NCBI GenBank assembly: GCA_038040455.1
Contig: JBBPIH010000039.1
Span: 4,998-68,997, forward strand
Source: Acidobacteriota bacterium
GTDB lineage: Bacteria > Acidobacteriota > Blastocatellia > UBA7656
Length of the DNA: 64,000 nt
Reading direction: 5' to 3'
Part shown: positions 1 to 64,000 of the stretch, one piece after another
Layout: every line of letters begins with the position of its first letter
Position numbering within the stretch: position 1 is the stretch's first letter
The notes under the pieces: model-generated
The model's database searches: none
What the model was told of the DNA's origin: nothing
The model's input: the letters and a program-made list of their open reading frames with translations, nothing else
Made by a program: the position numbers and the translations under genes

Positions 1-336
1 AGCCTTCACCCGCACATGCATTTTCGAGGTAAGGATTTCGATTATCGGCTTGTGTACCCGGACGGCACATCGAAGCTATTGTTGTCGGTGCCTCGATGGG
101 ACTTCGGTTGGCAGATGACCTACTTCTTTAAGGAGCCGGTAGCTGCGCCCAAGGGGAGCCGTCTGGAATGCGTCGCTCACTTTGACAATTCCGCGAAGAA
201 TAAGTTCAATCCCGATCCAACCAAGCTGGTTTCGTGGGGTCCGCAAACGTGGGACGAGATGATGATCGGCTATCTGGACTACACGATTGATAAGCAGGAT
301 CTCCGCAGCAAGTTGCCGGAGTCCGGATCGAAGTAG
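1..336 (+). CDS. 5'-truncated paralog of the next gene, giving the C-terminal part of a copper type II ascorbate-dependent monooxygenase-like protein
   Basis: The ORF runs to the left window edge. Its product aligns residue-by-residue with the C-terminus of the 423..1850 product (HxRGKD...WPDG...LLSVP.FDF.WQ...HYDNS.KN..NP.P...W...WDEM). Confidence 0.5.
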
Positions 337-422
337 CACCCGTCAGGCTTGGGCGCGTTGGTCTGACTACGCCTTGACGCCCAGGACCGCGCAACTCTAT
401 GGCTGAGAGAAGGGAGGAATGG

Positions 423-1850
423 ATGAAGCGCTTGCTGGTTGTTCTCATAGCGATTCTTGCCGTTGTTGCGGTGACGGCCCTCACTCGCAGCAGTGCCTCA
501 CAAAAGCCGGTCCCAAACTTCGCCAAAGACGTGGCGCCGATAGTCTTCAACAAGTGCGCAAATTGCCATCGACCTGGCGAAGCCGTGCCTATGTCCCTTA
601 CTTCGTTTCAGGAAGTACGGCCGTGGGCCAAAGCGATTCGCGAGCAGGTGATCGAGCGCAGCATGCCGCCGTGGTTTGCCGACCCGGAGACTTCGCTCAA
701 GTTCCGCAACGACCGGCGGCTGTCGCAAAGAGAGATCGAAACCATCGTAGCGTGGGTTGATGGGGGCGCGCCAAAGGGTGATGACTCGGACCTTCCGGCT
801 TTACCCAAGTTCGCAAAGGGCTGGAGCTCAGGCGAGCCTGACGTGATAATCCCGATGCCAGTCGACTTCGACGTCCCGGCCGAAGGCGAGCTGCCCATGC
901 AGAACTTCTACGTACAGGTCCCGTTCAAAGAAGATCGCTGGGTTGAAGCGGTCGAGTTGCGTCCCGGCAATCCCGCAGTCGTGCATCACTCGATTGCAAA
1001 TGTCACGCGGCTCCCCGGAGGCAGTAAGATCGTCAACGGTCGAGCGGTTAAGGCCGAGCTGAATACTTCCGACGCAAGCCGCACCGGCGGACTGCGAGAA
1101 GGCTCGGAGGTCTTTCAAACTCAGGACTCGTTTGCCCGCGCAGGCGCGTTCAAGCTCATTGGACAAGCGCCCGGCAAGGGGTTTGAAAGACACTATGCAG
1201 GGACGGCGAAGCGGATAAGCCCGGGAATGTATTTCCAGTTCAACATGCATTATCAACCAACCGGCCGTCCAGAGAAGGACCGTTCAATGCTTGGCCTGTG
1301 GTTCGCGAAACGGCCTGTGACTCATGAGGTATTGACCAAGGGCGTCATAGACACTGTGCTGGTCGGCGGGAAGGACATTGGGGAAACCAAGCTGGTCAAC
1401 GGCCGCGAGGTAAAAACGAGAGGTAAGATCCCGAACATTCCGCCCAATGCTGATAACTGGGAAATCGCGGGCGAGATGACGGTCAAACAAGACATTACGG
1501 TGTACGCCTTCGCGCCGCATATGCATCTGCGCGGCAAGGACATCACATACATACTGGTCTGGCCGGATGGGCGCAAGCAAACGTTGCTGAGCGTCCCGAA
1601 GTTTGATTTCAACTGGCAGCTCCATTACGAGCTCGAACAGCCGCTCAAGGTTCCAGCCGGGAGCAAGATGATTGCAATTGCTCACTACGACAATTCGCTG
1701 AAGAACCGCTACAATCCTGCTCCTCAGAAGGAAGTCTTCTGGAGCGAGCAAAGCTGGGACGAGATGTTCATACCTTGGTTCGAGTACACGGTCGACGGCG
1801 CGGACATGACGAAGGTGACTGCCGGCCAGAGCGCGAGCAAGAAAGAATAG
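423..1850 (+). CDS. secreted protein with an N-terminal CxxCH heme-binding motif and a copper-monooxygenase-like (PHM/DBH-type) C-terminal region
   Basis: It begins with a signal peptide ([17 protein letters not shown]) and an RBS, aagggagg, precedes the ATG at 423. It carries a CANCH (CxxCH) motif and the HHS and HMH-type His clusters typical of Cu2_monoox-like proteins. The upstream ATG at 399 is an alternative start. Confidence 0.55.
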
Positions 1851-1853
1851 AAG

Positions 1854-1982
<129 letters not shown>

Positions 1983-1993
1983 AGCTCAGGCCT

Positions 1994-2557
1994 ATGTTAC
2001 GTGCTCTCCTTTTCCTCGTACTTGTCCTCCAGCAACAGCCTGCCCGGCCGACTGAGCCCAACGACCCGATGCCCCCGCCGAATATGGATTACTTCATTGG
2101 CACGTGGTCTTTCGATTGGAACGTGCCCGAATCGCCGCTGGGTCCAGCCGGAAAGATGAAGGGAACTGAAACCTATAAGAAGATTCTCACTGGTCCCATC
2201 TATCAGAGCGAGATCAGGGGTGAAGGACCGGATGGACCTTTTGAAGGCCGAGCCATCATGAGCTACGACGAGAAGGAGAAACTAGTCACGCGCTATGAGA
2301 TCTTCAGCTACGGTGTGTCTGCTTTCAAAAGCGGCAAGATAGGCGGAGACCTGGGCGGCTATTACACGATCTTCTGGGCAAGCGCGCCGATTAACAAGAA
2401 CGGCAAGGTGATCAAACTGAAGGGAAAAACGCAGATGCTTTCTCCTGCGCACTACAGGCTGCTGCTCGAGGTTTCAGTCGACGACGGCCCGTACACTAGC
2501 CTTGGCAACCCGTGGTTTAAGAAGGTGGAAGCTACGCCCGCTGGAAGAACCCCGTAA
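1994..2557 (+). CDS. hypothetical secreted protein (possibly DUF1579-like)
   Basis: The 187-aa ORF opens with a hydrophobic leader, LLFLVLVL. It is codirectional with its neighbours and has no recognisable catalytic motifs. Confidence 0.4.
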
Positions 2558-2839
2558 CTCATCAACTTCAACGTTCCGCTCATCAAGAGTGGGATTCGAC
2601 GCTTCGTTGTGTATAAGTCTTCGTGCGGCTTTGTGTCTTGGTGCCTTTGTGGCGGAATTCTTGCCACCAAGACACGAAGACACTAAGCCGCTCTAAGGGG
2701 TTAGAGGAATACCGGCGATCTCGGCTACCAGGATACTGAGCCATTTGAAAGTGACCGCCAAACGACTCGGGTTTCCTCTCGGTGCGACTTTCTATCCGGA
2801 TTTCTCTATGATCATCATGAGTGCCCGCCAAAACGGTGT

Positions 2840-3706
2840 TCACTTTCGCTCAACAAGCTCGATATTAATCGAGTCTGGTCCTTCAATCATCGCTGATCGA
2901 TCGTTGCTGTTGCCGAATCGGTGAAGCTCCTCTAGCACCTTCACTCCAGACTTGCGCAATCGTTCAATCTCCGCTCCAACGTTCGGATAACTCACGGCGA
3001 TGTGATCGACGACGTGCCCTCGAGTGCTTACTAGCGGGCCGGGATGCTGACGGGGATAGATTATCAAATTGATATCGCCGATCCGCACCGTCGTCGCCGG
3101 AGAGCGAATCACACCCAACGGTTCGCTTGGCGCTGCAAAAGGAACTTCGCAAGGACCCGTCCGCTGAGTGGTTGTGCGGCTCGTCGCTCCCAGATACTTC
3201 TGATACCAGTCGGCAGCGCAAAGAGGCGCGTCGCTGTACAGATGCACGTGAATGAAGGCGCGACTCTGTGAAGAATTGATCTCGACCAGTGCGCCGTCTG
3301 GCGCTTTCATGTAAGCGAACAAAGTTCCAGAGCCGAGCCTGGTCATCGGCGTGTGAAACGTGACACCACCGGCGAGGTGCCTTTGATAGTCCGCTTCCAT
3401 ATCAGTGCTGCCCCACCCGAAATGCCAGATCGCAGTGTCTGGCGAAGTCGGCGGAGCAGTCTTGACCTTGTTGAAAAGCAGGTACATGTTCTCGCTTTGA
3501 ACTGCGTCGATTCCGGCAACGGTCGCTTTCCTCGTAACGTCAAAGGTCTTCGTGAAAAACGCGATGGCCGCCGAAGGGTCGAGCGAATTCAGGTGAACGT
3601 GATGAAGCCTTGCTGACGAAGACGCATCCTTCGGCCAACCGGTTGAGCCTGCCCACACCAGAAAGACAATCGTGAAAAGAAAACTCAAACTTGAAGATCG
3701 ACGCAT
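2840..3706 (-). CDS. secreted VOC (glyoxalase/bleomycin-resistance/dioxygenase) family protein with two VOC-like halves
   Basis: The start was chosen at the internal ATG at 3704-3706, which has an aaggagag RBS and a signal peptide (MRRSSSLSFLFTIVFLVWA). It has a duplicated fold with repeated H.H...W.F.W and HV.L motifs. The ORF upstream of this start does not look coding. Confidence 0.5.
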   Translation of the reverse strand: MRRSSSLSFLFTIVFLVWAGSTGWPKDASSSARLHHVHLNSLDPSAAIAFFTKTFDVTRKATVAGIDAVQSENMYLLFNKVKTAPPTSPDTAIWHFGWGSTDMEADYQRHLAGGVTFHTPMTRLGSGTLFAYMKAPDGALVEINSSQSRAFIHVHLYSDAPLCAADWYQKYLGATSRTTTQRTGPCEVPFAAPSEPLGVIRSPATTVRIGDINLIIYPRQHPGPLVSTRGHVVDHIAVSYPNVGAEIERLRKSGVKVLEELHRFGNSNDRSAMIEGPDSINIELVERK

Positions 3707-3851
3707 CGCTTTTGCTCTCCTTAAGGCGGCTGGATCATATGAAGTGTGACCGGGTGCGTCAAGAAGTGGTTGTTGTTGGTCGGCTCTCTTGTTCATCCCG
3801 TGACCCGTGGTTATAGTGAAACGTTCAAATCCAGCTAGCGAGGAGCAATGG

Positions 3852-4991
3852 ATGGCGAAGCAATCATATTACATCGTAGCGCTGCCCGGTGACGGAATTG
3901 GAACCGAAGTGCTTTCGTGTGCTCTAAGAGTCCTCAGCGTCGCTGGTGAATTGTTCAAGGTGGAGTTCAAAGTCGAGGAGATTCCCTGTGGCGGCCACTA
4001 CTACGTCGAGCACGAGACGGAATGGCCCGAGGGCTCGTTTGAGAAGTGCCAAGCGGCCGACGCGATACTGCTCGGTGCAGTTGGGCACGAAGTTAATGGA
4101 AAAACGATCTTTACCAAGCCCGGCAAGCCCTATCCCGATCCTCAACTGGCCGGGTTTGCGCAGGTAATCGGCAATCGAAAAAAGCTCGATCTTTATGCCA
4201 ACGTTCGCCCAGTGAAACTCTACCCGGGCGTCAAACACAAGATTCACGGCAAACTCATTCAGGTTTGGGAAGCGGAGAAAGTTGACTACGTCGTCATTCG
4301 CGAGAACACCGAGGATGCTTACACGGGAGAGTTGGAAGTGATCGAAGGCGGCCGCGTCACGCCGATACGCATTACGCGCAGAGCCACGGAGCGCGTCGCG
4401 CGGTACGCTTTTAATCTTGCGCGCCGCCGGAACAAACAAAAGAAAGTGACGTGCGTCGACAAATCAAACATTATCGGAGCGCACAAGTTTTTCCGTGATG
4501 TTTTCCAAGAGGTCGGCGAGCGCGAATTTGGTGATCTCACATTGGACTACGCTTATGTAGATGCCTTCTGTCAGTGGCAGATTCGCAGCCCCGAGTGGTA
4601 CGACGTCGTAGTGGGCCCCAATCTTGTTGGGGACATCGTCAGCGACAACGGCGCGACAACCGCTGGCGGGTTGGGATTGGCGGTGGGTGGGAATATCGGC
4701 GATCAGCACGCTATGTTTGAGCCGATTCACGGCAGCGCTCCAAAGCATGCCGGCAAAGACAAAGCCAACCCGCTGGCGGCGATCCTAGCCATGCAGATGA
4801 TGCTGGATTGGCTGGGGGCTCGCCACGCGGATGCCCGGCTCGTTCGCGCGGCCGCCAAGGTCGAAGCTGCGGTCGCGATGGTGCTCTCTGAAGGAAAGAC
4901 GCTGACCTATGACTTGATCGGGGAGGAGAAGGCAGCCAGGTGCAGCGAGGTGGGCGCTGCCGTTGAAGAGCAGCTACGGATGATCGTATGA
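3852..4991 (+). CDS. isocitrate/isopropylmalate/tartrate dehydrogenase family (beta-decarboxylating dehydrogenase)
   Basis: It contains the LPGDGIG nucleotide-binding motif, the NLxGDIxSD metal-site motif and GSAPKHAGKDKANP. An RBS, aggag, precedes the ATG at 3852. I cannot resolve the exact subfamily (IMDH, tartrate DH or homoisocitrate DH). Confidence 0.7.
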   Translation: MAKQSYYIVALPGDGIGTEVLSCALRVLSVAGELFKVEFKVEEIPCGGHYYVEHETEWPEGSFEKCQAADAILLGAVGHEVNGKTIFTKPGKPYPDPQLAGFAQVIGNRKKLDLYANVRPVKLYPGVKHKIHGKLIQVWEAEKVDYVVIRENTEDAYTGELEVIEGGRVTPIRITRRATERVARYAFNLARRRNKQKKVTCVDKSNIIGAHKFFRDVFQEVGEREFGDLTLDYAYVDAFCQWQIRSPEWYDVVVGPNLVGDIVSDNGATTAGGLGLAVGGNIGDQHAMFEPIHGSAPKHAGKDKANPLAAILAMQMMLDWLGARHADARLVRAAAKVEAAVAMVLSEGKTLTYDLIGEEKAARCSEVGAAVEEQLRMIV

Positions 4992-5029
4992 GACGGCAGG
5001 CACCTGGGCTATAATCCTACGTTCGATAT

Positions 5030-5113
5030 GCCGGGGTGGCGGAATGGCAGACGCAGAGGACTTAAAATCCTCTGGCCTATAAGGTCGTGCGGGTTCGAGT
5101 CCCGCCCTCGGCA
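5030..5113 (+). tRNA. tRNA-Leu (anticodon TAA), class II with long variable arm, no encoded CCA
   Basis: The acceptor stem is GCCGGGG/CCTCGGC. The anticodon stem AGAGGA/TCCTCT has loop CTTAAAA. The variable arm is GGCCTATAAGGTC. The T arm is GCGGG-TTCGAGT-CCCGC. Confidence 0.85.
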
Positions 5114-5189
5114 TCGCAGTCGCCCTGCTATCAAACGTACTGGCTCGTTCATCCGAACTTCTCCTCGCAATTAGTATCCTAATTCGGGA

Positions 5190-6518
5190 ATGAATTACCC
5201 CTCACGCATTCTTTTGGTCCTCGCTTGCTCGGTTGCGATTGGGCTCTTGGGCCTTCTGTTCATACGCAATTTGATAGATTTTCCGGTGTATTACGCCGCG
5301 GGCCAATCATTGATTAGCGGCCGCACCGATCTTTATGCGCCCGACTTCGCGCTAGGCCGCGTGATGGATTACCGGTATCCTCCGTTCTTCCTCATACCGC
5401 TTACGCCAATTTGGCTCCTTCCATACTCCCTTGCGGCGTACATCTGGTACGTGCTGTCGGTTCTCGAAATCATCGGGTGTGTACTGATAGTCAGCCGGAC
5501 GTTTCCGGCGCTTCGCGAGTCAAAGAAGATGTCGCTCGTCGTAGCGCTCGCGGTGGTTCAATACTTCGTGATGGCTCTACATTATGGGAATGCTCATCTG
5601 CTAGCCACTTTTCTTATGTTTGCTTCGCTCTATTATGTTCTTCACCAGAAGGATCTGGCGGCTGCCGGGTTGATGGCATTGGCGATCACCATTAAGCTAA
5701 CGCCGATCTTGCTTCTGCCGTACTTCGCCGTGAAGCGGCGATGGAAGCTGTTAGCTGCGGTTTGCGTCTTCTTAATAGCGTTCAACGTAGCTCCCTCCTT
5801 ATACTTTGGGGTTCGCGGTAATAGTGAGTTGCTCCGATCGTGGTACCAGCACGTTGTCGCAAGCCAGGAGTTTCATGAAGACAACGGTCCAATAAACCTC
5901 TCGCTGAAGGGACAACTGCGGCGTTATCTATCGACGGTCGACTATTCGCAAAGAGTAGATGGAGACATTCAGTATCCATCAGTCAACGTTGCATCGTTCT
6001 CTCGCGAGCAAGTAGTTCGAGCTTGGGCGGTATTGGCGGTGGGCCTTTTCGCTGGCGTCCTGCTACTCATAAAGTGGAAGCAACGTAATCGTCCCAACTC
6101 AGACGCCGCCGTTCGACGATACGATCCCTCGCGGACTGAAGACGCTGCAGGCTTATCTCACGAATTGGCGCTGATGATCTGCCTGACGTTACTCGCAGCG
6201 CCGCTTACGTCGAAGATCTACTTCATCGAATTGCTTTGGCCGGTTGCGTGTTTGGCGCTCTTCGCCGTTGACGGCACTATGCGTCAGGGGACATTGGCAA
6301 TGAGGGTGCTTGTTGTCGTGGCTTTCGTTAATTCTGTTTTGCCTTTGCTGCCCGGACGCTCGGTTCAAAGGCTTTTGCTTGTTCTGGGAGTTGACTTCTA
6401 TGTGAACTGTCTCCTGATGGTGGGGCTAATATATGTTTTGGAGTCACAACGTCGAGCGTTTCAGACGCAATCCGGCGGACCGCAAATGCGAGACCGGTCA
6501 GGAGCCAAAACGCCATAA
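5190..6518 (+). CDS. polytopic membrane glycosyltransferase, GT87/DUF2029-like (polyprenol-phosphate-sugar dependent)
   Basis: The protein has about 12 predicted TM segments and a pattern typical of DUF2029 mannosyltransferases. The assignment comes from overall resemblance and carries moderate uncertainty. Confidence 0.45.
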   Translation: MNYPSRILLVLACSVAIGLLGLLFIRNLIDFPVYYAAGQSLISGRTDLYAPDFALGRVMDYRYPPFFLIPLTPIWLLPYSLAAYIWYVLSVLEIIGCVLIVSRTFPALRESKKMSLVVALAVVQYFVMALHYGNAHLLATFLMFASLYYVLHQKDLAAAGLMALAITIKLTPILLLPYFAVKRRWKLLAAVCVFLIAFNVAPSLYFGVRGNSELLRSWYQHVVASQEFHEDNGPINLSLKGQLRRYLSTVDYSQRVDGDIQYPSVNVASFSREQVVRAWAVLAVGLFAGVLLLIKWKQRNRPNSDAAVRRYDPSRTEDAAGLSHELALMICLTLLAAPLTSKIYFIELLWPVACLALFAVDGTMRQGTLAMRVLVVVAFVNSVLPLLPGRSVQRLLLVLGVDFYVNCLLMVGLIYVLESQRRAFQTQSGGPQMRDRSGAKTP

Positions 6519-7938
6519 CGACTTCGCCGTCACCATAGTTGAAATGGACCAGCGAACTGACGTTGAATGCCACCGCCGCGCCTAATCCTCCGAGGGCGAT
6601 TCCGCAGAGTTGCCATCGCCTATCCAGCTTAACCATCTTGATCAGCCGCCAAATCTCAACGATGAAGATCGTCATGAACGAGCAATAAAACATCACCCCA
6701 AGTAGGCCCCACCACACGGCAACCTGAACCGGCGTCGAGTGAAAGTGACCCGGCGGCAACCTGCCATTGTCGTACAGTCCCAGGCTCTGCTTGAGCTTAG
6801 CCTCGCTCCCCTTGCCTATGCCCACCAGTGGATTGTCCTTGATGATGCCAAACGCTTCGCGCCAGACTTCCAGCCTATAAGCTGTGCTTCCCTCTTCTGG
6901 ATCGAACACGGATATACCCCGAGCATGCTCGACAGCAATGAGGGCCAATGGAAGCATGATGACAACGCTCGCGATCGCCGTAACGACAACACGGCGGCGG
7001 CGGCTAGCCAGCGCCATAACTGCGACGCCAATAGCCAATCCTGCCAGTGTCGCGCGCGTTGAGGTAAGTATAAGACTCACCGCAAGAAGAGGAATCGCGG
7101 CGCTCAGAAACAATGCCGTTCCGGATCTCTTATTCGGAGTTGCGATCAACAAACCTATGGCTAGCGCCGCGATGAGCTGGAGCACTTCGGCGTAGGTCTC
7201 ATAATGGCTGTAGAATCCGGTGATTCGAAAATTCCTGCCGGGCGAAGTAGTTATCCCGAGGCGCTCGAAGCCAACGCCGCTGGCTTCCTTTATCGCTTGT
7301 CTCGGGATCGAGGTTTCCGCGATGGCCTCCTTCCTTTGTAGCTTGATTCGCAAGCGGCCGCGCTGTGAGTCGATGATTCGAGTGAGATCCTCCGGCGAGT
7401 TGACCACCTTGTCATCGGCCGCGAGTATTATGTCTCCGGTCTTGATACTCTCATTCGCAAACGGGCTATCAACTCGAATACTCTCGATTTGAAGCCCGCG
7501 CCCAATCGCCAGCTTCGCGCCGCTGTAGCCGACATTAACCAGGCAGGACACTATCATTGCCAGAACCAGGAAGGTGGCGAAGCGTATGCTCTTGACGTTG
7601 TTGCTGACAAAATAGAACGCCAGGAAGAACGCCGGACTTTTCAAACCCTTAATACTCACAAGTGGATCGTAAGATAAAAAAGACGAAACAACGCAGCAGG
7701 CGAAGAACCCAAACAGTGCTATGTCGACCCGCGTTCGCTTATGTTTCAGATTCCGAGTTGCTCCGAGCTGAACCCCCCATGCTGCCAGTCCAAGAAGATA
7801 CGCACCCTGGGTGACGGCGATCGAATGCGGAGCGAATAAAGCGTATATCACCAGCGAAAAGGAGATTACCCAGCCGGTGACCACAAACACCCGGCGACCC
7901 CGCGCCGGTGCGACAGATCCGAGGTTGCTGTCTAACAT
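6328..7938 (-). CDS. O-antigen ligase (Wzy_C)-like polytopic membrane protein with an inserted PDZ domain
   Basis: It has multiple TM helices. A PDZ-like block (GLQIESIRVDSPFANESIKTGDIILAADDKVVNSPEDLTRIID) sits between TM bundles. The C-terminal ligase-like core is STRATLAGLAIG....GHFHSTP. The start was placed at the ATG at 7936-7938, because the 79 codons upstream in the 6328..8175 ORF are Cys/Arg-rich and look non-coding. Confidence 0.45.
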   Translation of the reverse strand: MLDSNLGSVAPARGRRVFVVTGWVISFSLVIYALFAPHSIAVTQGAYLLGLAAWGVQLGATRNLKHKRTRVDIALFGFFACCVVSSFLSYDPLVSIKGLKSPAFFLAFYFVSNNVKSIRFATFLVLAMIVSCLVNVGYSGAKLAIGRGLQIESIRVDSPFANESIKTGDIILAADDKVVNSPEDLTRIIDSQRGRLRIKLQRKEAIAETSIPRQAIKEASGVGFERLGITTSPGRNFRITGFYSHYETYAEVLQLIAALAIGLLIATPNKRSGTALFLSAAIPLLAVSLILTSTRATLAGLAIGVAVMALASRRRRVVVTAIASVVIMLPLALIAVEHARGISVFDPEEGSTAYRLEVWREAFGIIKDNPLVGIGKGSEAKLKQSLGLYDNGRLPPGHFHSTPVQVAVWWGLLGVMFYCSFMTIFIVEIWRLIKMVKLDRRWQLCGIALGGLGAAVAFNVSSLVHFNYGDGEVVMAFWLLTGLAFAVRRIASETLDVVTPKHILAPPSGDSSHRSQLPEQAKAFEPSVRAAKAKQN

Positions 7939-8449
7939 GGCGGCTAAGCTTCCGATCAGGCGCTTCGCAGGGCCGGGGGCTCGCTGGCTGTTCTGCGAAG
8001 GCGGGCCGTAAGCGGTATTGTCTAGCAAAAGTCTTGAACCTCGGCATTCATAAGCAAACAGGTGTAACAGCCGTGGGAGAAGGCCACATTTTATGACGCG
8101 CGAGAGCCACAAATCAATGCCGTCGCACATTGCACATCTCGAACTGGTGTGAATAGAAATGGGACTTGACACCAACTCCGCTAATAACGAAGGCTTCGTC
8201 GAACATACTTAAAATCTCATTAACGCACCTCACTTGAAGTGAGTTGTCAATGAAAGAATCCCGGACAAAAGTCCCACCTTTGATTACACCCATCCTCGAA
8301 CGGCACGCGATTTCAAACATACTATCCGCCTATCCGCCGCTCAATCGATGGCCGCCAAGCTTGACCCGGTTATGCCTTTGATGTAGCCTGAAATTACTGC
8401 TTAACCGCACCCTTGCGGAAGCGGTTCAGTCTTGTCGGAGGTAAAAAGC

Positions 8450-8731
8450 ATGGCCAAATCCAAAAACGAGGGCGGGGAGACCGGAACGCGCTTCGGGGGC
8501 AGCAGTGCAGGAAGCGCGTCGGATTATGTGAGGCAAGCGTTTTCCGCGTTGCCTTTTGATCAGAAGTTTTCAACGCTCATAAGAATCGAACTTGATATGT
8601 TGGGCGATGCCGTCGACACCGTTGTCTCGGCTGCGTCGCAAGCGGTCGATGACCTGGCCAGGTGTTGCGAACGCTCTGAACAGTCCGCTTCTGCAACGCC
8701 GGGCGCAGCGGGCGGCGCCTCCACGAGTTGA
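8450..8731 (+). CDS. small hypothetical protein
   Basis: A ggaggt RBS precedes the ATG at 8450. There is no recognisable domain. Confidence 0.3.
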   Translation: MAKSKNEGGETGTRFGGSSAGSASDYVRQAFSALPFDQKFSTLIRIELDMLGDAVDTVVSAASQAVDDLARCCERSEQSASATPGAAGGASTS

Positions 8732-8764
8732 CCTATCATGACCAGGAATGGGTGAGGGTGTTCT

Positions 8765-9100
8765 ATGAGTGAAAGCTTGCAACTACGCGATCCGCTCTTC
8801 AGGCTAACTGTTCGATTTACCAATGGCGAGACGCTGCAGCAAGTAATGACCGATCCCGTAGATTCGAGGATGATCACGCCGGAAATAAAGTACGCCGTAA
8901 TAAGTTCGTTCTCCTGCCAGAACCCTAGCTTGTGCACCGACACAATTGTGGTGAATTTGAGGGATGTCACCTTCATCAAGACTGAGCGAGTTACCCTCGA
9001 GCAACTCGCCTCGGAACACAGAATAGGCATTCGATCAGCCGGAGTATCGGGCTCAGACGACAGGCTGCCGAAGAACCTGGCTCAACTCAAATTTGTTTAA
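8765..9100 (+). CDS. small hypothetical protein
   Basis: The 111-aa ORF is codirectional with its neighbours and has no recognisable motif. Confidence 0.3.
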   Translation: MSESLQLRDPLFRLTVRFTNGETLQQVMTDPVDSRMITPEIKYAVISSFSCQNPSLCTDTIVVNLRDVTFIKTERVTLEQLASEHRIGIRSAGVSGSDDRLPKNLAQLKFV

Positions 9101-9138
9101 CGTTAGCCTGCTCCTCATACGTGACTGGAACCTACCTG

Positions 9139-10098
9139 ATGCTCAATCGTTTGCGAGTTGATGGAATAACAACCACGGCGATTTCTTTTTTCCTGATCAT
9201 CACGGCTCCCGTCAGTTGCCGCGCGCAGACAAGTAACAGAACAGGGGATAATAGAGCTACGCACTTCGACGCTGCTCGCGCCTACGATCACGTTAAGAGG
9301 CTAGTGGCGCTGGGCCCGCATCCGTCTGGCTCGGATGCCATCAAGAAGGCGCAGGAGTATGTCGAGAACGAGCTGAAGAGCTTCGGCCTGACGGTCAGCG
9401 AGGACAGCTTCAATGCCGAAACACCCCGCGGTACGGTGGCTATGAAAAACATCATCGCCGAGTTGCGGGGTGAAAAACCGGATCTCGTGTTGATCACCGG
9501 GCATTACGATACGAAACTTCAACGCGGCTTTGTTGGTGCTAACGACGGTGGCTCCAGCACCGCAGCGGTCCTCGAGATGGCCCGTGTTTTATCGAAGACG
9601 ACTCCCGAATACACGCTGTGGTTCGTCCTGTTCGACGGTGAGGAAGCAGTTGTTGATTGGAGCGCGATGGACGGCAAAGATAACACATACGGCAGCCGCC
9701 ACCTTGCGTCAAAGTTGAAAGCCGATGGCACGCTAAACCGAGTCAAAGCGCTGGTGCTGTTTGATATGATCGGTGATAAGGATCTCGACATCAAGCGAGA
9801 GGGCGAGTCAACTCCGTGGCTGGTTGACGCTATCTGGAAGTCAGCCCACGCGCTCGGCTATCAAAAATACTTCCTGAATAGCGAGCAATACATCTCCGAC
9901 GACCACCTGCCGTTCAAAGAGGCCGGGATACCGGTCGTCGACTTAATTGATTTCAACTATGGTCCTCAGCATTCTTATTGGCACACAAATCTTGATACTC
10001 TCGACAAGATCAGCGGAGAAAGCATAAAAGTCGTTGGCGACGCGGTCATTCGAGCACTGCCTGAGATCTTCAAATATCTTAACAATCCCGCCCGGTGA
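9139..10098 (+). CDS. secreted M28 family zinc aminopeptidase
   Basis: It has a signal peptide and the motifs ITGHYDT, NDGGSS, LFDGEE and LVLFDMIGD, which are typical M28 metal ligands. Confidence 0.65.
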   Translation: MLNRLRVDGITTTAISFFLIITAPVSCRAQTSNRTGDNRATHFDAARAYDHVKRLVALGPHPSGSDAIKKAQEYVENELKSFGLTVSEDSFNAETPRGTVAMKNIIAELRGEKPDLVLITGHYDTKLQRGFVGANDGGSSTAAVLEMARVLSKTTPEYTLWFVLFDGEEAVVDWSAMDGKDNTYGSRHLASKLKADGTLNRVKALVLFDMIGDKDLDIKREGESTPWLVDAIWKSAHALGYQKYFLNSEQYISDDHLPFKEAGIPVVDLIDFNYGPQHSYWHTNLDTLDKISGESIKVVGDAVIRALPEIFKYLNNPAR

Positions 10099-10113
10099 AG
10101 CCTGTCTATGGCG

Positions 10114-10803
10114 TTATTGCTCAGGTCGAATTCGTCCGTGCCCGTTTCCTTTCGCCATTTGCTGAATTCTTATTCGATCGCTGTAATCGGATAGTGCGGA
10201 AGTTACGTACGGTCTCAGCCGGCTGAGCCGAAGCCTTGTCGAGGTCATTTCTAGAAATGCCTGCTTTGCATCGTTGTCGATGGGCAACGCTGACGCAACC
10301 AACAAAGAGAAAGCCTCTGGCTCGTCGGGGAGATCCTGATTGACGGGAGCAGAGGACTCGTCAAGCGCTTGCGCGGCTACCAGGAATTTCCTGCACATTT
10401 CCACCAGGTCGTCGAAGATTCGATTCAAGTCGGCTCCAGGTTCGAGATCATCGGTTACGGGTTCAATCCTCGCCACAACGAACGGCATTGACTGTTGCAA
10501 TGCAAGGACCCTGTAGCGGATCAAGCCTGTGGAGATGATGTTCATCCTGCCTCCTTCAAGCGGTACGACGGCGTTGATCTTCGCAACACAACCGATGCTG
10601 CCGGTCGTTGGAGGAGTCTCGTGCCCGATCGCGGCGTCGCTGCGGTATAACAATCCAAACACTCCGCCGTTCTCGAGCGCGTAACGGATCATTCTCTTGT
10701 AGCGGTCCTCGAAGATGTGCAAAGGCAGGATCGCGCCCGGAAACAGGACCGTCGCAAGCGGAAAGATGGCGATTTCTTCAAGATCTCCGAGACTCGTCGG
10801 CAC
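10114..10803 (-). CDS. LON N-terminal (substrate-binding) domain protein
   Basis: It carries IFPLATVLFPGAILPLHIFEDRYKRMI, the signature of the Lon_N/LON substrate-binding domain. There is no ATPase or protease domain. Confidence 0.55.
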   Translation of the reverse strand: MPTSLGDLEEIAIFPLATVLFPGAILPLHIFEDRYKRMIRYALENGGVFGLLYRSDAAIGHETPPTTGSIGCVAKINAVVPLEGGRMNIISTGLIRYRVLALQQSMPFVVARIEPVTDDLEPGADLNRIFDDLVEMCRKFLVAAQALDESSAPVNQDLPDEPEAFSLLVASALPIDNDAKQAFLEMTSTRLRLSRLRPYVTSALSDYSDRIRIQQMAKGNGHGRIRPEQ

Positions 10804-10905
10804 AATGCTGGAATTGTAGCATGTCGCAGCCGATAACTGTTGCGGCTGCGGGGACTGACGCGGCGGACCAGCGCATGGCGAGATTCTTGACTGTGAAAAT
10901 GCCCT

Positions 10906-11769
10906 ATGTTAGTTTCGACAAAGATGATAACGGGGTTCAACACTGACGTTCGGCATGAAGAACATGTGTATCACGTGCAGACGGAGGATGGGGGTTCAGA
11001 GAACCCTATTCTCGAATCGCTGATCTACGTCGGCGGCACTATCGTCGCTAAGAAGCTGACTCCTTACAGTGAACAGTTGGACGAAGGCGCTGACCAGGAA
11101 GCGATTGCGTCGCTGCTCAGGCGCCAACACCAGATCATCATCGCCGCAATCAAAGCTGGAAGGATTGACGACTTGATTCGGCATACCCGAAAGCAACAGG
11201 CCGGCAACGAGGCGCAAGAGAAGCGACCGAGTTACAAGCGCGAGGATGCTCAGCCTGATCGCTTGTCAGATTCGCCGAAGAAGGTCCGCGCAAGCGACGC
11301 GGTCGCGGCACCCGTATCCCCAGCGGTGATAGCAACTTCGAAGCCTGACCGGCCTTCGGCGCGCATCTCGGGTGGGCAGAAGGTCAACGCTCCGGCGAGT
11401 ACCGCTCGCGGGGACACCGGCGTTTTGAACTTCGACCAGGTGATCGCAGATTACGTGAAGCGCGGCTCGGATCAGGCGAGACTAGACGTAAGGGTGCTCA
11501 CCCCAGAAGTCTTCATCGCCGGCAGAAGCATCGGGCTCCGAGTTCAGGTTATGCATGACTCAAAGCCCAACTTGGATGCAACCGTCACAGTGAAGATCAT
11601 AGGCACTGCCTTCAAACCCCAGGTCTTCATTGGGCGCGTGGGCAGGGACGGGGTGGCAAACTTCAGCCTGGCTTTACCGGCCTTCACTGCGGGAACAGCC
11701 GCTATTGTAATTGAGGCGCAGTCCGCCGCCGGACGCGGCGAGCTGAAGAATCTGATTCGAAGAGCGTGA
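10906..11769 (+). CDS. hypothetical protein
   Basis: The 287-aa ORF lies immediately upstream of thiS. I recognise no motif. Confidence 0.35.
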   Translation: MLVSTKMITGFNTDVRHEEHVYHVQTEDGGSENPILESLIYVGGTIVAKKLTPYSEQLDEGADQEAIASLLRRQHQIIIAAIKAGRIDDLIRHTRKQQAGNEAQEKRPSYKREDAQPDRLSDSPKKVRASDAVAAPVSPAVIATSKPDRPSARISGGQKVNAPASTARGDTGVLNFDQVIADYVKRGSDQARLDVRVLTPEVFIAGRSIGLRVQVMHDSKPNLDATVTVKIIGTAFKPQVFIGRVGRDGVANFSLALPAFTAGTAAIVIEAQSAAGRGELKNLIRRA

Positions 11770-11791
11770 GCCGCACCGCAGGAAGGTTCAG

Positions 11792-12001
11792 TTGACCGTC
11801 ATCGTTAATGGAAATCAAACCGTTATTACCGAAGGGTCCGCCATCGGTGAGCTAATCAAGTCACTTGACCTAAACCCGGAACTAGTAGCCGTTGAATTGA
11901 ATAGAAGGATCATCCGCCGCGCCGATTGGGACTCGACAACGATTTCCGAAGGTGACAGAGTAGAAATTGTGCACTTTGTAGGAGGGGGGGAAGCGATGTG
12001 A
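11792..12001 (+). CDS. thiS: sulfur-carrier protein ThiS (with 4-residue extension after the Gly-Gly)
   Basis: The 69-aa protein has a ThiS-like beta-grasp pattern and ends ...VHFVGGGEAM. It has a TTG start with a ggaagg RBS and lies directly upstream of thiG. Confidence 0.55.
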   Translation: MTVIVNGNQTVITEGSAIGELIKSLDLNPELVAVELNRRIIRRADWDSTTISEGDRVEIVHFVGGGEAM

Positions 12002-12067
12002 TGCGTGATGCGTGACCGAAGCCTGCTGCTTTCCGGGTCACGCATCACGGCATTACGCATCACGCCT
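12000..12067 (+). promoter_or_regulatory. imperfect hairpin between thiS and thiG (gtgatgcgtgatgcgtgacc / ggtcacgcatcacggcattacgcatcac)
   Basis: The inverted repeat was read directly from the sequence. No U-tract follows it. Confidence 0.4.
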
Positions 12068-12083
12068 TAACATCGGACTAAAC

Positions 12084-12860
12084 ATGACGGATTCACTCAT
12101 CATCGCGGGTCGCAAGTTTCGCTCGCGCTTAATTCTCGGATCGGGGAAGTACGCAAGCTTCGAGTTGATGGTGAAAGCACTCCAGGCATCGGGCACGGAT
12201 ATGGTGACCGTTGCAGTCAGGCGAGTTAACCTGACTGATCGCGCTACCGAGTCGCTGCTCGATCACATCGACACGAAAAAGTATCACATCCTTCCAAACA
12301 CGGCGGGGTGTTATTCAGCGGATGAGGCAGTACGCACGGCAATGCTGGCCCGAGAAGTGCTCGACAACAACTGGATCAAGCTTGAAGTGATTGGCGACGA
12401 GAAGACCTTGTTTCCAGACAATCAGGGATTGTTGGAGGCGACGCGTGAGTTGGTGAAAGAAGGCTTCGTTGTATTGCCATATTTCAATGACGACTTGATC
12501 GTGGCTCGAAGACTGATCGATGCCGGCGCCGCTGCGGTTATGCCGCTTGCTGCTCCGATCGGTTCGGGGCTTGGGATTCAGAACCTCACGAACCTGAAGA
12601 TATTGCGCGAGCAGATACAGGAGGTTCCGCTGATCGTCGACGCAGGAGTCGGAACCGCTTCCGACGCGGCGCTCGCGATGGAGCTAGGGGTCGACGGAGT
12701 ACTTATGAATACCGGAATAGCTGGCGCATCGGATCCGGTTGCGATGGCCGAAGCGATGAACCTCGCAGTACGGGCAGGCAGGCTTGCATGTCTGGCTGGT
12801 CGAATCCCTCGGAAGCTCTACGCTTCGGCGTCTAGCCCCGTGACCGGGGCAATCGAGTGA
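12084..12860 (+). CDS. thiG: thiazole synthase ThiG
   Basis: It begins [23 protein letters not shown], the canonical ThiG N-terminus. The protein is about 258 aa. The track ORF beginning at 12012 has a non-coding-looking leader. Confidence 0.85.
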
Positions 12861-12947
12861 GTGGGCAACCGAAGGTTTTAGGATTCGACTTTTCAATGCC
12901 GTAATGACTCTGAATCCGAGTTTAACTTCGGCGTTTTCAACTCTACA

Positions 12948-13619
12948 ATGGCCTGCAACGCGAGATTAGAAAAGCGTCTTTTCAGAGCCGGCTCAAAGTT
13001 GATCGCCGGTTCTGACGAAGTCGGTCGCGGCGCTTTAGCCGGGCCAGTCGTGGCAGCGGCGTGCATTCTAAACCTCGACGACCTGCCGAAGGGCATTAAC
13101 GATTCCAAGCAACTTACACGGCTTGAGCGCGAGCGGCTTGCCGGCGAGATTCAGAAAAGGGCAATCGCCTGTTCGATCTCCCGCGTGGAGCATAATGAGA
13201 TAGACCAGATCAACATATTAAGGGCTTCTTTGCGTGCGATGGGGCTGGCAATAAAAGCATTGCGACCGTTTCCTGACTATGTTTTAATAGACGGGCATCA
13301 AAGGGTCCCCGATCTAGACTGCCCCCAGTCGGCAATAATCAAAGGTGATTGCCTTTCCGTTTCCGTTGCTGCCGCGTCAATAGTGGCCAAGGTGACGCGC
13401 GACCAGTGGATGAAAGAGTATGACGAGCAGTATCCAGGGTACGGCTTCGCTTCACACGCAGGATACAACACTCGCATGCATCAACAGGCCATTGCACGGC
13501 TCGGCCCTTCGGCTATTCACCGGTTGACCTTTCGTGGCGTCCTCTTCTCGCAAGCCGCTCTAAACTTCAGCGGCCCCGAAGATGAGCAGCCGCTGTCATC
13601 GCTTCCAAACTCGGACTAA
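12948..13619 (+). CDS. rnhB: ribonuclease HII
   Basis: It carries GSDEVGRGALAGPVV and DSKQLT motifs and the RNase HII catalytic core. Confidence 0.8.
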   Translation: MACNARLEKRLFRAGSKLIAGSDEVGRGALAGPVVAAACILNLDDLPKGINDSKQLTRLERERLAGEIQKRAIACSISRVEHNEIDQINILRASLRAMGLAIKALRPFPDYVLIDGHQRVPDLDCPQSAIIKGDCLSVSVAAASIVAKVTRDQWMKEYDEQYPGYGFASHAGYNTRMHQQAIARLGPSAIHRLTFRGVLFSQAALNFSGPEDEQPLSSLPNSD

Positions 13620-13680
13620 CGCACCCCGCCCCAGATCGAGCAGAGAGGATTGAGGGAGGCCTTTGGCCTCGCGGAGGGTT

Positions 13681-16600
13681 ATGTCACTAAACAAGTCTAA
13701 GGCTCTGCGCACCGCTGAGAAATATGTACTTCAGGGCAAAATACCCGCAGCGATAGACGAGTATCGCAAGGTAGTTAACGCCGACCCCGGTGACCTTACG
13801 ACGATCAACACACTGGGCGACCTGTACGTCCGAGCGGGCCGGATCCAGGACGCAATTTTCAACTTTTCTCGCATCGCCGACAGTTATCGCGAGGGCGGAT
13901 TCACTCTAAAAGCCATCGCGATGCTCAAGAAGATATCGAAGCTCGACCCGACGAATGTCGAGACTGCGATGAAGCTTGCGAATCTTTATTCGCAACAAGG
14001 CCTCCTGGTCGAGGCCCGACAGCAGTACTTGCAAGTCGCAGATGCCTATGCTCGCGCCGGACAAACACGCAAGGCGCTCGAAGCTTATCAGAAAATCGCC
14101 GATCTAGACCCTTCCAACACATCAGTGCGCATGAAGCTAGGCGACATATACTCGCGTGAAGACATGACCGAGCAGTCGCACGATGCGTTCATAATGGCGG
14201 GTGCTGAATTCCTGCGCAAAGGCGACGGTGAGCAGGCGCTCAACGCCAATCTCAAAGCGATAGCCATTAACCCCGACAGCCGCCAGGCGCTGACTGCGAT
14301 TGCCACTATCTACACCCAGCAAGGCCAGTCCGATCGCGCGATCAACATTCTCTACGAGGCGTTTGAAAGAAACCCGGGCGATGTCGAGTTGCTGACGATA
14401 CTGGGCCGTACCTACTTGGCGGCGGGAATGATGGACGATGCTGAGCGAACTTTCCTCAGCCTTGTTGAGCTGGACAAGAACCGATATCACTACTTGCTCG
14501 AGGTCGGGCGCAGGTTCTTGCAGATCGGTGATCTGGACCGCGCGGCCGAGCAAATTGACGGCTGCATTGAGGTGTTGATTGCCAAGCGCGAAGAAGACAA
14601 AGCGATAGACTTTCTTCGGCGGGTTCTCGACAAGGAGATGAATCATATCGGTGCGCTTAAGCGGCTGGCCCAGATCTTCCTGCGCATCCGCGAAGATCAC
14701 AACCTTATCGCGACACTGAACTCCCTCGCCGAAGCGGCGATGCGAAAAGGCGACGATCAGGAGGCCATCGCGGCGCTCAGAGAGTTGGCTCGATTGGAGC
14801 CCGACGAGCCTCTTCACCTTCAGCGCCTATACAACCTCGGCGTGCAAGATATAGTCGAAGCGGACTCACCGGACGTAGTTCGCGCAACCGGCCCACTCGA
14901 CTTCCAGTCAGCGGCCTTTGACGATACGTTTGTGATACGACAAATCTCCGAGGCCGAGATTTTGGCTGGCCACGGACAGGTGGGTCACGCCGTTGAGATA
15001 CTCACTCAGATTCTCGTTCACGCACCGGAGAACGTTCAGGTTCACTTAAAGCTGAAGGACATCTATTTGCGCGCCGGAATCATGGACAAGGCCTCGCAGG
15101 AATGCCTTCACCTTGCGCGAATTCACGAAGTCAGGAGCGAATCGGCTCGCGCCAGCGATTACATGGCAGAGGCGCATCAGCTTGATCCATTGATCGAGTC
15201 TGCGCCGGCTGCATCTTCCACCGAGTGCGGCGAATTGGCAGATCACCCGCCTGTGCCTTTCAGTGAAGCGGCACCAGAAGCGGCGGGTCAGTCGTCGACC
15301 AACGGCGATAGTGGCTTCGAGATAAGCGAATCGTCCGGTTTGGACTGGAGTAGATATCAGACCGGGACGCTGACTGATAGCAGCTTCGTGACCGTGCCCC
15401 CGGAGATTTCGATCCCCGGGAGCGGACTCGGCACTGACAACGGAACAGGCCACAAATCTCACACTCAAGGAACAAACGCGTTCCGGTATAGCGATACACT
15501 TGTCGGTGATCCCGCCGATCGCGAGGCTGCTCCTGCCGCCGATATGGTCTTCGACTCGGCGAGCCTGTTGCCCTCTGACACGATGCCGCGAGTACTGCGA
15601 GACGAACTGGAAGGAATCGATTTTTATATCGCCCAGGGCTATGTGGAGATCGCTCGTGACGCGTTGAACAGATTGCGAGAAGAAAACGGCGATCACCCCG
15701 AAATACTGGCACGGTATAAACAGATGGGTGGGAGCTTCAACTCTATTCCTGCTGAATCGGTGGAACCAGAATCAACAGCGCCGGTCATCGTCGAGCCTGC
15801 CGAGCTTGTCGATCGCTTGGTGTTGATGCCCGACCTTCCGAGCTCACTAGTCGATGACGAGCCCGAGGAAATGGTGGCTACAGAGTTTGAGATCACTGTG
15901 AGCGACGAAGAGACCGAAGGCTCCGAAAGCGAGCGAATCGACGGGGCACCGACGGAGTCTAACGAAGTCCAGAGCAAGGACAAGCCCTTCTTCATACAGA
16001 AGGAGTCGGGTCCGTTATATCCGGACCTCGTTGTTCAGTTGAACACCAGCGAGCTGCGGGGCCATAATCCGTTCGAGGCGCTGCGCCCGGTGGTCGACCC
16101 GGCGTCCGCACAAGCGCGCGTGGGCACGGGCGATCTCATAGAGTCGCTCGTATCAAGCATAGATTCCTCTTTTGATGCCATCCATCGACCCGGCCCCAAG
16201 TCGATGATCGAGACATCTCAGTCTGTTATTGACACTCCGCCGGCGTACGACTCAGTCCCTCTCGATCAGGCACACACAGGGGTAAGCGAGTCCACCGCCG
16301 TTGAGAGTGTCGCGAGCGTCCGCGAATCTATTGAAGACAGGTCCGCGCGGGTTGAGCTACAAGAGATCTTCGACGAGCTCAAGGAACAGACTGGCGACTT
16401 GAAGCCGCTCATCGACTTTGAGACGCACTACAGCCTCGGGCTTGCGTACAAAGACATGGACCTACTTGACGAGGCGATCTCCGAATTCCAGATGGCGTTC
16501 AGAACGGCCGGGATCGAGGATCTGGAGGGAGACTGCATCCACTGCTGCAATATGCTGGGAGTGTGCTTCAAGCGGAAGCAGATGCTCAAGGTTGCGGTAA

Positions 16601-16800
16601 TGTGGTTCGAGCGTGGCCTCAAGATACCCAGGCGGCTCGAGGACGAGTATCAGGCCTTGAGGTTTGAGATCGGGCTCTGCTACGAGGAAATGACCGAGAT
16701 CGATAAGGCCATAGAAGTATTCACGGAAGTATATGGAATCGACGTTAATTACCGCAAAGTGGGCGATAAGCTAAAGCAGTTGCGGGCCGCAAAGACGTAG
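13681..16800 (+). CDS. large tetratricopeptide-repeat protein with acidic low-complexity central region
   Basis: It shows repeated TPR-like 34-aa units (A..Y..A......A...Y). The start was set at the ATG at 13681, which has a ggaggg RBS. The TAG stop lies inside the 16797 repeat element. Confidence 0.6.
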   Translation: MSLNKSKALRTAEKYVLQGKIPAAIDEYRKVVNADPGDLTTINTLGDLYVRAGRIQDAIFNFSRIADSYREGGFTLKAIAMLKKISKLDPTNVETAMKLANLYSQQGLLVEARQQYLQVADAYARAGQTRKALEAYQKIADLDPSNTSVRMKLGDIYSREDMTEQSHDAFIMAGAEFLRKGDGEQALNANLKAIAINPDSRQALTAIATIYTQQGQSDRAINILYEAFERNPGDVELLTILGRTYLAAGMMDDAERTFLSLVELDKNRYHYLLEVGRRFLQIGDLDRAAEQIDGCIEVLIAKREEDKAIDFLRRVLDKEMNHIGALKRLAQIFLRIREDHNLIATLNSLAEAAMRKGDDQEAIAALRELARLEPDEPLHLQRLYNLGVQDIVEADSPDVVRATGPLDFQSAAFDDTFVIRQISEAEILAGHGQVGHAVEILTQILVHAPENVQVHLKLKDIYLRAGIMDKASQECLHLARIHEVRSESARASDYMAEAHQLDPLIESAPAASSTECGELADHPPVPFSEAAPEAAGQSSTNGDSGFEISESSGLDWSRYQTGTLTDSSFVTVPPEISIPGSGLGTDNGTGHKSHTQGTNAFRYSDTLVGDPADREAAPAADMVFDSASLLPSDTMPRVLRDELEGIDFYIAQGYVEIARDALNRLREENGDHPEILARYKQMGGSFNSIPAESVEPESTAPVIVEPAELVDRLVLMPDLPSSLVDDEPEEMVATEFEITVSDEETEGSESERIDGAPTESNEVQSKDKPFFIQKESGPLYPDLVVQLNTSELRGHNPFEALRPVVDPASAQARVGTGDLIESLVSSIDSSFDAIHRPGPKSMIETSQSVIDTPPAYDSVPLDQAHTGVSESTAVESVASVRESIEDRSARVELQEIFDELKEQTGDLKPLIDFETHYSLGLAYKDMDLLDEAISEFQMAFRTAGIEDLEGDCIHCCNMLGVCFKRKQMLKVAVMWFERGLKIPRRLEDEYQALRFEIGLCYEEMTEIDKAIEVFTEVYGIDVNYRKVGDKLKQLRAAKT

Positions 16801-16871
16801 CATAAACTTTAGTCTGTGTCCCGGCTCAGATGAGGGAGCGATCACCGGACACAGACTGAAGTCTATGCTAC
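16797..16871. repeat. 75-bp palindromic REP-like element, copy A (termini GTAGCATAAACTTTAGTCTGTGTC / GACACAGACTGAAGTCTATGCTAC)
   Basis: It has inverted 24-bp arms. Copies also occur at 17807..17883 and 28603..28678. Confidence 0.8.
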
Positions 16872-16875
16872 GAAT

Positions 16876-17262
16876 ATGTCAGTCAAGCTAACAATCGTCT
16901 TCTTCATTTTGATCTGTTTCGAGATCGGTATTCTGCTGGTTATCCTTCCGTGGGTCCCGAGTCCTTCCTGGAACGAGAACTACCTGCTTGTGCTTGCTGC
17001 CGACAAGATTCACTGGCCGTGGCTGGCGCTTGCGATGAAGAGTGGCTACGCACGAGGCGCGGTTACCGGCCTTGGTCTGTTGAACATATTGCTGGGAGTG
17101 TGGGAGATTATCAATTTCAAGAAGACCGCTCGCGCGTTTCAGGTGGAATGGCAAGGTGAAGAGACTTATTCAAGATCCCTCGACGCCACTGGTATACGTG
17201 ATAACCGACCGCCGGTTGCTATCCCGCCAGTCCAGGATCCCGGACCTGACCTTCCTGATTGA
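16876..17262 (+). CDS. possible small two-TM membrane protein
   Basis: The N-terminus is hydrophobic. The ORF overlaps thiE by about 107 nt in another frame, so its real extent is uncertain. Confidence 0.3.
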   Translation: MSVKLTIVFFILICFEIGILLVILPWVPSPSWNENYLLVLAADKIHWPWLALAMKSGYARGAVTGLGLLNILLGVWEIINFKKTARAFQVEWQGEETYSRSLDATGIRDNRPPVAIPPVQDPGPDLPD

Positions 17263-17815
17263 GTTCGCAGATCGCGCAGTCGCTGCCGGGGTCGATATCG
17301 TGCAGATTCGCGAACCGGACCTCTCGGCTCGCGATCTGTTGTTCGTGGCTGAAGCTACGAGAGAGTTCGCTTGCCAGTCAAGGGCTTGGGTCCTGATCAA
17401 CGACCGTGCCGATATCGCTGCAAGCGCCGCGGTCGGAGTACATCTTACAACTAGATCGTTGACTGCCGAAGTAATACGGAGAGCGTTCGGCCCAGATCTG
17501 GTCGTCGGAGTATCGACCCACTCATTCGAGGAAGCGACCACCGCTGAACGCGGCGGCGCTGACTTCATAGTCTTCGGACCCGTTTTCGAGACCGCGAGTA
17601 AGAAGCAGTATGGCGAGCCCGTTGGACTTGAAGCATTGCATCGGGTCGCGACACGTTTGAGCATTCCGGTTCTCGCACTTGGAGGCATTAAGCAATCCAA
17701 CTTTCGCGAGGCGCTTGACGCCGGGGCTGCGGGAGTGGCCGGTATATCGATGTTTACCGAAGCGCCTGATCTCAGTAGACTGGTGGCTACGATAAAGGGC
17801 CACGGCGTAGCATAG
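17156..17815 (+). CDS. thiE: thiamine-phosphate synthase
   Basis: It carries VYVITDRR, VQIREPDL, GVHL and GVSTHS motifs and ISMF near the C-terminus. It has a GTG start. Its stop lies inside repeat copy B. Confidence 0.8.
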   Translation: MKRLIQDPSTPLVYVITDRRLLSRQSRIPDLTFLIEFADRAVAAGVDIVQIREPDLSARDLLFVAEATREFACQSRAWVLINDRADIAASAAVGVHLTTRSLTAEVIRRAFGPDLVVGVSTHSFEEATTAERGGADFIVFGPVFETASKKQYGEPVGLEALHRVATRLSIPVLALGGIKQSNFREALDAGAAGVAGISMFTEAPDLSRLVATIKGHGVA

Positions 17816-17883
17816 ACTTTAGTCTGTTTGCGGTCGATCGCGACTTACGACCGCCCAAGTACATAGACTAAAGTCTATGCTAC
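17807..17883. repeat. palindromic REP-like element, copy B
   Basis: Its termini are GTAGCATAGACTTTAGTCTGTTTG / CATAGACTAAAGTCTATGCTAC. Confidence 0.8.
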
Positions 17884-17905
17884 GTCTGTCGAAATCGACT
17901 TCATC

Positions 17906-18721
17906 ATGATCACATCAATCCACCCGCCTGTTGTGTTGACCATCGCGGGGCTCGACCCTTCAGGAGGCGCGGGAATTCTTGCCGACATCAAAACGATCAG
18001 CGCCTTCGGATGCTACGGAGTTGCTGCCGTCACGAGCTTGACTTTCCAAAACACGCAGCAAGTCTACGGCACACTCGATCAGAGCGCAGAGACCGCCCGG
18101 CGGCAAATCGAGCCGCTATTCGAGGATTTTGAGATTGCCGCTGTCAAGACGGGCATGCTGCCGACCGCTGAGGTCATTCGAGAGATAGCCGCGCTAATCG
18201 AGGCCAAAGGTATTCCTATAGTCGTGGTCGATCCGGTTTTGAGAAGCTCCAGCGGCTTTGACCTCGTGACTGACCAAGCCGCCGGCGCGCTCATGAGCTG
18301 CCTGTTTCCGCTGGCGTCACTGGTAACGCCTAATGTTGCTGAGGTCCGCCGCATTACCGGCGTGGACGTTAAGAATCATGCTGAAATGGAACGCGCGGCG
18401 GAAGCAACTCTGAAGCTCGGTGCACGCGCGGTGCTGATCACTGGTGGCGATGCAGACTCCGACTTATCGGCGGACCTGCTGCTCGATGGGGAAGGAGCGG
18501 TTGTATACAGTACAGAACGAATCAGGTCGAAGCACACACATGGCACAGGCTGCACGCTGGCTTCCGCACTTGCCTGTTTGCTAGCACGAGGACTGTCGCT
18601 ACGCGAATCGGTTCCAATCGCTAAGCGATATATCAAGGCGGCCATTCGCAGCGCGCCTGGCATCGGTCACGGCCACGGCCCACTCAACCACTTGCCGCCC
18701 GGGTTCGAGATCGCGAACTAA
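17906..18721 (+). CDS. thiD: hydroxymethylpyrimidine/phosphomethylpyrimidine kinase
   Basis: It carries VLTIAGLDPSGGAGI, the AVKTGML..VVDPV block and the HTHGTGCTLASALA anion hole, all typical of ThiD. Confidence 0.85.
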   Translation: MITSIHPPVVLTIAGLDPSGGAGILADIKTISAFGCYGVAAVTSLTFQNTQQVYGTLDQSAETARRQIEPLFEDFEIAAVKTGMLPTAEVIREIAALIEAKGIPIVVVDPVLRSSSGFDLVTDQAAGALMSCLFPLASLVTPNVAEVRRITGVDVKNHAEMERAAEATLKLGARAVLITGGDADSDLSADLLLDGEGAVVYSTERIRSKHTHGTGCTLASALACLLARGLSLRESVPIAKRYIKAAIRSAPGIGHGHGPLNHLPPGFEIAN

Positions 18722-18931
18722 CATCACCAGACGGCGACGATTAGACTGCCCATCCTCAAACGGACAACATTAAGCTAGGAGCCCTTCCTGTGATTTGCTA
18801 TACTCGTTGCCGCGCCAGGCAGGAGGCGCTTCCTCAGAAATAGAAATCGCCCTAAAGCATATAATAGTGGGACCGTGGCGGAAGTGTAAAAGCTGAGCGA
18901 CCAGTCCCTTTTGGAAGGGCGGGGTAACCGT

Positions 18932-19636
18932 ATGGGGGATGCGTGCTGGGTGGCTGTTGAACTGACGGTTTACGAATTACTAAAGCGGTGTCTAGAGCGT
19001 CCTCCTGACGAGGTTGCCTGGCAAGAATTTGTCTATCGGTACCATCGGGCGATCAAGGCCAGTGTCGCGAAGACCTTTCGTCTCAGGGTGAGTCAAGAAA
19101 CAGAGCGCCGCGCGCAGTTCCCGGATGACCTCATCGAAGACCTGGTGCAGACGGTGTATGTCCGCCTGGTCGAGGAAGGGAACCGCGCGCTGGATCGCTT
19201 TGAAGGCGAGCACGAGAATTCAATATTCCGGTACTTGGGGATCATCTCGATCAACGTAGTGCGCGATCACTTCAGAGAAGCAAAGGCTCAGAAGAGACCG
19301 AAGGTGACTTTTTCGCTCGACGAACTGCTGGATAACGCGGGCGAGGGAGGGATACTCAAAGACGCGATCAGCAGCATCGACGGCAACCCCATAATGGGGT
19401 CGGCATTGAATCTCACGATGGAGGATGTCGAGGCCGCACTGAGACGATCGGTCAGCCGCAGACATCGAGACCGCGACGCGCTGATTTTCAAGCTACGCTA
19501 TTTCGACGGGTTGACTCTCGAGGAAATCAGAAAGGCCCTTGGGCTTGATATCTCCCCAATGGGCATCGGCTCAATACTGAATCGCATCAACGGCAAGCTT
19601 AGAGCGCGATTGACCCGTCCCCCGAGGAACCTCTGA
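18932..19636 (+). CDS. sigma-70 family (ECF-like) RNA polymerase sigma factor
   Basis: It has a region-2-like block (DLVQTVYVRL) and a C-terminal region-4 HTH (LTLEEIRKALGLDISPMGIGSILNRINGKLR). The ATG at 18932 follows a G-rich RBS. Confidence 0.5.
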   Translation: MGDACWVAVELTVYELLKRCLERPPDEVAWQEFVYRYHRAIKASVAKTFRLRVSQETERRAQFPDDLIEDLVQTVYVRLVEEGNRALDRFEGEHENSIFRYLGIISINVVRDHFREAKAQKRPKVTFSLDELLDNAGEGGILKDAISSIDGNPIMGSALNLTMEDVEAALRRSVSRRHRDRDALIFKLRYFDGLTLEEIRKALGLDISPMGIGSILNRINGKLRARLTRPPRNL

Positions 19637-19684
19637 ACTCGTGCCCGTTACGCGCTGTCTCGGAGCCTTGGCGAATCCGCAATA

Positions 19685-20608
19685 TCAAGCCTTGCCAAGA
19701 AGGTAGATCGGCATAGTCGGTTGCTGGGAACCGCCTTCGGGTTCCAGCGTGATCGCGGCTGCGGCGAGTCGGTTCATGTTCGGAGGTAACTGAACGACTG
19801 TGAAACCGTGACCGTCATTATGGAGATTGATCAAGCCTGCGCTGATCTTAGCTGCGGGGGTGACGAACCACAACTGATAAACCCTTCCTTGGGGCGGGGG
19901 CGGCAGATCTGCAGTTACCACCCATCGCTTGCCTTGCACATCCCAGTAAATCCTTGCGGAGGAAGCTGGCGCGGGCTCTTGTGATTCAAGCGGGATGATT
20001 CGCCACTGAGGTGAGCTAAGCACAGAATTGATCTGGGCCAACTCCGTCGATGTCGATCTCTCTTTTTTGAGCTGCTCTTTGAGCCTGGCATTCTCTTCAC
20101 GCGCGGACGCCCCCTCTTCTATTGCCGCCTGTAAGGGCCGGCGTTCAGACTGCCAAGCAGTGAATGTGTAAGCGAACGCGATCAATAGCGCAGCGGCGAC
20201 GGCCCAGGGCAGCCATACGCCGCTGAAAGGTGAGCGCGCCGGAGCCGACCTGAGCTCGGTGGCGCCGGCTTGTTCCGGGAACGGAATCACAGTCGCTGAC
20301 GCAGATGGCGCGTCTGGCGCCTCCCTCCCTATCCGAACCGCAAGCAGGTCGCGCAAGTAGGCCGGAGGCGCAACCGGCGCCGCGACCGAGCCCATCACTC
20401 CGACCACCTGGTCGAACTGCTTCAACTCTGCGGCGCACGCCGAACAGCCCTCGCGAATGTGGACGTCAAACGCGCAGGCTTCACGCTGCGAGAGCGCGCC
20501 CAACGCATACAGCGCCGCGACCTCCTGGCCTTCTCTGGTTACGCGATCATGGTTCAATACGTTAATGCCCTTCAACTGAATCGGCTTGCGCGGTCCACGG
20601 TAACGCAA
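19685..20608 (-). CDS. membrane anti-sigma factor (zf-HC2 N-terminus, one TM helix, RskA-like C-terminal domain)
   Basis: It carries the H..C..C zinc motif (HIREGCSACAAEL), a central TM helix (WLPWAVAAALLIAFAYTFTAW) and an extracytoplasmic C-terminus. Confidence 0.55.
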   Translation of the reverse strand: MRYRGPRKPIQLKGINVLNHDRVTREGQEVAALYALGALSQREACAFDVHIREGCSACAAELKQFDQVVGVMGSVAAPVAPPAYLRDLLAVRIGREAPDAPSASATVIPFPEQAGATELRSAPARSPFSGVWLPWAVAAALLIAFAYTFTAWQSERRPLQAAIEEGASAREENARLKEQLKKERSTSTELAQINSVLSSPQWRIIPLESQEPAPASSARIYWDVQGKRWVVTADLPPPPQGRVYQLWFVTPAAKISAGLINLHNDGHGFTVVQLPPNMNRLAAAAITLEPEGGSQQPTMPIYLLGKA

Positions 20609-20629
20609 GCTGGCAGCTTGCCCTACGGC

Positions 20630-21238
20630 TCAGCGCGCGTCCAACACCTCATAGCGTTCCGGAGCTATTAGCAGAAATAGGGTTCCATCCACCGTGTAAG
20701 TCGTCTCGTGGATGCTGCCCGCTTCCGCTCGGTGGTAATCGCCAGGATTAAGCTTCTGTCCGGCGACGTTGCAGTCACCCTCGATGACGAAGAACTGTTC
20801 GACGCCAATGTGTTGGTGAATGGGCAACGCCGTGCCCGGCTGCATTCTGACCAGCGACGTCGCGATCCCGGACGCCTGGTCCAGGTGAATCCTTTTCAAC
20901 AAGACGCCCTTCTGCACCTCGCGCCATTCGCCGTCAGAAGCGAGGACCGATACGAACTGCTTTGACGCGCCCGTTTTTACTGCCGTTGGTTGACCCGATG
21001 CGGACTTGCTCAGCCTCGTCAACAACTCTGCTCGCACTCTTGCAGGAGGCTGTTCATCGGGAGCACTGAAGGCCAAAGCCCTCACAGTCTGCGCGAACGA
21101 TTCAAGCTCGGCACTGCACGCGTCACAGCCTTCAGCCAGGTGCTGTTCAAAGGATCGAGCTTCGTGCAGAGAGAGAGCGCCCAACGCGTACAATGCTGCA
21201 ACGTCTGTCATTTCGTGTGCCGCGGCGCGGTCGGTCAT
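20630..21238 (-). CDS. ChrR-like anti-sigma factor (zf-HC2 plus C-terminal cupin)
   Basis: It has the ALYALGALSLHEARSFEQHLAEGCDACSAEL zinc motif and a C-terminal cupin (LPIHQHIGVEQFFVIEGD). Its stop overlaps the start of the upstream sigma gene (ATGA). Confidence 0.65.
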   Translation of the reverse strand: MTDRAAAHEMTDVAALYALGALSLHEARSFEQHLAEGCDACSAELESFAQTVRALAFSAPDEQPPARVRAELLTRLSKSASGQPTAVKTGASKQFVSVLASDGEWREVQKGVLLKRIHLDQASGIATSLVRMQPGTALPIHQHIGVEQFFVIEGDCNVAGQKLNPGDYHRAEAGSIHETTYTVDGTLFLLIAPERYEVLDAR

Positions 21239-21849
21239 AGCTGGACCTCCAGCATTGGACGAAGCATATCGCGCAGCTTCATCATGCCGAGCCGCGTTCG
21301 TGTCTTCACCGTGCCAAGCGGCTGACCTAGCTGAAGTGCGATCTCGCTGTGACTCAAGCCTGAATAATAGGCCAGCTCGATCACCTCTCGCTGCTCAGCC
21401 GACAACGCCTCAAGGGCTGTACGGACCAATTGCCTTCGCTCGGACGAGACGGTATCTTCCTCAGGGCTCGCGGTCGTCGCGGTGACCTCACCTATTGCGT
21501 CCAGCGATTCTTTGTTCTGATGTTCATGTTTACCTGATCGAAGCCGATCGATGCCGCGCGTGCGAGCAATCATCATCAGCCACGCCAGCGGGGCGCCGCG
21601 CTTGGTGTCATACGTTGAGGCTTGGCGCCACACTTGAGTGTAGACGTCGAGCAGTACTTCTTCTGCGGTCGACCTATCGCTCACTACCCGCAGGAGCAGT
21701 CCGAACACCAGCCTGCTCGTGGAGTCGTACAGCGTCGTAAGCGCGGACTGATCCCCATCGGCCACTCTCTTGATGAGCGCCGCCCAGTCCTGATCTCGAG
21801 TGCTGAGCTCTCTAGAATCTTGGGGTGACCCCAATGCTTTTCCCCTCAT
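21235..21849 (-). CDS. ECF (sigma-24 type) RNA polymerase sigma factor
   Basis: It has region 2 (DRSTAEEVLLDVYTQVWR) and a region-4 HTH (LSHSEIALQLGQPLGTVKTRTRLGMMKLR). Confidence 0.75.
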   Translation of the reverse strand: MRGKALGSPQDSRELSTRDQDWAALIKRVADGDQSALTTLYDSTSRLVFGLLLRVVSDRSTAEEVLLDVYTQVWRQASTYDTKRGAPLAWLMMIARTRGIDRLRSGKHEHQNKESLDAIGEVTATTASPEEDTVSSERRQLVRTALEALSAEQREVIELAYYSGLSHSEIALQLGQPLGTVKTRTRLGMMKLRDMLRPMLEVQL

Positions 21850-22090
21850 CTAAGTCTACGCGAACCCTCTTGCTAATGGATTCGCCCTAATTTGTTGTAG
21901 CTCTCCAAGACTATCGTTAAGAGTATGGATGATACAACAAGGATAGCAAGTCGCTAAAGTAATCTGTCGTTGACGCGGCTATGCCGGTTGAAATCAAGAG
22001 CCACTCTGGAGTCAGTCGCTTATCGATGACGCATAGTTTACCTTGGGTACGTCTGGACTCAGCGATGCGAGCTTGGATAACACAGTTTGG

Positions 22091-22209
22091 ACCTGGGAGC
22101 GCAGGCATCCCTGCCTGCGCGGAGTGCGCGAGAAGCGCTTTAAGAAAGAGAACCCGTTAGCCGAAAGAGGCAGGCAGGCAGGCAGGTAGGGATGCCTGCG
22201 CTCCCAGTC
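22091..22209. repeat. 25-bp near-perfect inverted repeat pair (CTGGGAGCGCAGGCATCCCTGCCTGC ... GCAGGTAGGGATGCCTGCGCTCCCAG) with a (GGCA)4 tract
   Basis: It was read directly from the sequence. It lies in the 370-bp gap between a phosphoesterase gene and the ECF sigma operon. Confidence 0.6.
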
Positions 22210-22222
22210 CTTCAGATTGATA

Positions 22223-22942
22223 TCACCGATCGCTGGTGATTCTTTGAAACTCTATCTCCGCGGGTGCGAAGTTCGCCGCGTCCGCACTCACCAAGAGGTA
22301 GGTTGTCCTTACCCGCAATCCTGTAAGAGCTGTACTTATGTCGTCGCCGTGCAGATGCCCATACACACAAACGTCTGCGCCGTATTCATCAATCAACTCC
22401 GTGAAAGCGGAGGGTTCATGCGTTGCGTTGGTCGGAGGATAGTGCAGCGCAACGATCAACTCATCGAACTCGCTCTTGCGACCGTGGAGGGATCCGAATG
22501 CAGCGCGCAAGCGCGCGACTTCGCGCTCATAAATCCTCGCGTCCTGCTCTTCAAAGTGCGGGTCGTTAGGGCACGTCCACCCACGGGTGCCGACTACGGC
22601 GACGCGATTCACGATGATCGAGCTAGCCTGGAGGATCTTGATCGAGGGGTGGAGCGCGCGGCTCATCTTAGACTTGGACTGCCACCAATAGTCGTGATTG
22701 CCTTTGACCAGCAGCTTGAGCCCCGGCATCTGACCGATGCGTTCAAGGTCCGGCATCGCGTCTTCGAGCCGCATAGCCCAGCTTGTATCGCCGACTATGA
22801 GCACCAGATCTTCGTCGCGCACTGTTCTCTCCCACGCGTCGAATACTTTCAGATCGTGGTCGCGCCAGTGCTCGCCGAAGCGATCCATCGTCTTTCCGGT
22901 GCCGCCCGCGAGGTGAAGGTCGCCGATTGCGAATACTCTCAT
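22223..22942 (-). CDS. calcineurin-like metallophosphoesterase
   Basis: It carries the GDLH, GD..D and GNHD phosphoesterase signature motifs. Confidence 0.65.
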   Translation of the reverse strand: MRVFAIGDLHLAGGTGKTMDRFGEHWRDHDLKVFDAWERTVRDEDLVLIVGDTSWAMRLEDAMPDLERIGQMPGLKLLVKGNHDYWWQSKSKMSRALHPSIKILQASSIIVNRVAVVGTRGWTCPNDPHFEEQDARIYEREVARLRAAFGSLHGRKSEFDELIVALHYPPTNATHEPSAFTELIDEYGADVCVYGHLHGDDISTALTGLRVRTTYLLVSADAANFAPAEIEFQRITSDR

Positions 22943-22954
22943 CGACGAATGATA

Positions 22955-23207
22955 CAGGATCAGAGGTCAGAAGTCAGAAGGCGGAAGGCAGAAGGCAGAA
23001 GACGGAAGGCAGAAGACGGAAGGCAGAAGGCGGAAAGGCAGAGGTGCCAAATCAGAGGTCGGAAGTCCGAGTGGGAAGTCAGAAGCTGTTTGGCCAACGC
23101 ACGAGCGGGCTGAAGCCTGCCTCGTGCGGTCCTGACCGCTGGCCTGACCTCTGATTTCTCACCTCCGCCGGCTGCCTTCTGCGTTCTGCCTTCTGCCTTC
23201 TGATCTC
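22955..23207. repeat. inverted arrays of degenerate heptad repeats (GCAGAAG/GCGGAAG x about 12, then CTTCTGC x about 4) forming a long imperfect palindrome
   Basis: It was read directly from the sequence. The two ORFs the track predicts here (22927..23154 + and 22960..23241 -) translate to KAEGRR-type low complexity and are artefacts of the repeat. Confidence 0.7.
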
Positions 23208-23210
23208 TGG

Positions 23211-24755
23211 CTACATCGGAAGCCGCAGTCGAGCTTCGCACCCGTGTGCGTTTTGCCGGTTCTCGAGTGTCAGAGTCCCCCCGTGCGCCTCTGCGATCTG
23301 GCGGCTCAACACAAGGCCGATTCCCGAGCCGCCGGGTTTGGTAGTGAAGAAGGGAACGAACAGGTTGCTGGTATTTGAGAGGCCGGGCCCTTCGTCTTCG
23401 ACCCAGACTTCAATTCGCCCTAAGACCCTGCGCCATCCGACTCTAACGCGGCCTCCCGTCTCGAGCGAGGCATCGACGGCGTTGCGGACAAGGTTGATCA
23501 ACAGTTGCTCGAGCTGATCGCCGTCCGCGCGGATTGTGATCTCCGGACCGGCAGACAGTTCGATGGCGACTCGAGTTTCCAGTCCTACGACTCGCTTTAC
23601 CAGCGCGCTGATGCTGAGCGGTTGTAGTCTTGGCAGCGGAAGCCGCGCGAGTCTCGAATAAGCTTCCATAAATCGATTGAGCGAAGCAGCTCTTGCGGCG
23701 ATAACTCCCAGACCGCGGCGCATGTCTTCCTTCCAGTCAGCCGGTTGCGTCTCGCGAGCGACCAAGCTTTCAAGGCTGCCGGCAATCGACTTGATTGGAG
23801 CGAGTGAGTTATTGAGCTCGTGGCCGAGCACACGAACCAGCCGCTGCCATGCTTGACGCTCTTCTTCGCGGAGCGCGCGACTGAGATCAGACAGCACGAG
23901 CAACTGGTGCGGCGCGCCCCGCTCGCGGAAGGTGCTGCGATGCACCTCCCACGGCCCGGCGCCGCCAGCAAATGGCCTCTGAAGCGTGCGAGTGCTTTCG
24001 CCGCTCAGGCAATCGGCAAGCCCGAGATCACCGGCGCTTTTTGCCATCAGCCGCTCGGCAGGTTGAGCCAGGAGGCGTTCACCCGCGCGGTTCACCAGCT
24101 TGAGCTTTTGCTCGCTGTCGAATGCGAAGACGGCAACTTCGATTTCGGCCATCACGGTTCTGAGCAGCGCCGTGGCTTCCAACGCCCCAAGCCGCTGCTC
24201 GCGCAGAATCTGCCCGAGGAAATTCACCTCGAGCATCGCTTCTCCTAGAGCATCGTCGCGAGCCGCACCTCGCGCGCGAATCGAGAAGTCGCCTTCGCGC
24301 AGCGCCGCAAGCAGGTTGGAGAGAGTCTGTAGGGGAAACACCACACGCTCGCGCACGGCGTGAGAGAAGCCAAGCCAGAAGCCGATTATAACGACCGTGA
24401 GGGTCCACTGCACTCTTGCCGGTTGTGGCTCACTCCACAACAAGATCAGGGCAATAAGCACCGCTGGAAATCCCGATGCAAGCGCCATCACGAGTATTCG
24501 GCGATCGTGCTTCGCAGTGAAGTAGCTGCGTGAGGTTTGCGGCGGCATTTTTGCGCGTGAAGCCGCCGGCCGACGCAAGGAGTCCGTATCCGTTGTGGTC
24601 TGTCTGGAAGTTTTCAGTGAAAGCGGTTCCAATTGTGCGTCAATACCGGGCGAGGTAGCCGCGCGATCTTCGTCATCAGCTCGCTCATCGGAGGTACCGC
24701 CGGAGACGAGCGGCGACGCGAGCTTCGGGATGGCTCGTGCTTTGAGGCGCTTCAT
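23211..24755 (-). CDS. sensor histidine kinase (TM, HAMP/PAS-like linker, HisKA, HATPase_c)
   Basis: It has an H-box (HELNNSLAPI) and N, G1 and G2 boxes (NLVRNAVDA, DEGPGL, GGSGIGL). The start ATG at 24755 overlaps the regulator stop (ATGA). Confidence 0.75.
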   Translation of the reverse strand: MKRLKARAIPKLASPLVSGGTSDERADDEDRAATSPGIDAQLEPLSLKTSRQTTTDTDSLRRPAASRAKMPPQTSRSYFTAKHDRRILVMALASGFPAVLIALILLWSEPQPARVQWTLTVVIIGFWLGFSHAVRERVVFPLQTLSNLLAALREGDFSIRARGAARDDALGEAMLEVNFLGQILREQRLGALEATALLRTVMAEIEVAVFAFDSEQKLKLVNRAGERLLAQPAERLMAKSAGDLGLADCLSGESTRTLQRPFAGGAGPWEVHRSTFRERGAPHQLLVLSDLSRALREEERQAWQRLVRVLGHELNNSLAPIKSIAGSLESLVARETQPADWKEDMRRGLGVIAARAASLNRFMEAYSRLARLPLPRLQPLSISALVKRVVGLETRVAIELSAGPEITIRADGDQLEQLLINLVRNAVDASLETGGRVRVGWRRVLGRIEVWVEDEGPGLSNTSNLFVPFFTTKPGGSGIGLVLSRQIAEAHGGTLTLENRQNAHGCEARLRLPM

Positions 24756-26122
24756 AACCCGAACCGTTGAAGCCGTCTGTAGAGAGCGCTGCGGCTGAGA
24801 CCGAGCTTCTCCGCCGCGCGGCTTACGTTGCCGTCGCACTGCGCAAGGGTTCTCTGAATCAAGAAGCCTTCGACCTCTTCCAGGCTCATGTCTTCCAACC
24901 GGCGCGAGACCTCGCGCCCGGACTGGAGGCCCAAGTCCCGAGCCTCCAAAGTGGCTCCCAGCGCCATGAGCACGGCACGCTCGACGGCGTGGTCAAGCTC
25001 GCGTACGTTGCCGGGCCACGCGTGTTTCAACAGGGCCTGCATTGCCGCCGGGTGGAAGCCTTCGAGGTTCTTGCGGTAGCGGCGCTGGTGTTGACGAAGG
25101 AAATGCGTTGCCAGCAGCGGAATATCTTCCCGGCGGTCGCGAAGCGCCGGCAAATGTATCTCGACTGTGTTAAGCCGGAAGAGTAAGTCCTGGCGGAAGC
25201 GGCCGGCTGCGACTTCTTCGCCAAGATCGGCGTTCGTTGCTGAGATTATTCTCACGTCCGAGCGTCGCGTCTTTGAAGAGCCCACGCGCTCAAACTCGCC
25301 CGTCTCGAGCACGCGCAGGAGCTTCGGCTGATGCTTTATCGGAAGGTTGGCGATCTCGTCCAAAAACAGCGTGCCGCCCTCAGCCATCTCAAACCGCCCA
25401 ACGCGATCCGCCTTTGCATCGGTGAACGCGCCTTTGACGTGGCCGAACATTTCGCTCTCAAACACGCCCTCGGAAAGTCCACCTACATTGGCGGTGACCA
25501 TCGGCTTTGAAGTCCGGCTGGACATGACGTGAAGCGTCTGAGCGACGACTCCCTTACCGGTGCCGTTCTCGCCGGTAATTAGAACGTTTGCGTCGGAAGC
25601 GCCGACGCGTTCGACTATCTGAAGCACCGGCTGCATGGCTGGAGACTCGGCGATGAGTTTGGGTTTTCCCTCGTCGCGAAGTATGCGGTTCTCGGCCTCT
25701 AACCGCTGGCCCCTTCTTAACGCCTGACCGAGTTCTGCTTGAGTGTGTAGGATGGTCAGCAGTCTCGCGTTATCCCACGGCTTCTGGATAAAGTCGCTCG
25801 CACCGCGGCGCATAGCCTCGACCGCGATGTCCACGCTGCTCCAGGCGGTCATCACAACGACCGGCAGAGTGCTGTCGAGCTTTTGAATCCGCGTGAGCAT
25901 ATCCAGGCCTTCCTGCCCTGACGTCGTGTCACGCGTGTAGTTGAGGTCCATCAAAAGAACGTTGAAGTCCCGCTCCTCGATCGCCTTGATGATATCGCCG
26001 GGCTTCTTGACCGTTTCAATTTGGTATCGTTCGGATTTTAGCAGCAGACGAAGCGCCTCCAGGACGTCCGGCTGATCGTCGGCAATCAACACTCTGGGTG
26101 TGAATGATTCGAGCGCTTTCAT
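24752..26122 (-). CDS. sigma-54-dependent response regulator (REC-AAA+-Fis HTH, NtrC/NtrX family)
   Basis: It has a REC domain (LIADDQ...D), Walker A (GENGTGKG), the GAFTDA sigma-54 interaction motif and a C-terminal HTH. Confidence 0.85.
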
Positions 26123-26420
26123 ATCCAGATTCGTAACAGGGTGTGCCTAATATTAACCTCAGAGCGAGTTGAAAACTAGCCGCGTTTACGGCCCCGGAGG
26201 TTGGCCGGCAAGTAGGAAGCCGGAGGTCGTCATCAATCCACGGGTGCAGCCAGGCGTCCTTGCTGAAAGGTGGAAACCGCCGGACTTCGTGCACCAAAAG
26301 CTGGAGCGGCGCCATCACGCTGAAGCTCGCAACGGCGCCGCTCGTAGCCCTAAAAGCAGATGCGGCGCGCCAACGTATTGAAGCTGGATCTGCTGAACTG
26401 TAGCGCAGGTGGCGGTTGTT

Positions 26421-27161
26421 CTAAACCTTCTCAAAACCGCTTTCTTGCATCTCGTGCTCCGCCTTGGGCTCGTGCTCCTCGTCGACCACGCGGCCATCAA
26501 ACAAGTGCACTTGCCGGTCGGCGTGACGCGCGTAGCGAGGATCGTGCGTGACCATGCACACGGTCGCGCCCTGGCCATGCAACTCGCGCAGCAGCTCCAT
26601 CACCGCTTCGCCGTTTGTAGAGTCGAGGTTTCCAGTGGGCTCATCCGCCAGGAGGATCAGCGGATCGCCGGCTACCGCTCGCGCTACTGCGACGCGCTGC
26701 TGTTGACCGCCGGATAGCTGGCTCGGAAGATGCTTCGCGCGATGGGCCATGCCGACGCGTTCGAGCGCATCCATCACTCTCTTCTTCCGCTCGGCGGCTT
26801 TGGTGCCGCGATAGGTCAGAGGCAGCTCGACATTCTCGAAAACGTTGAGGTCACCGATCAAGTTAAAACTTTGAAAAATGAATCCGACCTCGCGATTTCG
26901 AACTCGCGCGCGTTCCGACAGCGGCAGGTCCGAAACTGGTTTGCCCGACAGCGAGTAGGTTCCGTCGGTGGGCGAATCCAACAAACCGAGAATGGAAAGC
27001 AGCGTTGACTTGCCGCAGCCCGAGGGCCCGGCTATCGAGATGTATTCGCCCTTCTTGATTTCCATATGAATCCCTGACAGGGCGTGGGTCTCAACCTCGT
27101 CGGTGAGAAATACCTTTGTAACACCTTCGAGCCGAAGCAGCGGTTGGTCGCTTGCGCTCAT
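26421..27161 (-). CDS. ABC transporter ATP-binding protein (MacB/LolD-like nucleotide-binding domain only)
   Basis: It has Walker A (GPSGCGKST), the signature LSGGQQQRVAVARA and Walker B (LLADEPTGNLD). It has no TM domain. Confidence 0.8.
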   Translation of the reverse strand: MSASDQPLLRLEGVTKVFLTDEVETHALSGIHMEIKKGEYISIAGPSGCGKSTLLSILGLLDSPTDGTYSLSGKPVSDLPLSERARVRNREVGFIFQSFNLIGDLNVFENVELPLTYRGTKAAERKKRVMDALERVGMAHRAKHLPSQLSGGQQQRVAVARAVAGDPLILLADEPTGNLDSTNGEAVMELLRELHGQGATVCMVTHDPRYARHADRQVHLFDGRVVDEEHEPKAEHEMQESGFEKV

Positions 27162-27199
27162 TTGTTTTCATTCCTCCAAAGTTTAGTAGATCGCGATCG

Positions 27200-28453
27200 T
27201 CAGTTAAGACGGATTCGATCATTGTTATCCCACTGGGTTGTGTCGGAGAGGATCACTATATCACCCTCCTTAAGGCCATCAATAACCTCGATTGTAGTCA
27301 CGGAACCTTTGCCGAGTTTTACTTGAACGCGGCTCGCGCCTGCGCGATCCGGATCGAGCTTGAAGATTCCGATCGTTGCGTTCTCGGATCCGTGAACCGG
27401 GCGATTGACCCAGAGTATGTTATCAAGCTTCTCCAGCTGTATCGTGCCGTCGACGCTCAAGTCGGGGACAGCACCCTTTGGCAGTTCCCCTTCGAGGGAT
27501 GCATCTACGGTGCGGGTGCCATTCTGGACTGAAGGGTCTATCCGAATTACCCTGCCGGCGATTATTCCGTTGCGCGTGTCAACCGACACCGGCTGGCCGA
27601 GTTGAATATCTTTAGCCTGAGTTTCAGAAATCTTGAGCTCCGCCTTGAGCCGCTTGGGGTTCGCTACTCTCGCGAGCTCCTGGCCGAGGGTAACTTGCTG
27701 CCCGACTTGAACTGCGACTGTCTGTAATTCTCCATCGATTCCCGCGCGGACTATCAGCGCGTCAAGTTGTCGGCGCTTGAGCTGCACTGCGTCTCTGAGC
27801 TGGCGAACTTTTTCATCTTCGGCGGCCAGCCTGGCTTTGGCTTCTGCTCGGCTGCCGGCCAGGCGCTTTCGTTCGAGCGTCACTCGATTGTCCAGGTCTT
27901 CTGCTGCGATTTGAGACAACTGCAACTCGAGCTTCGATTTCAAACCTTGCGTGGCGAGGGAATCGTTCACCTCGTATTGCATCTTGGCCTTCTTGAAATC
28001 AGAACTCACCTGGGCCAGCGACGCCTCTTGATCCAGGATCGTCTTATCCATTTGAACCTTCAACGTCGTGAGGTTGGCCCCGGCGCCGCGAAGTTGCGAC
28101 TCCGCATCGACAAACGCTTGTTGTATTTCCGGATTGGTCAACTCCATTAGCACGGTATCGGCTTTGACCTGCGCGCCAGGCTGGACGAGTCTCTTCTCGA
28201 TTCGGCCAGTGCTGATAGCTGGGACATAGCGAATCTCTTCAGGTACAAGCGTGCCTAATCCGCGAACATTGCGAAGCATCGGGCCTCGGGTGACTGTGCC
28301 TTTCCACAGAGTAGCGTCGTCAACGCTGGGAGCGGCAGGTTTCAAACGCGATACGCCGACGGTTATCAGCGCAACAGCTACGACTGCCGTTAGCGCGTAC
28401 AGGATCCTTCGAACTCGACGCTTTTTGGCTGCAGATTTACGCGGTATATCCAT
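27200..28453 (-). CDS. HlyD/MacA-family periplasmic adaptor (membrane fusion protein)
   Basis: It has an N-terminal TM anchor and a long coiled-coil, lipoyl and beta-barrel pattern typical of membrane fusion proteins. Confidence 0.7.
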   Translation of the reverse strand: MDIPRKSAAKKRRVRRILYALTAVVAVALITVGVSRLKPAAPSVDDATLWKGTVTRGPMLRNVRGLGTLVPEEIRYVPAISTGRIEKRLVQPGAQVKADTVLMELTNPEIQQAFVDAESQLRGAGANLTTLKVQMDKTILDQEASLAQVSSDFKKAKMQYEVNDSLATQGLKSKLELQLSQIAAEDLDNRVTLERKRLAGSRAEAKARLAAEDEKVRQLRDAVQLKRRQLDALIVRAGIDGELQTVAVQVGQQVTLGQELARVANPKRLKAELKISETQAKDIQLGQPVSVDTRNGIIAGRVIRIDPSVQNGTRTVDASLEGELPKGAVPDLSVDGTIQLEKLDNILWVNRPVHGSENATIGIFKLDPDRAGASRVQVKLGKGSVTTIEVIDGLKEGDIVILSDTTQWDNNDRIRLN

Positions 28454-28602
28454 GCTTCCTCCAACACCTTCTAAGGAAGTTCCGTGCCATCGGTGCGGCC
28501 CCCTTAACTCTTTCCGTAATTCATCTTAACACAACTGCGACGGTCACTGTAAGCGACCCGGCTTTTCGCTTCTGGGAACCCCGTGTTCAGAAGCGGACAC
28601 AG

Positions 28603-28678
28603 TAGCATAGACTTTAGTCTGTGTCTGGTGATTGCCCTTGTAGCGGAGTTACCCGACACAGACTAAAGTCTATGCTAC
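28603..28678. repeat. palindromic REP-like element, copy C (perfect 24-bp termini)
   Basis: Its termini are GTAGCATAGACTTTAGTCTGTGTC ... GACACAGACTAAAGTCTATGCTAC. Confidence 0.85.
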
Positions 28679-28679
28679 T

Positions 28680-29345
28680 TCAGTCGTTCACCACCCAACC
28701 GTCCCTCAGCTTGATGACCCGGTGCCCGTAAGAGGCATTTACCTCAGAGTGAGTGACCTGAATGATAGTCGTGCCCCCCTCGTTGAGCCTCTTGAACAAC
28801 TCCATGATTTCTTTGCCCTGGTCCGAATGCAGGTTGCCGGTCGGTTCGTCCGCGAGGATCACCTTTGGGTTGGCTATGACCGCCCGCGCGACGCCCACCA
28901 GTTGCTGCTGACCTCCTGATAGCTGAGTCGGATAAAGGTTTCGCTTACCGACAATTTGAAAACGGTCCAGCACGTCGCAGACTGTGCTTTCGCGCTCTGC
29001 TTTCTTAACGTCCCGGTACGACAACGGCACTTCGAGATTCTCGTAGACGGTCATGTGATCGAGCAGATGATAACTCTGAAACACGAAGCCGATGTTCTTA
29101 TTGCGCAACTCCGCTCGCTCCTTCTTGCCGAGCTTGTGGATCGGCTTCTCGAGAAAATCAAACTCGCCGGTCCACGCGCTGTCGTGCATGCCTAGGATGT
29201 GAAGCAGTGTCGACTTGCCCGCGCCCGACGGACCCATTATCGAAACGAACTCTCCCGCTTTGATATCGATGTTAACGCGGCGCAGCACAAACGTCTTGCC
29301 CACGCCCGACTCAAAAAACTTTTCAACGTTGCGTAATGCAATCAT
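28680..29345 (-). CDS. ABC transporter ATP-binding protein (second stand-alone nucleotide-binding domain)
   Basis: It has Walker A (GPSGAGKST), the signature LSGGQQQLVGVARA and Walker B (ILADEPTGNL). Confidence 0.8.
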   Translation of the reverse strand: MIALRNVEKFFESGVGKTFVLRRVNIDIKAGEFVSIMGPSGAGKSTLLHILGMHDSAWTGEFDFLEKPIHKLGKKERAELRNKNIGFVFQSYHLLDHMTVYENLEVPLSYRDVKKAERESTVCDVLDRFQIVGKRNLYPTQLSGGQQQLVGVARAVIANPKVILADEPTGNLHSDQGKEIMELFKRLNEGGTTIIQVTHSEVNASYGHRVIKLRDGWVVND

Positions 29346-29872
29346 AGCTGAACTCCTATGTTTTCAATCATAATGTCGCCGGATCTCTTGGCATTCGAGT
29401 GATGTGATGATACACGAAACAACGCTGCGGCCCAAAGAACTCCAAGCGATTCGAATAGTCATACTAGCCAAGTTCCGTGCCACGGAAGGCCACGGCGATA
29501 AACAGACAAATTGCGCGGCTTAGCGGGTGCCAGAGCGGTGAAGACAGGAGAGCGCTTTCCACTCGTGGGAATCGGTCTCCCACAAGCGGACAGGAAGATC
29601 AGCGGCGGATCGGGTTAGCGGCTGAATCGCACGTGATTGGTCGTTTCTTACCTCTCTTTGAACTCGCCCGCATTGAGCTGCTAGAATAAAACGCTTGATA
29701 GGTTCTGGAACTTCTTCTGAAGAGAATGATAGAACCAAGACTTTGGCTGCGAATCCTCGGGGCACTGGGGTCCTTTGGTTCATCTTCGCGCTGGATGAGC
29801 AACTCGACTCTCCTAGCTTGCGAGATTGCCTTCGATTTACTTGCCCACGGGCCATTGATTCAGAGGTAAGAG

Positions 29873-30199
29873 GTGGCGTACTTAGGCAACAGAAATGGGC
29901 CTCGTGAGTCAAATATCCTAGACCGAATGGGTTTCAGCTATTTTGGCTGCACGCCGGCAGGTCTTGAAGAGGATATTTCTTACCACCGTTTTGCGGAAGC
30001 ACGCGGAGAGGTCGTTCCAGTGCACGTAGATCAAACCGGGCGTGCTTATGTGGAGTTTAGTTCGCCAGAGCAAGGCAAAACTACAAAGTACGTGTTGGAA
30101 GAGCACGGCTATAACCTCAGGGGTAACATCGCGACGTTTTCGGAGGAGGAACGCGCCCATTGGCGAACGCGGGAATCTGCCGAGAATGCGGAACTCTAG
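29873..30199 (+). CDS. hypothetical ORF in a low-coding, lower-GC region
   Basis: It is the only sizeable ORF in 29346..30394. I see no motif. Confidence 0.2.
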   Translation: MAYLGNRNGPRESNILDRMGFSYFGCTPAGLEEDISYHRFAEARGEVVPVHVDQTGRAYVEFSSPEQGKTTKYVLEEHGYNLRGNIATFSEEERAHWRTRESAENAEL

Positions 30200-30394
30200 C
30201 GTTCGTTCGTATAGCGCGATGGATAACGTTCGAGTCTATATTGTTTCGAGCCAATCCTGCCGTAACCGAAGACCAATAGTTCAGACACAATGAGAGAGGG
30301 GCGCGTTCACTCAGGTTCTGCATTCTGATAGCGCAGCGCAATAAGGGGACGCTCCAATAAGCTGCGAGAGCTATGCAATACGATGTTGTTATGA

Positions 30395-31282
30395 TTGCCA
30401 GATCAAGGAGAAGTCTTGATGGTTAATGAAAACCCGACCTCCCGCACAGCCCTACTGTTTGACATCGATAATACGCTTACACCTCCCCGGCAAGTACTGA
30501 GAGAATCAATGGCGAACGTGCTAAAACGCCTTTGCCTTCCGTTTCATGTCGTAGCCGGGAGCCATCTTGATATTCTGCAAGAACAGTTTTTTGATCCGCT
30601 TTACGCATTCGGTTTCCGTAAGCAATTCGAAGCCTTCCTCAGCCTAGGTGGCGTTCATTATCGATGCGACTACTCCAAGGGGATGTCTATTGAGGTGGTA
30701 TCAGCATTTGACATGCGCGAATATCTCGGTGATATCGATTATTGCTTCCTAATGGACGTGCTTACGAAGACCCTTGGTTTTGCGACGTTCCGGCTACCCC
30801 CGACTCTTGAGGTTATCGGTGAAACCATAACTTATCGGGGCTCAATGATCAATTTCTGCCCAATCGGGAGAGCCGAACAAGAAAGCACAGAGTACCGGCG
30901 CAATCGAGATAACTTCGTGGAATTCGATCGTGCGTCTAATTACCGGCAAATCATGATGGAGCATTTAAAAGGCGAATTGTCGTCGCTCGTGAAGGACAGG
31001 AAGCTAACAATAGTGTTGGGCGGTCAGACATCGTTCGATATCAGTGTTGCAACTCGCGATAAGACATACGCGGTTCGAACGCTGCTGGACAGAGGGTTCG
31101 AACGGTTGGTCTTTATGGGCGACGCTTTGTTTGATGGCGGCAATGATGCCGCCATACGTGAATTCGCGGAGAACTGGCGTTCGGAGACCCGATGCCCACT
31201 TGAAACAATCCAGGTGAGCGGCTGGGAAGAGACCATCCGGCGACTCTATGAGCTTCAGTTCGTCGCTGAGCACGGTGATTGA
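30395..31282 (+). CDS. HAD-superfamily hydrolase of the eukaryotic-type phosphomannomutase (PMM, HAD-IIB) family
   Basis: It has motif I (LLFDIDNTLTPPRQ), a motif II region (VVAGSHLDILQEQF, compare PMM VGGSDFEKVQEQL), a K-containing block (GGQTSFDISVATRDKTYAV, compare PMM GGQISFDVFP.GWDK.YCL) and motif IV (MGDALFDGGNDAAI). The true start may be at MVNENP (30419). Confidence 0.5.
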   Translation: MPDQGEVLMVNENPTSRTALLFDIDNTLTPPRQVLRESMANVLKRLCLPFHVVAGSHLDILQEQFFDPLYAFGFRKQFEAFLSLGGVHYRCDYSKGMSIEVVSAFDMREYLGDIDYCFLMDVLTKTLGFATFRLPPTLEVIGETITYRGSMINFCPIGRAEQESTEYRRNRDNFVEFDRASNYRQIMMEHLKGELSSLVKDRKLTIVLGGQTSFDISVATRDKTYAVRTLLDRGFERLVFMGDALFDGGNDAAIREFAENWRSETRCPLETIQVSGWEETIRRLYELQFVAEHGD

Positions 31283-31290
31283 TCACACTG

Positions 31291-32322
31291 CTATTCTTTC
31301 AGGCTTTTTAGCAGATCATCGAACCAACCCTGATCTTTTGTGGACAGGCGGTCCATGTGACGAACGTATTGCGGCAATCTCTGAGGGTCAAGTGTCTCTA
31401 TCCCAAGTACAATCACTCGGCTGCTCCCGGTGTTGATTTGTTCGTGAATCCTGGATTCCAACTCGTGCAAACACCAGGGTGAATTGAGGAAACTCGGACT
31501 CAAACACGCAACGAGGTACTTACTGTTGTTCAGCGCTTGGTGTATCTTGGTAACAACTGGAAGCGTGGGTTTCCTCTGTACCTGATACCTCCACACCGAA
31601 AGCCCCTGGTTTTCAAGTCGGTTGGCAATCTGCAGCACGCGCTTTTGATCATGACCGGAGTGGCACAAGAAAGCATCAAATCGCTCGGGAGAGACAATAC
31701 GCCAGTCGCTAACCGCATTTTGAGTCACTTCCACCTTTACCAAGACCTGAAAGTCTTTGTTCCAAGGAATATTTCGGAGTCGTTCATAAAACTCTTCCTG
31801 ACCTAGAAAGAGATCTACTCCCATCTGACCATAAGCTCTTAGTCCCGCAATCACGAATTCAATCTTCTTATTAACGGTCCTCTTGGAGATTAGACAGTAA
31901 TCTTCTCTGATTCTGTCGTCCTGAAAATCAATCTCATACTTTCTTTTGTTCGCGCCGTGTAATATGCGGATTTCGGGATCTGGATCGAAGTGGATCGGAC
32001 AATTCCTTGTGGCAGCGTTTGCAAACGGGTTTGTAGGAGGGCCACCAATCAACACTCTGTGGCAGTCGGGCAATTTTGGCAGTTTATAGGCGAACGCTAC
32101 TTCTACCTTACCAGGGTACGATCTCTCAAGAAGGGAATAAACTCGCATTGCCGAGTATAGATCATCTGGAAACACGTAGTGGTCGAATAGGGGATAGTTT
32201 GCGCATTGCAAGGTGAAGGTATTTCGTGGCCGCTCCTTCCCGGGGACGAAGATCTTTATCTCCTTAGGACGATGACCAAATCCGAAAAACTCTTTTGCAA
32301 GCTTGTAGACCTCACTGTCCAT
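31291..32322 (-). CDS. two-domain protein with an uncharacterised N-terminal domain (about 210 aa) and a C-terminal TIR domain
   Basis: The TIR motifs are FDAFLCHSGHDQ (the betaA (D/F)xFISY-type motif), LVACLSPSFLNSPWCLHELE (the S..WC..EL alphaC motif containing the conserved catalytic-position Glu) and VIVLGIE. Its stop is 9 nt from the convergent PMM-like gene. Its start is overlapped by 11 nt by the NUDIX gene stop. Confidence 0.7.
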   Translation of the reverse strand: MDSEVYKLAKEFFGFGHRPKEIKIFVPGKERPRNTFTLQCANYPLFDHYVFPDDLYSAMRVYSLLERSYPGKVEVAFAYKLPKLPDCHRVLIGGPPTNPFANAATRNCPIHFDPDPEIRILHGANKRKYEIDFQDDRIREDYCLISKRTVNKKIEFVIAGLRAYGQMGVDLFLGQEEFYERLRNIPWNKDFQVLVKVEVTQNAVSDWRIVSPERFDAFLCHSGHDQKRVLQIANRLENQGLSVWRYQVQRKPTLPVVTKIHQALNNSKYLVACLSPSFLNSPWCLHELESRIHEQINTGSSRVIVLGIETLDPQRLPQYVRHMDRLSTKDQGWFDDLLKSLKE

Positions 32323-32836
32323 TTTGCGAGTCCTTTTTCAGGTATTTGTCCAGACCGGAGAGTACCTCAAGGGTGCTTTTGAATTTAGTGCTTGGCAAAT
32401 CCCGCAAGTCGAACCAACCGTAGTCTAGTATCTCTTCTCCGACATCAATTGCATTGGAGACTAGGCTCGCTTTGTAAAAAAGGTTTAAGCAGAATTCTGC
32501 ATTAGGTCCATAAGTATCCACGGATGCTGTCAGAAGTTCTCCGATCTTAACCTCAGCGTTCAGCTCTTCCTTCATTTCCCTGGTCAGACCACGCTCAGGT
32601 GCCTCTCCGTATAGCAGGAATCCCCCCGGCAGATCCCACGTTGAATGTGAGATCGAATCACAAACCATAAGTACTGTATCTTCTTGAAGAATTACCGCGC
32701 ACACGGACGGCTTTGAATTCAGATACATTACCCTCCCACACTCCTGACATCTAGAGCCCGATTCTTGAAGAAGCTCAGAGATCTGCTTGCTCCCACAGAA
32801 CTGACAAAACCGAGCCTTATTATTCGCATACGGCAT
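32312..32836 (-). CDS. NUDIX hydrolase with N-terminal CxxC-x15-CxxC zinc ribbon (NudC-like architecture)
   Basis: It has a zinc ribbon (CQFCGSKQ...CQECGRVMYLNSKPSVCAVIL) followed by a Nudix box (GGFLLYGEAPERGLTREMKEELN, i.e. Gx5Ex7REUxEExGU). It lacks the SQPWPFPxS motif of bona fide NADH pyrophosphatases. Confidence 0.7.
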   Translation of the reverse strand: MPYANNKARFCQFCGSKQISELLQESGSRCQECGRVMYLNSKPSVCAVILQEDTVLMVCDSISHSTWDLPGGFLLYGEAPERGLTREMKEELNAEVKIGELLTASVDTYGPNAEFCLNLFYKASLVSNAIDVGEEILDYGWFDLRDLPSTKFKSTLEVLSGLDKYLKKDSQNGQ

Positions 32837-32940
32837 AGCAGATCTCCCATCCGAGCCTAAACCGCAGACTTCGTCGTGAAGCCTGGCCCTCCAGCAGGTA
32901 AAGTAGCCTCGCGAACAAGTACAGTGCGCTTGGGGAGCGC

Positions 32941-34101
32941 TTAGATCGTCTCTTCTATGACCTGAGCTATGTAGTCGATCTCTTCTTTGCTAATCCCTGA
33001 ATGTACGGGCAGAGATACGCATGTTCCGGAGAAATACCGAGCGCTATTGACTTCGCCTATAAGCCTAAACGGGAGTTGCCCATACACGGGTTGGTGGTCG
33101 ACACAATATGGCCACATGACCCGGGTTTCAATCCCGTGACGGGAAAGTGTCTCTCTCAAACGCTCGCGATATTGAGACAGAATTGTGAATGTAAAGCCAT
33201 TGGATTTGAAACGACTATCCTTATACGCTTCTAACGCCAGGTTCCTCAGCGCGTCTTTCTCAAGGTAGTAACTTATGACCTGGCGACGATTGCTCAGAAT
33301 CTGTTCCTTGCGGCGAATCTGTGAAATGCCTAAGGACGCAGCAAGGTCAGTCAAGCGATAATTGCCGCCGAAAACATCATAAGAGTATTTCTTTCCAGGT
33401 GTCTCACCGTGATTCCTGATTTGTCTAAGCAGAAGCGCCAGATTCTCGTCGTCCGTAACTATTGCGCCGCCTTCACCAGTAGTCAGAGGTTTGGCCGCAT
33501 GAAAACTAAAGATAGCCGCCTTACCAAACGAGCCAGCCGGAGTGCTGTTAGTGTGCGCGAGGAAAGATGAAGCCGCGTCTATCATCAAGATGATTCCTCT
33601 GTCTTCGCACAGACTGGAGATGTCTGACCAATCATTTGCAAAACCGGAATAGTCTATTCCTATCACAGCTCGCGTGCGCGTTGAGATACAGGGTAATACA
33701 GTTTTAGCATCAATCATTCCAGTGTCTCTGCTTATATCAGCGAGAACCGGGAGTGCACCTGACATCGTTACGGCGAAAGGGACGGCAATGAACGACATCG
33801 CCGGTATTATTATTTCACAAGTGTTCGAAACGCCGAGAGCTATCAACAGACACACTAGAGCCGAAGAACCCGAATTCACAGCCACGCAATATTTCCGATT
33901 AGAGTAGAGTGCGACTAGACGTTCAAACTCCTCAACCTTTGCACCCTGCGAGATCCAGTGTGAGTCAAAACATTCCTTCAATGAATCAGAATCTTCCGAG
34001 CAAATGTCTGGATTTGCCCAACTGACTTTGAGCTTGGCTTTCTCCTTCATCGCATCCCTGATCTGTCTTCGGAATCTAGCAACTTGTTCGCTTCGTGGCA
34101 A
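32941..34101 (-). CDS. DegT/DnrJ/EryC1/StrS-family PLP-dependent sugar aminotransferase
   Basis: It has an N-terminal HWISQG..VEEFE block. The PLP-lysine region is FSFHAAKPLTTGEGGAIVTDD. The start may be at 34050 (MKEKAKL). Confidence 0.75.
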   Translation of the reverse strand: MPRSEQVARFRRQIRDAMKEKAKLKVSWANPDICSEDSDSLKECFDSHWISQGAKVEEFERLVALYSNRKYCVAVNSGSSALVCLLIALGVSNTCEIIIPAMSFIAVPFAVTMSGALPVLADISRDTGMIDAKTVLPCISTRTRAVIGIDYSGFANDWSDISSLCEDRGIILMIDAASSFLAHTNSTPAGSFGKAAIFSFHAAKPLTTGEGGAIVTDDENLALLLRQIRNHGETPGKKYSYDVFGGNYRLTDLAASLGISQIRRKEQILSNRRQVISYYLEKDALRNLALEAYKDSRFKSNGFTFTILSQYRERLRETLSRHGIETRVMWPYCVDHQPVYGQLPFRLIGEVNSARYFSGTCVSLPVHSGISKEEIDYIAQVIEETI

Positions 34102-34416
34102 TGCGGCCAGCGCTACCTTTCAGAATTGTCATCGGTGTTCCCTCCGCCTGTCTGGAAGGTCATCTCGGATAACGCCCCCGTTTGCCCAAGCGCATACATT
34201 GACGGGGACTTTTTTTCCCTCATAGTGGGATTGGTGAGCAAGGAATTCAAGCGATCGATCTAAACCCGAACTACGAAACGGCGCACTCCTACTTAAGGTC
34301 TGTCGTTGATGATGATGGGTGCGTGCACGAAAAGATGGCAGAGGTGAACCAAGGGGAGAAGCTGGACCCGCTCCTCGTCATGGCGAATATCGGCGCGGCG
34401 TAGAGGTTGAAGCCTT

Positions 34417-35268
34417 TTACAAAGCAGTAGCGCTGAAGGTATCTCCCTGGCTGATGTCGCCCGTATCAAATCCTTTGCGAAACCAGCGGAGGCGTTGCTC
34501 TGAAGTGCCGTGGGTGAACGAGTCAGGCACAACGTACCCCTGAGATTGGCGCTGCAGCCGGTCGTCGCCGATGGCACTTGCCGCTTGAAGCGCTTCCTCA
34601 ATGTCTCCGGGCTCGACGATGCCTCTGCTCTTGGCGTGATGCGCCCATACCCCTGCCAGGAAATCAGCCTGAAGTTCGAGTCTGACCGAAAGCTGGTTCG
34701 CCCCCTCTTTTCTCAGACGTCCCTGGGCGGCATTGACCTTCTCCATCGTCCCCAGGAGGTTTTGGATGTGGTGGCCGATTTCGTGCGCCATCACGTACGC
34801 CTGCGCAAAGTCTCCCGGAGCGCGAAACCGTGTCTTCAACTCTCGATAGAACGAGAGATCAATGTAAACCTTCCGATCGCTCGGACAGTAGAACGGACCA
34901 ACCGCGGAGCCGGCAATACCACAACCGGAACGGACCTGATCGGTGAACAGAACCAGCGTGGGTGCCGTGTAGCGCTTGCCCGATTTGCGAAAGATGGCAG
35001 TCCAAACATCCTCTGTGTCGGCGAGCGCTGCCCCGACGAACTGTCTGAGTTCCGCCTCCTCCGGGTTAGTCGGGCGCGAGGTCCCGGACCCTGAGCCCGG
35101 AGCACCGCTTGGGACCTGTTCTAACAACTCACCCGGATCTGCGCCGAGCAGCAGTGCGATCACCAGTACCACGATACCGCCAAGACCGCCGCCGACGGCC
35201 ATCCCACCGCGTGAGATACCTCGCCGATCCTCAACGTTGTCGCTTTGACGCCGATCCTTCCAGAGCAT
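34417..35268 (-). CDS. YpfJ-like putative neutral zinc metallopeptidase (membrane anchored)
   Basis: It has an N-terminal TM helix, a HEIGHH zinc-binding motif and the overall pattern of PF04228-type proteins. Confidence 0.6.
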   Translation of the reverse strand: MLWKDRRQSDNVEDRRGISRGGMAVGGGLGGIVVLVIALLLGADPGELLEQVPSGAPGSGSGTSRPTNPEEAELRQFVGAALADTEDVWTAIFRKSGKRYTAPTLVLFTDQVRSGCGIAGSAVGPFYCPSDRKVYIDLSFYRELKTRFRAPGDFAQAYVMAHEIGHHIQNLLGTMEKVNAAQGRLRKEGANQLSVRLELQADFLAGVWAHHAKSRGIVEPGDIEEALQAASAIGDDRLQRQSQGYVVPDSFTHGTSEQRLRWFRKGFDTGDISQGDTFSATAL

Positions 35269-35350
35269 GTTTCATAACCCCCTTTGGTCGATCTTCTGGA
35301 ATTATCGCACGGCGCGAGGCTCTCGGAAACTCGTATACGAGGACACCTTC

Positions 35351-36425
35351 TTAGTTCTTGCCAGCTCCAAAAGTCACTCGTATCCCGGTGGTCAGCAGTA
35401 AATCATTCTTCTTTATCCCGGGGATTGGATTGCTTATGTATCTGTCGCTCAAAGTCACCTGCCAGCCGAGGGTCTTACTCAGTCTTGTGACAGCAGTCGT
35501 GTCGAACGAAATGCGAAACTCTCCTATTTCGCTCAGGTTCGGATACAGTACTGCTCTTTGCGCGAGAGAGGTGCTTGACGAGAGTTTGTAGGTGAGTTCC
35601 TCGCCCAGAATAACTTCCCCCGATTTGCGGTTAAGCCCGGTCGAGAAATACTCCTGGTTGAACGCGCCTCCGGCAAACAGGTCTAGACGAGTCCTTTCGG
35701 TCTTGGCAGCATGAAAGCCAAGCCCGCCGCCCAGCACGAGGCGAAGGTCGAGTTGCTGAAACTTGTCATACTCTATATCGCTCAAGCCAAAAGCGAAGAC
35801 ACGGTCACTAAGATTGAAATCATACCGGAGCCCGCCCCGGGCAGAACTTGCGGTAGTCACCGATTCGCCGGTCGTCTTGTTCTTTGCGAAAAGCGACGCG
35901 AAATATACGCTTGTCTTGTCTCTAGTTGTAGTGCGCGCCGCCTGAGCGCCCACGCCGATAGTTGTCGTATCTGCATTGCCTTTCGTCAAGCTGAGACCCG
36001 CATCGGCTGATCCGCTCCACAGATCCCCAAGCCCCGGGTTACGCAATCGCTCCACTTCGGCAAGATGGGCGGCATGTTCTGCTGCCGAGCGCAATAACCG
36101 GATCGCCTCTTTGGACGTAGCAACTATTCCCGCTTCTTTGGTCTGAACCTCGATCCTGCTTGTCGTGGTGGTAACGGTACCAAAAATGATTGTCCGTCTT
36201 TTAGCAGGACATACAAAGGCCGGTCGCTTGATAGCTGTTCAATGGCCGCCCATTGAATCTTTACTTCACCTGCAAACTCCGATTTTAGGCTCAGGTTTTC
36301 ACCGTGGGATCTGAGAATAGTCCCCGATAAACGATCACCGTTTTTCAAGATACCTGGTCGGCAAATACGTCAAAACAGAGCAGGGCGCTGATCACAAGCG
36401 TAAGAGTGAGGATTCTTCGCATTGG
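35351..36425 (-). pseudogene. DUF481 (YdiY-like) outer-membrane beta-barrel protein gene interrupted by two frameshifts
   Basis: Three consecutive minus-strand frames carry three pieces. The first is the signal peptide MRRILTLTLVISALLCFDVFADQVS, which stops at 36351-36349. The second is LKNGDRLSG...RFRPKKRE (36124..36348, the YdiY-type N-terminal motif). The third is the beta-barrel body (35351..36094). The frame changes occur near 36345 (next to an A5 run) and near 36125-36180. Confidence 0.5.
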
Positions 36426-36535
36426 TCTCTCCTTCCGTCATTAGCCCATAAGCCATAAGGTTGCACTCACTGGGGGTGGCGCCCAGTCTCTATCCTGGAG
36501 TAGCGGTATTAAAACCGGTGTAAACAAATCCAGCT

Positions 36536-37699
36536 TTACCGCTGGAATGCCTCAAGGTACTTCACACCTGCGCCGGTATTGAACAGCACGATCCTCTCGT
36601 TGCGATCAACCTCGCCGCGCTGTATCACCTGCTTCAACGCGGGCAGACACGCCGCACCTTCGGGCGCAGCGAAGATGCCTTCAGCCGAGCCAATCTCCTT
36701 CACTGCCGCAATCAGATCATCGTCAGTGACCGATACAGCGGTTCCGCCGCTGTTGCGTAAGATGTCCAGCATTATGAAATCGCCGACGGCCTTCGGGACT
36801 CGCAACCCCGCTGCCACAGTATGAGCATCGGGGATGTCCGCGCCCGAGCTTGCGCCTGCCGCGAAAGCTTTCACAATCGGCGCGCAACCCTCTGCTTGAA
36901 CCGTCACCATTCGCGGCCGGCTGTTGCCGATCCATCCCATTCGCTCCATCTCGTCGAACGCCTTCCACATCCCGATCAAGCCCGTGCCGCCCCCGGTTGG
37001 ATATAGAATCACATCGGGCAGCTCCCAGTGGAATTGTTCCGCCAGCTCGTAGCCCATCGTCTTCTTGCCTTCCACTCGATAAGGCTCCTTCAGCGTCGAC
37101 ACATCGAACCAACCTTCCGCTGTTTTGCGTTCCGCGATGATTTTTCCGCAGTCGGTTATCAGGCCATCGATCAGCGTAACGTTCGCACCTGATTGCTGGC
37201 ACTCGATGATGTTTGCCCTGGGAGTATCAAGGGGCATGAAAATAAACGCCGGAAGGCCCGCCTTCGCCGCATAAGCCGCAAGTGCGCCCGCTGCGTTGCC
37301 AGCCGACGGCACCGCGAGCTTCTTAACCCCGAGTTCTTTCGCCATGGAAATCGCGACCGCCATCCCGCGAGCCTTGAACGAGCCGGTAGGGTTCACGCCT
37401 TCGTCTTTGATAAATAGGTTCGACAAGCCGAGCTTCGCACCCAGCCGCTCGGCTTTCAACAACGGCGTCATGCCCTCGCCGAGACTCAATATGTTCTTGT
37501 AATCGTCAACAGGCAGCACCTCGCGGTAGCGCCACAAAGTCGGCTCGCGTCCCACAAGCGACTCGCGTGTCAGGGTCCGCGCCGCAGCCGCGAGGTCGTA
37601 AGCTACCATCAGCGGCTTGCCGCATTCGCATAAGTTGTAGACCTTTCTCGGTTCGTATTGTTTGCCGCACGATGAGCAGTAGAGATGAGTGACGTTCAT
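36536..37699 (-). CDS. thrC: threonine synthase
   Basis: It has an N-terminal zinc ribbon (CSSCGK...CECGK), a PLP-lysine motif (TGSFKARG) and a GNAAGALAAYAAKAG glycine-rich loop. The ATG at 37699 has a GAGGAG RBS. Confidence 0.7.
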   Translation of the reverse strand: MNVTHLYCSSCGKQYEPRKVYNLCECGKPLMVAYDLAAAARTLTRESLVGREPTLWRYREVLPVDDYKNILSLGEGMTPLLKAERLGAKLGLSNLFIKDEGVNPTGSFKARGMAVAISMAKELGVKKLAVPSAGNAAGALAAYAAKAGLPAFIFMPLDTPRANIIECQQSGANVTLIDGLITDCGKIIAERKTAEGWFDVSTLKEPYRVEGKKTMGYELAEQFHWELPDVILYPTGGGTGLIGMWKAFDEMERMGWIGNSRPRMVTVQAEGCAPIVKAFAAGASSGADIPDAHTVAAGLRVPKAVGDFIMLDILRNSGGTAVSVTDDDLIAAVKEIGSAEGIFAAPEGAACLPALKQVIQRGEVDRNERIVLFNTGAGVKYLEAFQR

Positions 37700-37825
37700 T
37701 AATGGCTCCTCGGGTACCAACCAGGACTCAGCAGTATAATGTTGGGTCAGAGCCGAGGCAACTTGTACGCACGCCGAAGGCGATGCTAGAGTCTGCGAGG
37801 CTTAAGAACAGAGAAGGAGACCAGG

Positions 37826-38290
37826 ATGGCTAATAGAAAAGCAATCATCGAAACGAACACAGGCACCATCACAATCGAGCTCTACGAAGACAAGACGCCG
37901 ATCACGGCGGGGAACTTCATCGATCTGGTCGAGCGCGGATTTTATAACGGCTTGAAGTTTCACCGCTACGAGCCGGGCTTCGTTATTCAGGGCGGCGACC
38001 CCAGAGGCAACGGCACCGGAGGCTTCGTCGATCCACAAACGGGCCGCGAGCGACGAATCAAACTGGAGGTCAGCCCGGAGTTGAAACACGGCGACGCGGG
38101 CGCGGTTGCGATGGCCAGGTCTCAAGATCCAAACAGCGCGTCTTGCCAGTTTTACATCACCCTTGGTCCGGCGGCGTTTCTGGATATGAACTACGCAGTG
38201 TTCGGGAGAGTTCTTGACGGTCTGGATGCGGTCAAGCAACTCCGCGCAGGCGACTCGATGACCAAGGTGACGTTGGCCAAAGTGGAATAG
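37826..38290 (+). CDS. ppiB: cyclophilin-type peptidyl-prolyl cis-trans isomerase
   Basis: It carries the [15 protein letters not shown] and NGTGG cyclophilin signatures. Confidence 0.85.
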
Positions 38291-38366
38291 GCCACGAATA
38301 GGCGGATCGACGGATTAACGCGGAGTCAGGCCCGTGCGAAGCCGTCGAATCCGGGTGATCCGAGAT

Positions 38367-39377
38367 TTATCCCATCGTTAGTACCACCCGCCCGGTGATC
38401 TTTGCGTGGCGCATTTCATCAAACACTTCGTTGACCTGTTCAAGCTGGCGCGTTTCGACCTGGCACTTAACTTTACCGGCGGCGGCGAGATCCAGCACTT
38501 CACGCATATCTTCGCGAGTACCCGTCGCCGTTGACATAATACTGATCTCGCGCATCATGATCGCCGGGAACGACAGATCTTCGGCGGGCATTCCGACGAC
38601 CATTAACGTACCGCTCGATCGCACACCGTAGAATGCCTGGTCGTATGCAGCCTTTGCAGCGGACGTGACTACGGCCACGTGAGCCCCGCCCAGTTTGCGA
38701 AGCTTCTTCACGACCTCGTCGTTGGCGTTCATAGTAATGTCGGCGCCCAGTCGTTTTGCGAATTCTAATTTGTCATCGGCGATGTCGATGGCGATCACTT
38801 GAGCCCCGAAGCATTTCGCGATCTGAACCGCGAGATGTCCGAGCCCGCCAACGCCAAACACCGCTAGACGCTGACCAGGCTTGACGCCGGATTTCTTTAT
38901 CGCGTGGTAAACGGTAACGCCCGCGCAGAACAGCGGCGCCGTTTCTTCTGAAGTTAAGGCGCCGGGCACCTTCAATGCGTGGGAAGCTTTGGCTTTCATA
39001 AACTCCGCATAGCCACCGTCGACCGTTGCTCCGGTGATCATCTGCTTCGAGCAAAGATTTTCGTGACCTTCTTTGCAGAGCTCGCACTCGCCGCACGTCC
39101 AATGGGTCCAGGCGATGCCCACGCGATCGCCGACGTTGAGGTTGCTCACCACCTCGCCCTTCTGAATTACGCGGCCAACTACTTCGTGGCCAGGAATGAG
39201 CGGGCGCTTGATGATTCTGAGCAGATGGGTCCAGTCGCCTTCGGCAATGTGCAGGTCAGAGTGGCATACGCCGCAAGCTTCGACTTTGATCAGCACCTCA
39301 TCGGGGCCCGGCGTCGGAGTTTCGGTGTCTTCGATTTTGAGAGGCTGTTTGTAGTCACGGACTATGGCTGCTTTCAT
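38367..39377 (-). CDS. zinc-dependent alcohol dehydrogenase (MDR family)
   Basis: It has the CGVCHSDLH catalytic-zinc motif, GHEVVGRV, the structural-zinc Cys cluster and the GVGGLGHLAVQ Rossmann motif. The ATG at 39375-39377 has a ggaga RBS. The longer track ORF reads through the 39447 palindrome and is rejected. Confidence 0.8.
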   Translation of the reverse strand: MKAAIVRDYKQPLKIEDTETPTPGPDEVLIKVEACGVCHSDLHIAEGDWTHLLRIIKRPLIPGHEVVGRVIQKGEVVSNLNVGDRVGIAWTHWTCGECELCKEGHENLCSKQMITGATVDGGYAEFMKAKASHALKVPGALTSEETAPLFCAGVTVYHAIKKSGVKPGQRLAVFGVGGLGHLAVQIAKCFGAQVIAIDIADDKLEFAKRLGADITMNANDEVVKKLRKLGGAHVAVVTSAAKAAYDQAFYGVRSSGTLMVVGMPAEDLSFPAIMMREISIMSTATGTREDMREVLDLAAAGKVKCQVETRQLEQVNEVFDEMRHAKITGRVVLTMG

Positions 39378-39446
39378 TTTTTCTCCATGGGCAAACGCGC
39401 GCATGCTACTACGTCGAGAGGTGAAACGTGAAGAGTGATGAGTTAA

Positions 39447-39600
<154 letters not shown>

Positions 39601-39668
39601 GCGTCACACTCACGCATAACGCCCTGCTCCCTTCGAGGCGAGTCAGGTGTCGTGTAGAATGACTTCGA

Positions 39669-40742
39669 ATGCTAGTTCTCGGCATAGAAAGCTCGTGCGA
39701 CGAGACCGCGGCCGCGGTGATCGAAGACGGTCGTGTGATCAAGTCGAATATCATTGCATCTCAGGTTAAGACTCACGCGCCGTTTGGCGGAGTAGTGCCC
39801 GAGCTTGCTTCGCGCGAGCACCTTGATCGAATCGCGCCCGTGGTCGAGAGCGCGCTCGGTGAAGCAGGCGCGACGCTCGAAGGGATCAACGGCATAGCCG
39901 TCACCCAAGGTCCAGGTCTGATAGGTTCGCTTCTCGTTGGAATCAGTTTCGCTAAGTCGCTCGCGATGGTGGCAGACAAGCCCATCGTTGGCGTCAATCA
40001 CATCGAAGGGCACATCTACTCAGTCGTCTTTGAGAACTTGGCAGTCGAGTATCCAGCGATGGCGCTGATCGTTTCAGGCGGGCACACGACACTTTTTCTA
40101 ATCCCTGAGCCCGGCCGATACGCCGTGCTGGGCCGAACGCGCGACGACGCCGCGGGTGAAGCTTATGACAAGGTTGCGAAGATGCTTGGGCTTGGTTATC
40201 CGGGTGGGCCGGTGATTGACCGTCTAGCGAAGTCCGGTGATCCGCGTGCGGCTGAACTTGTGTTCACACTTCCGCGAATGGACTCACCTAATCTCGATTT
40301 CAGCTTCAGCGGACTGAAAACCGCGGTGCTTCGCTATGTAAGAGAGAAGGGAATCGAGCCAGTAACGAACGGCGGCGAACCTGATCAGAAAATCGTTGAT
40401 CTCCTCGCGAGCTTTCAGGACAAAGTTATTCGGTCATTGCTCGCGCGCTTACGAACGGCTGTTCGGCGACATCATCCTCGGACGATCATCCTGGCGGGCG
40501 GGGTTGCGTGTAACAGCGCGTTGAGATCGACGGTAGACGCTGAAGACTTCGGCGCGCCGGTTTACTACCCGAGCCCGGTCCTTACTACTGATAACGCGGC
40601 GATGATCGCGGCTGCCGGTTATGCGAAGCTCGCTCGCGGCGAGAATCATGGGCTGGAATTCACGGCATCGACTTCGATGAAGCTGGAGAATGTTTTCCTG
40701 GAAGGCTACGAGGTTCCGCGCACCGCAAGGTACAAAGTTTGA
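39669..40742 (+). CDS. tsaD: tRNA N6-adenosine threonylcarbamoyltransferase TsaD
   Basis: It begins [17 protein letters not shown]. It has the HxEGH metal motif and overall Kae1/TsaD pattern. Confidence 0.85.
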
Positions 40743-40839
40743 CCTGTCGGGGCGGCCTCTGTGCCCTTCGCGGCTGTAGAGCACTTCCTTGTTCAGGAGC
40801 GGCAGCCCTCAGAGTGCCGCCCCCTACATTTACACGCAC

Positions 40840-41898
40840 ATGCTGGATACAGACACACTTCTAATGAACCGCGCGATTGTGTTGGCGCGGCAAGGCGCCG
40901 GGCGGGTTAGCCCCAATCCGATGGTCGGGGCGGTGCTCGTCAAGGACGGACGGGTCGTCGGCGAAGGTTATCACCGATATGATCTGCTGAAGCACGCCGA
41001 GGCTTACGCGATCGACAACGCCGGAGAGCTTGCGCGCGGCGCGACGCTTTACTGTAATCTCGAGCCGTGTTGCCATCACGGCCGCACTCCTCCTTGCACC
41101 GACGCGCTGATCGAAGCAAGGATCGCGCGCGCGGTGCTCACCGTCAAAGATCCGGACCCGCGAGTCAACGGCCGTGGGATCGAGCAGTTGCGCGAAGCGG
41201 GCATCGAGGTCGAAGTTGGGCTCTTGGAAGATCGCGCGTTGCGACTCAACGAGAGCTATTTCAAATTTATCACCACCGGAACACCGTTCGTGCACGGGGT
41301 GATCGAGTACCCGTCCGACGCATCAGCCAGCTTGACCGATTGGCATCCTTCAAATGAATTTCTCCAAGCGGCTTCAGAGTACGACGCGGTGATGATCGGC
41401 GGGCGGCCAGAACTCAACAGACTCGTGTTAGATACCGCGTTGGTCCGCGAGCGGTACCGTCCGCTCGTTGTAGCCGCTAGTGATGCGGAGCCTCTGCTTC
41501 TGGAGGCGCTGCGGGAACGAGGCGCTGGCGAAGTCTCGATCGTGGCGGTCGAAACTCAGTCTTCGACGGCTGATACAACCGGAAAGGTAGTGAGGTTGGA
41601 AGAAGGGATCGCGCGTGGCGTTTTGAGGTCGCAGGTGGGCTCGCTACTAGCGACGCTTGCGAGAAAAAGCGTTACCAGTTTGCTGATTCTCCCGGGTCTC
41701 TTCGACTTTAGCGACCCTTCGAACTTCGTAGAGTTCGACAAAGCAACGCTTGTTATGCCAGGCCCGATGCCTGAACACCGCCTCGCTACGCAGTGGGCCT
41801 TCGGCGATATCGAGTTCGATCTTGAAGACGTGAGCATAGCGGAAGCCGACGGCTTCACCGAGATGACCGGGTACCCATCCTTGCGAGAGGTCGCTTGA
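40840..41898 (+). CDS. ribD: bifunctional riboflavin biosynthesis protein RibD (deaminase plus divergent reductase domain)
   Basis: The CMP/dCMP-type deaminase motifs are HAEAYAI and CNLEPCCHHGRTPPC. A C-terminal RibD_C-like domain is present. The start is uncertain: ATG at 40789, 40840 or 40864. Confidence 0.65.
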   Translation: MLDTDTLLMNRAIVLARQGAGRVSPNPMVGAVLVKDGRVVGEGYHRYDLLKHAEAYAIDNAGELARGATLYCNLEPCCHHGRTPPCTDALIEARIARAVLTVKDPDPRVNGRGIEQLREAGIEVEVGLLEDRALRLNESYFKFITTGTPFVHGVIEYPSDASASLTDWHPSNEFLQAASEYDAVMIGGRPELNRLVLDTALVRERYRPLVVAASDAEPLLLEALRERGAGEVSIVAVETQSSTADTTGKVVRLEEGIARGVLRSQVGSLLATLARKSVTSLLILPGLFDFSDPSNFVEFDKATLVMPGPMPEHRLATQWAFGDIEFDLEDVSIAEADGFTEMTGYPSLREVA

Positions 41899-42743
41899 AA
41901 AGCTTGATCAAGGCTAGGAAAAGCCTCGGGCAATACTTTCTCACTGACCGTCGAGTCGCGCGGCGAATCGTCGATGCGGTTGACCCTCTACCGACTGACA
42001 TCGTTTTTGAAATTGGCTCGGGCACCGGTGCGCTGACACGGTTGCTCGTTGAAGAAAGCGGGTACGTTGTGGCCGTCGAAATCGATGACCGGCTTGCTCG
42101 AGAGCTGCAGAGCTCGGTGAAGGCTGAGAATCTGTCTGTCGTCGCAGCGGACGTCTTGAGCCTGGATTGGGGGAAACTCATCGAAGATGCGAAGTCGAAG
42201 CTGCATTCCCTTCGTCCCGCTGATCAAGAGAAGAGGCGGGTGCGAATAGTAGCCAACCTCCCCTACTACATTTCAACGCCGATAATCGAGAGACTCCTTT
42301 CGCTGGGTCAGCGCTTGCTCGATATGACGCTGATGCTTCAGAAAGAAGTCGCCGACCGGATCACCACCGGTCCGGGCAGCAAAGAGTACGGCTATCTGTC
42401 GGTGATGATGCAGTATTACTGCGACGCGACGAAGCTGTTTGAAGTTCCGCCGTCAGCATTCACTCCTGCGCCCAAAGTCCAGTCGGCAGTCATCAGGCTG
42501 ACGGTGCGCGAGCAGCCGCCGGTTGAAGTCGTAGACGAAGCGAGGTTCTTCGCGCTTGTGCGGGCCGCGTTCGCTCAAAGGCGAAAGACGATTCTGAATA
42601 ACTTGAAGGCAGCGAGGACCCTCGAATTTATCGAACCGCTGGAATCGGCTTTGGAAGCCGCTTCGGTGGCGTCACAGCGGCGGGCCGAAACACTGTCGCT
42701 CGCCGAGTTTGCTGCGTTGTGCAAAGCGCTCTACCGGGAATGA
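41895..42743 (+). CDS. rsmA: 16S rRNA (adenine1518/1519-N6)-dimethyltransferase
   Basis: It carries the KSLGQYFL and EIGSGTGALT SAM motifs and NLPYYISTPI. Its start overlaps the ribD stop (ATGA). Confidence 0.85.
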   Translation: MKSLIKARKSLGQYFLTDRRVARRIVDAVDPLPTDIVFEIGSGTGALTRLLVEESGYVVAVEIDDRLARELQSSVKAENLSVVAADVLSLDWGKLIEDAKSKLHSLRPADQEKRRVRIVANLPYYISTPIIERLLSLGQRLLDMTLMLQKEVADRITTGPGSKEYGYLSVMMQYYCDATKLFEVPPSAFTPAPKVQSAVIRLTVREQPPVEVVDEARFFALVRAAFAQRRKTILNNLKAARTLEFIEPLESALEAASVASQRRAETLSLAEFAALCKALYRE

Positions 42744-42824
42744 AATGTTTGCTCGACCGGCTCGTGATGTTGCTATACTTCTCGTTTAGAAGAAAGAGCA
42801 AAGAACTCGACTGGAGGGATCAAT

Positions 42825-43202
42825 ATGGGCCGGATACGTCAGATGATTAACGTTCAGGGGCGGCAAAGTTGGACGCTCTTTGATACAGGGGCTCGTAGAA
42901 CCTACATTGTGCCGGCGGTCGCTTCCGTTTTGACCACGGCTGCGCTATCTCAGCCGATCCGCACCGCAATTGGCGGGGCAGTCCAAGAGAGCAACGAGCA
43001 CGCCTTGCTTGAGGCGGAGATTGAAGGCTTGCCGATATCGACTCACGCAATGGTGATTGACAATATCGGCAAGGACGATGAAGGAAGGCCAATCGAGGTA
43101 TTGTTCGGGGCGTTGGCGATGCAGGAATGGGGCATCCGTTTGATTCCTGAACATGAAAAGCTGGACATGTCTCACTACCCCTCGGAGTTTGTCGAGTTCT
43201 AA
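42825..43202 (+). CDS. retropepsin-like (clan AA) aspartic protease
   Basis: The LFDTGARRTYI active-site motif (D-T/S-G-A) sits in a protein of about 125 aa. Confidence 0.5.
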   Translation: MGRIRQMINVQGRQSWTLFDTGARRTYIVPAVASVLTTAALSQPIRTAIGGAVQESNEHALLEAEIEGLPISTHAMVIDNIGKDDEGRPIEVLFGALAMQEWGIRLIPEHEKLDMSHYPSEFVEF

Positions 43203-43214
43203 TCGGACAAATAA

Positions 43215-44876
43215 ATGGCAGAACACAAACTCGAAATAATACCTCTCGGCGGCGTCGGTGTGTTCGGCATGAACATGATGGCGATGCGCTGCGGTGGTGA
43301 GGCGATCATCATAGATGCGGGCATGGGCTTTCCTGAAGAGGACGCACCGGGGGTGGACATCGTTATTCCCGACTTCTCGTTCATCGATCAGTATCGCGAC
43401 GAGATTTCTGCTATCGTGCTGACTCACGGACACGAAGATCACATTGGCGCGGTTCCGTTTCTGCTTAAGGAAGTCAACGTCCCCGTGTACGGCACTCACC
43501 TCACACTCGCGTTCGTTGAGAATAAGCTCCAGGAGCACGGTCTGTCGGCTTCGACTTCACTGCATGCGGTTGAACCGCGAGACCGAGTTGCGCTTGGGAA
43601 CTTTGAAGTCGAGTGGATGCACGTCACTCACAGTCTTACATCCTGCACAGCAGTGGCGGTGACTACGCCGGCTGGAGTGGTGATTCACTCGGGCGATTTC
43701 AAGATCGACGAGACGCCTGTGGTCGGGGCTGGGACTGATCTTGAACGGCTGAGCGAATACGGCGACCGGGGCGTGCTCGCCTTACTGGCGGATTCGACTA
43801 ACGCTGAACGTCCAGGTCGCACGCAGTCAGAGCGCGCGGTCATTCCTGCGCTGGAAAAAGTATTTGAAGAAGCGACGGGTCGAATCGTGCTGAGCTGTTT
43901 CACCAGTTCAGTTCACAGGATTCAAATCGTGCTCGACCTCGCGCGAGAGTATGGGCGCCGGGTCGCGCTCCTTGGCAGAAGCATGCTGCGCAACGTCGAA
44001 ACGGCCGAAAGTCTGCGCCAACTCGACGTGCCAGACGGTATCTTCGTCAGCCCGGCGGAAGCCCGGCAGATGGACGACGATCATTTGTTGCTGCTTGTAG
44101 CGGGATGCCAGGGTGACCCGATGTCAGCGATGACCAAGCTCGCGACGGATCAACATAAGAACCTCTCGGTCGGGGAGGGTGACACAGTGGTTCTCTCGGC
44201 ACGGCAGATACCGGGCAATGAGCCTTCGATCTCGCGGCTGATCTCGCATTGCTACAAGCGGGGCGCTCGCGTGATCGACAGCAGCATTGCGCGGGTTCAC
44301 GTTTCGGGTCACGGCAGCCAGGAAGACTTGAAGATACTGATCGAAGCGACGAGGCCGAAGTTCCTGGTGCCGATTCACGGCGAGCATCGCCAGCTCTACA
44401 GGCACAGGGATTGGGCGACGACGCTGGGTATCGTTGAGCCGGAGAATATCGTTGTGTTTGAAAACGGCGACGTGTTGGAGCTCACAGAATCGAGCGCGGA
44501 GATAACCGCGACGGAGTTTGTTGGGCGAACCTTCATCGATTCGAGCTACGAACACGTCGAAGACATGGTCGTCCGTGATCGAAAGCACCTGTCATACGAC
44601 GGCATCGTCGTGGCGATCGTCGCGATCAATCCCAAATCGGGAGAGCTCGAGTCTGAGCCTGAACTGGTAACGCGAGGCTTCATCCACGAGGAAGACGCAA
44701 CCGAGATGCTCTTGCAGCTCAAGCAACTGGTTGAAGAGACGGTGACTTCCGCGGCCCACGAGGAGCGCATCGACTACGCGGTGATAAAGGAAAAGATTCG
44801 TGTGGCATTGAAGCGATTCATCCAGAAGGCCACGGGTCGCCGGCCGATGATCATTCCGGTGGTTGTTGAGGTGTAG
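43215..44876 (+). CDS. rnj: ribonuclease J
   Basis: It has a metallo-beta-lactamase HGHEDHIGA motif, a beta-CASP domain and an RNase J C-terminal domain. The size is 553 aa. Confidence 0.85.
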   Translation: MAEHKLEIIPLGGVGVFGMNMMAMRCGGEAIIIDAGMGFPEEDAPGVDIVIPDFSFIDQYRDEISAIVLTHGHEDHIGAVPFLLKEVNVPVYGTHLTLAFVENKLQEHGLSASTSLHAVEPRDRVALGNFEVEWMHVTHSLTSCTAVAVTTPAGVVIHSGDFKIDETPVVGAGTDLERLSEYGDRGVLALLADSTNAERPGRTQSERAVIPALEKVFEEATGRIVLSCFTSSVHRIQIVLDLAREYGRRVALLGRSMLRNVETAESLRQLDVPDGIFVSPAEARQMDDDHLLLLVAGCQGDPMSAMTKLATDQHKNLSVGEGDTVVLSARQIPGNEPSISRLISHCYKRGARVIDSSIARVHVSGHGSQEDLKILIEATRPKFLVPIHGEHRQLYRHRDWATTLGIVEPENIVVFENGDVLELTESSAEITATEFVGRTFIDSSYEHVEDMVVRDRKHLSYDGIVVAIVAINPKSGELESEPELVTRGFIHEEDATEMLLQLKQLVEETVTSAAHEERIDYAVIKEKIRVALKRFIQKATGRRPMIIPVVVEV

Positions 44877-45707
44877 TTGTTGAGAGAGCACGGAGTTCAG
44901 GCTTTAGCCTGGGATTGGGTTTGGAAACGGCGATTCGTGCTCGGCGTTGTTCTTACCTTCACAGCGTCTCTCGGCGTCGGCTTCTACGCCTTTTGGATCG
45001 AGCCATACTGGATCGAGGTCACTCATCACAACATCTCCGCTCCATTAAGCTCACCTCTTAAGATTGTCCACCTCACTGACATTCATACCTACGGACTTGG
45101 CCGGCGAGAGCGCAAAATGCTTCACGCGGTAGAAGCTGAGCAACCGGATTTAATCGTCATCACCGGGGACTCGATAAATATCAGCTCGAACTATCCCGGG
45201 CTTCGTGACGTGTTGACCTGGCTTCACGCTCCGTTGGGCGTCTGGGTTGTTCGCGGGAATCACGAAGACTGGTGGCCGGTCAAAAACGAACAAGAGTTCT
45301 ACGAGTCCGCGGGAGCAACGCTGTTGTTGAACTCAAGCCGCGAAGTGCGCGATGGCATCTGGCTCGTTGGGTTCGACGATCTTTACGGCGGGAGGCCAGA
45401 TGCGGACAAGGCGTTTGCCGGGGTGCCTGAGTCAGCTTACAGAATCGCACTGTTTCACTCGCCGCCTTACTTTGAGAAGGCGGCGGGACGTTGTGACCTT
45501 GCACTGGCCGGTCACACACATGGCGGACAGGTGCGACTCCCTTTGATCGGGCCGCTTTGGCTGCCACAGTTTTCGGGCAAGTTCGTTGCGGGTTGGTTTG
45601 AGCAGCGGGGAACGCGAATGTACGTGAACCGCGGAGTTGGGACTTCGATCCTTGACGTACGATTCCTGTCTCGGCCTGAGATTGCGGTCATTACGATCGG
45701 TCGCTAG
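44877..45707 (+). CDS. membrane-anchored calcineurin-like metallophosphoesterase
   Basis: It has an N-terminal TM helix and the HLTDIH, ITGDSIN, GNHE and GHTHGGQ motifs. Confidence 0.65.
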   Translation: MLREHGVQALAWDWVWKRRFVLGVVLTFTASLGVGFYAFWIEPYWIEVTHHNISAPLSSPLKIVHLTDIHTYGLGRRERKMLHAVEAEQPDLIVITGDSINISSNYPGLRDVLTWLHAPLGVWVVRGNHEDWWPVKNEQEFYESAGATLLLNSSREVRDGIWLVGFDDLYGGRPDADKAFAGVPESAYRIALFHSPPYFEKAAGRCDLALAGHTHGGQVRLPLIGPLWLPQFSGKFVAGWFEQRGTRMYVNRGVGTSILDVRFLSRPEIAVITIGR

Positions 45708-45717
45708 CGCAAGGTTG

Positions 45718-46260
45718 CTAGATCAACCCCATACCGGTTGCTTTGATGGCGTAATAGATCAGGGCGATCCCGCCGAAGAGCAGCAGGAACAGCGCGCCTA
45801 ACAATACAAATAGCCAGGCCCAGTCGCTCCAGAATGAGCCCCGTTTGCCCGAAGCGTACTTGTTCAACAAGCTTAGATTGCGAGTGTTGACCTTCCATAC
45901 AAAGTCAACTGCGTCTCCGAGAAACGGGATGCTGCCTACGGCGAAGTCGGCGGCGATGTTAAAGACCATCCTCGCAATCACGATCTTCGGCAAGCCGTAG
46001 CGGACCGAGATGAAAACTATATACGCCGACACAATTGCGCCAATGGCGTCTCCGGCTACAGGGAAAAAGAACCCGATGACCGGGTCCAAGCCGAATCTTA
46101 TGTCGGTGCCGGGGATTCGGACTGCCTTGTCCATCAGCAAAGCGATGCGTTCCAGATGTTGGTCGATTGGCGGGCGAGAGAGTGCCTCCAGGCCTGAGTC
46201 CGTGTAGGGCGCTGACGCTCTCTCGATTAGGGCTCGGTTTGGGCTTCTGGGATCTGGCAC
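45718..46260 (-). CDS. DUF4112-family membrane protein
   Basis: It carries the GLDPVIGF..PVAGDAIGA and FLGDAVDFVWK patterns characteristic of DUF4112. Confidence 0.5.
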   Translation of the reverse strand: MPDPRSPNRALIERASAPYTDSGLEALSRPPIDQHLERIALLMDKAVRIPGTDIRFGLDPVIGFFFPVAGDAIGAIVSAYIVFISVRYGLPKIVIARMVFNIAADFAVGSIPFLGDAVDFVWKVNTRNLSLLNKYASGKRGSFWSDWAWLFVLLGALFLLLFGGIALIYYAIKATGMGLI

Positions 46261-46325
46261 CTGGTTTCCTGTTTAACCGCCTGTTCTGGGGTGCGGACAA
46301 CTCGAGGACCTGTTGAATCGCTGAA

Positions 46326-46793
46326 TCAATCGAGGCTGAGGATTTGGGCCTCGACGCCGGAGCGCTTCAGAGATAAGATTCCCACTGTGCGTGGGAGCGA
46401 AAATCGTCGCGGGCCTGCGCTTCCTGGGTTGAACAACATAGTCGGCCCGAGCATCTCTTGATAAGGCCGATGCGAGTGCCCAAAGACGACCACGTGCGGT
46501 TGAACCTGCTCGACCATCCGTTTGTCACTCTGCCTGAGCTGATGCAGCTCACCAAAGATGTGACGAATGACAACTCGGCGTCCGGCCAATTCTTCTACGC
46601 GCTCATTGGGAAATCTTCTGAAACTGTCATTGTTTCCTTCGACCGCGAGCACCGGGGCGATCTCTTCCAGTCGGTCGATCACTTCGAGCTTCCCGATGTC
46701 GCCCGCATGTATGATTGCGTCGACGCCGTCGAAGATCGAAACTATCGACTGATCGAAAAGCCCATGAGTATCTGATATCACGCCTATTCTCAC
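46326..46793 (-). CDS. YfcE/MJ0936-type small metallophosphoesterase
   Basis: It has the MRIGVISDTHG, AGDIG, GNND and GHSH motifs. Confidence 0.7.
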   Translation of the reverse strand: MRIGVISDTHGLFDQSIVSIFDGVDAIIHAGDIGKLEVIDRLEEIAPVLAVEGNNDSFRRFPNERVEELAGRRVVIRHIFGELHQLRQSDKRMVEQVQPHVVVFGHSHRPYQEMLGPTMLFNPGSAGPRRFSLPRTVGILSLKRSGVEAQILSLD

Positions 46794-47000
46794 AGGAGTC
46801 TCTTACATGATCACCGCAAGCAAATTGAAGGCGAATCAATTCTATCAGCGAGGTGTCTTGAGGGAAACCAGCTTGAAACTTTTGGCAGGCGGTTAGAATA
46901 GAGCACAATTAAAAAAAACGCGGACGAGTTGCGAGAATCTGATGCAACTCGACCGCGGTGACAGAGTAATCTCTCTATCAAACGGGAGCTTCGCGACAGA

Positions 47001-47546
47001 CTAATCGATCTCGATGGCGCCAGATTTGGAGACGCTCACGCGGCAAGATTTGGCCGTGTTGCTGATGACGATACTAGGCTGTTCCGAGCCAGGCGCGAGG
47101 TTTCCCGAACGCGCAAAGGTCACTACGGCGTCTTCGGAGATTTCGACTCCATCCGGCAGCTCTTCAGCTTCGACGCTGTCGAGGCGGCCGTTGCCATTGC
47201 GATCCAGGCCGAACAACTTTTGTTTAGCGTTGAAGATGACACTGACGCTTACGCGTCGGGCAACTGCTTGTTCTCGCGCCAAGTCCAGTTCCTCCGCGAT
47301 GCCGCTAGTCGCGGCATTCAATCTGTACATGGCGAATCCCGTCCGGCCCAGGTGCAAAAGTACCGAGCCGACGATCAGCACAACTAGAAAGCCGACTATT
47401 GCTTCCATCAGCCCTAGCCCCGCTTCTTCACGCTGGCAAAACCTTGGTTTCGAGAATGCGTTCAATTTGTGCTCCGAATTTGGGAATCGCTGCAAGAACA
47501 GACCATCCCTCGTCTGCAATTGGGCTGCCACCGGAGTTGAGGGCAC
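47001..47546 (-). CDS. hypothetical membrane-anchored protein (weak pseudopilin/GspH-like features)
   Basis: It has a hydrophobic N-terminal helix, MEAIVGFLVVLIVG, but no canonical prepilin G-F-T-L-I-E motif. Confidence 0.3.
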   Translation of the reverse strand: MPSTPVAAQLQTRDGLFLQRFPNSEHKLNAFSKPRFCQREEAGLGLMEAIVGFLVVLIVGSVLLHLGRTGFAMYRLNAATSGIAEELDLAREQAVARRVSVSVIFNAKQKLFGLDRNGNGRLDSVEAEELPDGVEISEDAVVTFARSGNLAPGSEQPSIVISNTAKSCRVSVSKSGAIEID

Positions 47547-47633
47547 AAAGGGTTCTAAGTTCTAGGGTTTAAAGCTTGACGCGGAGAAGGATTGAAAGAG
47601 GACGGCAAGGCTGTAACCTTAGTCCACGGCATA

Positions 47634-49154
47634 TTACTCCGCTTCCACACTCGCAGACTGGACCCGCAGCGGCAGCCGGCATTGAAAGACGGTGCCGGTG
47701 CCGTCGCTTCTTTCAACATTCACGTCGCCGCCGTGCGCAACAAGAATCTTCTGCACAAGCGCGAGACCGATACCGTAGCCCCGCGACTTTGTAGTGAAAA
47801 ACGGAATGAATATCCGGTGAAGGTCTTCGGGTGAGATGCCGCTGCCGGTGTCGCTAACCCTGACGTGGGCATAGCGGTGATCCGGTCCAGTGTCGATCGC
47901 TCCGCTGATCACGATTGCTTTTGTGAGCGACTGCGGATCAATGGCTTCGATAGCGTTGCGAAGCAGGTTGATCAAAGCACGCCTGAGCAGAGACTCATCT
48001 CCCGCCAGTTGTGGAAACTCGCCTTCAACATTCAACTCGATCCGGGTACCGGTCAACTGAGGTCTGACCTCCTTGACGCAGGTGTCAACAATCGAGCGCA
48101 AGTCGACTCTTACAAGGTTCAAGTCTTGCGGGCGAGCAAAGTTGAGGAAGTCGGTCACGAGTTTGCTCAACAACCTGACTTCGTTCAAAGCGGCATCAAG
48201 GGCGATTCGGCGGTCAGCGCCGGATGCCGTCCCCCCCACGGCTTGGGCGTCCAATAGTTGAACGTAGCCGTGAATCGTAGCAAGCGAGTTCTTGAACTCA
48301 TGAGCGAGACCCGCCGCCATTTCGCCGAGGTTTGCCAGATTGTCTTTGAGCTTCATTCGCTCACGAAGCTCGATCACTTCGGTTATGTCGGTCATCAAGC
48401 AGAGGGCGCCTTCGACATTTTGCGAAGCGTCGCAGATCGGGGAGATGCTTAAACCGACGCGACGGGCGCGGCCGCCGGAAAGTACGACGGGCACTTCTTC
48501 GCGCCGGTACGTCGTAGCTTTGTCGAGGCATTCGGAGATCATCGCCGCCATCTGCGGAGATGAGCTGAAGAAGGAACGAAAGTCGACGAGGGGTGACAAG
48601 AGCTCACCGGTGTGGATCTGCCTGGCGAGCGCAGAACTACCGCGGCGCCCAGCTATTTCGAATATCGTCATAGCGTGCGCATTGACCGACGTGACGATTC
48701 CCCTCGAGTCGATAGTGATCAATCCGCTGGGAATGTTGGCGATCAAGCGCTCGCTGAACCGCTCGGATCGGTCGGCGCGCTTTCGCTCGAGCTCGTGAAG
48801 CTGTGCGAGCTCTCTTTCTTTGGCTTGAAGCTGTTCGACGAGGGCTTGAAACGTCTGAGCAACGAACTCGCCTTCGCTGACTGCGGACGACGCGCGCACT
48901 GGGCTCCCGCGCGCAGCCTGGACCATTCTCCTATAAGGTCTGAGCAGCCAGCGGATCAACATGAAGACAAGGCCGATCCCTAAGACCAGCGCGATGATCT
49001 GATAGCTGAACAGGTAGATAATGATCGGGGAGGATCTGAGTTGGCTACCGCTTCGGGAGAACAGCGCAAGGCTCAGCGCAATCAGCGACAGAAGCGACAG
49101 GATTAGAACCAGCATCGCTAAGCGGGCTTTGTTTTCGACTGCTCCGAATTTCAT
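47634..49154 (-). CDS. sensor histidine kinase (two TM, PAS, HisKA, HATPase_c)
   Basis: It has an H-box (HEFKNSLATI) and N, G1 and G2 boxes (NLLRNAIEA, DTGSGI, GYGIGL). Confidence 0.75.
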   Translation of the reverse strand: MKFGAVENKARLAMLVLILSLLSLIALSLALFSRSGSQLRSSPIIIYLFSYQIIALVLGIGLVFMLIRWLLRPYRRMVQAARGSPVRASSAVSEGEFVAQTFQALVEQLQAKERELAQLHELERKRADRSERFSERLIANIPSGLITIDSRGIVTSVNAHAMTIFEIAGRRGSSALARQIHTGELLSPLVDFRSFFSSSPQMAAMISECLDKATTYRREEVPVVLSGGRARRVGLSISPICDASQNVEGALCLMTDITEVIELRERMKLKDNLANLGEMAAGLAHEFKNSLATIHGYVQLLDAQAVGGTASGADRRIALDAALNEVRLLSKLVTDFLNFARPQDLNLVRVDLRSIVDTCVKEVRPQLTGTRIELNVEGEFPQLAGDESLLRRALINLLRNAIEAIDPQSLTKAIVISGAIDTGPDHRYAHVRVSDTGSGISPEDLHRIFIPFFTTKSRGYGIGLALVQKILVAHGGDVNVERSDGTGTVFQCRLPLRVQSASVEAE

Positions 49155-49343
49155 AGTGAGTCAAAACACAGCGTTGCGGTGGGCATCGGGTAAGTATCGC
49201 GAGCGGTAGCGAGCGCGGCACGGTCACTTGGCTTATCGAGTCATGCTCGCTACCGCTCCCGATACGGAACCGAGAGACTAGAAAGTTGTCGCCCGATGCG
49301 CAAGATTAGCACGAACCTCTGCCGCGTAACACTGGGCATAGGA

Positions 49344-49757
49344 TCATATATGCGCATCGCTCTGGTACTCTCCATCTTCGGTTGTTGCCGGTTGTCCGGA
49401 TCGATCTGAAGCCCTCACGCTTAGTGTGTTGTCAGTCAAGAAGGAGAGTCTGCCGGTCCTGTTGTACTTGGCAGGTACCGCGTAGATGCGAAAATAAGCG
49501 CCGATTAACTCAACCGATATCTTATATCCCTGGGTGTGCGGGACCGTGATCTTGGTGAAGTCAAGGGCACCAGTGCCCTGTCGAATTGCGGTATCGATCT
49601 TGTCCTTGACCAGGCGCGCGTACTCCCATAGGGTGACCGCGGCATTGTACTCATTCTCGTTCATGCGCCGCTGCTGTCTGACATTGTACTGCTTGTAAGT
49701 GTGCACGCCAAGAACGCCGACGAATACGGCGGCGAGGATCACCAGAACGATCGCCAT
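49344..49757 (-). CDS. hypothetical membrane-anchored protein
   Basis: It has an N-terminal TM helix, MAIVLVILAAVFVGVLGV. No other motif is evident. Confidence 0.35.
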   Translation of the reverse strand: MAIVLVILAAVFVGVLGVHTYKQYNVRQQRRMNENEYNAAVTLWEYARLVKDKIDTAIRQGTGALDFTKITVPHTQGYKISVELIGAYFRIYAVPAKYNRTGRLSFLTDNTLSVRASDRSGQPATTEDGEYQSDAHI

Positions 49758-50117
49758 TCTCTCACCAGTTCTTTATCAGCTTCAGCCGGGACGGAATAAG
49801 AGTACGAAAGAAGTCAACGCACGGATCGGTGCGCCCGGCCCCGGGGTTTATTGGAGGGGGTTCTCGAGAGATCTTATACACGGTGGCGCGGCCGAAATCA
49901 ACATCAACGTAGCGGTTATTAGCCGCCGATTATGGGCATTGCCTCTTCATCCGTAAGGTCAAATAACTAGCTGCGGCAGCAAATACTTCAAAGTTTCGAA
50001 AGCGGCTGGCACGTGGTAACATTCAGGGGTTGATAATCCTCACTAAGATGATTCACTGCTCGTTAGCGCATCCAAGACGCGCGATGAACGAAAGTCAGCG
50101 GTAGAGCTTTACAACTT

Positions 50118-51887
50118 ATGATGGCTCGCACGCGAAAGCTTCGAGACCTGCAGGCCGTAACATCCAGACCTGTTGAATTCCTGGTTCGCAACGTACTGTT
50201 TCTTGGCTTCTTTGTGTTGCTGTTGCTTGTCGCAGGCCTTGGCTATCGGAGCGTAAAGAGTGTAGCGGCTTTAGAGAAAGACAGCGTTCGCGTTGACGAA
50301 ACGGAAGAGCGCCATTTTCGGCTTGTGCTCGACATCCGAGAGACGGCAGGCAAAGTATCTGGCGAAACGCGAACGGTGGTAGCAAACCAGCCAAATGACC
50401 TTCTTCAGTTTCCAGCGCGGCAGCGTCTGAAGGACTACAAGAAGGAAATGGACACCGAAATCGAACAAGCTAGAAGGAGTTCCCTTGTAGATAATGAAGA
50501 GTGGAAGCAATTTGAAGCAACTTACCGAGACTTCTGGGAGGTGATGGAGCAGACCGGCCTGGCTTCCAATGCCTGGCACGACGAGCGTGACAGAATGCTG
50601 GAGGCAGTAAAGAGGCTCGTTGAGTTGGTTGACAGGGAGCGAGAGGAGAATAACCTCAAAGCGCACGAGATGAGTGTGAGCGCTCGCAACCGAATAGTGG
50701 CCGCAACGGGAGCGGTCTTGACGGTGGGCATGGTAGTGGCGTTGTTGGCTTTTTATGAGATCCGCAAAAACCTAAAGCGACTTGCGGCCGCTCACGGCGC
50801 CACTGCAGAATCGAGAGACTACCTTCAATCACTTCTTGACAGCCTCGTGTCAGGAGTAGTCGTTATCGGAAATAACGGCGCGGTGCAGACGATCAGCGAG
50901 TCGTTTCGAAGTCTGCCAGGAGTGGGGACAGAGCCGGAAAGCGGACAAAGCTACGAAGAGCTGTTCCGAAGCAACTCCTCGCTGGTTGCGGCTGTGTCCG
51001 AAGAACTCTCACAACCTACGGCGAGCAGTCATTATTACGGTAGAGTTGATCTTGGTGCGAGGCTGTTTGATTTTTACACATCGCCGTTGATGGTCACAGA
51101 TCAACGGCACGGAATTATTTTGGTCTTCGTCGATGTCACTGAAGCTACGCGCGCACAAGCGGAGCTACGTCGCAATCACGCTCTTACGGCTGTTGGACAA
51201 ATGACGGCACAGATCGCACATGAGATCAGGAACCCGCTCGGCAGCATCCGCTTTGCAGCTGAGTTGCTAAAGCGACAGACAGGCACTGACCAGTCAGGCG
51301 ACCAGTCAACTTTTCAGGTGATTGAGCGAAGCGTGGACCATCTGGCGGCGATTGTTGCTGAGCTTTCAGAGTTCGCGCGGCCCAAGGAGTTGAACCGCGC
51401 GGAAATAAACTTGAATGATTTGCTTGATGAGTTGTTGCCGATGGTCGCCGATCGACTAAATGCTAAGCAGATGCAGGTGGACAAGCGTTACAGCCCGGAC
51501 TTCCCGGTCGGGTACTATGATGCCACTGAGCTGAGGAAGCTTTTCTTAAATTTGATAATCAACGCTATTGAAGCCAGCGAGCCTCAGAGCTCTATTGAGC
51601 TGCGGACGAAGCTCAGCGAAAGCGGGATCTCGGTCGACATAACAGATCATGGGTGCGGTATGGATGCCGATACGCAGAAACGGCTATTCGAGCCGTTTTA
51701 CACCACAAAGGAGAAGGGAACTGGGCTGGGCATGGCCATCGCGAAACAGATAGCTGAACTGCACAGCGGAGACCTTCGCGTGATAAGCCAGCCGGGCGCG
51801 GGAACGACCGCGTCTGTGAAATTGCCTTTGACTAAGTTCGCTGAAGCGGACAACAGAACTGGGGTTGTTCATCGTCTTAGCACATGA
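50118..51887 (+). CDS. sensor histidine kinase (TM sensor region, PAS, HisKA, HATPase_c)
   Basis: It has an H-box (HEIRNPLGSI) and N, G1 and G2 boxes (NLIINAIEA, DHGCGM, GTGLGM). Confidence 0.75.
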   Translation: MMARTRKLRDLQAVTSRPVEFLVRNVLFLGFFVLLLLVAGLGYRSVKSVAALEKDSVRVDETEERHFRLVLDIRETAGKVSGETRTVVANQPNDLLQFPARQRLKDYKKEMDTEIEQARRSSLVDNEEWKQFEATYRDFWEVMEQTGLASNAWHDERDRMLEAVKRLVELVDREREENNLKAHEMSVSARNRIVAATGAVLTVGMVVALLAFYEIRKNLKRLAAAHGATAESRDYLQSLLDSLVSGVVVIGNNGAVQTISESFRSLPGVGTEPESGQSYEELFRSNSSLVAAVSEELSQPTASSHYYGRVDLGARLFDFYTSPLMVTDQRHGIILVFVDVTEATRAQAELRRNHALTAVGQMTAQIAHEIRNPLGSIRFAAELLKRQTGTDQSGDQSTFQVIERSVDHLAAIVAELSEFARPKELNRAEINLNDLLDELLPMVADRLNAKQMQVDKRYSPDFPVGYYDATELRKLFLNLIINAIEASEPQSSIELRTKLSESGISVDITDHGCGMDADTQKRLFEPFYTTKEKGTGLGMAIAKQIAELHSGDLRVISQPGAGTTASVKLPLTKFAEADNRTGVVHRLST

Positions 51888-51933
51888 GCCAATTCTCCCG
51901 TCAAGTAGTCCATAAGCTATGGAGGTAAGTCCG

Positions 51934-53796
51934 ATGAAGCTGAAGAGAAACCTTATGCTAGCGGTGAGCGCCGTGCTTTCTGTCGCTGTGATCGCCATGA
52001 GCAGCGGCAAGACAAGCGCTCAAGACAGCCGGCCGCGATACAGCTCGGCCCAGTCCGGTGAGCGAGGTTGGACTTTGCCTTCCGACACCGTCATCAGCGT
52101 GCAGATCAACGGTACTCTCAGTTCCCGGACCGCGCGGGTCGGAGACAAGTTCACCGCCACAGTTACCGTTCCGGTGTACGTCGACGGCCGAACTGTTATC
52201 CCCGCCGGCTCAATAGTGGAAGGGCGAGTCACCCAGGTCACGCCGGCGAAGCGAATGAACCGGTCGGGTACGATAGGAATAGATTTCGATGCTCTTGTCT
52301 TTCCGAACGGCACCGCCATCAGCCTCGTGGGAAGCCTGACCTCGGATGATCCTGAAACACGGCGTCGAATCGATGACGAGAGCCGCGTGTCGGGTGAGAG
52401 CAACAAGCGGCCATCAGTCTTTATCGGGGGCGGAGGCGCGATCGGTGCTGTGCTTGGAGGAATCGCCGGCGGCGGCAAGGGCGCCGTGCTCGGAGGAGTC
52501 GTTGGGGCCGGTGCGGGCGTAGCGAGCATTCTCCTTTCGAAAGGTGAAGAAGCCCAGGTGCCGTCGGGGACTCCGTTTGGCGTTCAAATCAAGCAGCCAC
52601 TGGTCGTCAGAGAGAGCTTCATTTCTGAAACGGGGCCAGACCGTGGGGATCGCTCCTCAGATCAACCCGTGGATCGGCCGGCAGAAAGGCCCGACCGGCC
52701 CGAGCCTGTTGGATCCCAACCAGACATTCCGGATCGGCGAATTCCTACCCGCACCGAGCCCGATACCCGGAATGACGTAGACAGGTCAACCGCTGTCGCT
52801 CCTGCGCTCCCGCTCTCGTCTCCCGAGATGGTACGAAGAGCTCAAGGGGCATTGAAAGAACAGGGTTACTACGAAGGCGAGGCTGATGGGGTTACGAGCT
52901 CGCGAACCTCCAGCGCGTTGCGGACTTATCAGCGCGAACACAAACTTCAAGAGACTGGTGACTTGGATCCGCAGACCGCAACGAGTCTTGGGATTATGGG
53001 AGCTTCTAGCGTCAGTGATCGACCCGTAGAACGCCCGAGAGAAATCAGCACAGAGAGCGGTGCGTCCGCTGAGAGTGTTATGGCAAACGTGCTTTCGGCG
53101 AGTGCTAATAGGACGCAAGACGGTGCAATCTCCGTATTGATCAGTACTCAAGCGAACTCTGGTGGGTGGCGCTGGGTCGGCGAACACGTCGTAAACGGGG
53201 ATACTCTCGAAGTGTACGCAAAGGCAGTACGGCCGACTGGAATGGTGACTCAGGTACTCACGAGAGGACGGATTGAGCTCACTGTAAGGGACGGCGTGCA
53301 GTATGTGCGACGCGTCGTGATTCACTCGGCGAGCGGTGATCAGCTGATTGCACTGGGGGGCAGAGCAGATGTCGGCGCGGAAGCGAGCACGCCTTCCGGA
53401 ACGGCGGCTTCGTCAGCGAGCAGTCTTCACCGCAAGGCGGAGGAACTGCTTTCGGAATATCAGCGGCTGTATGGCGTTCGGATGACCGGCACCGGTGTTG
53501 AAGTCGACAACGCTTCGCAGTATAGAGAGGCCGAAATAGAATTGCTGTTCGCGATAGACAGCTTTGTGAATTCGGCGCAGCTCTATGAGAGGTTCGCAAC
53601 TTCGCTCCGAGACCGCGAGAGCATGCGTAGCGCGACCCTGGCCATGGCACGGCAAGCCAGACGAACGGATCGCGTGATATCCACCACAACGAGCCGTGCG
53701 GCAGACTCTCTGTCAGCGAGGTGGGATTCTGTGCGGCAGGACGTTTTGCGGCTCATGCAGATGTATAATATCAGTTCGTCTGAGATTGAGAACTGA
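51934..53796 (+). CDS. secreted protein with Gly-zipper segment, Pro/Arg-rich linker and a peptidoglycan-binding (PG_binding_1-like) repeat
   Basis: It has a signal peptide. The Gly-rich segment is GGGGAIGAVLGGIAGGGKGAVLGGVVGAGAG. The PG-binding-like motif is VRRAQGALKEQGYYEGEADGVTSSRTSSALRTYQREHKL. The ATG at 51934 has a ggagg RBS. Confidence 0.5.
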   Translation: MKLKRNLMLAVSAVLSVAVIAMSSGKTSAQDSRPRYSSAQSGERGWTLPSDTVISVQINGTLSSRTARVGDKFTATVTVPVYVDGRTVIPAGSIVEGRVTQVTPAKRMNRSGTIGIDFDALVFPNGTAISLVGSLTSDDPETRRRIDDESRVSGESNKRPSVFIGGGGAIGAVLGGIAGGGKGAVLGGVVGAGAGVASILLSKGEEAQVPSGTPFGVQIKQPLVVRESFISETGPDRGDRSSDQPVDRPAERPDRPEPVGSQPDIPDRRIPTRTEPDTRNDVDRSTAVAPALPLSSPEMVRRAQGALKEQGYYEGEADGVTSSRTSSALRTYQREHKLQETGDLDPQTATSLGIMGASSVSDRPVERPREISTESGASAESVMANVLSASANRTQDGAISVLISTQANSGGWRWVGEHVVNGDTLEVYAKAVRPTGMVTQVLTRGRIELTVRDGVQYVRRVVIHSASGDQLIALGGRADVGAEASTPSGTAASSASSLHRKAEELLSEYQRLYGVRMTGTGVEVDNASQYREAEIELLFAIDSFVNSAQLYERFATSLRDRESMRSATLAMARQARRTDRVISTTTSRAADSLSARWDSVRQDVLRLMQMYNISSSEIEN

Positions 53797-54004
53797 TGCA
53801 TGCCACGTCAGGCTTGTACCTCTGGGCCTGGGCCATTGCGTAAGACAGGGCAGACCTCGCAACGGCGCTCCAGTTCAGCCATTAGTCAGAAGCGGGTTGA
53901 AAACTGGTGTGTCACCGGCCACTTCAGCCAGCATAGATCACACCGCGCTCGACTATCATAATGAGATCGTCGGTCTTTTTTTCCTCAGTGATTCCACAAC
54001 CACT

Positions 54005-55321
54005 ATGGCAGATCTGAAAGAAACCGCAAAGCGCGTATTCCTTGGAGCCCTAACGGCGATCGAACCCGACTCTGTGATTAAGCAAAGCGTGCGAGTCGTT
54101 GGTGAGACGCTGACCGTTGGCGCCGAACAGATAGCTCTTGATACCTATGACGAAGTGGTATTGATCGGAATGGGGAAGGCTAGCTTGAAGATGGGAGCTG
54201 CGGCGGAGAATCTTTTCGGCGAGCGAATCAAAAGGGGCATTCTAGTGACCGACCGCCGCTCGCATATACGCGTAAGATCCGAAGTTGTTGTCGCTGGACA
54301 TCCATTGCCTGATGTCAACAGCCTGATAGCTGGCGAAAAGATTTTGAATGTGGTGCGGTCGTGCGGCGCGGGTTCTTTGATAGTGTTTCTAATCTCAGGG
54401 GGAGGCTCCTCGCTGGTGGAGTCGCCGTTGTCGCCGCTGATATCGCTTGGAGATCTTCGAGTCACGACTCAAGTTCTGATCCGATGCGGAGCTACCATTC
54501 ACGAGATAAACGTTTTCAGAAAGAGTCTGTCGAACATAAAGGGGGGACGACTTGGACGCCTTGCTAAGAATTCGAAGTGCGTTGGGCTGTACATGTCAGA
54601 CGTCAACGCCGGCGATTTGCGTTCGATCGCTTCAAACCCGCTTTTGCCAGAAAGGGTCGAAACCGAGGACTTCTTTGATGTGGTGAATAAGTTCAACCTG
54701 ATGGACGAACTCCCCAGGTCGGTGGCCAGCGTGATTCGACATCGAGATCTGGTCAGTTTGGCGGATGACGGAAGCAGGGCCGGGGCGCAGCCGGTGACCC
54801 TGCTATTGTTGGACAATTCTAGCGCAGTCCAAGCCGCGGTGACCCTGGCAAAGCAGTCTGGGTTTCGAGTAGAAGTGGATGCTGACCTGATCGAAGGTGA
54901 ATATAGAGCCGTCGCTGATCAATCGATTGATCATCTCTTGAAACTCAGTTCTTCGTTTCCGAATGAACGGGTCTGCGTGATATCGGGGGGCGAGGTTTCC
55001 TGCTCTGTGCGAGGCGATGGTATCGGTGGGCGCAACCAGGAATTCGTGCTATACTCGGCAGCGCGGTTGGCTGGCGCAGGCATCCTTAAGCCAGCAGCAG
55101 TGCTTTCGTGTGGCACGGACGGTATTGACGGAAACAGCAAAGCAGCAGGGGCAGTTGCCGATGCAGAACTGGTGATCAGGGCGGCACAACGCGGAGCAGA
55201 TGCCTCAATCTTCATAAGCAGCAACGATTCTCATTCGTTTTTCAAGAAGGCGGGCGGCCTCGTTGTAACGGGGCCCACGGGCAACAATGTCAGGGACCTT
55301 AGGATCCTGATGGCTCAATGA
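54005..55321 (+). CDS. glycerate kinase of the MOFRL/DUF4147 family (GckA/TtuD-like)
   Basis: It has the LIGMGKAS motif, the GGGSSLV P-loop-like motif and a C-terminal MOFRL block (SCGTDGIDGNS). The first in-frame ATG within the coding-looking region is at 54005. Confidence 0.7.
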   Translation: MADLKETAKRVFLGALTAIEPDSVIKQSVRVVGETLTVGAEQIALDTYDEVVLIGMGKASLKMGAAAENLFGERIKRGILVTDRRSHIRVRSEVVVAGHPLPDVNSLIAGEKILNVVRSCGAGSLIVFLISGGGSSLVESPLSPLISLGDLRVTTQVLIRCGATIHEINVFRKSLSNIKGGRLGRLAKNSKCVGLYMSDVNAGDLRSIASNPLLPERVETEDFFDVVNKFNLMDELPRSVASVIRHRDLVSLADDGSRAGAQPVTLLLLDNSSAVQAAVTLAKQSGFRVEVDADLIEGEYRAVADQSIDHLLKLSSSFPNERVCVISGGEVSCSVRGDGIGGRNQEFVLYSAARLAGAGILKPAAVLSCGTDGIDGNSKAAGAVADAELVIRAAQRGADASIFISSNDSHSFFKKAGGLVVTGPTGNNVRDLRILMAQ

Positions 55322-55368
55322 TGCACAGTCTTGTTAGGTTTATTTCGATGGCAAATGGAGGACGAGAG

Positions 55369-55851
55369 ATGGTAAGACTCATACCGGTAATGGCAGTTCT
55401 TCTTTTGTTGTTGGCCTGTGACAAAAAGTCTGCTCCCGTGGCTAGAACTCAGAAGGATCCAAAGATTGCAGCGATCGAGGAGAGGGTCTCGAAGACGACG
55501 CCGGAAGGGAAATTGATCATCGAGAAGGTTCTAGCAATGAAGCCCGAGGTGAATGAGCAGGTGTCGACCAAGACGGTTGGGGAGATGGTGGACGACTATG
55601 CCAAGAACAAGGGCGCATACAACATAACAACAATCGGCTGGGAAGCGTCTCTAAAGAAGCTTCGGCCCGCAGAGAAAGCAGGTCGATGGAAGGTAGTATT
55701 CAACTACCAGGATTGGCAGAAGCAGTTGCTAGCGGCGGAGTGGGAATATAATTCCGATACGAACCAGCTATACCCCTTCGACAAGGACAATGCGCCGCAA
55801 TTCTATAGCAATGAAGGAGCAGAGCCACCAGGAAAGAAAGGCAAGAAATAG
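55369..55851 (+). CDS. hypothetical lipoprotein
   Basis: It has a lipobox, LLLLLAC, after a short leader. The ATG at 55369 has a ggagga RBS. Confidence 0.4.
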   Translation: MVRLIPVMAVLLLLLACDKKSAPVARTQKDPKIAAIEERVSKTTPEGKLIIEKVLAMKPEVNEQVSTKTVGEMVDDYAKNKGAYNITTIGWEASLKKLRPAEKAGRWKVVFNYQDWQKQLLAAEWEYNSDTNQLYPFDKDNAPQFYSNEGAEPPGKKGKK

Positions 55852-55912
55852 CATCGAACTGTTGTCCGCATCAGGTCAGTGGAAGAGTTAGACCGCGCCA
55901 GATTTTTCGATA

Positions 55913-57316
55913 ATGAAGTCGGTAGTCCTTATTGTTGACGACGAACCAGCCGCCCGGTACGGAATGAAGAGGGCGCTGGAGAAGGAAGGGTACACCATCC
56001 TTGAAGCCGACAGCCTCGCGACTGCTGACGAGGCTGTCGAGAATTATGCACCGGGCGTCGTTCTGCTAGACGTCAGACTGGCCTCCGGATCAGGTCTGGA
56101 GTATTTGCCCACCCTTGTTTCGCGAGAATACCCGCCAGTTGTTATAATAGTCACCGCGCACGGCTCTGAGCGTATGGCCGTTCAGGCAATTAAGCTTGGC
56201 GCTTATGACTACCTTTCAAAGCCTTTCGATGTCGACGAGTTGCGTATCCTCGTTCGGAACGCTGTCGAAACGCATTCGCTGAGAACGGACAACGCGAAGC
56301 TGCGACGCGAACTGGCGGCGACCGGTACCTTTGGTCAATTGATTGGGTCGTCCTCCGCAATGGAAGCCGTTTACTCTTTGATTGAGAAGGTCGCGCAGAC
56401 TGACGTCACTGTCTTGATTACAGGTGAGTCGGGTACTGGTAAGGAGATGGTTGCCAGAGAAATTCATCTGAGGAGCCGGAACTCTTCAGGTCCGTTTGTC
56501 AGCTTGAACTGCGCGGCTCTACCAGGAGAGCTCATCGAGTCTGAGTTATTTGGCCACGAAAAAGGGGCGTTTACAGGAGCTTCCGGAAGAAGAGTAGGGA
56601 AGTTTGAAGCTGCTAATGGCGGTACGCTATTTCTGGACGAGATAGGTGACATGAGCCTTTCGACGCAAGCAAAGGTGTTGCGTGCTATAGAGGAGAGGAC
56701 TTTTCAAAGGCTGGGCAGCAACGAAACATTCTCCACTGATGCGCGGATAGTAAGCGCTACCAACAAGCTGCTTGAAAAAGAAGTTGAGTCGGGCCGATTC
56801 AGGGAAGATCTCTACTATCGCCTTTGTGTCGTTAAGATAAACTTGCCGCCTCTGCGTGACAGAAAAACTGACATTCCAGCGCTCGCCAACGCCTTTTGTC
56901 ACAGGTTTTCGCTCGCATATAAGGACGAGCCGTTGAAGATCTCTAAGAGTGCCCTTAAAGTATTGCTCGAATATGATTGGCCGGGCAATGCGCGACAGCT
57001 AAGAAACAGCATTGAGAGAGCCGTTGTTCTTACTGACAGCGCAGAGATTACGGTCGAAGCTTTACCTGAAGAAATACTTTCAGATCGAAGTCCCGGTCGG
57101 CCCACGGTCGCGGCCTCCGGCCGCATTACGGCTTCCCAGTCCCAGGATTTCAGGACCGCTAAGAAAGAGTTTGAACGACAATTCATCGAGGATTCCCTTG
57201 ATCAAGCAGGCGGTAACGTAACCAAGGCGGCGGCCAAGCTAGGGATGCACCGTCAAAGCCTTCAGCACAAGATCAAGGAACTCGGATTAAGCAAACGCTT
57301 TGTTTCGGATGATTGA
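55913..57316 (+). CDS. sigma-54-dependent Fis-family response regulator (REC-AAA+-HTH)
   Basis: It has a REC domain (LIVDDEP...D), Walker A (GESGTGKE), the GAFTGA sigma-54 contact motif and a C-terminal HTH. Confidence 0.85.
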   Translation: MKSVVLIVDDEPAARYGMKRALEKEGYTILEADSLATADEAVENYAPGVVLLDVRLASGSGLEYLPTLVSREYPPVVIIVTAHGSERMAVQAIKLGAYDYLSKPFDVDELRILVRNAVETHSLRTDNAKLRRELAATGTFGQLIGSSSAMEAVYSLIEKVAQTDVTVLITGESGTGKEMVAREIHLRSRNSSGPFVSLNCAALPGELIESELFGHEKGAFTGASGRRVGKFEAANGGTLFLDEIGDMSLSTQAKVLRAIEERTFQRLGSNETFSTDARIVSATNKLLEKEVESGRFREDLYYRLCVVKINLPPLRDRKTDIPALANAFCHRFSLAYKDEPLKISKSALKVLLEYDWPGNARQLRNSIERAVVLTDSAEITVEALPEEILSDRSPGRPTVAASGRITASQSQDFRTAKKEFERQFIEDSLDQAGGNVTKAAAKLGMHRQSLQHKIKELGLSKRFVSDD

Positions 57317-57333
57317 CTTTCGCGTGCTTTTCT

Positions 57334-57762
57334 TCAGAAGGGAATGTCGTCTTCAGTGACCGGTGCAGCCGACCCCTCTTGTGCACGCGGTTTGGCGTGT
57401 GACTCGTCCCTCATCTGAGAAGCGTCGTCGCCGCGCGGGCCGACGAACTGAAGGTCTGAAGCGTTAACATCCAAACTCGTCCGGGTATTGCCGTCTCTGT
57501 CCTGATACTCCCTTTGGGTCAAGCGTCCGTCGATGTAAACCAGCTTGCCCTTACTTAGGTATTGGCTCGTTGCTTCTGCCTTGCCACCCCAGACGCTCAC
57601 ATTGAACCACGTCGTAACATCCTGGAATTCTCCTGCTTTGTCTTTTTTGCGTTCCGTGGTTGCCACCGAGAAGTTACAAACGGCGGTACCTTGGGGTGTG
57701 TATCGCAATTCTGCGTCACGACCCAAATAGCCAACTATAGTTATCCTGTTAAACGACGCCAT
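57334..57762 (-). CDS. ssb: single-stranded DNA-binding protein
   Basis: It begins MASFNRITIVGYLGRDAELRYTPQG (an OB fold) and ends with the acidic tail DDIPF. The ATG at 57760-57762 has a GGAGGA RBS. The N-terminal extension of the track ORF is rejected. Confidence 0.85.
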   Translation of the reverse strand: MASFNRITIVGYLGRDAELRYTPQGTAVCNFSVATTERKKDKAGEFQDVTTWFNVSVWGGKAEATSQYLSKGKLVYIDGRLTQREYQDRDGNTRTSLDVNASDLQFVGPRGDDASQMRDESHAKPRAQEGSAAPVTEDDIPF

Positions 57763-57902
57763 ATCTTGATCCTCCGATATTGGTTGTTGTGCGCTCGCGC
57801 TGCTCGCAACGAGCTGACACTTTGTTTGACCCAGGCTAACTGTAAGGGTGAACTCTATGAGAGTTCTGTTGGCACGCCATTGAAGAGAGGCGGAGCCCAT
57901 CT

Positions 57903-58376
57903 TCACATCTTATAATCGCTGGCATCGTCAACAAGGCTCTCAGGCCAGTCGTCTTGTTGCGAAGCCGTGTCTTCAGTGATAGCGGTGCTGGAGTTCTTGA
58001 TTACCTCATCGTTGACGTAGATGGGACAGTCAACGCGTAGGGCTAAGGCGATAGCATCGCTTGGCCTCGAATCGACCACCATAACTTCGCCCTCTCTTGT
58101 TAACTCGATCACCGCCAGGAAAGTGTTGTCAATCAAGTCCGTAATTACTACTCTTCTCACCGAGGCGCCGAATTCCCAGATAATATTCTTCAGCAAATCA
58201 TGAGTCATCGGTCGTTGCGTAGCAAGTTTTTCAATCTCGACTGCAATAGCGTTGGCTTCAAACGGGCCAACCCAAATGGGAAGCATTGACTCTCCGTTGA
58301 CGTCTTTGAGAATGATGATCGGCGTGTTTGCTGCAGGGTCCATCATTAGGCCGCGGATTTTCATTTCAATTTCCAT
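57903..58376 (-). CDS. bifunctional nuclease (DUF151/BFN) family protein
   Basis: It carries LPIWVG..EA.AI and RPMTHDL patterns typical of BFN domain proteins. Confidence 0.55.
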   Translation of the reverse strand: MEIEMKIRGLMMDPAANTPIIILKDVNGESMLPIWVGPFEANAIAVEIEKLATQRPMTHDLLKNIIWEFGASVRRVVITDLIDNTFLAVIELTREGEVMVVDSRPSDAIALALRVDCPIYVNDEVIKNSSTAITEDTASQQDDWPESLVDDASDYKM

Positions 58377-58800
58377 CGCTATTCCTCAACGGCTCGCGCT
58401 ATCGCATTTCGGCGCGACCATAAGCGCGCATTCTACGAATCATCTCAAAAAGAATATGGCAACCGAATTCGGTCCGATTAAATCACAATGGGTCAGGAAA
58501 GTCTACCAGTTAATTCTCGCGCACTGCTGCACTGCGCCGGCCATTATGGAGAGTTAGCCCGAAACTGATTTACCGTCGAGGTTCGGCCGCCAGGTCACGG
58601 AAGCGCTTGTGAACAAGTGGATTCGAGCTCGGCGAGAACGGTCACTTAATTCGTTCGCGCTGTCGAGTGCCAGCTCGTTAGCACCTGGATTGGAGGAACG
58701 TAGGCTATTAGCCGACTTACATAGGGTCGACCAGTGCTTGACACTGACCATCCTTAGCATTAGGATGCAGTCGTTTTGGCAGGCCGGAACCAGCAAGAAA

Positions 58801-59556
58801 ATGGTAATCGCCATAGCTAATCAGAAGGGTGGAGTAGGAAAAACAACAACGGCAATCAACCTGTCGGCTGCCCTCGCCCGTGCGGGTAAGAAAGTTCTCC
58901 TCATTGATTTAGACCCGCAGGCCAACAGCTCGTTAACTTTTCTAGCTCACGATGCGATTGAGTTATCGATATATGAGTTGCTCACTGACACTCAAGTTGT
59001 CCGTGACAACGTGATAAGGTCGACCTCACTCTCAGGACTGGACATTTTACCTTCCAGAATCAGCCTTGCGAAGTTCGAGAGCAAGCTGATAGGCGAGTTT
59101 GACGCTCCATTCAGGCTCAAAGACAGAATGGATGGGCTTGGTGACGCCTACGAGTACATTGTGATAGATACCCCTCCGACGCTTGGTCTCATCACTGTGA
59201 ACGCTTTAGTTGCTTCAGACTATCTGATTGTACCGATTCAACCATCGTACTTCGCTCTCGAAGGAACCGACGACCTGTTGGACACCGTTGAAAAGGTGAG
59301 AGCAAGACCTAATCCTGATCTTAAGGTGTTAGGGGTGCTCATAACACTTCTGGATAAGAGGACCACTCTTGCGAAGGACATTCACGAACAGATCAGACAA
59401 GTATTTGGCGAAAAGGTATTTGATACAGTGATCAGCAAGTCCGTTCGCCTGGAGGAGAGCCCAGCTTATAAGGAATCGATTTTTACTTTCGCGCCGAACT
59501 CCACCGGCGCGGTCGAATACGCCAGCTTGTGCGAGGAGGTGATGCGTCGTGTCTAA
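58801..59556 (+). CDS. parA: chromosome partitioning ATPase ParA/Soj
   Basis: It has the deviant Walker A, KGGVGKTT. The start is ATG at 58801 (MVIAIANQKGG). The longer track ORF is rejected. Confidence 0.85.
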   Translation: MVIAIANQKGGVGKTTTAINLSAALARAGKKVLLIDLDPQANSSLTFLAHDAIELSIYELLTDTQVVRDNVIRSTSLSGLDILPSRISLAKFESKLIGEFDAPFRLKDRMDGLGDAYEYIVIDTPPTLGLITVNALVASDYLIVPIQPSYFALEGTDDLLDTVEKVRARPNPDLKVLGVLITLLDKRTTLAKDIHEQIRQVFGEKVFDTVISKSVRLEESPAYKESIFTFAPNSTGAVEYASLCEEVMRRV

Positions 59557-60367
59557 GAAAGGGTTACCGGAGAACTTTAGGCTACGCCACGATTCCCATT
59601 ATGTAGAATTGCTTACTGGTAGAGGAACCGGCGCACCGGTGGGGCGCATGATTCCTATAGACAAGCTTGCGCCAAACCCTCTTCAGCCGCGCGTCGAAAT
59701 AGGAGATCTTTCCGAGCTTGTGCTATCGATCAGAGAGAAGGGTGTTCTTGAACCTCTGCTTGTACGTCCGAGCGATGTAGGCGGCAGATTCATGATAATC
59801 AGCGGCGAGCGCAGGTACCGCGCAAGTTTGGAAGCCGGTCTTGCGGAACTTCCTTGCATCGAGATGGATGTAGACGACAGGGAAGTTGCGGAGATTTCGT
59901 TGATAGAGAACTTGCAGAGAAAGGACCTCACCGCTTTTGAAGAAGCCGATGGGCTGGTAGCTTTAGCAAAACGCTTTGGCTACAAGCACGAGGAGATCGC
60001 CCGAAAACTAGGCAAAGCACGAACGTCAGTGACCGAGACAATTTCGATTGCTAGCATACCGCCGGATATTAGAGACCTATGTCGGCGCGCCGACATAGCT
60101 TCGAAATCAATGCTGCTTCAGGTGGTGAGACAGCCAACCGACGACGAGATGCGAGAGTTCGTTTATAAGATCGGCGCTGCTGGCTTAACGAGGGACCAGG
60201 CTCGGGAAATGAGACAGGGCAAACCTCAAAAAGTTAGGAACTTTTCTTACCAATACGATGACCCGGATAATGAGTGGTCGCTCACGATCAGATTTCGAAG
60301 GCCCGAAGCGACTAATAAAGAGCTGATACGTGCTTTGAACGATGCCCTCTCGAAAATCGGCGATTAA
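59549..60367 (+). CDS. parB: chromosome partitioning protein ParB
   Basis: It carries the ParB box LEPLLVRP...ISGERRYRAS and an HTH. It overlaps parA by 8 nt. Confidence 0.85.
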   Translation: MSKKGLPENFRLRHDSHYVELLTGRGTGAPVGRMIPIDKLAPNPLQPRVEIGDLSELVLSIREKGVLEPLLVRPSDVGGRFMIISGERRYRASLEAGLAELPCIEMDVDDREVAEISLIENLQRKDLTAFEEADGLVALAKRFGYKHEEIARKLGKARTSVTETISIASIPPDIRDLCRRADIASKSMLLQVVRQPTDDEMREFVYKIGAAGLTRDQAREMRQGKPQKVRNFSYQYDDPDNEWSLTIRFRRPEATNKELIRALNDALSKIGD

Positions 60368-60391
60368 GAAACTCCCTTAAATGTTTTACCT

Positions 60392-60922
60392 TTACTTTTT
60401 TGCCAGCTCTGCCTTGTACCGCTTTGCTAACTTTCGAGCCAGTCTGTCGAGTTGAGGTTTGAACGGCTTAAGCAGTCGAACTCGGAGACCGCCCTGCTGC
60501 TCCCTCCATTTCTCAAAGTGCCTCTCCACGTAACTCTTGATGGCCGGTTCAAGCAACGTCTTCTTTACGCCCTTAGAGAGAGTAAGCTGATAATGCTGAG
60601 CGACGAGTGACAATACAACCTGGGCTAAGTTGGATTTCAAAGCGAGCTTGGTCAACAGCCGCTTTGGAAACTTCTCCTTGGGTGCCAAGACGCTCATTGA
60701 CACTTCGGCCCACGCTGATTGACCTCCCATCTTGGGATGATACAAGGCCGGTAAGCTGGCCCTTTGGGATGCCGAGAGTCTCGGCTCCATTATTGTATCC
60801 ACTAAGACAATTTTTGACAGACCCCGGAGGTGTTCTTGCGGGACAACCTCCAGTACTTTCTCGACATTTCGATTTAGGTTCTTGTTACTCTTACTCGATA
60901 GAACCTCAATTTTTACATTCAT
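60392..60922 (-). CDS. hypothetical basic protein
   Basis: The 176-aa ORF is Lys- and Leu-rich. I see no motif. Confidence 0.3.
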   Translation of the reverse strand: MNVKIEVLSSKSNKNLNRNVEKVLEVVPQEHLRGLSKIVLVDTIMEPRLSASQRASLPALYHPKMGGQSAWAEVSMSVLAPKEKFPKRLLTKLALKSNLAQVVLSLVAQHYQLTLSKGVKKTLLEPAIKSYVERHFEKWREQQGGLRVRLLKPFKPQLDRLARKLAKRYKAELAKK

Positions 60923-60974
60923 AATTTTCTTGAACCGGCGAGACGTGTGTTTGCAGTAGCTTATCTGCGAATAT

Positions 60975-62009
60975 CTACACTGTTCCTTTAAGCATGCTTT
61001 CCAGGACCGCTATCCTGGCTTCAAGCTTGCGAACTGTCTTTTGAATATCAGGTAGTCTAGAGAAAGCCGCTGATGACCGCAGCCAATTCTTGTGATCTAT
61101 TGCCGGGGAGCCGGAGACTATCACTCCAGCCTCGACCGAGCTGGCAATTCCCGTTTGTGGCGTCGCGATCGCGCCATCTCCGATGTTCAGATGCCCGGCT
61201 GCACCGACCTGTCCGGTGAGGACTACGCCTGTCCCTGTCCGGGTCGAGCCGGCCAGTCCCACCTGGGCGCATAAGAGGTTATCACTCCCGATGACGCACC
61301 CATGTCCAATGTGGACTTGGTTATCGATCTTAGTTCCTCTCTGAACCCGAGTCTCGTGCAGCGTGGCCCGATCGATTGTCGAGCACGCTCCAATCTCTAC
61401 GTCGTCCTCAACAATCACGGTGCCAGCCTGGATGATCTTGTACCACTCCCCATTCGATTGCTTCGCGTAGCCGAAACCGTCTGAGCCGACGACTGCGTTG
61501 TTCTGGATTATGCAGTTTTTTCCGATCACTACGCTCTCACGCACGACGCAGCCCGCATGTAATAGTGTCCCGTAGCCGATCTCGGCGCCCTCCTGTATGG
61601 TACATCTGGCATTTATTCGAACATGATCTCCCAAAACGACCCGTTCGCCGATATAAGAAAGAGGCCCAATATATACGTTCTCTCCGATCACAGCCGTGTC
61701 AGCAATCCATGCCGTCGGGTGAATCGAAGGACGCACTGCGGGCGCGGTAAAAAAAATCTCAACTGCCTTTGCAAATGCCAAATAAGGATTATCGTGTCGT
61801 AGAAGAGCTATACCCATCGCCGGGCAGTCGTTCCCGACGAGAAGAGCAGAAGCGCCAGTTCGCTTTGCTTCAGTCTGATACTTTGAGTTCGTGAGGAAGC
61901 TCAGATCACCTTCGCGAGCGCTTTCCAAGGTCGCCACGCCCAGAATGTCAATTGACCCGTCCCCTTCCAACTTACATGAGAGTCTATCCGCAACCTCTGC
62001 TAGTTTCAC
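60975..62009 (-). CDS. lpxD: UDP-3-O-acylglucosamine N-acyltransferase
   Basis: It has the LpxD N-terminal domain (MKLAEVADRL...) followed by left-handed beta-helix hexapeptide repeats. Confidence 0.8.
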   Translation of the reverse strand: MKLAEVADRLSCKLEGDGSIDILGVATLESAREGDLSFLTNSKYQTEAKRTGASALLVGNDCPAMGIALLRHDNPYLAFAKAVEIFFTAPAVRPSIHPTAWIADTAVIGENVYIGPLSYIGERVVLGDHVRINARCTIQEGAEIGYGTLLHAGCVVRESVVIGKNCIIQNNAVVGSDGFGYAKQSNGEWYKIIQAGTVIVEDDVEIGACSTIDRATLHETRVQRGTKIDNQVHIGHGCVIGSDNLLCAQVGLAGSTRTGTGVVLTGQVGAAGHLNIGDGAIATPQTGIASSVEAGVIVSGSPAIDHKNWLRSSAAFSRLPDIQKTVRKLEARIAVLESMLKGTV

Positions 62010-62170
62010 CGGCTAACCTTTTACAATCGTGAGTAGTGGCGAATTGTGGCCAAAACGATTTCTTCCGGCTTCAATAAGAAGAAACCATCGCGTCGGGCTT
62101 CTTTCCGAGCTCGCATAGAATATGGCAAACTGATCGCTACGGCGTCAACCCCTCGCAATCTTGGGCTTTT

Positions 62171-63055
62171 ATGAGTGCCTTACACGAAGAGGGATTTCTA
62201 AGCTATCTGCGGGTCGAACGAGGCCTGTCGGCCAACACGTTGACTGCCTACAGAAATGATCTGGCAAAGCTCTCACGCTTTGCGAAATCGTCCGGTAAGG
62301 ATCTCTTGTCATTGCAGGCGGATGATCTCGCGACTTTCATGCGGTCGCTCCATAATCAAGGCCTTCACCCGAAGTCCGTAGCAAGGACCTTGGTACCAGT
62401 TCGAGGTTTCTACAAGTTCCTTATACAAGATGGGCATCTGAAGCTTGACCCAACCGCAAACCTCGAAGCGCCAAAGGCGTGGCTGTCCCTGCCTCGGTTC
62501 CTGGCGGACGAGGAGATTGAGAGGCTGCTTAGCTCTCCAGTCACATCGACAGACTTGGGATTGCGAGACAAGGCAATGCTCGAGGTTCTGTATGCCACTG
62601 GCCTGCGTGTCTCCGAGATAGTTGGTTTGGCTCCGCGCAATCTCAACCTGGATCTTGGATTCCTGACAGTCTTTGGGAAGGGCGACAAAGAGCGGGCGGT
62701 TCCGCTAGGGAGGAGCGCAGTTGAGTGGACGCGGAAATACCTGCCCATTCGCATGCGATTAGCGGCTCAGGTCAAAGCTACGACGGCACTGTTTATTACT
62801 GACAACGGGAAGCCACTTACCAGGCAGGCGTTCTGGAGGATAGTGGTGTCGTACGGTCAAAAAGCGGGAATAGGTCACATCACACCTCACTTACTCAGAC
62901 ATACCTTTGCCACTCATCTGCTCGAGCACGGCGCGGACCTTCGATCGGTGCAGATGATGTTGGGGCACAGTGACATAAGTACGACGCAGATTTACACGCA
63001 CGTCACAAACGAGAGGCTCCGAGAGATATACAAGAAGTTCCATCCGCGGGCGTGA
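62171..63055 (+). CDS. xerD: tyrosine recombinase XerC/XerD
   Basis: It has an N-terminal SAM-like core-binding domain (LSANTLTAYRNDL) and the catalytic R..HLLRH..A..LL..G and Y (IYTHV) motifs. I cannot assign XerC versus XerD from sequence alone. Confidence 0.75.
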   Translation: MSALHEEGFLSYLRVERGLSANTLTAYRNDLAKLSRFAKSSGKDLLSLQADDLATFMRSLHNQGLHPKSVARTLVPVRGFYKFLIQDGHLKLDPTANLEAPKAWLSLPRFLADEEIERLLSSPVTSTDLGLRDKAMLEVLYATGLRVSEIVGLAPRNLNLDLGFLTVFGKGDKERAVPLGRSAVEWTRKYLPIRMRLAAQVKATTALFITDNGKPLTRQAFWRIVVSYGQKAGIGHITPHLLRHTFATHLLEHGADLRSVQMMLGHSDISTTQIYTHVTNERLREIYKKFHPRA

Positions 63056-63087
63056 CTCAGTGGATGTGTGAAACAACCGAGAGCAAG

Positions 63088-63384
63088 TCAGATCTCTGCG
63101 ATATGGGGACTGCGCGTGAACATCTCGACTAAGTAATCATGCAGGCAGTTGTATAGCTGCCGTTGAAAGTCCCATTCGAATCCTCTTGCCTCAATCTCTC
63201 TCGGCTTCAATTGAAGCCGGTAGGGTTCATCGTACACACTTCTTACCTTCAGCCAGATAATAACTTCGACCCCGGATGATACCTGTCGCGCTTCCCAGTC
63301 GAACAAAGGATGCGCATAGCGGGAGAGTTCCTTCATGACCTTCTCCAGGTATTCGCGTTCTTGTGTGCTATCTGGCTCCGACAC
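63088..63384 (-). CDS. hypothetical protein
   Basis: The 98-aa ORF has no motif. Confidence 0.3.
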   Translation of the reverse strand: MSEPDSTQEREYLEKVMKELSRYAHPLFDWEARQVSSGVEVIIWLKVRSVYDEPYRLQLKPREIEARGFEWDFQRQLYNCLHDYLVEMFTRSPHIAEI

Positions 63385-63648
63385 TGTGAGTTCCTCCTTA
63401 GGCTCATCAGAGATAAGGATTGTGATTATAGCTGACCATAAGAAAAAAGGTTGAACCGTTGGCGATCAGTAGGGACGAGTTCGAAAGCAGCCGAAGACAC
63501 TGCGGCGAGAGTCGCCATGGGAGCGTGAGAACTGTGGAGATAAGAAGCCGGGAGATCAGATTTCACCGCACTTGTTAGTGGTCCAAAGTTGACAAACGAA
63601 TTCGCCGGTCCCTAGTATGGATGCTGTAGTGAGCGTGAAGGCACCGTT

Positions 63649-64000
63649 ATGGAATCAAAAACACCGCAAGCTCGAGTGGCACAGGGCAAACAGCCGGTAC
63701 CCGGGATATCCAATATTGTCGCTGTCAGCTCTGGGAAGGGCGGGGTAGGGAAGTCAACGGTTGCCGTGAACCTTGCCATCGCGCTTGGCCAGTACGGCGC
63801 CAAGGTGGGGCTCCTTGATACTGACGTATACGGTCCTAATGTGCCGATCATGGTCGGTGTAAACGAGGAGCTGGCGGTGCGGGGGGAAAAGCTGGTTCCG
63901 CACCAGGTCCACGGGATAAAGGTTATGTCGCTGGGCTTCCTCAACCGCGGAGACCGGCCGGTAATATGGCGGGGGCCTATGCTGCATACCGCGGTTCGGC
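63649..64000 (+). CDS. apbC: Mrp/ApbC Fe-S cluster carrier ATPase (3'-truncated at window end)
   Basis: It has the P-loop VSSGKGGVGKST and the Mrp signature. The ORF is open to the window end. Confidence 0.8.
   Translation, partial: MESKTPQARVAQGKQPVPGISNIVAVSSGKGGVGKSTVAVNLAIALGQYGAKVGLLDTDVYGPNVPIMVGVNEELAVRGEKLVPHQVHGIKVMSLGFLNRGDRPVIWRGPMLHTAVR

What the first reader, a model, noticed from the sequence alone, without database searches (positions are those of the whole stretch)
22955..23207. Long imperfect palindrome made of inverted heptad-repeat arrays (GCAGAAG)n ... (CTTCTGC)n between a histidine-kinase gene and a phosphoesterase gene
About 12 degenerate heptads (GCAGAAG, GCGGAAG, ACGGAAG) are followed, after a 50-bp centre, by the reverse-complement heptads. 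Two overlapping ORFs the track predicts here, which encode KAEGRR-type repeats, are artefacts of this repeat. It is too short-period and spacer-free to be a CRISPR array. It could form a large cruciform or hairpin, be a slipped-strand contingency locus, or carry reiterated binding sites for a regulator, possibly the adjacent sigma-54 regulator/HK pair.
Basis: seen in the sequence. Interest (0 to 1): 0.5.

Follow-up and report, generated by a model that had tools for sequence, protein, structure and literature searches.

The report
Heptamer-repeat palindrome filling a gene gap
The gap between a sensor-kinase gene and a phosphoesterase gene of this soil acidobacterium is filled by a run of 7-base repeats followed by its mirror-image copy. 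It is one of about 300 such fast-changing palindromes in the genome, a repeat type already described in other bacteria, and not a regulatory device for these two genes.

Summary
Positions 22961-23085 hold 12 clean and 6 degenerate CAGAAGG-type heptads. After a 58-nt centre, 23144-23209 hold about 9 reverse-complement units. Together they fill the whole 268-nt spacer between the kinase stop codon and the phosphoesterase ATG.

It folds far better than shuffled sequence (RNA z -7.1, DNA z -8.0). The two ORFs inside it are artefacts.

It is not locus-specific. The 7.1-Mb genome (class Blastocatellia) has 1210 period-7 arrays and roughly 310-340 inverted heptad pairs in about 57 heptad classes. Most lie in co-directional spacers and start a median of 5 nt after a stop codon.

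At the orthologous site, congeners carry:
- the same palindrome with 2 to 7 units per arm (against 9-18 here);
- only one arm;
- other heptad classes;
- or nothing.

Other genera have a 13-59-nt spacer.

I found no sigma-54 element, terminator, target duplication, link to Y1 transposases, or sense-strand RNA signal.

The best reading is an in-place-growing microsatellite palindrome of the kind described in Xanthomonas (Rehm 2015), with function unproven. This scan has reported the same phenomenon on other DNA of this genome and in at least 19 genomes.

The parts
22223..22942 (-). Metallophosphoesterase gene, downstream neighbour; its ATG is at 22940-22942
   Evidence: Pfam Metallophos, E 1.2e-15. 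Orthologues found in 32 of 41 related genomes.
22949..22977 (-). Sigma-70-type promoter-like site CTGACT-17-TATCAT. The -10-like hexamer (22949-22954) ends 6 nt before the ATG. The -35-like hexamer (22972-22977) lies inside the outermost heptads.
   Evidence: It is the only promoter-like match in 22700-23400, against a shuffle mean of 0.0. CCTGTATC[AG]T sits 6-9 nt before the ATG in 9 of 14 congeners. It is not a dispersed motif: 9 genome copies against about 14 expected. Function is inferred, not shown.
22961..23045 (+). Left arm, the 3' arm on the transcribed strand. It has 12 clean heptads of CAGARGK/CGGAAGG type, including a recent 14-nt double-unit duplication at 22996-23023.
   Evidence: The ACGGAAG variant has no counterpart in the other arm (seen in sequence).
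23046..23085 (+). Degenerate inner heptads of the left arm. They pair with 23144-23169.
   Evidence: Inverted pair I10, 24 nt, 88% complementary.
23086..23143 (.). Unique 58-nt centre. It holds a small GC-rich hairpin (stem 23098-23105 with 23121-23128) and a 12-nt direct duplication (23126-23149).
   Evidence: No other copy in the genome and none in 40 relatives.
23144..23209 (+). Right arm, the 5' arm on the transcribed strand. It has about 9.4 CTGNNYT units, five of them clean at 23172-23206, and ends 1 nt from the kinase stop codon.
23211..24839 (-). Histidine kinase gene, upstream neighbour; its TAG stop is at 23211-23213
   Evidence: Pfam HATPase_c, E 4.5e-18. Kinase-phosphoesterase synteny is kept in 14 related genomes.
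24752..26122 (-). Sigma-54-dependent response regulator. Context only; not linked to the repeat.
   Evidence: Pfam Response_reg, Sigma54_activat and HTH_8.

Best explanation
The feature is one member of a genome-wide class of non-coding palindromes whose two arms are inverted heptamer microsatellites. A CAGAGGT...GACCTCT palindrome was already in this spacer in an ancestor within the genus.

It has since grown and changed in place by slipped-strand mispairing in steps of 7, 14 and 21 nt. New variants (GCAGAAG, GCGGAAG, ACGGAAG) arose by point mutation and spread inside the array. The two arms started as mirror copies and now drift apart, at 12-18 against 5-9 units.

The element expands until it meets sequence under selection: the kinase stop codon on one side and a conserved -10-like motif just before the phosphoesterase ATG on the other. 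Its centre is prone to take up foreign DNA.

It is not a device of the kinase/regulator pair. Any effect on the neighbours is a by-product, such as a strong hairpin in a read-through transcript, cruciform-prone DNA, or outermost heptads that supply a -35-like hexamer.

Shown: the anatomy, the genome-wide class, the turnover between species, and the negative tests. Inferred: slippage as the growth mechanism, mirror copying between arms, and neutrality.
For: Genome-wide class:
- 1210 of 4018 tandem-repeat arrays have period 7, against 161 with period 6 and 272 with period 8.
- There are 313-344 inverted pairs, depending on how they are counted, in about 57 heptad classes.
- 232 of 313 lie outside my gene calls, and they fill a median of 83% of their spacer.
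- In co-directional spacers they start a median of 5 nt after the stop and end a median of 18.5 nt before the next start. This locus shows 1 nt and 18 nt.

Growth in place:
- Periods 14 and 21 fit better than period 7 (88% and 85% against 69%).
- An identical 14-nt double unit occurs in one arm only.
- At the orthologous site the same palindrome has 7/7 units in G003, 5/3 in G004 and 2/2 in G006. G012, G005 and G013 keep only the arm next to the phosphoesterase gene.

No conservation as a site:
- G010, G011 and G008 hold other heptad classes at the same place.
- G007 and G014 hold none, and four other genera have 13-59-nt spacers.

Centre as insertion point: across orthologues it is 7-8 nt, two unrelated sequences of about 60 and 110 nt, or a 0.9-kb insertion with a small ORF and a frameshifted PIN gene.

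No RNA-strand signal: among 228 co-directional loci the sense RNA is more stable in 109 and the antisense in 117 (Wilcoxon p 0.20). G-U pairs number 624 sense against 746 antisense.

Literature:
- Heptanucleotide repeats are the most abundant long simple-sequence repeats in many bacteria, and polymerase slippage was proposed as the cause (Mrazek 2007, as summarised in PMC4679880).
- 70-75 convergent inverted GGGAATC pairs were reported in Xanthomonas (PMC4692102).
Against: - Pure local slippage does not explain why the same few heptad classes recur at hundreds of unrelated loci and across genera. CAGARGK triplets occur in 14 of 14 genomes of the genus, with 1 to 405 hits, and patchily beyond it.
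- It does not explain why different classes occupy the same orthologous spacer in different species.
- It does not explain why 31 of 179 centres fall into 7 families with conserved cores, which points to copying between loci.
- It does not explain the polarity rule. Each class occurs in one arrangement only (271 of 278 loci), and the G-richer arm is 5' on both strands in 261 of 307 loci.
- Enrichment in co-directional spacers (230 observed against 176 expected by spacer length, p 8e-11) hints at some tie to transcription units.
- My gene calls are a home-made codon-score caller.
- No reads or transcripts could be examined.
Confidence: 0.6

Rival explanations
1. The heptad palindromes are non-autonomous elements that are copied between loci, like REPINs or MITEs but with heptad-array arms. 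An unidentified trans-acting enzyme or template switching between arrays would do the copying. This locus would be an old insertion that later diversified.
For: - The same heptad classes occur at many loci and in many genomes.
- Different classes sit at one orthologous site.
- Seven families, 31 of 179 loci, have conserved unique cores tied to one heptad class each.
- Four or five near-identical nested composites share one design: CAGARGK outer arms, ATTTTCC/ATTTGTC inner arms, and a 40-nt core found in either orientation, at 92-97% identity.
- Each class has a single arrangement.
Against: - No target-site duplication above shuffled flanks.
- None of 17 Y1-transposase matches in the genome is flanked by heptad arrays.
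- 148 of 179 centres are unique in the genome.
- The centre of this locus has no copy in the genome or in 40 relatives.
- At this site the changes between four species are changes of copy number in a resident palindrome.
Confidence: 0.15
2. The palindrome works at the RNA level, as REP/BIME elements do in enterobacteria. A long stem-loop directly after the kinase stop codon would protect the upstream mRNA from 3' exonucleases, or would stop or weaken read-through into the phosphoesterase gene, which then uses its own promoter.
For: - Very stable fold of the transcribed strand.
- The class hugs stop codons and is enriched between co-directional genes.
- A conserved promoter-like site lies just downstream of the hairpin.
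- Rehm et al. report that most Xanthomonas repeats are transcribed.
Against: - No U-tract and no terminator-like match.
- No sense-over-antisense advantage in stability or G-U pairing across 228 loci. Here the antisense RNA folds better, -131.2 against -120.5 kcal/mol over the TRF-delimited element.
- About 50 nt of one arm are unpaired in the best fold.
- Congeners and other genera with the same gene pair do without it.
- The class is under-represented in convergent spacers, where 3'-end hairpins are expected (25 observed against 37-42 expected).
Confidence: 0.12
3. It is a contingency (phase-variable) locus. Slippage in the array next to the phosphoesterase gene would alter its promoter and switch expression.
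For: - The -35-like CTGACT lies in the heptads, 17 nt from a conserved -10-like TATCAT.
- The same CTGACT-17/18-TATCAT arrangement is seen in G003, G012 and G005.
- Copy number varies between species.
Against: - Whole-unit changes leave a CTGACY hexamer at the same distance from the -10, so spacing does not change (inference).
- In G004 and G006 the heptads lie about 30 nt further upstream, and in G010 a different heptad adjoins the motif.
- About 300 loci with unrelated neighbours share the design.
- A -10-like hexamer at this distance from start codons is only weakly enriched genome-wide.
Confidence: 0.06
4. The heptads are reiterated binding sites (an upstream activating sequence) for the adjacent sigma-54 activator.
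For: Only the proximity to the regulator gene and the dyad symmetry of the element.
Against: - No -24/-12 promoter in the spacer with up to 2 mismatches.
- The element lies at the 3' end of the regulator/kinase operon.
- It is absent or different in genomes that keep the regulator-kinase-phosphoesterase order.
- The same heptads occur at many unrelated loci.
- A better sigma-54-like site lies at 28474-28489 (-), upstream of the operon's first gene.
Confidence: 0.02

Closest known systems
Convergent inverted pairs of heptameric simple-sequence repeats (GGGAATC) in Xanthomonas campestris and X. axonopodis; related GGGGA(C/T)T arrays in Nostoc (Rehm et al. 2015, PMC4692102)
   Same: Both have tandem 7-nt units, mostly intergenic, with a second array of the complementary unit close by on the other strand in convergent orientation, so the G-richer arm is 5' on both strands. 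Both have dozens to hundreds of loci per genome, stem-loop potential and unknown function (one search compared).
   Different: Here there are about 57 heptad classes rather than one. This class (GCAGAAG) has no G-tracts, so it cannot form a G-quadruplex. Elements are often nested and carry long centres. The host is a different phylum (Acidobacteriota, class Blastocatellia).
Long simple-sequence repeats of 5-11 nt in prokaryotes (Mrazek et al. 2007, as summarised in PMC4679880) and the STRR heptanucleotide repeats of heterocystous cyanobacteria (Calothrix, cited in PMC4692102)
   Same: Period 7 dominates over periods 6 and 8, growth by polymerase slippage was proposed, and the arrays are intergenic. 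One class here (ATTGGTC) appears to be a rotation of the cyanobacterial unit TTGGTCA; that unit is from my own knowledge and was not checked here.
   Different: Those reports mostly concern solo direct arrays. Here more than half of the arrays (680 of 1210) are in inverted pairs.
REP / BIME / REPIN elements with RAYT (Y1) transposases
   Same: Both are extragenic palindromes in co-directional spacers close to stop codons. Both have hundreds of copies, are lineage-specific and have hairpin potential.
   Different: The arms here are variable-length microsatellites, not a fixed 20-40-nt palindrome. There is no GTAG-type conserved head. No Y1 transposase gene is flanked by them. Most centres are unique.
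TAACTGA heptamer direct repeats of marine Beggiatoaceae, cyanobacteria and Bacteroidetes (MacGregor 2015, PMC4679880)
   Same: Both are intergenic heptamer arrays with a patchy phylogenetic spread and placement next to start codons.
   Different: Those are direct repeats of 2-6 copies just upstream of start codons, and only one indirect repeat was found. Here inverted pairs hug stop codons.

Membership tests
Inverted heptameric SSR pairs (Xanthomonas type, Rehm 2015) | Head-to-tail repeats of a 7-nt unit, several copies | tested here: met
   TRF finds period 7 with 18 copies at 22960-23085 and 4.4 copies at 23172-23202.
Inverted heptameric SSR pairs (Xanthomonas type, Rehm 2015) | A second array of the complementary unit nearby in convergent orientation | tested here: met
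   Arms 22961-23026 and 23144-23209 are 77% complementary. The G-richer arm is 5' on both strands, as in 261 of 307 loci.
Inverted heptameric SSR pairs (Xanthomonas type, Rehm 2015) | Intergenic and many loci per genome | tested here: met
   It fills the spacer between two Pfam-supported genes. The genome has 313-344 loci.
Inverted heptameric SSR pairs (Xanthomonas type, Rehm 2015) | G-tracts able to form a G-quadruplex (GGGNATC subtype) | tested here: not met
   No run of three G in the clean units. It belongs to the broader kind, not to the quadruplex subtype.
REP / REPIN | Repeats flank, or are associated with, a RAYT (Y1 transposase) gene | tested here: not met
   There are 17 Y1_Tnp matches in the genome. 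None has heptad palindromes within 1.2 kb above background.
REP / REPIN | Conserved short palindromic unit shared by all copies | tested here: not met
   Only the heptad word is shared. The core 23037-23170 matches nothing else in the genome.
MITE | Terminal inverted repeats plus a target-site duplication, with a conserved internal sequence in many copies | tested here: not met
   The distribution of flanking direct repeats equals that of shuffled flanks at 107 loci. The centre is unique.
CRISPR array | Direct repeats of 23-50 nt separated by unique spacers of similar length | tested here: not met
   Period 7 with no spacers. No Rfam match in the region.
Intrinsic (Rho-independent) terminator | GC-rich stem-loop followed by a U-tract | tested here: not met
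   No terminator-like site in 22700-23400 on either strand.
Sigma-54 promoter or activator site | A -24/-12 element (TGGCAC-N5-TTGCW) downstream of the putative binding sites | tested here: not met
   No match in 22900-23260 with up to 2 mismatches.
Phase-variable contingency SSR | A change of unit number alters promoter spacing or reading frame | tested here: inconclusive
   The array is non-coding. The -35-like hexamer is part of the repeat, so spacing is kept. This is inference only.
Phase-variable contingency SSR | Length heterogeneity within one population | not testable with these tools

The most novel reading that the evidence does not exclude
The polarity rule may be the footprint of how these palindromes are born. 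The rule is that each heptad class occurs in one arrangement only, almost always with the G-richer arm 5' on both strands. A G/T-rich nascent strand ending in a solo heptamer array would fold back on itself and prime synthesis of its own complement. This turns a solo microsatellite into a palindrome, whose centre then becomes a hotspot for capturing foreign DNA and other palindromes. That would be a general route, needing no transposase, by which bacterial intergenic DNA is created. It could be tested on the orthologous series found here.
Probability: 0.15. Interest if true: 0.55.

Novelty: new member of a known kind. Interest (0 to 1): 0.3.

Why it matters
For annotation:
- These palindromes create false ORFs. 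Here there are two, and they extend a shadow ORF enough to displace the true phosphoesterase gene in a length-based gene call.
- They can be mistaken for regulatory sites of whichever gene lies next to them.

For biology:
- Heptamer repeats have been known for decades without a known function.
- The series of orthologous spacers found here covers an empty site, 2/2, 5/3 and 7/7 units, 9-18 units per arm here, one arm only, other heptad classes, and a toxin-antitoxin insertion in the centre.
- That makes it a compact natural experiment on how such DNA arises and turns over.

Tried and rejected
- **Gene-direction bias.** A striking 'orientation bias relative to gene direction' turned out to be trivial. 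A palindrome reads the same on both strands. What remains is that each class has one arrangement.
- **Sigma-54 element.** None in the spacer.
- **Terminator.** None.
- **Rfam.** Only a tRNA in the window.
- **RNA-strand test by folding both strands of 228 loci.** No asymmetry.
- **Target-site duplications.** None, but only 107 loci passed my boundary filter.
- **RAYT association.** None.
- **Source of the unique centre.** No copy in the genome or in 40 relatives. Only the heptad-like parts match.
- **Genome-wide leaderless-promoter signal.** A TANNNT hexamer 6 nt before start codons is only about 1.3-fold above other in-frame positions. The leaderless reading of the phosphoesterase gene therefore rests on local conservation alone.
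- **Length-based gene calling.** It failed at this locus and was replaced by a codon-score caller.
- **Literature search for a description in Blastocatellia.** Nothing found.

Full report
**1. What is there**

The 268 nt between the TAG stop of a histidine-kinase gene (23211-24839, minus strand) and the ATG of a metallophosphoesterase gene (22223-22942, minus strand) are almost wholly one imperfect palindrome.

- On the plus strand, 12 clean heptads (CAGAGGT, CAGAAGT, CAGAAGG, CGGAAGG, CAGAAGA and similar) run from 22961 to 23045.
- Six degenerate heptads follow, to 23085.
- A 58-nt centre (23086-23143) holds a small GC-rich hairpin.
- About 9.4 units of the complement (CTGCCTT, CTGCGTT, CTGACCT and similar) run from 23144 to 23209, 1 nt from the stop codon.

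Tandem Repeats Finder, the inverted-repeat search and folding all confirm this. As RNA of the transcribed strand the fold is -129.5 kcal/mol (z -7.1). As DNA it is -74.5 kcal/mol (z -8.0).

The arms are unequal. In the best fold about 50 nt of the longer arm bulge out.

Periods 14 and 21 fit the long arm better than period 7. An identical 14-nt double unit at 22996-23023 has no partner in the other arm. This is what recent slippage in one arm would leave.

The two ORFs in the repeat encode QKAEGRR-type low-complexity strings and have no Pfam match.

**2. It is one of hundreds**

The window lies in a 7.14-Mb draft genome of 122 contigs and 56% G+C. The nearest named records are Blastocatellia (Acidobacteriota) metagenome-assembled genomes.

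- Of 4018 tandem-repeat arrays, 1210 have period 7, against 161 with period 6 and 272 with period 8.
- 680 of the period-7 arrays form inverted pairs. That gives about 313-344 loci, depending on the counting, in about 57 heptad classes.
- The window itself holds three more, at 1854-1983, 11998-12065 and 39447-39590.

I used a home-made codon-score gene caller. It gets this locus right, whereas a length-based caller was fooled by the repeat. With it:

- 232 of 313 loci lie outside genes, and they fill a median of 83% of their spacer.
- 230 loci lie between co-directional genes, 25 between convergent genes and 24 between divergent genes. The expectation by spacer length is 176, 42 and 62 (p 8e-11).
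- In co-directional spacers they begin a median of 5 nt after the stop codon and end a median of 18.5 nt before the next start.

This locus is typical on every count.

**3. Comparison at the orthologous site**

The phosphoesterase gene was found in 32 of 41 related genomes. The kinase lies directly upstream in 14 of them. The spacers fall into these groups:

- G003: seven CAGAGGT/CAGAAGT units, an unrelated centre of about 110 nt, then seven complementary units.
- G004: 5 and 3 units around an 8-nt loop.
- G006: 2 and 2 units around a 7-nt loop.
- G012, G005 and G013: only the arm next to the phosphoesterase gene.
- G012 and G005: in addition, a 0.8-0.9-kb insertion with a small ORF. In G012 it also carries a frameshifted PIN-domain gene.
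- G001: remains of the same small module in the spacer, with no heptads next to the phosphoesterase gene.
- G010, G011 and G008: palindromes of other heptads at the same place (AGTCCGT; GGTTTCT/GGTTCAG; GGGGTTG).
- G007 and G014: none.
- Four other genera of the family: spacers of 13-59 nt without repeats.

So a CAGAGGT palindrome is old within part of the genus. Its copy number changes freely. The GCAGAAG, GCGGAAG and ACGGAAG variants are specific to this genome. The centre is where new DNA enters. Nothing in the repeat is conserved wherever the gene pair is conserved.

What fails is the locus-specific interpretation.

**4. What is conserved**

Only CCTGTATC[AG]T, 6-9 nt before the ATG, is conserved, in 9 of 14 congeners. 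It is not a dispersed motif.

The promoter scan finds CTGACT-17-TATCAT on the minus strand (22977 to 22949). It is the only match in 700 nt, and shuffles give none.

- The -10-like hexamer ends 6 nt before the ATG, so the mRNA could be leaderless. There is no Shine-Dalgarno sequence.
- The -35-like hexamer is part of the outermost heptads.
- Because the array has a 7-nt register, adding or removing whole units upstream keeps a CTGACY hexamer at the same distance. A spacing-based switch is therefore unlikely (inference).
- Genome-wide support for leaderless promoters is weak.

**5. Tests of the proposed functions**

- Sigma-54: no -24/-12 element in the spacer with up to 2 mismatches. A one-mismatch site lies instead at 28474-28489 (-), 21 nt upstream of the HlyD-family gene that heads the operon.
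- Terminator: none.
- RNA-level selection: a hairpin kept for the mRNA should be more stable, and richer in G-U pairs, on the sense strand than on the antisense strand. Across 228 co-directional loci it is not. The count is 109 against 117 (p 0.20), with 624 against 746 G-U pairs. Here the antisense strand folds better.
- Mobile element:
  - No target-site duplications.
  - No link to the 17 Y1-transposase matches.
  - 148 of 179 centres are unique.
  - The centre of this locus has no copy in the genome or in 40 relatives.

**6. What the simple slippage picture leaves open**

- The same classes recur at many loci and across genera. CAGARGK triplets occur in 14 of 14 congeners with 1 to 405 hits, in one other genus of the family with 144, and in a few genomes of other families. 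The reversed control pattern gives about 0.
- 100-kb samples of eight relatives show 0-8 inverted pairs each.
- Seven families, 31 loci, share conserved cores. Among them are four or five nested composites with CAGARGK outer arms, ATTTTCC/ATTTGTC inner arms and a 40-nt core in either orientation. Some copying between loci therefore occurs.
- Each class occurs in one arrangement only (271 of 278 loci). The G-richer arm is 5' on both strands in 261 of 307 loci, and in 15 classes against 3. Rehm et al. describe the same convergent arrangement for Xanthomonas.
- Hairpin stability cannot explain this polarity. Fold-back priming by a G/T-rich nascent strand could, but that is my inference and is untested.
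- In co-directional spacers the arm nearer the next gene is longer in 116 loci and shorter in 64, as it is here. This is unexplained.

**7. Comparison with what is known**

- The closest description is the convergent inverted GGGAATC heptamer pairs of Xanthomonas, with 70-75 pairs per genome and unknown function (PMC4692102).
- That sits within the general excess of heptanucleotide simple-sequence repeats in bacteria (Mrazek 2007, as summarised in PMC4679880).
- This element meets the defining features of that kind, except for the G-quadruplex subtype.
- It fails the tested features of REP/REPIN, MITE, CRISPR, intrinsic terminator and sigma-54 site.
- I found no paper describing it in Blastocatellia.
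- Earlier notes of this scan report the same phenomenon on other pieces of this genome and in at least 19 genomes. I checked their main claims here myself.

**8. Verdict**

The structure is real and well above chance, and it was correctly seen. It is a new member of a known but unexplained repeat kind, not a regulatory element of the kinase/regulator pair. Interest is modest. Its main value is the orthologous series and the negative tests.

Noticed in passing
window 1854-1983, 11998-12065, 39447-39590: There are three more inverted heptad palindromes of other classes: CATTTGT/CATTTTC, GTGATGC, and CCATTTT nested inside GGAGTGGG 8-mers. The centre of 1854-1983 is homologous, in reverse orientation, to the centre of a nested element on contig C49 near 272,900.
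   Followed up: partly
window 28474-28489 (-): TGGCACGGAACTTCCT is one mismatch from the sigma-54 -24/-12 consensus. It lies 21 nt upstream of the HlyD-family membrane-fusion gene 27200-28453 (-), which heads the operon containing the ABC ATPase, the sigma-54 activator and the kinase. The operon may therefore be sigma-54-dependent and autoregulated.
   Followed up: partly
L002:560-1500 (G012); also L025 (G005) and L009/L031 (G001): In three congeners a small module is inserted in the same spacer. It has an antitoxin-like ORF of about 72 aa, followed in G012 by a PIN-domain gene split by a frameshift; the gene content in G005 and G001 was not checked beyond the small ORF. In G012 and G005 it sits next to a surviving half array of heptads, so the palindrome centre looks like an insertion hotspot.
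   Followed up: partly
genome contigs C114:10133-10475, C31:238860-239190, C31:373490-373850, C46:62530-62870: These are near-identical (92-97%) nested composites: CAGARGK outer arms, ATTTTCC/ATTTGTC inner arms and a 40-nt unique core found in both orientations. They are evidence that some heptad palindromes are copied between loci as units.
   Followed up: partly
genome-wide (co-directional spacers): The arm nearer the downstream gene has more units than the arm next to the stop codon in 116 loci, and fewer in 64 (53 equal). This locus follows the trend. I have no explanation; replication direction was not examined.
   Followed up: no
window 22168-22190: An (AGGC) tetranucleotide repeat of 5.8 copies lies in the 373-nt, locally low-GC spacer between the phosphoesterase stop and the ECF sigma-factor gene.
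   Followed up: no
window 22217-23113 (+): A 298-aa shadow ORF on the opposite strand of the phosphoesterase gene is lengthened by the repeat. It outcompetes the true 239-aa gene in a length-based gene call. This is an annotation hazard of these repeats.
   Followed up: yes

Follow-up and report, generated by a model that had tools for sequence, protein, structure and literature searches.

A conserved N-terminal domain with exchangeable heads defines a DegT-NUDIX gene cassette, possibly for nucleotide-ribose processing

In the kanosamine pathways (NtdABC; RifL/RifK/RifM), a DegT-family aminotransferase and a phosphatase together convert a sugar phosphate or NDP-sugar into a free amino sugar. 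The combination of a DegT enzyme, a Nudix hydrolase and an IMPase-type phosphatase is documented for Pur4/Pur7/Pur3 and AdgC/D/E; the Pur10/Pur4/Pur7/Pur3 core occurs in the puromycin and A201A clusters, and AdgB-E make 3'-amino-3'-deoxyguanosine in Photorhabdus luminescens (PMC9239236, PMC11641026). In a survey of conflict systems, TIR, PNPase and calcineurin phosphoesterase are typical nucleotide-directed domains and Nudix acts on ADPr (PMC7159879).

Here we analyse a 64 kb stretch of acidobacterial DNA (the window), one region of which encodes a TIR protein, a NUDIX hydrolase, a DegT aminotransferase and a phosphomannomutase (PMM)-type HAD enzyme (Table 1). The searchable literature yielded no account of this gene combination, a TIR-NUDIX-aminotransferase cassette not previously described. 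The initial annotation had proposed a horizontally acquired low-GC island at 29346-34300, of about 45% GC against 60%. The dip is real, the region being the lowest-GC 5-kb stretch of the window (~2.4 sd under the mean), but its depth was overstated, the measured values being 49.3% versus 55.5% in the remaining window, with GC3 of 0.49-0.55 for the region's genes versus mostly 0.59-0.72 elsewhere. Because the dip is modest and the GC of the cassette in other loci tracks that of the host (0.42-0.66), the case for recent transfer is weaker than claimed. The flanking genes do encode an ABC ATPase and a zinc peptidase (Pfam ABC_tran and Zn_peptidase), but the REP-like element placed at the border was not recovered, scans of both borders giving no such element or inverted repeat. 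The cassette was not found in any phages, plasmids or viral contigs, so that the argument for its mobility lies in its varied contexts and the modest GC dip.

Table 1. Features of the cassette region, in window coordinates.
Feature	Position	Strand	Basis or remark
Conserved small ORF, 108 aa, GTG start	29873..30199	+	upstream of, and co-oriented with, PMM-HAD gene
Eukaryotic-type phosphomannomutase-family HAD-IIB enzyme, 287 aa	30419..31282	+	PF03332, E 5.8e-21
TIR domain, residues ~215-343 + stop codon	31291..31680	-	catalytic-position Glu E287 (WCLHELE)
N-terminal domain, residues 1-212	31687..32322	-	new alpha/beta domain, cassette signature
NUDIX hydrolase, 174 aa, N-terminal Cys4 zinc ribbon	32312..32836	-	PF00293, E 2.1e-16
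DegT/DnrJ/EryC1-family PLP aminotransferase, 369 aa	32941..34050	-	PF01041 (DegT_DnrJ_EryC1), E 4.2e-84
Promoter-like hexamer pair TTGCCA-17-TAGATT	34073..34101	-	consensus scan, just 5' of probable DegT start; weak

All four gene and domain assignments made initially (DegT, zinc-ribbon NUDIX, TIR and PMM-family HAD) hold, but the full cassette extends beyond them to a phosphatase slot, mutases, kinases and SDRs. The DegT ORF (32941-34101, minus strand) opens at TTG 34101, and the PMM-HAD ORF at TTG 30395; comparison with homologues and independent gene calls indicate that the probable starts are ATG 34050 and ATG 30419, respectively. The promoter scan returned eight sites versus 4.8 +/- 2.2 expected, a number not significant alone. 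The DegT enzyme, in which the lysine motif SFHAAKPLTTGEGG is apparent on reading the sequence, scores under every NCBIfam equivalog cutoff (PseC, 227 vs 423.5) and is 51-65% identical to its orthologues in other cassettes. The NUDIX protein shares its four ribbon cysteines and its Nudix box, without change, with nine cassette orthologues; PDB matches include NudC, across both ribbon and Nudix domains (E 1.7e-06), and 3cng, and the NCBIfam NAD(+) diphosphatase model is weakly matched (39 bits vs a cutoff of 158). Its stop codon (32312-32314) overlaps the start of the TIR-protein gene (32322) by the 11 nt originally reported, and in 11 loci a NUDIX gene directly precedes that for the N-terminal domain.

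The PMM-type HAD, placed in HAD-IIB by NCBIfam and with PMM1/PMM2 as its best PDB matches (E 8e-21), reads FDIDNT at its DxD motif. Its gene is convergent with the TIR gene, the stops lying 8 nt apart, and orthologues of 45-70% identity adjoin the cassette in four loci (L001, L011, L019 and L022); it occupies the phosphatase/mutase slot of the cassette. The supposed gap at 29346-30394 contains the 108-aa gene, which has no Pfam match, is also predicted as a gene in independent assemblies, and has a 54%-identical homologue directly 5' of the PMM-HAD gene in L019.

The TIR protein (ORF 31291-32322, minus strand; start backed by N-terminus alignment and independent gene calls) matches Pfam TIR_2 over residues 218-324 (E 4.5e-20), and E287 is unchanged across 10 full-length relatives, in line with the fold and catalytic-position glutamate first proposed. 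Its N-terminal 210 residues, rightly called unrecognised, have no match in Pfam, NCBIfam or PADLOC, and no recognisable catalytic or ligand-binding homologue was found; the motifs GGPxTN, DYcLIsK, GLRAYGQ and FQvlV are invariant in this N-domain. Although the TIR call was correct, a TIR-centred view of the locus should be revised: it is the previously undescribed N-domain that defines the cassette, the TIR being a swappable head. In the same cassette elsewhere the N-domain is fused to PNPase (PNP_UDP_1), CAP12-type TIR, calcineurin-like phosphoesterase (Metallophos) or AAA domains, and the heads counted among 74 N-domain members comprise TIR_2 (18), PNP_UDP_1 (13), CAP12-TIR (3) and weak Nuc_deoxyrib_tr (3) matches. 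Judged by family, most heads are thus predicted to be enzymes acting on N-glycosidic bonds of NAD or nucleosides. At one syntenic spot (PMM-Fpg), L022 has a PNPase where L001 has its TIR, with DegT, NUDIX and PMM still orthologous; in L024, which lacks the NUDIX, the N-domain carries a fused calcineurin-like phosphoesterase. Since N-domains with an AAA fusion or with an additional 110 aa of unknown fold also exist, a glycosidase head is not obligatory.

DegT, NUDIX and N-domain proteins co-occur, in varying order and at 30-65% identity, in ~12 independent metagenomic loci from about a dozen soil and sediment bacteria (contexts counted as independent: the window; L001 with L011; L004 with L016; L006; L007; L013; L018; L019; L022; L024; L025; L027). 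This conserved synteny bears out the proposal that the genes work together, and we read those at 29873-34050 as one functional cassette. That they are unrelated chance neighbours in a variable AT-richer stretch is hardly credible, being contradicted by the presence of the same families together in all these contexts at GC contents from 42% to 66%. The accompanying phosphatase slot holds either a PMM-type HAD or an IMPase, never both (~15 loci), and the set is often joined by a sugar-phosphate mutase, a kinase (GHMP or ROK) or an SDR. The PGMs are AlgC-type PMM/PGM hexose mutases; one mutase is a true phosphopentomutase (E 4e-126), an enzyme that partners nucleoside phosphorylases.

From the gene set, folds, conserved linkage and head swapping described above, together with the intact catalytic residues (E287, Nudix box, DegT Lys and HAD DxD), we infer substrates, step order, product and biological role. 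Our preferred reading, held tentatively and at less than even confidence, is that the cassette is a mobile, conflict-type nucleotide-ribose processing module, which would cleave NAD+ or nucleotides and use the ribose phosphate so released to make a small aminated compound. The TIR head would cut NAD+ at the nicotinamide-ribose bond, using E287, to give ADP-ribose or an ADPR conjugate, the pyrophosphate of which the translationally coupled NUDIX could split to AMP and (modified) ribose 5-phosphate. The phosphate would then be moved or removed by the PMM-type HAD, or in other loci by the IMPase with or without PMM/PGM or the true phosphopentomutase, and the sugar carbonyl aminated by the DegT enzyme, the output being a free aminated sugar or a small molecule resembling a nucleoside. 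This scheme may follow that of Pur4-Pur7-Pur3, i.e. amination, nucleotide removal and dephosphorylation. The N-domain, the sole constant part, is likely to bind the intermediate, be it sugar or nucleotide, and to link it with the nucleotide-cleaving head that it happens to carry. An SDR occurs in 3/3 loci in which the N-domain has no glycosidase head (L020, L024, L025) and in only 1/9 of those with one, a correlation over 12 loci that fits the head as source of a carbonyl-bearing reducing sugar. It may be that the immune-module and biosynthetic-pathway readings put forward in the initial annotation are one thing.

It is possible, though rather unlikely, that the cassette is instead an abortive-infection immune module, in which the N-domain would sense a ligand, made or destroyed by the DegT, NUDIX, phosphatase and mutase enzymes, that restrains or activates a TIR, PNPase or phosphoesterase head killing by depletion of NAD+ or nucleotides. 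The head repertoire equals that of conflict-system effectors (PMC7159879). Heads are exchanged at a syntenic site where the enzyme chassis is conserved, and evolution of the TIR is much more rapid than that of the N-domain or the enzymes; an nSTAND-CAP12 TIR gene adjoins L019, L011 and L004 have Xre-type HTH genes within the cassette or next to it, and PADLOC gives weak matches to ThsB (TIR part only), PDC-S66 and PDC-S07. There are also N-domain relatives with a fused TM helix or with EAD7 and EAD11, which are effector-associated domains, but these relatives are remote (E 1e-7 to 1e-4), and an infection sensor, i.e. a cyclase or STAND NTPase, is absent. Most cassette neighbourhoods surveyed have no recognisable defence island, and the non-orthologous displacement of mutases and phosphatases resembles selection for metabolic flux. 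To our knowledge, a ligand set by a four- to six-enzyme sugar-phosphate pathway is unprecedented in signalling immune systems.

Purely biosynthetic readings seem less probable. A hexose rather than ribose route is indicated by the closest solved relatives of the DegT enzyme, the GDP-perosamine synthases (E 1.4e-50), the GDP-mannose-pyrophosphorylase-like (GMPPB-like) nucleotidyltransferase gene in L001 and L011, and the AlgC-type PGMs; the eukaryotic-type PMM of the window and the extended SDR epimerase/dehydratases of L019, L020, L024 and L025 point the same way. Hexose-6-P might thus pass via hexose-1-P (PMM/PGM) and a GDP- or NDP-hexose to a keto intermediate, then to an NDP-aminohexose (DegT), aminohexose-1-P (NUDIX) and, by IMPase or HAD, a free amino sugar of kanosamine/perosamine/L-galactose type, with the N-domain-TIR protein as accessory regulator. 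There is no glycosyltransferase nearby, and the NUDIX and phosphatase suggest a free-sugar end product, for which RifL/K/M, NtdABC and VTC2/VTC4 are precedents. We nevertheless regard this route as unlikely: most loci, the window included, lack a dehydratase or dehydrogenase for the keto substrate, the window has no nucleotidyltransferase homologue, and neither the TIR, PNPase and phosphoesterase heads on an invariant partner nor the true phosphopentomutase is explained. More doubtful still, and in our view improbable, is a strict Pur/Adg-type pathway from NTP via 3'-keto-NTP to 3'-amino-NTP (DegT), NMP (NUDIX) and a 3'-amino-3'-deoxynucleoside (phosphatase), which would act as an antimetabolite by terminating chains or mimicking GTP/ATP. 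DegT, Nudix and IMPase-type phosphatase correspond at family level to Pur4/Pur7/Pur3 and AdgC/AdgD/AdgE, and the adg cluster is likewise a low-GC island (PMC9239236, PMC11641026), but the Pur10/AdgB-type Gfo/Idh/MocA dehydrogenase is absent from the window and most loci, the window has a PMM-type HAD instead of an IMPase, and such a pathway has no role for mutases, sugar kinases or a nucleotidyltransferase.

Relative to known systems, the cassette shares with Thoeris (ThsB TIR and ThsA effector), and with the other defences in which TIR domains signal through NAD+ derivatives or deplete NAD+, a bacterial TIR with catalytic glutamate and an NAD+-linked partner enzyme; its TIR part gives the weak ThsB matches. 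It differs in the fusion of its TIR to a new domain and in the sugar-phosphate and aminotransferase enzymes that surround it. The initial exclusion of Thoeris, CBASS, Pycsar and AVAST is upheld: ThsA (SIR2-SLOG or Macro-TM) or another recognised effector, a cyclase and a STAND partner are all absent, and PADLOC does not return the cassette as a system. The nucleotide-centred conflict systems that Kaur, Burroughs, Iyer and Aravind (2020, PMC7159879) predicted from comparative genomics have the same interchangeable-domain repertoire and Nudix as ADPr-processing partner, and some distant N-domain relatives bear EAD domains; the cassette lacks their STAND, vWA-MoxR or GTPase core, and the accessible part of that work describes neither the N-domain nor a DegT/IMPase/mutase linkage. 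With the kanosamine pathways the cassette has in common the pairing of a phosphatase with a DegT-family aminotransferase (NtdA is a detectable relative among PDB matches, E 8.8e-24); it lacks the NtdC/RifL dehydrogenase, and its NUDIX, N-domain-TIR protein and mutases are not part of those pathways. Compared by enzyme family, the cassette comes closest in its biochemistry to the Pur4/Pur7/Pur3 (AdgC/D/E) triad of aminonucleoside pathways, an analogy that replaces the one with MilB/BlsM drawn initially. Both are small AT-richer cassettes with a DegT aminotransferase, a Nudix hydrolase and an IMPase-type monophosphatase, predicted to act in series on a nucleotide-linked sugar. The present cassette differs in lacking the Pur10/AdgB dehydrogenase, in the PMM-type HAD that in the window takes the place of its sister loci's IMPase, in the NudC-like zinc ribbon of its NUDIX, in its added mutases and kinases and, without counterpart in the Pur and Adg pathways, in its invariant N-domain protein with a TIR or PNPase head.

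The island genes (window 29346-34300) belong to a conserved cassette, the signature part of which is the N-terminal domain of the TIR protein (residues 1-212, hereafter the N-domain). Each of the four domain assignments in the initial annotation is upheld by Pfam (TIR_2, NUDIX, DegT and PMM), as are the flanking ABC ATPase and Zn_peptidase genes, and the 11-nt overlap between the NUDIX stop and the TIR start is present in the ORF coordinates. Independent gene calls in further assemblies of this Acidobacteriota MAG agree with the island genes, with DegT beginning at 34050 and PMM at 30419. The kilobase that separates the ABC ATPase gene from PMM, apparently empty, carries orf108, a 108-aa ORF with no family match in Pfam, a 54% identical homologue of which occupies the same position in a related locus (L019), likewise with a PMM-type HAD gene. 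Adjoining the island, an HlyD-family membrane-fusion gene lies between two ABC ATPase genes (window 26421-29345 (-)), forming a MacAB-like exporter that is not kept at other cassette loci.

Genes of the island in window coordinates, with the support for each
Gene	Position	Strand	Support
Conserved 108-aa gene (orf108), between ABC ATPase and PMM	29873-30199	+	homologue and independent gene calls
PMM-family HAD enzyme, convergent with the TIR gene	30395-31282	+	Pfam 5.8e-21
343-aa protein with C-terminal TIR domain	31291-32322	-	Pfam TIR_2 4.5e-20
NUDIX hydrolase, 174 aa	32312-32836	-	Pfam 2.1e-16
DegT-family aminotransferase	32941-34101	-	Pfam 4.2e-84

The TIR protein family is rare, with 16 matches in a search of 5.8 billion proteins and a single locus across the 185,579 species representatives of GTDB. 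On contigs that are long enough, its relatives keep the same partner genes, with cassette orthologues 45-70% identical to the window proteins, while gene order and genomic surroundings vary. The PMM-type HAD and IMPase enzymes were never found together in approximately 15 loci and hence appear to fill a single phosphatase slot, which is held by IMPase in L004, L006, L007, L013, L018, L024, L025 and L027. Two loci with different heads, i.e. different domains fused to the N-domain (PNPase in L022 and TIR in L001), share a chromosomal spot beside PMM and Fpg.

Gene content of related loci on metagenomic contigs, listed in gene order
Locus	Genes
L001 and L011	GMPP-like nucleotidyltransferase, DegT, NUDIX, N-domain-TIR, convergent PMM
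L004	PMM/PGM, DegT, IMPase, NUDIX, N-domain-TIR
L007	IMPase, NUDIX, N-domain-TIR, DegT
L013	DegT, IMPase, NUDIX, N-domain-TIR
L018	PGM, IMPase, N-domain-TIR, DegT, NUDIX, second PGM
L019	orf108, PMM, SDR, N-domain-TIR, DegT, NUDIX
L022	DegT, NUDIX, PNPase-N-domain, ROK-like kinase, convergent PMM, Fpg
L024	SDR, IMPase, IMPase, DegT, adh_short, N-domain-Metallophos, unannotated gene, phosphopentomutase; without NUDIX
L025	PGM, DegT, IMPase, NUDIX, N-domain-AAA, convergent SDR
L027	CAP12-TIR-N-domain, convergent IMPase
Contig of the N-domain protein P0032	GHMP kinase, IMPase, N-domain protein

Individual loci carry further genes. Xre-type HTH_3 regulator genes occur within the cassette of L011, flanked by DegT on one side and NUDIX on the other (L011:7172-7465 (+)), and just upstream of that of L004 (L004:868-1266 (+)), where an 846-aa protein is also encoded upstream in the cassette orientation (L004:1522-4062 (+)), having a glycine-rich kinase-like loop by eye and C-terminal TM helices, with no Pfam match. 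The L006 cassette is without NUDIX, and its N-domain-TIR gene is followed by two unannotated genes, one for a 236-aa protein that is 2H phosphoesterase-like by eye, with two H-x-T motifs, HVTFL and HVTIL (L006:5628-6338 (+)), and one for a 427-aa protein with a weak GHMP-kinase-like motif, E 0.21 (L006:6346-7629 (+)); in L017, a remnant of a gene of the latter type follows the N-domain as an out-of-frame fusion. Pfam gave nothing, or weak matches only, for these two proteins, for a 315-aa protein of L019 and for a 318-aa protein of L024. A 518-aa nSTAND1/2 NTPase and CAP12/Pycsar-type TIR protein, of a typical defence type, is encoded directly beside the L019 cassette (L019:11075-12631 (-)) and is the sole clear defence neighbour among the loci seen. 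In L018, the second PGM is followed by a xylose-isomerase-like TIM-barrel protein (AP_endonuc_2, E 2e-26; L018:7700-8671 (+)) with a twin-arginine-like N terminus, which could possibly provide an additional sugar isomerase or epimerase step.

No other 5-kb stretch of the window has a GC content as low as that of the island, although the difference is modest (49.3% versus 55.5% for the rest of the window) and smaller than initially described; GC3 is 0.49-0.55 in the island versus mostly 0.59-0.72. No inverted repeat was found at either island border, where a REP-like element had been proposed, an Rfam scan of 29000-34600 returned zero matches, and promoter and terminator scans gave counts not above shuffled expectation. 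Across 10 related loci, cassette GC tracks host GC over the range 0.42-0.66, being slightly below the flanks in 8/10. The modest GC contrast, the lack of a border repeat and the tracking of host GC suggest an accessory and probably mobile unit rather than a fresh foreign insertion. The N-domain is absent from viral contigs in IMG/VR, its fold had no match under E 0.1 among BFVD viral structures, and a plasmid search with the N-domain protein gave matches to the TIR domain only. A second, milder low-GC stretch (window 55300-61000, genes at 0.49-0.54 GC) encodes SSB, a bifunctional-nuclease-domain protein, ParA/ParB and a sigma-54 response regulator, a gene set which suggests that the window is probably chromosomal, near an origin region.

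In agreement with its description as unrecognised, the N-domain is without a match in Pfam, NCBIfam or PADLOC. It is better conserved than the TIR domain to which it is fused (mean pairwise identity 44% versus 27%), and its invariant polar residues include R33, Y43, D53, D54, T97, N98, D141, Y142, R162, Y164, Q166 and Q192. Modelled alone (pLDDT 89.6), it resembles only non-catalytic alpha/beta domains, i.e. the N-terminal domains of GH115, GH67 and GH84. When 1.84 billion representatives were searched with a profile, 205 clusters were recovered, 28 at E<=1e-30; the N-domain is a new protein domain of about 200 representative clusters for which there is no Pfam model. Among 74 members covered, the fusion partners are TIR_2 (18 members), PNP_UDP_1 (13), a CAP12/Pycsar-type TIR (3), a weak nucleoside deoxyribosyltransferase-like domain (3), a calcineurin-like phosphoesterase (2), and AAA, EAD7 and EAD11 (1 each), and distant members, 245 aa long, begin with a TM helix. 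N-domains with heads other than TIR_2 occur inside the same cassette (L022, L024, L025 and L027). Three proteins considered as stand-alone N-domains (P0003, P0006 and P0014) are fragments ending inside the first TIR strand, and so give no evidence of TIR-less forms. Overall, the observations in the initial annotation were largely right and its interpretation is partly supported, with the gene linkage and the new domain with interchangeable heads being stronger than claimed, and the GC contrast and REP element weaker.

Read from the sequences, the catalytic motifs of the cassette are intact. The C-terminal region of the TIR protein belongs to the flavodoxin-like TIR fold, as proposed, and the glutamate at the catalytic position (E287 of WCLHELE) is invariant in 10/10 full-length N-domain-TIR proteins. 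The NUDIX protein has an intact Nudix box and, directly N-terminal to the Nudix domain, the NudC-type Cys4 zinc ribbon expected of it (C11, C14, C30 and C33, all invariant). Its alignment to NudC spans ribbon and Nudix domain; the NudC signature motif, SQPWPFPxS, is missing from the alignment of the cassette NUDIX proteins. Assignment as a NudC-type NAD(H) diphosphatase was rejected on this motif and on score (39 bits versus a cutoff of 158); the protein is without the NudC N-terminal domain and comprises only 174 aa. The HAD enzyme is assigned by its sequence to the eukaryotic-type phosphomannomutase (HAD-IIB) family (PF03332, 75.7 bits versus a gathering threshold of 22.4), with PMM1 and PMM2 as best PDB matches and a predicted DxD nucleophile motif, FDIDNT. 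The aminotransferase belongs, at family level, to PF01041, its closest relatives being GDP-perosamine synthases (E 1.4e-50); its identification as GDP-perosamine synthase, PseC or another named equivalog fails, all scores lying under the NCBIfam cutoffs (best, PseC, 227 versus 423.5 bits). In the related loci, the IMPase is closest to the histidinol-phosphate phosphatase HisN (E 9e-42), the 'Metalloenzyme' of L017 and L024 is a true phosphopentomutase (E 4e-126), the PGMs are AlgC-type PMM/PGM, and the L001 nucleotidyltransferase is GDP-mannose pyrophosphorylase-like.

From the conserved cassette, its intact motifs and its swappable head we infer, as a preferred but tentative reading, a flow from nucleotide to aminated sugar. 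The head would unmask a ribose, TIR by converting NAD+ to ADPR and PNPase by converting a nucleoside to ribose-1-P; the pyrophosphate would be cut by NUDIX, or by the fused phosphoesterase where NUDIX is missing; the sugar phosphate would be handled by mutase and phosphatase; and DegT would aminate a carbonyl, with the N-domain binding the intermediate and coupling it to the head. This flow is suggested by the tight pairing of NUDIX and N-domain, by fusion of the phosphoesterase to the N-domain exactly where NUDIX is missing, by the true phosphopentomutase and sugar kinases within the cassette and, in a small sample, by SDR genes in 3/3 loci in which the N-domain is without a glycosidase head versus 1/9 with one. 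With the N-domain-linked partners retained across such varied surroundings, a coincidental gene neighbourhood is scarcely credible.

According to PMC7159879, prokaryotic conflict systems draw most often on TIR, PNPase and calcineurin-like phosphoesterase, all of them heads here, as their nucleotide-directed domains, with Nudix acting on ADPr; a sensor-effector abortive-infection module, with the enzymes setting the ligand level, is on the unlikely side. The relationships of DegT to GDP-perosamine synthases and of the L001 nucleotidyltransferase to GDP-mannose pyrophosphorylase would fit a GDP- or NDP-hexose route to a free amino sugar, which would leave the TIR protein as an accessory and is quite unlikely. 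At the level of sequence, this route and the abortive-infection module both shade into the preferred reading. The Pur and Adg pathways depend on the Pur10/AdgB dehydrogenase (PMC11641026, PMC9239236), and no such NAD-dependent NTP 3'-dehydrogenase (Gfo/Idh/MocA family) was found in the island or most cassette loci; a strict Pur-type 3'-aminonucleoside pathway is highly improbable. An aminocyclitol (inosamine) pathway, raised by the co-occurrence of IMPase and DegT, was rejected because inositol-phosphate synthase and inositol dehydrogenase are both missing and NUDIX would be left without a function.

TIR domains of bacteria are known to consume NAD+, either to generate a signal or to kill. In this cassette, TIR comes firmly tied to a Nudix hydrolase, an aminotransferase and sugar-phosphate enzymes, and the chassis also accepts a nucleoside phosphorylase or phosphoesterase in its place. 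Should these enzymes act on what TIR makes, NAD+ cleavage would for the first time be seen to supply biosynthesis of an aminated sugar or nucleoside; alternatively, the immune signalling chemistry could be of a new type. More doubtfully, the N-domain may be a new sensor or adaptor, its ligand being a small molecule of sugar or nucleotide origin that DegT, NUDIX, phosphatase and mutase would build from NAD+- or nucleotide-derived ribose; if so, TIR/PNPase chemistry would supply a messenger or toxin resembling an aminated ribose or nucleoside, and the system, whether for immunity or for chemical warfare, would be of a new class. The chance that the cassette represents a new class of system is similarly modest, though real. 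Its source is Acidobacteriota-type soil and sediment bacteria, the accessory biology of which is, to our knowledge, almost unexplored.

No account of the gene combination was found in the literature searched, and PADLOC has no model of the cassette, giving only weak ThsB, PDC-S66 and PDC-S07 matches. With PADLOC and Pfam, no ThsA-type effector (SIR2-SLOG or Macro/TM) was detected among all island genes or at the related loci, nor is there a CD-NTase or pyrimidine cyclase in the island or conserved cassette; since these partner genes are absent, membership of Thoeris, CBASS or Pycsar fails, as the initial annotation had held. DegT, Nudix and an IMPase-type monophosphatase constitute Pur4/Pur7/Pur3 of puromycin and A201A biosynthesis and AdgC/D/E of the Photorhabdus 3'-amino-3'-deoxyguanosine operon, itself a low-GC island (PMC11641026, PMC9239236). 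The window encodes DegT and Nudix family members, as candidate counterparts of Pur4 and Pur7; in place of the IMPase-type monophosphatase (Pur3) it has a PMM-type HAD, the sister loci having IMPase. The cassette may be a Pur10-independent variant of aminonucleoside logic, possibly a source of new antimetabolites, and is best viewed as a variation on both TIR/NAD-centred conflict modules and Pur-like tailoring sets.

What the first reader, a model, noticed from the sequence alone, without database searches (positions are those of the whole stretch)
31291..32322. TIR domain at the C-terminus of a protein whose 210-aa N-terminal domain matches nothing I can recognise
Residues 214-343 show the betaA motif FDAFLCHSGHD, the alphaC motif SPWCLHELE with the catalytic-position Glu, and the VIVLGIE strand. 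Residues 1-213 (..KIFVPGKERP..HRVLIGGPPTNPF..EFVIAGLRAYGQMGVD..) lack the motifs of the common TIR partners SAVED, STING, SIR2, Macro, SLOG/LOG and NB-ARC. Bacterial immune TIRs are usually N-terminal or stand-alone, so a C-terminal TIR after a novel putative sensor domain is an unusual architecture. The N-terminal domain is probably the ligand or phage-sensing module.
Basis: seen in the sequence. Interest (0 to 1): 0.75.

Follow-up and report, generated by a model that had tools for sequence, protein, structure and literature searches.

The report
New sensor-like domain fused to TIR
A soil Acidobacteriota gene joins an uncatalogued 210-residue domain to a TIR (NAD-cleaving type) domain, and this domain always sits beside the same rare aminotransferase, Nudix and phosphatase genes while its fused partner domain changes, so it looks like an undescribed metabolite-linked system rather than a lone immune protein.

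Summary
Window 31291-32322 (-) encodes a 343-aa protein with a C-terminal TIR domain (Pfam TIR_2, E=4.5e-20). The catalytic-position Glu (E287, WCLHE) is kept in 20/20 TIR-bearing relatives. Residues 1-210 ("X") match no Pfam, NCBIfam, PADLOC or PDB sequence family.

The new result is genomic. X is better conserved than the TIR (44% vs 27% pairwise identity). In relatives it is also fused to a PNP nucleosidase, an NDT/TIR-like domain, a metallophosphoesterase or a P-loop ATPase-like domain, or anchored by a TM helix.

In all 18 close loci examined, X lies next to a rare, co-distributed set of genes: a perosamine-synthase-like DegT aminotransferase, a Zn-ribbon Nudix, an IMPase or HAD phosphatase and a phosphosugar mutase.

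Best reading (about 0.45): X binds a nucleotide-sugar-like metabolite handled by the cassette and controls an interchangeable nucleotide-cleaving output. A purely metabolic role is the main rival. No published description was found.

The parts
31291..32322 (-). X-TIR gene (343 aa; NCBI MEK6323998.1, annotated only as a TIR domain-containing protein)
31693..32322 (-). Domain X (residues 1-210): uncatalogued flavodoxin-like alpha/beta domain
32029..32046 (-). GGPPTN loop (residues 93-98), invariant G93/P95/T97/N98, between strand 88-92 and helix 99-105. Inferred phosphate- or ligand-binding loop.
   Evidence: This is the same motif (ILVGGPxxN) that gives the only weak PDB sequence hit, to the S-layer anchoring domain.
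31825..31845 (-). GLRAYGQ motif (residues 160-166), invariant in all 15 aligned homologues, at the strand-to-helix junction
31294..31680 (-). TIR domain (residues 215-343)
   Evidence: Pfam TIR_2 E=4.5e-20; PDB TIR hits
31462..31464 (-). Codon of E287, the catalytic-position Glu of the WxxxE motif (WCLHE 283-287)
   Evidence: conserved 20/20
32312..32836 (-). Zn-ribbon Nudix hydrolase (174 aa). Its stop overlaps the X-TIR start by 11 nt. It belongs to a rare subfamily that co-distributes with X.
   Evidence: Pfam NUDIX E=2.1e-16. NudC model 39 bits, below the 158 cut-off. Only 18 clusters at E<=1e-20, several on the same contigs as X proteins. Orthologue next to X in most loci.
32941..34101 (-). 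DegT/DnrJ/EryC1 aminotransferase. The likely true start is the ATG at 34050, which gives the 369-aa NCBI call.
   Evidence: Pfam E=4.2e-84. Closest solved structure is GDP-perosamine synthase 3bn1, E=1.4e-50. 28 clusters at E<=1e-90, 49-66% identical, several on X contigs.
30395..31282 (+). HAD-IIB phosphomannomutase-like gene, convergent with X-TIR (an 8-nt gap between the two stops)
   Evidence: Pfam PMM E=5.8e-21. PDB PMM hits at E=8e-21. An orthologue is in the same convergent position in L001, L010 and L015.

Best explanation
Proposal. The gene encodes the output component of a small, previously undescribed metabolite-linked cassette.

Domain X is a cytosolic ligand-binding domain with a flavodoxin-like fold. 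Gly-rich and polar loops (GGPxTN and GLRAYGQ) sit at the C-terminal ends of its strands. I propose that X recognises a phosphorylated sugar- or nucleotide-type small molecule made and turned over by the neighbouring enzymes.

Those enzymes would act as follows:
- a phosphosugar mutase and, in some loci, a nucleotidyltransferase and an oxidoreductase build the molecule;
- a perosamine-synthase-like DegT aminotransferase aminates it;
- a Zn-ribbon Nudix and an IMPase or HAD phosphatase break it down.

Ligand occupancy of X would then switch the fused C-terminal TIR domain, most likely an NAD+ glycohydrolase that works through E287. In relatives the same X domain drives other outputs instead: a PNP nucleosidase, an NDT/TIR-like domain, a metallophosphoesterase, a P-loop ATPase-like domain, or a membrane anchor.

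What is shown: the domain composition, the conservation pattern, the domain swapping and the gene linkage.

What is inferred: ligand binding by X, the chemical class of the ligand, NADase activity of the TIR, the direction of control, and whether the biological role is defence or toxicity, or regulation.
For: 1. X is the constant module and TIR the variable one. Mean pairwise identity is 44% for X and 27% for TIR among 10 full-length proteins.

2. A profile of X finds 280 representative proteins, 28 of them at E<1e-30. Their architectures are X-TIR, X-Metallophos, X-AAA-like, PNP_UDP_1-X, NDT/CAP12-TIR-like-X, X with basic tails, N-terminal TM helix + X, and wHTH-TM-X.

3. A swap occurs with the rest held constant. 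L004 (X-TIR) and L013 (X-P-loop) share the gene order PGM-DegT-IMPase-Nudix-X. The enzymes are 47-61% identical and X is 50% identical, but the C-terminal domains differ. L001 (X-TIR) and L010 (PNP-X plus a ROK-like gene) occupy the same chromosomal site, with PMM 78% and Fpg 71% identical.

4. Gene linkage is consistent. All 18 distinct close loci examined have DegT and/or Nudix and/or IMPase directly adjacent. This includes the PNP-X, X-Metallophos, X-AAA and NDT-X loci.

5. The Nudix and DegT subfamilies are about as rare as X: 18 and 28 clusters respectively, against 16 for X, in 5.8 billion proteins. Several lie on the same contigs as X proteins.

6. The 26 invariant residues include R33, D53/D54, T97/N98, D141/Y142, R162, Y164 and Q166. 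They fall mainly in loops that follow predicted beta-strands. This is the canonical ligand site of Rossmann-like and flavodoxin-like folds (established structural knowledge).

7. The TIR catalytic-position Glu is conserved 20/20.

8. The Nudix and X-TIR genes overlap by 11 nt.
Against: - No ligand, no binding and no enzymatic activity were tested.
- X-only proteins exist in cassettes (L020/P0011, P0027). X may therefore have an activity of its own rather than only regulating a fused domain.
- The many invariant polar residues are equally compatible with catalysis.
- TIR, PNP and NDT-like domains are all N-glycosidases. Their interchange could reflect a required catalytic step rather than interchangeable effectors.
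- No locus shows known defence genes in its flanks. Three loci share the same housekeeping neighbours, and X is absent from phage, plasmid and viral collections. This does not look like a typical mobile defence island.
- The closest PDB sequence matches of the TIR are scaffold-type TLR TIRs that carry the same Glu.
- The window cassette itself lacks an oxidoreductase and a nucleotidyltransferase, so the pathway is incomplete as read here.
Confidence: 0.45

Rival explanations
1. Purely metabolic enzyme. The cassette makes or breaks down an amino-sugar or amino-nucleoside compound, such as a 3'-amino-3'-deoxynucleoside or a kanosamine/perosamine-type sugar. The domain fused to X supplies an N-glycosidic-bond-cleaving or ribosyl-transfer step (TIR, PNP or NDT-like), or a phosphoester-cleaving step. 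X acts as the substrate-binding domain or as a second catalytic domain.
For: TIR, PNP_UDP_1 and NDT-like domains are three unrelated folds with the same chemistry. The mutase step is filled by three analogous families: PGM_PMM, HAD-type PMM, and the Metalloenzyme/phosphopentomutase-like family; weak ROK-like and GHMP-like kinase neighbours also occur. This pattern is typical of non-orthologous displacement within a real pathway. The DegT + Nudix + IMPase trio, plus GFO_IDH_MocA in L026, equals the enzyme classes Pur4/Pur7/Pur3/Pur10 that build the 3'-amino-3'-deoxynucleoside core of puromycin, A201A, cystocin and ADG (PMC11641026, PMC9239236). The flanks are housekeeping genes and the position is syntenic in related genomes. 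X-only proteins occur in cassettes.
Against: Cassettes with identical enzyme sets carry a P-loop ATPase-like domain, a metallophosphoesterase or no fused domain in place of the N-glycosidase, so the N-glycosidase is not an obligatory step. TIR domains are not known as biosynthetic enzymes, and no paper describing one was found. The TIR is much less conserved than X and the cassette enzymes, which is unusual for a fixed pathway step. No transporter or resistance gene of the kind seen in the ADG and puromycin clusters is present. The cassette proteins were not compared directly in sequence with the Pur or Adg proteins.
Confidence: 0.3
2. Regulator or scaffold of a cell-envelope glycan pathway. 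X is a glycan- or nucleotide-sugar-binding accessory domain related to S-layer anchoring and BcsB domains. The TIR acts as a protein-protein interaction domain, as in TLR signalling, and not as an enzyme.
For: The best structural matches of X are accessory domains of glycan-handling proteins: BcsB, the N-terminal domains of GH67, GH115 and GH84, and an S-layer cell-wall anchoring domain. Distant X relatives hit Pfam S_layer_C. The DegT is closest to GDP-perosamine synthase, and PMM and a GMPP-like nucleotidyltransferase are present in the nearest relatives. The closest PDB sequence matches of the TIR are TLR TIRs.
Against: No glycosyltransferase, flippase or polymerase genes occur in any of the close loci. 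The protein has no signal peptide or TM segment. Replacement of the TIR by PNP, metallophosphoesterase and NDT-like enzymatic domains argues for an enzymatic output. The Glu is invariant in 20/20 proteins although the TIRs are only about 27% identical.
Confidence: 0.1
3. Stand-alone abortive-infection TIR protein. X senses a phage component directly, and the neighbouring sugar and nucleotide genes are functionally unrelated.
For: The TIR matches models of single-gene and ThsB-type defence proteins at the domain level (PDC-S66 E=5.5e-12, ThsB models). The block has low GC. The family is rare and patchily distributed.
Against: The X gene is next to cassette genes in 18/18 close loci, across proteins as little as 30% identical and with different gene orders. 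It overlaps the Nudix gene by 11 nt. The Nudix and DegT subfamilies are as rare as X and lie on the same contigs. Chance adjacency cannot explain this.
Confidence: 0.05
4. The Nudix and X-TIR form a toxin-antidote pair. The TIR makes a toxic or signalling NAD-derived product (ADPR or a cADPR isomer) and the coupled Nudix hydrolyses it. The DegT, phosphatase and mutase then recycle the ribose-phosphate products.
For: The two genes are translationally coupled. The Nudix is annotated by one source as an ADP-ribose pyrophosphatase and weakly resembles NAD/ADPR pyrophosphatases with a Zn ribbon. Phosphatase and phosphopentomutase-like genes could process ribose phosphates.
Against: The same Nudix subfamily accompanies X proteins that have no TIR (PNP-X in L010, X-P-loop in L013), so it tracks X and not the TIR. 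One X-TIR locus (L006) has no Nudix. This reading gives the aminotransferase no role, although it is the best conserved cassette gene.
Confidence: 0.1

Closest known systems
Bacterial TIR-domain sensor-effector proteins of anti-phage systems (TIR-SAVED/Cap, TIR-STING, ThsB, retron RT-TIR, Cat1 CARF-TIR)
   Same: It is a TIR_2-type domain with the WxxxE catalytic-position Glu, fused to a non-TIR module in one polypeptide. A C-terminal TIR also occurs in RT-TIR and in several ThsB models.
   Different: The partner domain is none of SAVED, STING, CARF, RT or SLOG. No CD-NTase, ThsA, retron ncRNA/RT or CRISPR genes are nearby. The partners are instead a DegT aminotransferase, a Nudix and a phosphatase/mutase, and none of the known TIR systems I compared has these. 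Scores against the specific family models are far below their cut-offs.
Archaeal S-layer cell-wall anchoring domain (PDB 9fsa; Pfam S_layer_C PF05124) and the flavodoxin-like domains of BcsB
   Different: Sequence identity is 5-16%. The window protein itself has no S_layer_C hit even at E<=10. X is cytosolic (no signal peptide or TM segment) and fused to enzymatic domains, whereas the known examples are extracytoplasmic structural domains.
3'-amino-3'-deoxynucleoside core module of the puromycin, A201A, cystocin and ADG clusters (Pur10 dehydrogenase, Pur4 aminotransferase, Pur7 Nudix, Pur3 monophosphatase)
   Same: The enzyme classes co-occur in one small operon: aminotransferase + Nudix + monophosphatase. 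My recollection is that Pur3 resembles IMPases. A GFO_IDH_MocA oxidoreductase is present in one related locus.
   Different: The window cassette has no dehydrogenase and carries a HAD-type PMM-like protein instead of an IMPase. Most loci add phosphosugar mutases, and some add a nucleotidyltransferase, which have no role in the Pur pathway. No direct sequence comparison with Pur or Adg proteins was possible here. None of the Pur-type clusters described in the papers read carries an X, TIR or PNP gene.
GDP-perosamine / NDP-amino-sugar biosynthesis (PMM, mannose-1-P guanylyltransferase, GDP-mannose 4,6-dehydratase, Per)
   Same: The DegT is closest to perosamine synthase structures (E=1.4e-50). 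The PMM-like gene is adjacent. A GMPP-like NTP_transferase lies upstream in L001 and L015, and SDR epimerase/dehydratase genes occur in four related loci.
   Different: No dehydratase or nucleotidyltransferase lies next to the window cassette. No glycosyltransferases are present. A dedicated Nudix, a phosphatase and an X-effector gene are not part of known perosamine operons.

Membership tests
TIR domain superfamily (Pfam PF13676 TIR_2 / PF01582 TIR) | Score above the Pfam gathering threshold | tested here: met
   TIR_2 72.8 bits vs 28; TIR 37.9 bits vs 21.3
Enzymatic (NADase) TIR domains | Catalytic Glu at the start of helix alphaC (WxxxE), conserved in homologues | tested here: met
   E287 in WCLHE; Glu present in 20/20 TIR-bearing relatives. 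The same motif also occurs in non-enzymatic TLR1/2 TIRs, so it is not sufficient.
Enzymatic (NADase) TIR domains | NAD+ cleavage activity | not testable with these tools
   Needs a biochemical assay
Thoeris ThsB | Match to ThsB_TIR above threshold, and an adjacent ThsA (SIR2 or Macro plus SLOG) | tested here: not met
   PF08937 15.3 bits, below 21.2. The neighbours are Nudix, DegT and PMM-like; there is no SIR2, Macro or SLOG.
Retron-associated RT-TIR (NF042941) | Reverse transcriptase domain plus TIR; score of at least 600 | tested here: not met
   48.7 bits over the TIR part only; no RT domain; no Rfam retron RNA
CBASS/Pycsar TIR effectors (TIR-SAVED, CAP12/PCTIR) | SAVED or another cyclic-nucleotide sensor, and a CD-NTase or cyclase operon | tested here: not met
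SLOG/LOG, STING, CARF, Macro, SIR2, NB-ARC as identity of domain X | Sequence or fold match | tested here: not met
S_layer_C (PF05124) / S-layer anchoring domain as identity of domain X | Significant profile match of the window protein | tested here: inconclusive
NudC NAD(H) pyrophosphatase (for the neighbouring Nudix) | NF001299 score of at least 158; SQPWPFPxS motif downstream of the Nudix box | tested here: not met
   39 bits. The motif is absent from the translated sequence. The Zn-ribbon and the Nudix box REx2EE are present.
Puromycin-type aminonucleoside core module | NAD-dependent NTP dehydrogenase + DegT-type aminotransferase + Nudix + IMPase-type monophosphatase together | tested here: inconclusive
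   Window: an aminotransferase and a Nudix are present, but there is no dehydrogenase and no IMPase. Related loci: IMPase in most, GFO_IDH_MocA in L026, SDR in L012. Orthology to the Pur proteins was not tested.
GDP-perosamine synthase (for the neighbouring DegT) | Equivalog-level match, and an adjacent GDP-mannose 4,6-dehydratase | tested here: inconclusive
   The closest PDB sequence is perosamine synthase, E=1.4e-50. All NCBIfam equivalogs are below cut-off, for example PseC 227 vs 423.5. No dehydratase is in the window cassette.

The most novel reading that the evidence does not exclude
The cassette is a new kind of metabolite-gated immune or suicide switch. The operon both synthesises (mutase, nucleotidyltransferase, oxidoreductase, DegT) and continuously destroys (dedicated Nudix plus phosphatase) an unusual NDP-amino-sugar-like or amino-nucleotide molecule. 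Domain X reads the level of that molecule. When the level changes, for example after phage-induced host shut-off or hijacking of nucleotide-sugar pools, X releases an interchangeable toxic output: a TIR NADase, a PNP nucleosidase, an NDT-like domain, a metallophosphoesterase, a P-loop ATPase or a membrane anchor. This would add a sugar-nucleotide-type second messenger, or small-molecule antitoxin, and a new sensor fold to bacterial immunity.
Probability: 0.15. Interest if true: 0.9.

Novelty: new variant of a known kind. Interest (0 to 1): 0.66.

Why it matters
TIR domains are central to immunity in bacteria, plants and animals. The known bacterial TIR systems are defined by what sits next to the TIR, such as SAVED, STING, ThsA, RT or CARF.

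Here the TIR is attached to a domain that no family library recognises. That domain behaves like a shuffled sensor module and is tied to a rare aminotransferase/Nudix/phosphatase cassette.

If the cassette product is the ligand of X, this defines a new small-molecule class and a new sensor fold that control NAD- and nucleotide-degrading effectors.

If the TIR is instead a pathway enzyme, it would be, as far as I know, the first TIR used as a biosynthetic or catabolic N-glycosidase.

Either outcome is testable with about five genes. The family is small, with a few dozen sequence clusters, mostly from soil and sediment metagenomes and from Acidobacteriota where named. It has therefore escaped systematic defence-system screens.

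Tried and rejected
- Known partner domains for X: Pfam, NCBIfam and PADLOC scans gave nothing for residues 1-213, and neither did scans of all 15 X sequences.
- PDB sequence search with a profile of X: only an E=1.3 hit.
- Mobile-element origin: there is no X in phage or plasmid records (only TIR-level hits) and none in viral contigs. No tRNA, flanking repeats or Rfam elements occur at the low-GC island.
- Genome-wide species survey: only one locus was found in the GTDB representatives, so taxonomic breadth could not be established.
- Thoeris, CBASS, retron and NudC identities were rejected on score and context (see the membership table).
- Literature searches for a TIR + Nudix + DegT system, or for a TIR in a biosynthetic cluster, found no description. 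One search was rejected for a syntax reason.
- Context of the distant TM-X and NDT-X relatives: one contig was too short and one was uninformative. One lies beside a type I restriction-modification system and sugar-modifying genes. The cassette link is therefore shown only for the close subfamily (E below about 1e-20).
Full report
**1. The observation**

The minus-strand ORF 31291..32322 encodes 343 aa. Its ATG at 32322 is preceded by an AAGGA-type ribosome-binding site and lies 11 nt inside the end of the upstream Nudix gene, so the two genes are probably translationally coupled.

Pfam places a TIR_2 domain at residues 218-324 (E=4.5e-20, 72.8 bits against a cut-off of 28) and a TIR domain at 215-310. 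PDB TIR chains match from E=1.2e-13.

The quoted motifs are present. The catalytic-position Glu is E287, in WCLHE at 283-287.

Residues 1-213 match nothing in Pfam, NCBIfam or PADLOC at E<=1. The PADLOC and NCBIfam hits (PDC-S66, ThsB models, RT-TIR, retron-TIR) cover only the TIR. In several of those models the TIR is C-terminal.

The protein is MEK6323998.1 from an Acidobacteriota MAG. It is annotated only as a TIR-domain protein.

**2. The N-terminal domain (X)**

A search of 5.8 billion proteins found only 16 clusters. The named ones are from Acidobacteriota and Pyrinomonadaceae.

In the alignment, X is the better conserved half. It has 26 invariant positions, including P27, R33, Y43-P44, D53-D54, G93/P95/T97/N98, D141-Y142 and G160-L-R-A-Y-G-Q166. 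Mean pairwise identity is 44% for X and 27% for the TIR.

AlphaFold2 models X alone with pLDDT 91.4 and pTM 0.88. The full-length model has pLDDT 82.9. X is an alpha/beta domain, and the GGPxTN and GLRAYGQ motifs sit at strand-to-helix junctions.

SAVED, SLOG/LOG, STING, CARF and Macro do not appear. Foldseek agrees and finds nothing at E<=0.001.

The only PDB sequence hit of the X profile is the same S-layer domain (E=1.3), through an ILVGGPxxN motif. Distant X relatives reach Pfam S_layer_C over the same region, but the window protein does not.

X is therefore an uncatalogued family, probably a remote cytosolic relative of a flavodoxin-like accessory domain seen in glycan-handling and S-layer proteins.

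**3. X is a shuffled module**

A profile search of 1.84 billion representatives found 280 proteins, 28 of them at E<1e-30. X occurs in these architectures:
- before a TIR;
- before a calcineurin-like metallophosphoesterase (P0026, P0029);
- before a P-loop AAA-like domain (P0018);
- after a PNP_UDP_1 nucleoside phosphorylase/nucleosidase domain (P0036-P0052);
- after an NDT/CAP12-TIR-like domain (P0044, P0067, P0071);
- with short basic tails;
- alone;
- in more distant members, after a single N-terminal TM helix or a wHTH-TM segment.

In the three TM-X sequences I inspected, basic residues follow the TM helix. By the positive-inside rule this suggests that X stays cytosolic. This is an inference.

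The catalytic-position Glu is present in all 20 TIR-bearing members.

**4. The conserved cassette**

This is the main new finding.

In the window the gene order is DegT aminotransferase (32941-34101), Zn-ribbon Nudix (32312-32836) and X-TIR, all on the minus strand. A convergent HAD-IIB PMM-like gene lies at 30395-31282. The block sits in a low-GC stretch, about 0.49 against about 0.56.

The loci came from gene look-ups and a metagenome scan, mapped with phmmer. In all 18 distinct close loci the X gene is directly next to orthologues of the DegT and/or the Nudix and/or an IMPase-family phosphatase. Other frequent neighbours are:
- a phosphosugar mutase of one of three analogous families (PGM_PMM, HAD PMM, or the Metalloenzyme/phosphopentomutase-like family);
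- sometimes a GMPP-like nucleotidyltransferase;
- an SDR epimerase/dehydratase;
- a GFO_IDH_MocA oxidoreductase;
- a GNAT acetyltransferase;
- weak ROK-like or GHMP-like kinases.

This holds for the PNP-X, X-metallophosphoesterase, X-P-loop and NDT-X loci as well.

The cassette Nudix and DegT subfamilies are about as rare as X. There are 18 clusters at E<=1e-20 and 28 clusters at E<=1e-90 respectively, and several lie on the very contigs that carry X proteins.

Two natural swap experiments are informative:
- L004 and L013 have the same gene order, PGM-DegT-IMPase-Nudix-X. The enzymes are 47-61% identical and X is 50% identical. One ends in a TIR and the other in a P-loop domain.
- L001 and L010 occupy the same chromosomal site (PMM 78% and Fpg 71% identical). 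One has X-TIR and the other has PNP-X plus a ROK-like gene.

**5. What the neighbours resemble**

The DegT is closest to GDP-perosamine synthase structures (E=1.4e-50), followed by scyllo-inosose and other sugar aminotransferases. It is below every NCBIfam equivalog cut-off.

The Nudix has an N-terminal Zn ribbon like NudC, but it fails the NudC model (39 bits against 158).

The PMM-like protein matches eukaryote-type phosphomannomutases.

Two known pathway types fit in part:
- NDP-amino-sugar synthesis (mutase, nucleotidyltransferase, dehydratase or oxidoreductase, aminotransferase, with the Nudix and phosphatase as hydrolytic steps). This accounts for the most genes.
- The 3'-amino-3'-deoxynucleoside core module Pur10/Pur4/Pur7/Pur3 (dehydrogenase, aminotransferase, Nudix, monophosphatase) of puromycin, A201A, cystocin and ADG (PMC11641026, PMC9239236). 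This matches the DegT/Nudix/IMPase trio but not the mutases.

Neither could be tested for orthology here.

**6. Interpretation**

The constant X, the interchangeable fused domain and the fixed cassette argue for one reading. X reads, or handles, a small phosphorylated sugar- or nucleotide-type molecule belonging to the cassette. The fused domain is an output, which here is a TIR that probably cleaves NAD+.

The N-glycosidase is not obligatory, because P-loop, metallophosphoesterase and X-only versions occur in otherwise identical cassettes. I therefore favour a sensor-output model (0.45) over a fixed catalytic step (0.3).

Several facts weaken a classical defence-island reading:
- the flanks are housekeeping genes;
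- related genomes are syntenic at this site;
- no known defence neighbours were seen;
- X is absent from phage, plasmid and viral collections.

X-only proteins and the dense set of invariant polar residues keep a catalytic role for X open.

The TIR's closest solved sequence relatives are scaffold-type TLR TIRs with the same WCxxEL motif, so NADase activity is likely but unproven.

**7. Novelty**

No Pfam (2025), NCBIfam (2026) or PADLOC model covers X. Four literature searches found no description of a TIR/PNP + DegT + Nudix cassette.

The TIR itself is ordinary. The partner domain and the cassette are new. I rate the finding as a new variant of a known kind (a TIR sensor-effector), with a modest chance that it is a categorically new metabolite-gated system.

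Noticed in passing
window 30000-34100: The cassette lies in a lower-GC stretch (0.48-0.50 against about 0.55-0.61 on both sides), which suggests horizontal acquisition. No tRNA, flanking direct repeats, integrase or Rfam element marks its borders.
   Followed up: partly
window 29346-30394: About 1 kb between the ABC ATPase gene (28680-29345) and the PMM-like gene has no convincing gene. The only candidate is a 108-aa ORF (29873-30199, +) with no Pfam, PADLOC or NCBIfam hit. It could be a promoter/regulatory region or a degraded gene at the edge of the island.
   Followed up: partly
L010:1217-4137 (compare L001:8001-9077): At the same chromosomal site (between the cassette Nudix and the convergent PMM-Fpg pair), a related genome carries a PNP_UDP_1-X fusion plus a 481-aa weakly ROK/ASKHA-like protein instead of X-TIR. 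This is a natural effector swap.
   Followed up: partly
L020:621-1484 (P0011): This is a close relative of the X-TIR protein P0008, but the TIR is missing. X is followed by about 45 unrelated residues and then directly by a Metalloenzyme-family mutase gene. Either the TIR was lost by deletion or frameshift, or this is a genuine X-only form.
   Followed up: partly
L026:306-8426 (P0044): The most complete cassette seen: HTH regulator, NDT-like-X and IMPase, then on the other strand DegT, GFO_IDH_MocA oxidoreductase, GNAT acetyltransferase, Metalloenzyme-type mutase and PGM_PMM. It reads as a full oxidise-aminate-acetylate sugar-phosphate pathway.
   Followed up: no
L033:1051-7532 (P0067): A distant NDT/TIR-like-X protein sits between a hexapeptide acyltransferase and a family-2 glycosyltransferase, immediately upstream of type I restriction-modification genes (HsdM, HsdS). 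This is the only X locus seen next to a known defence system.
   Followed up: no
P0062, P0087, P0091, P0118 and many others: A large group of proteins of about 240-270 aa consists of one N-terminal TM helix followed by a distant X domain. Another group (about 400-450 aa) has a wHTH-like N-terminus, a TM helix and then X. Their function and context are unknown; one contig was too short and one was uninformative.
   Followed up: partly
P0032, P0145: These two X-containing proteins have N-terminal regions with motifs that resemble class III nucleotidyl cyclases by eye (ILIVDIVGHSQL, FIVLVDLSGST). Pfam found nothing significant in P0032, and P0145 was not scanned.
   Followed up: no
window 32941-34101 and 30395-31282: The mechanical ORF starts (TTG) are probably too far upstream. 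The NCBI DegT call is 369 aa, with its start at the ATG near 34050. The exact 295-aa PMM-like translation is not in the protein collection.
   Followed up: partly
window 38367-39617 (-): A zinc-type alcohol dehydrogenase ORF carries an odd, roughly 80-residue N-terminal extension rich in F/H/P/S (FHFPFSIFHYFSF...). This is probably an over-extended start across a low-complexity intergenic region.
   Followed up: no
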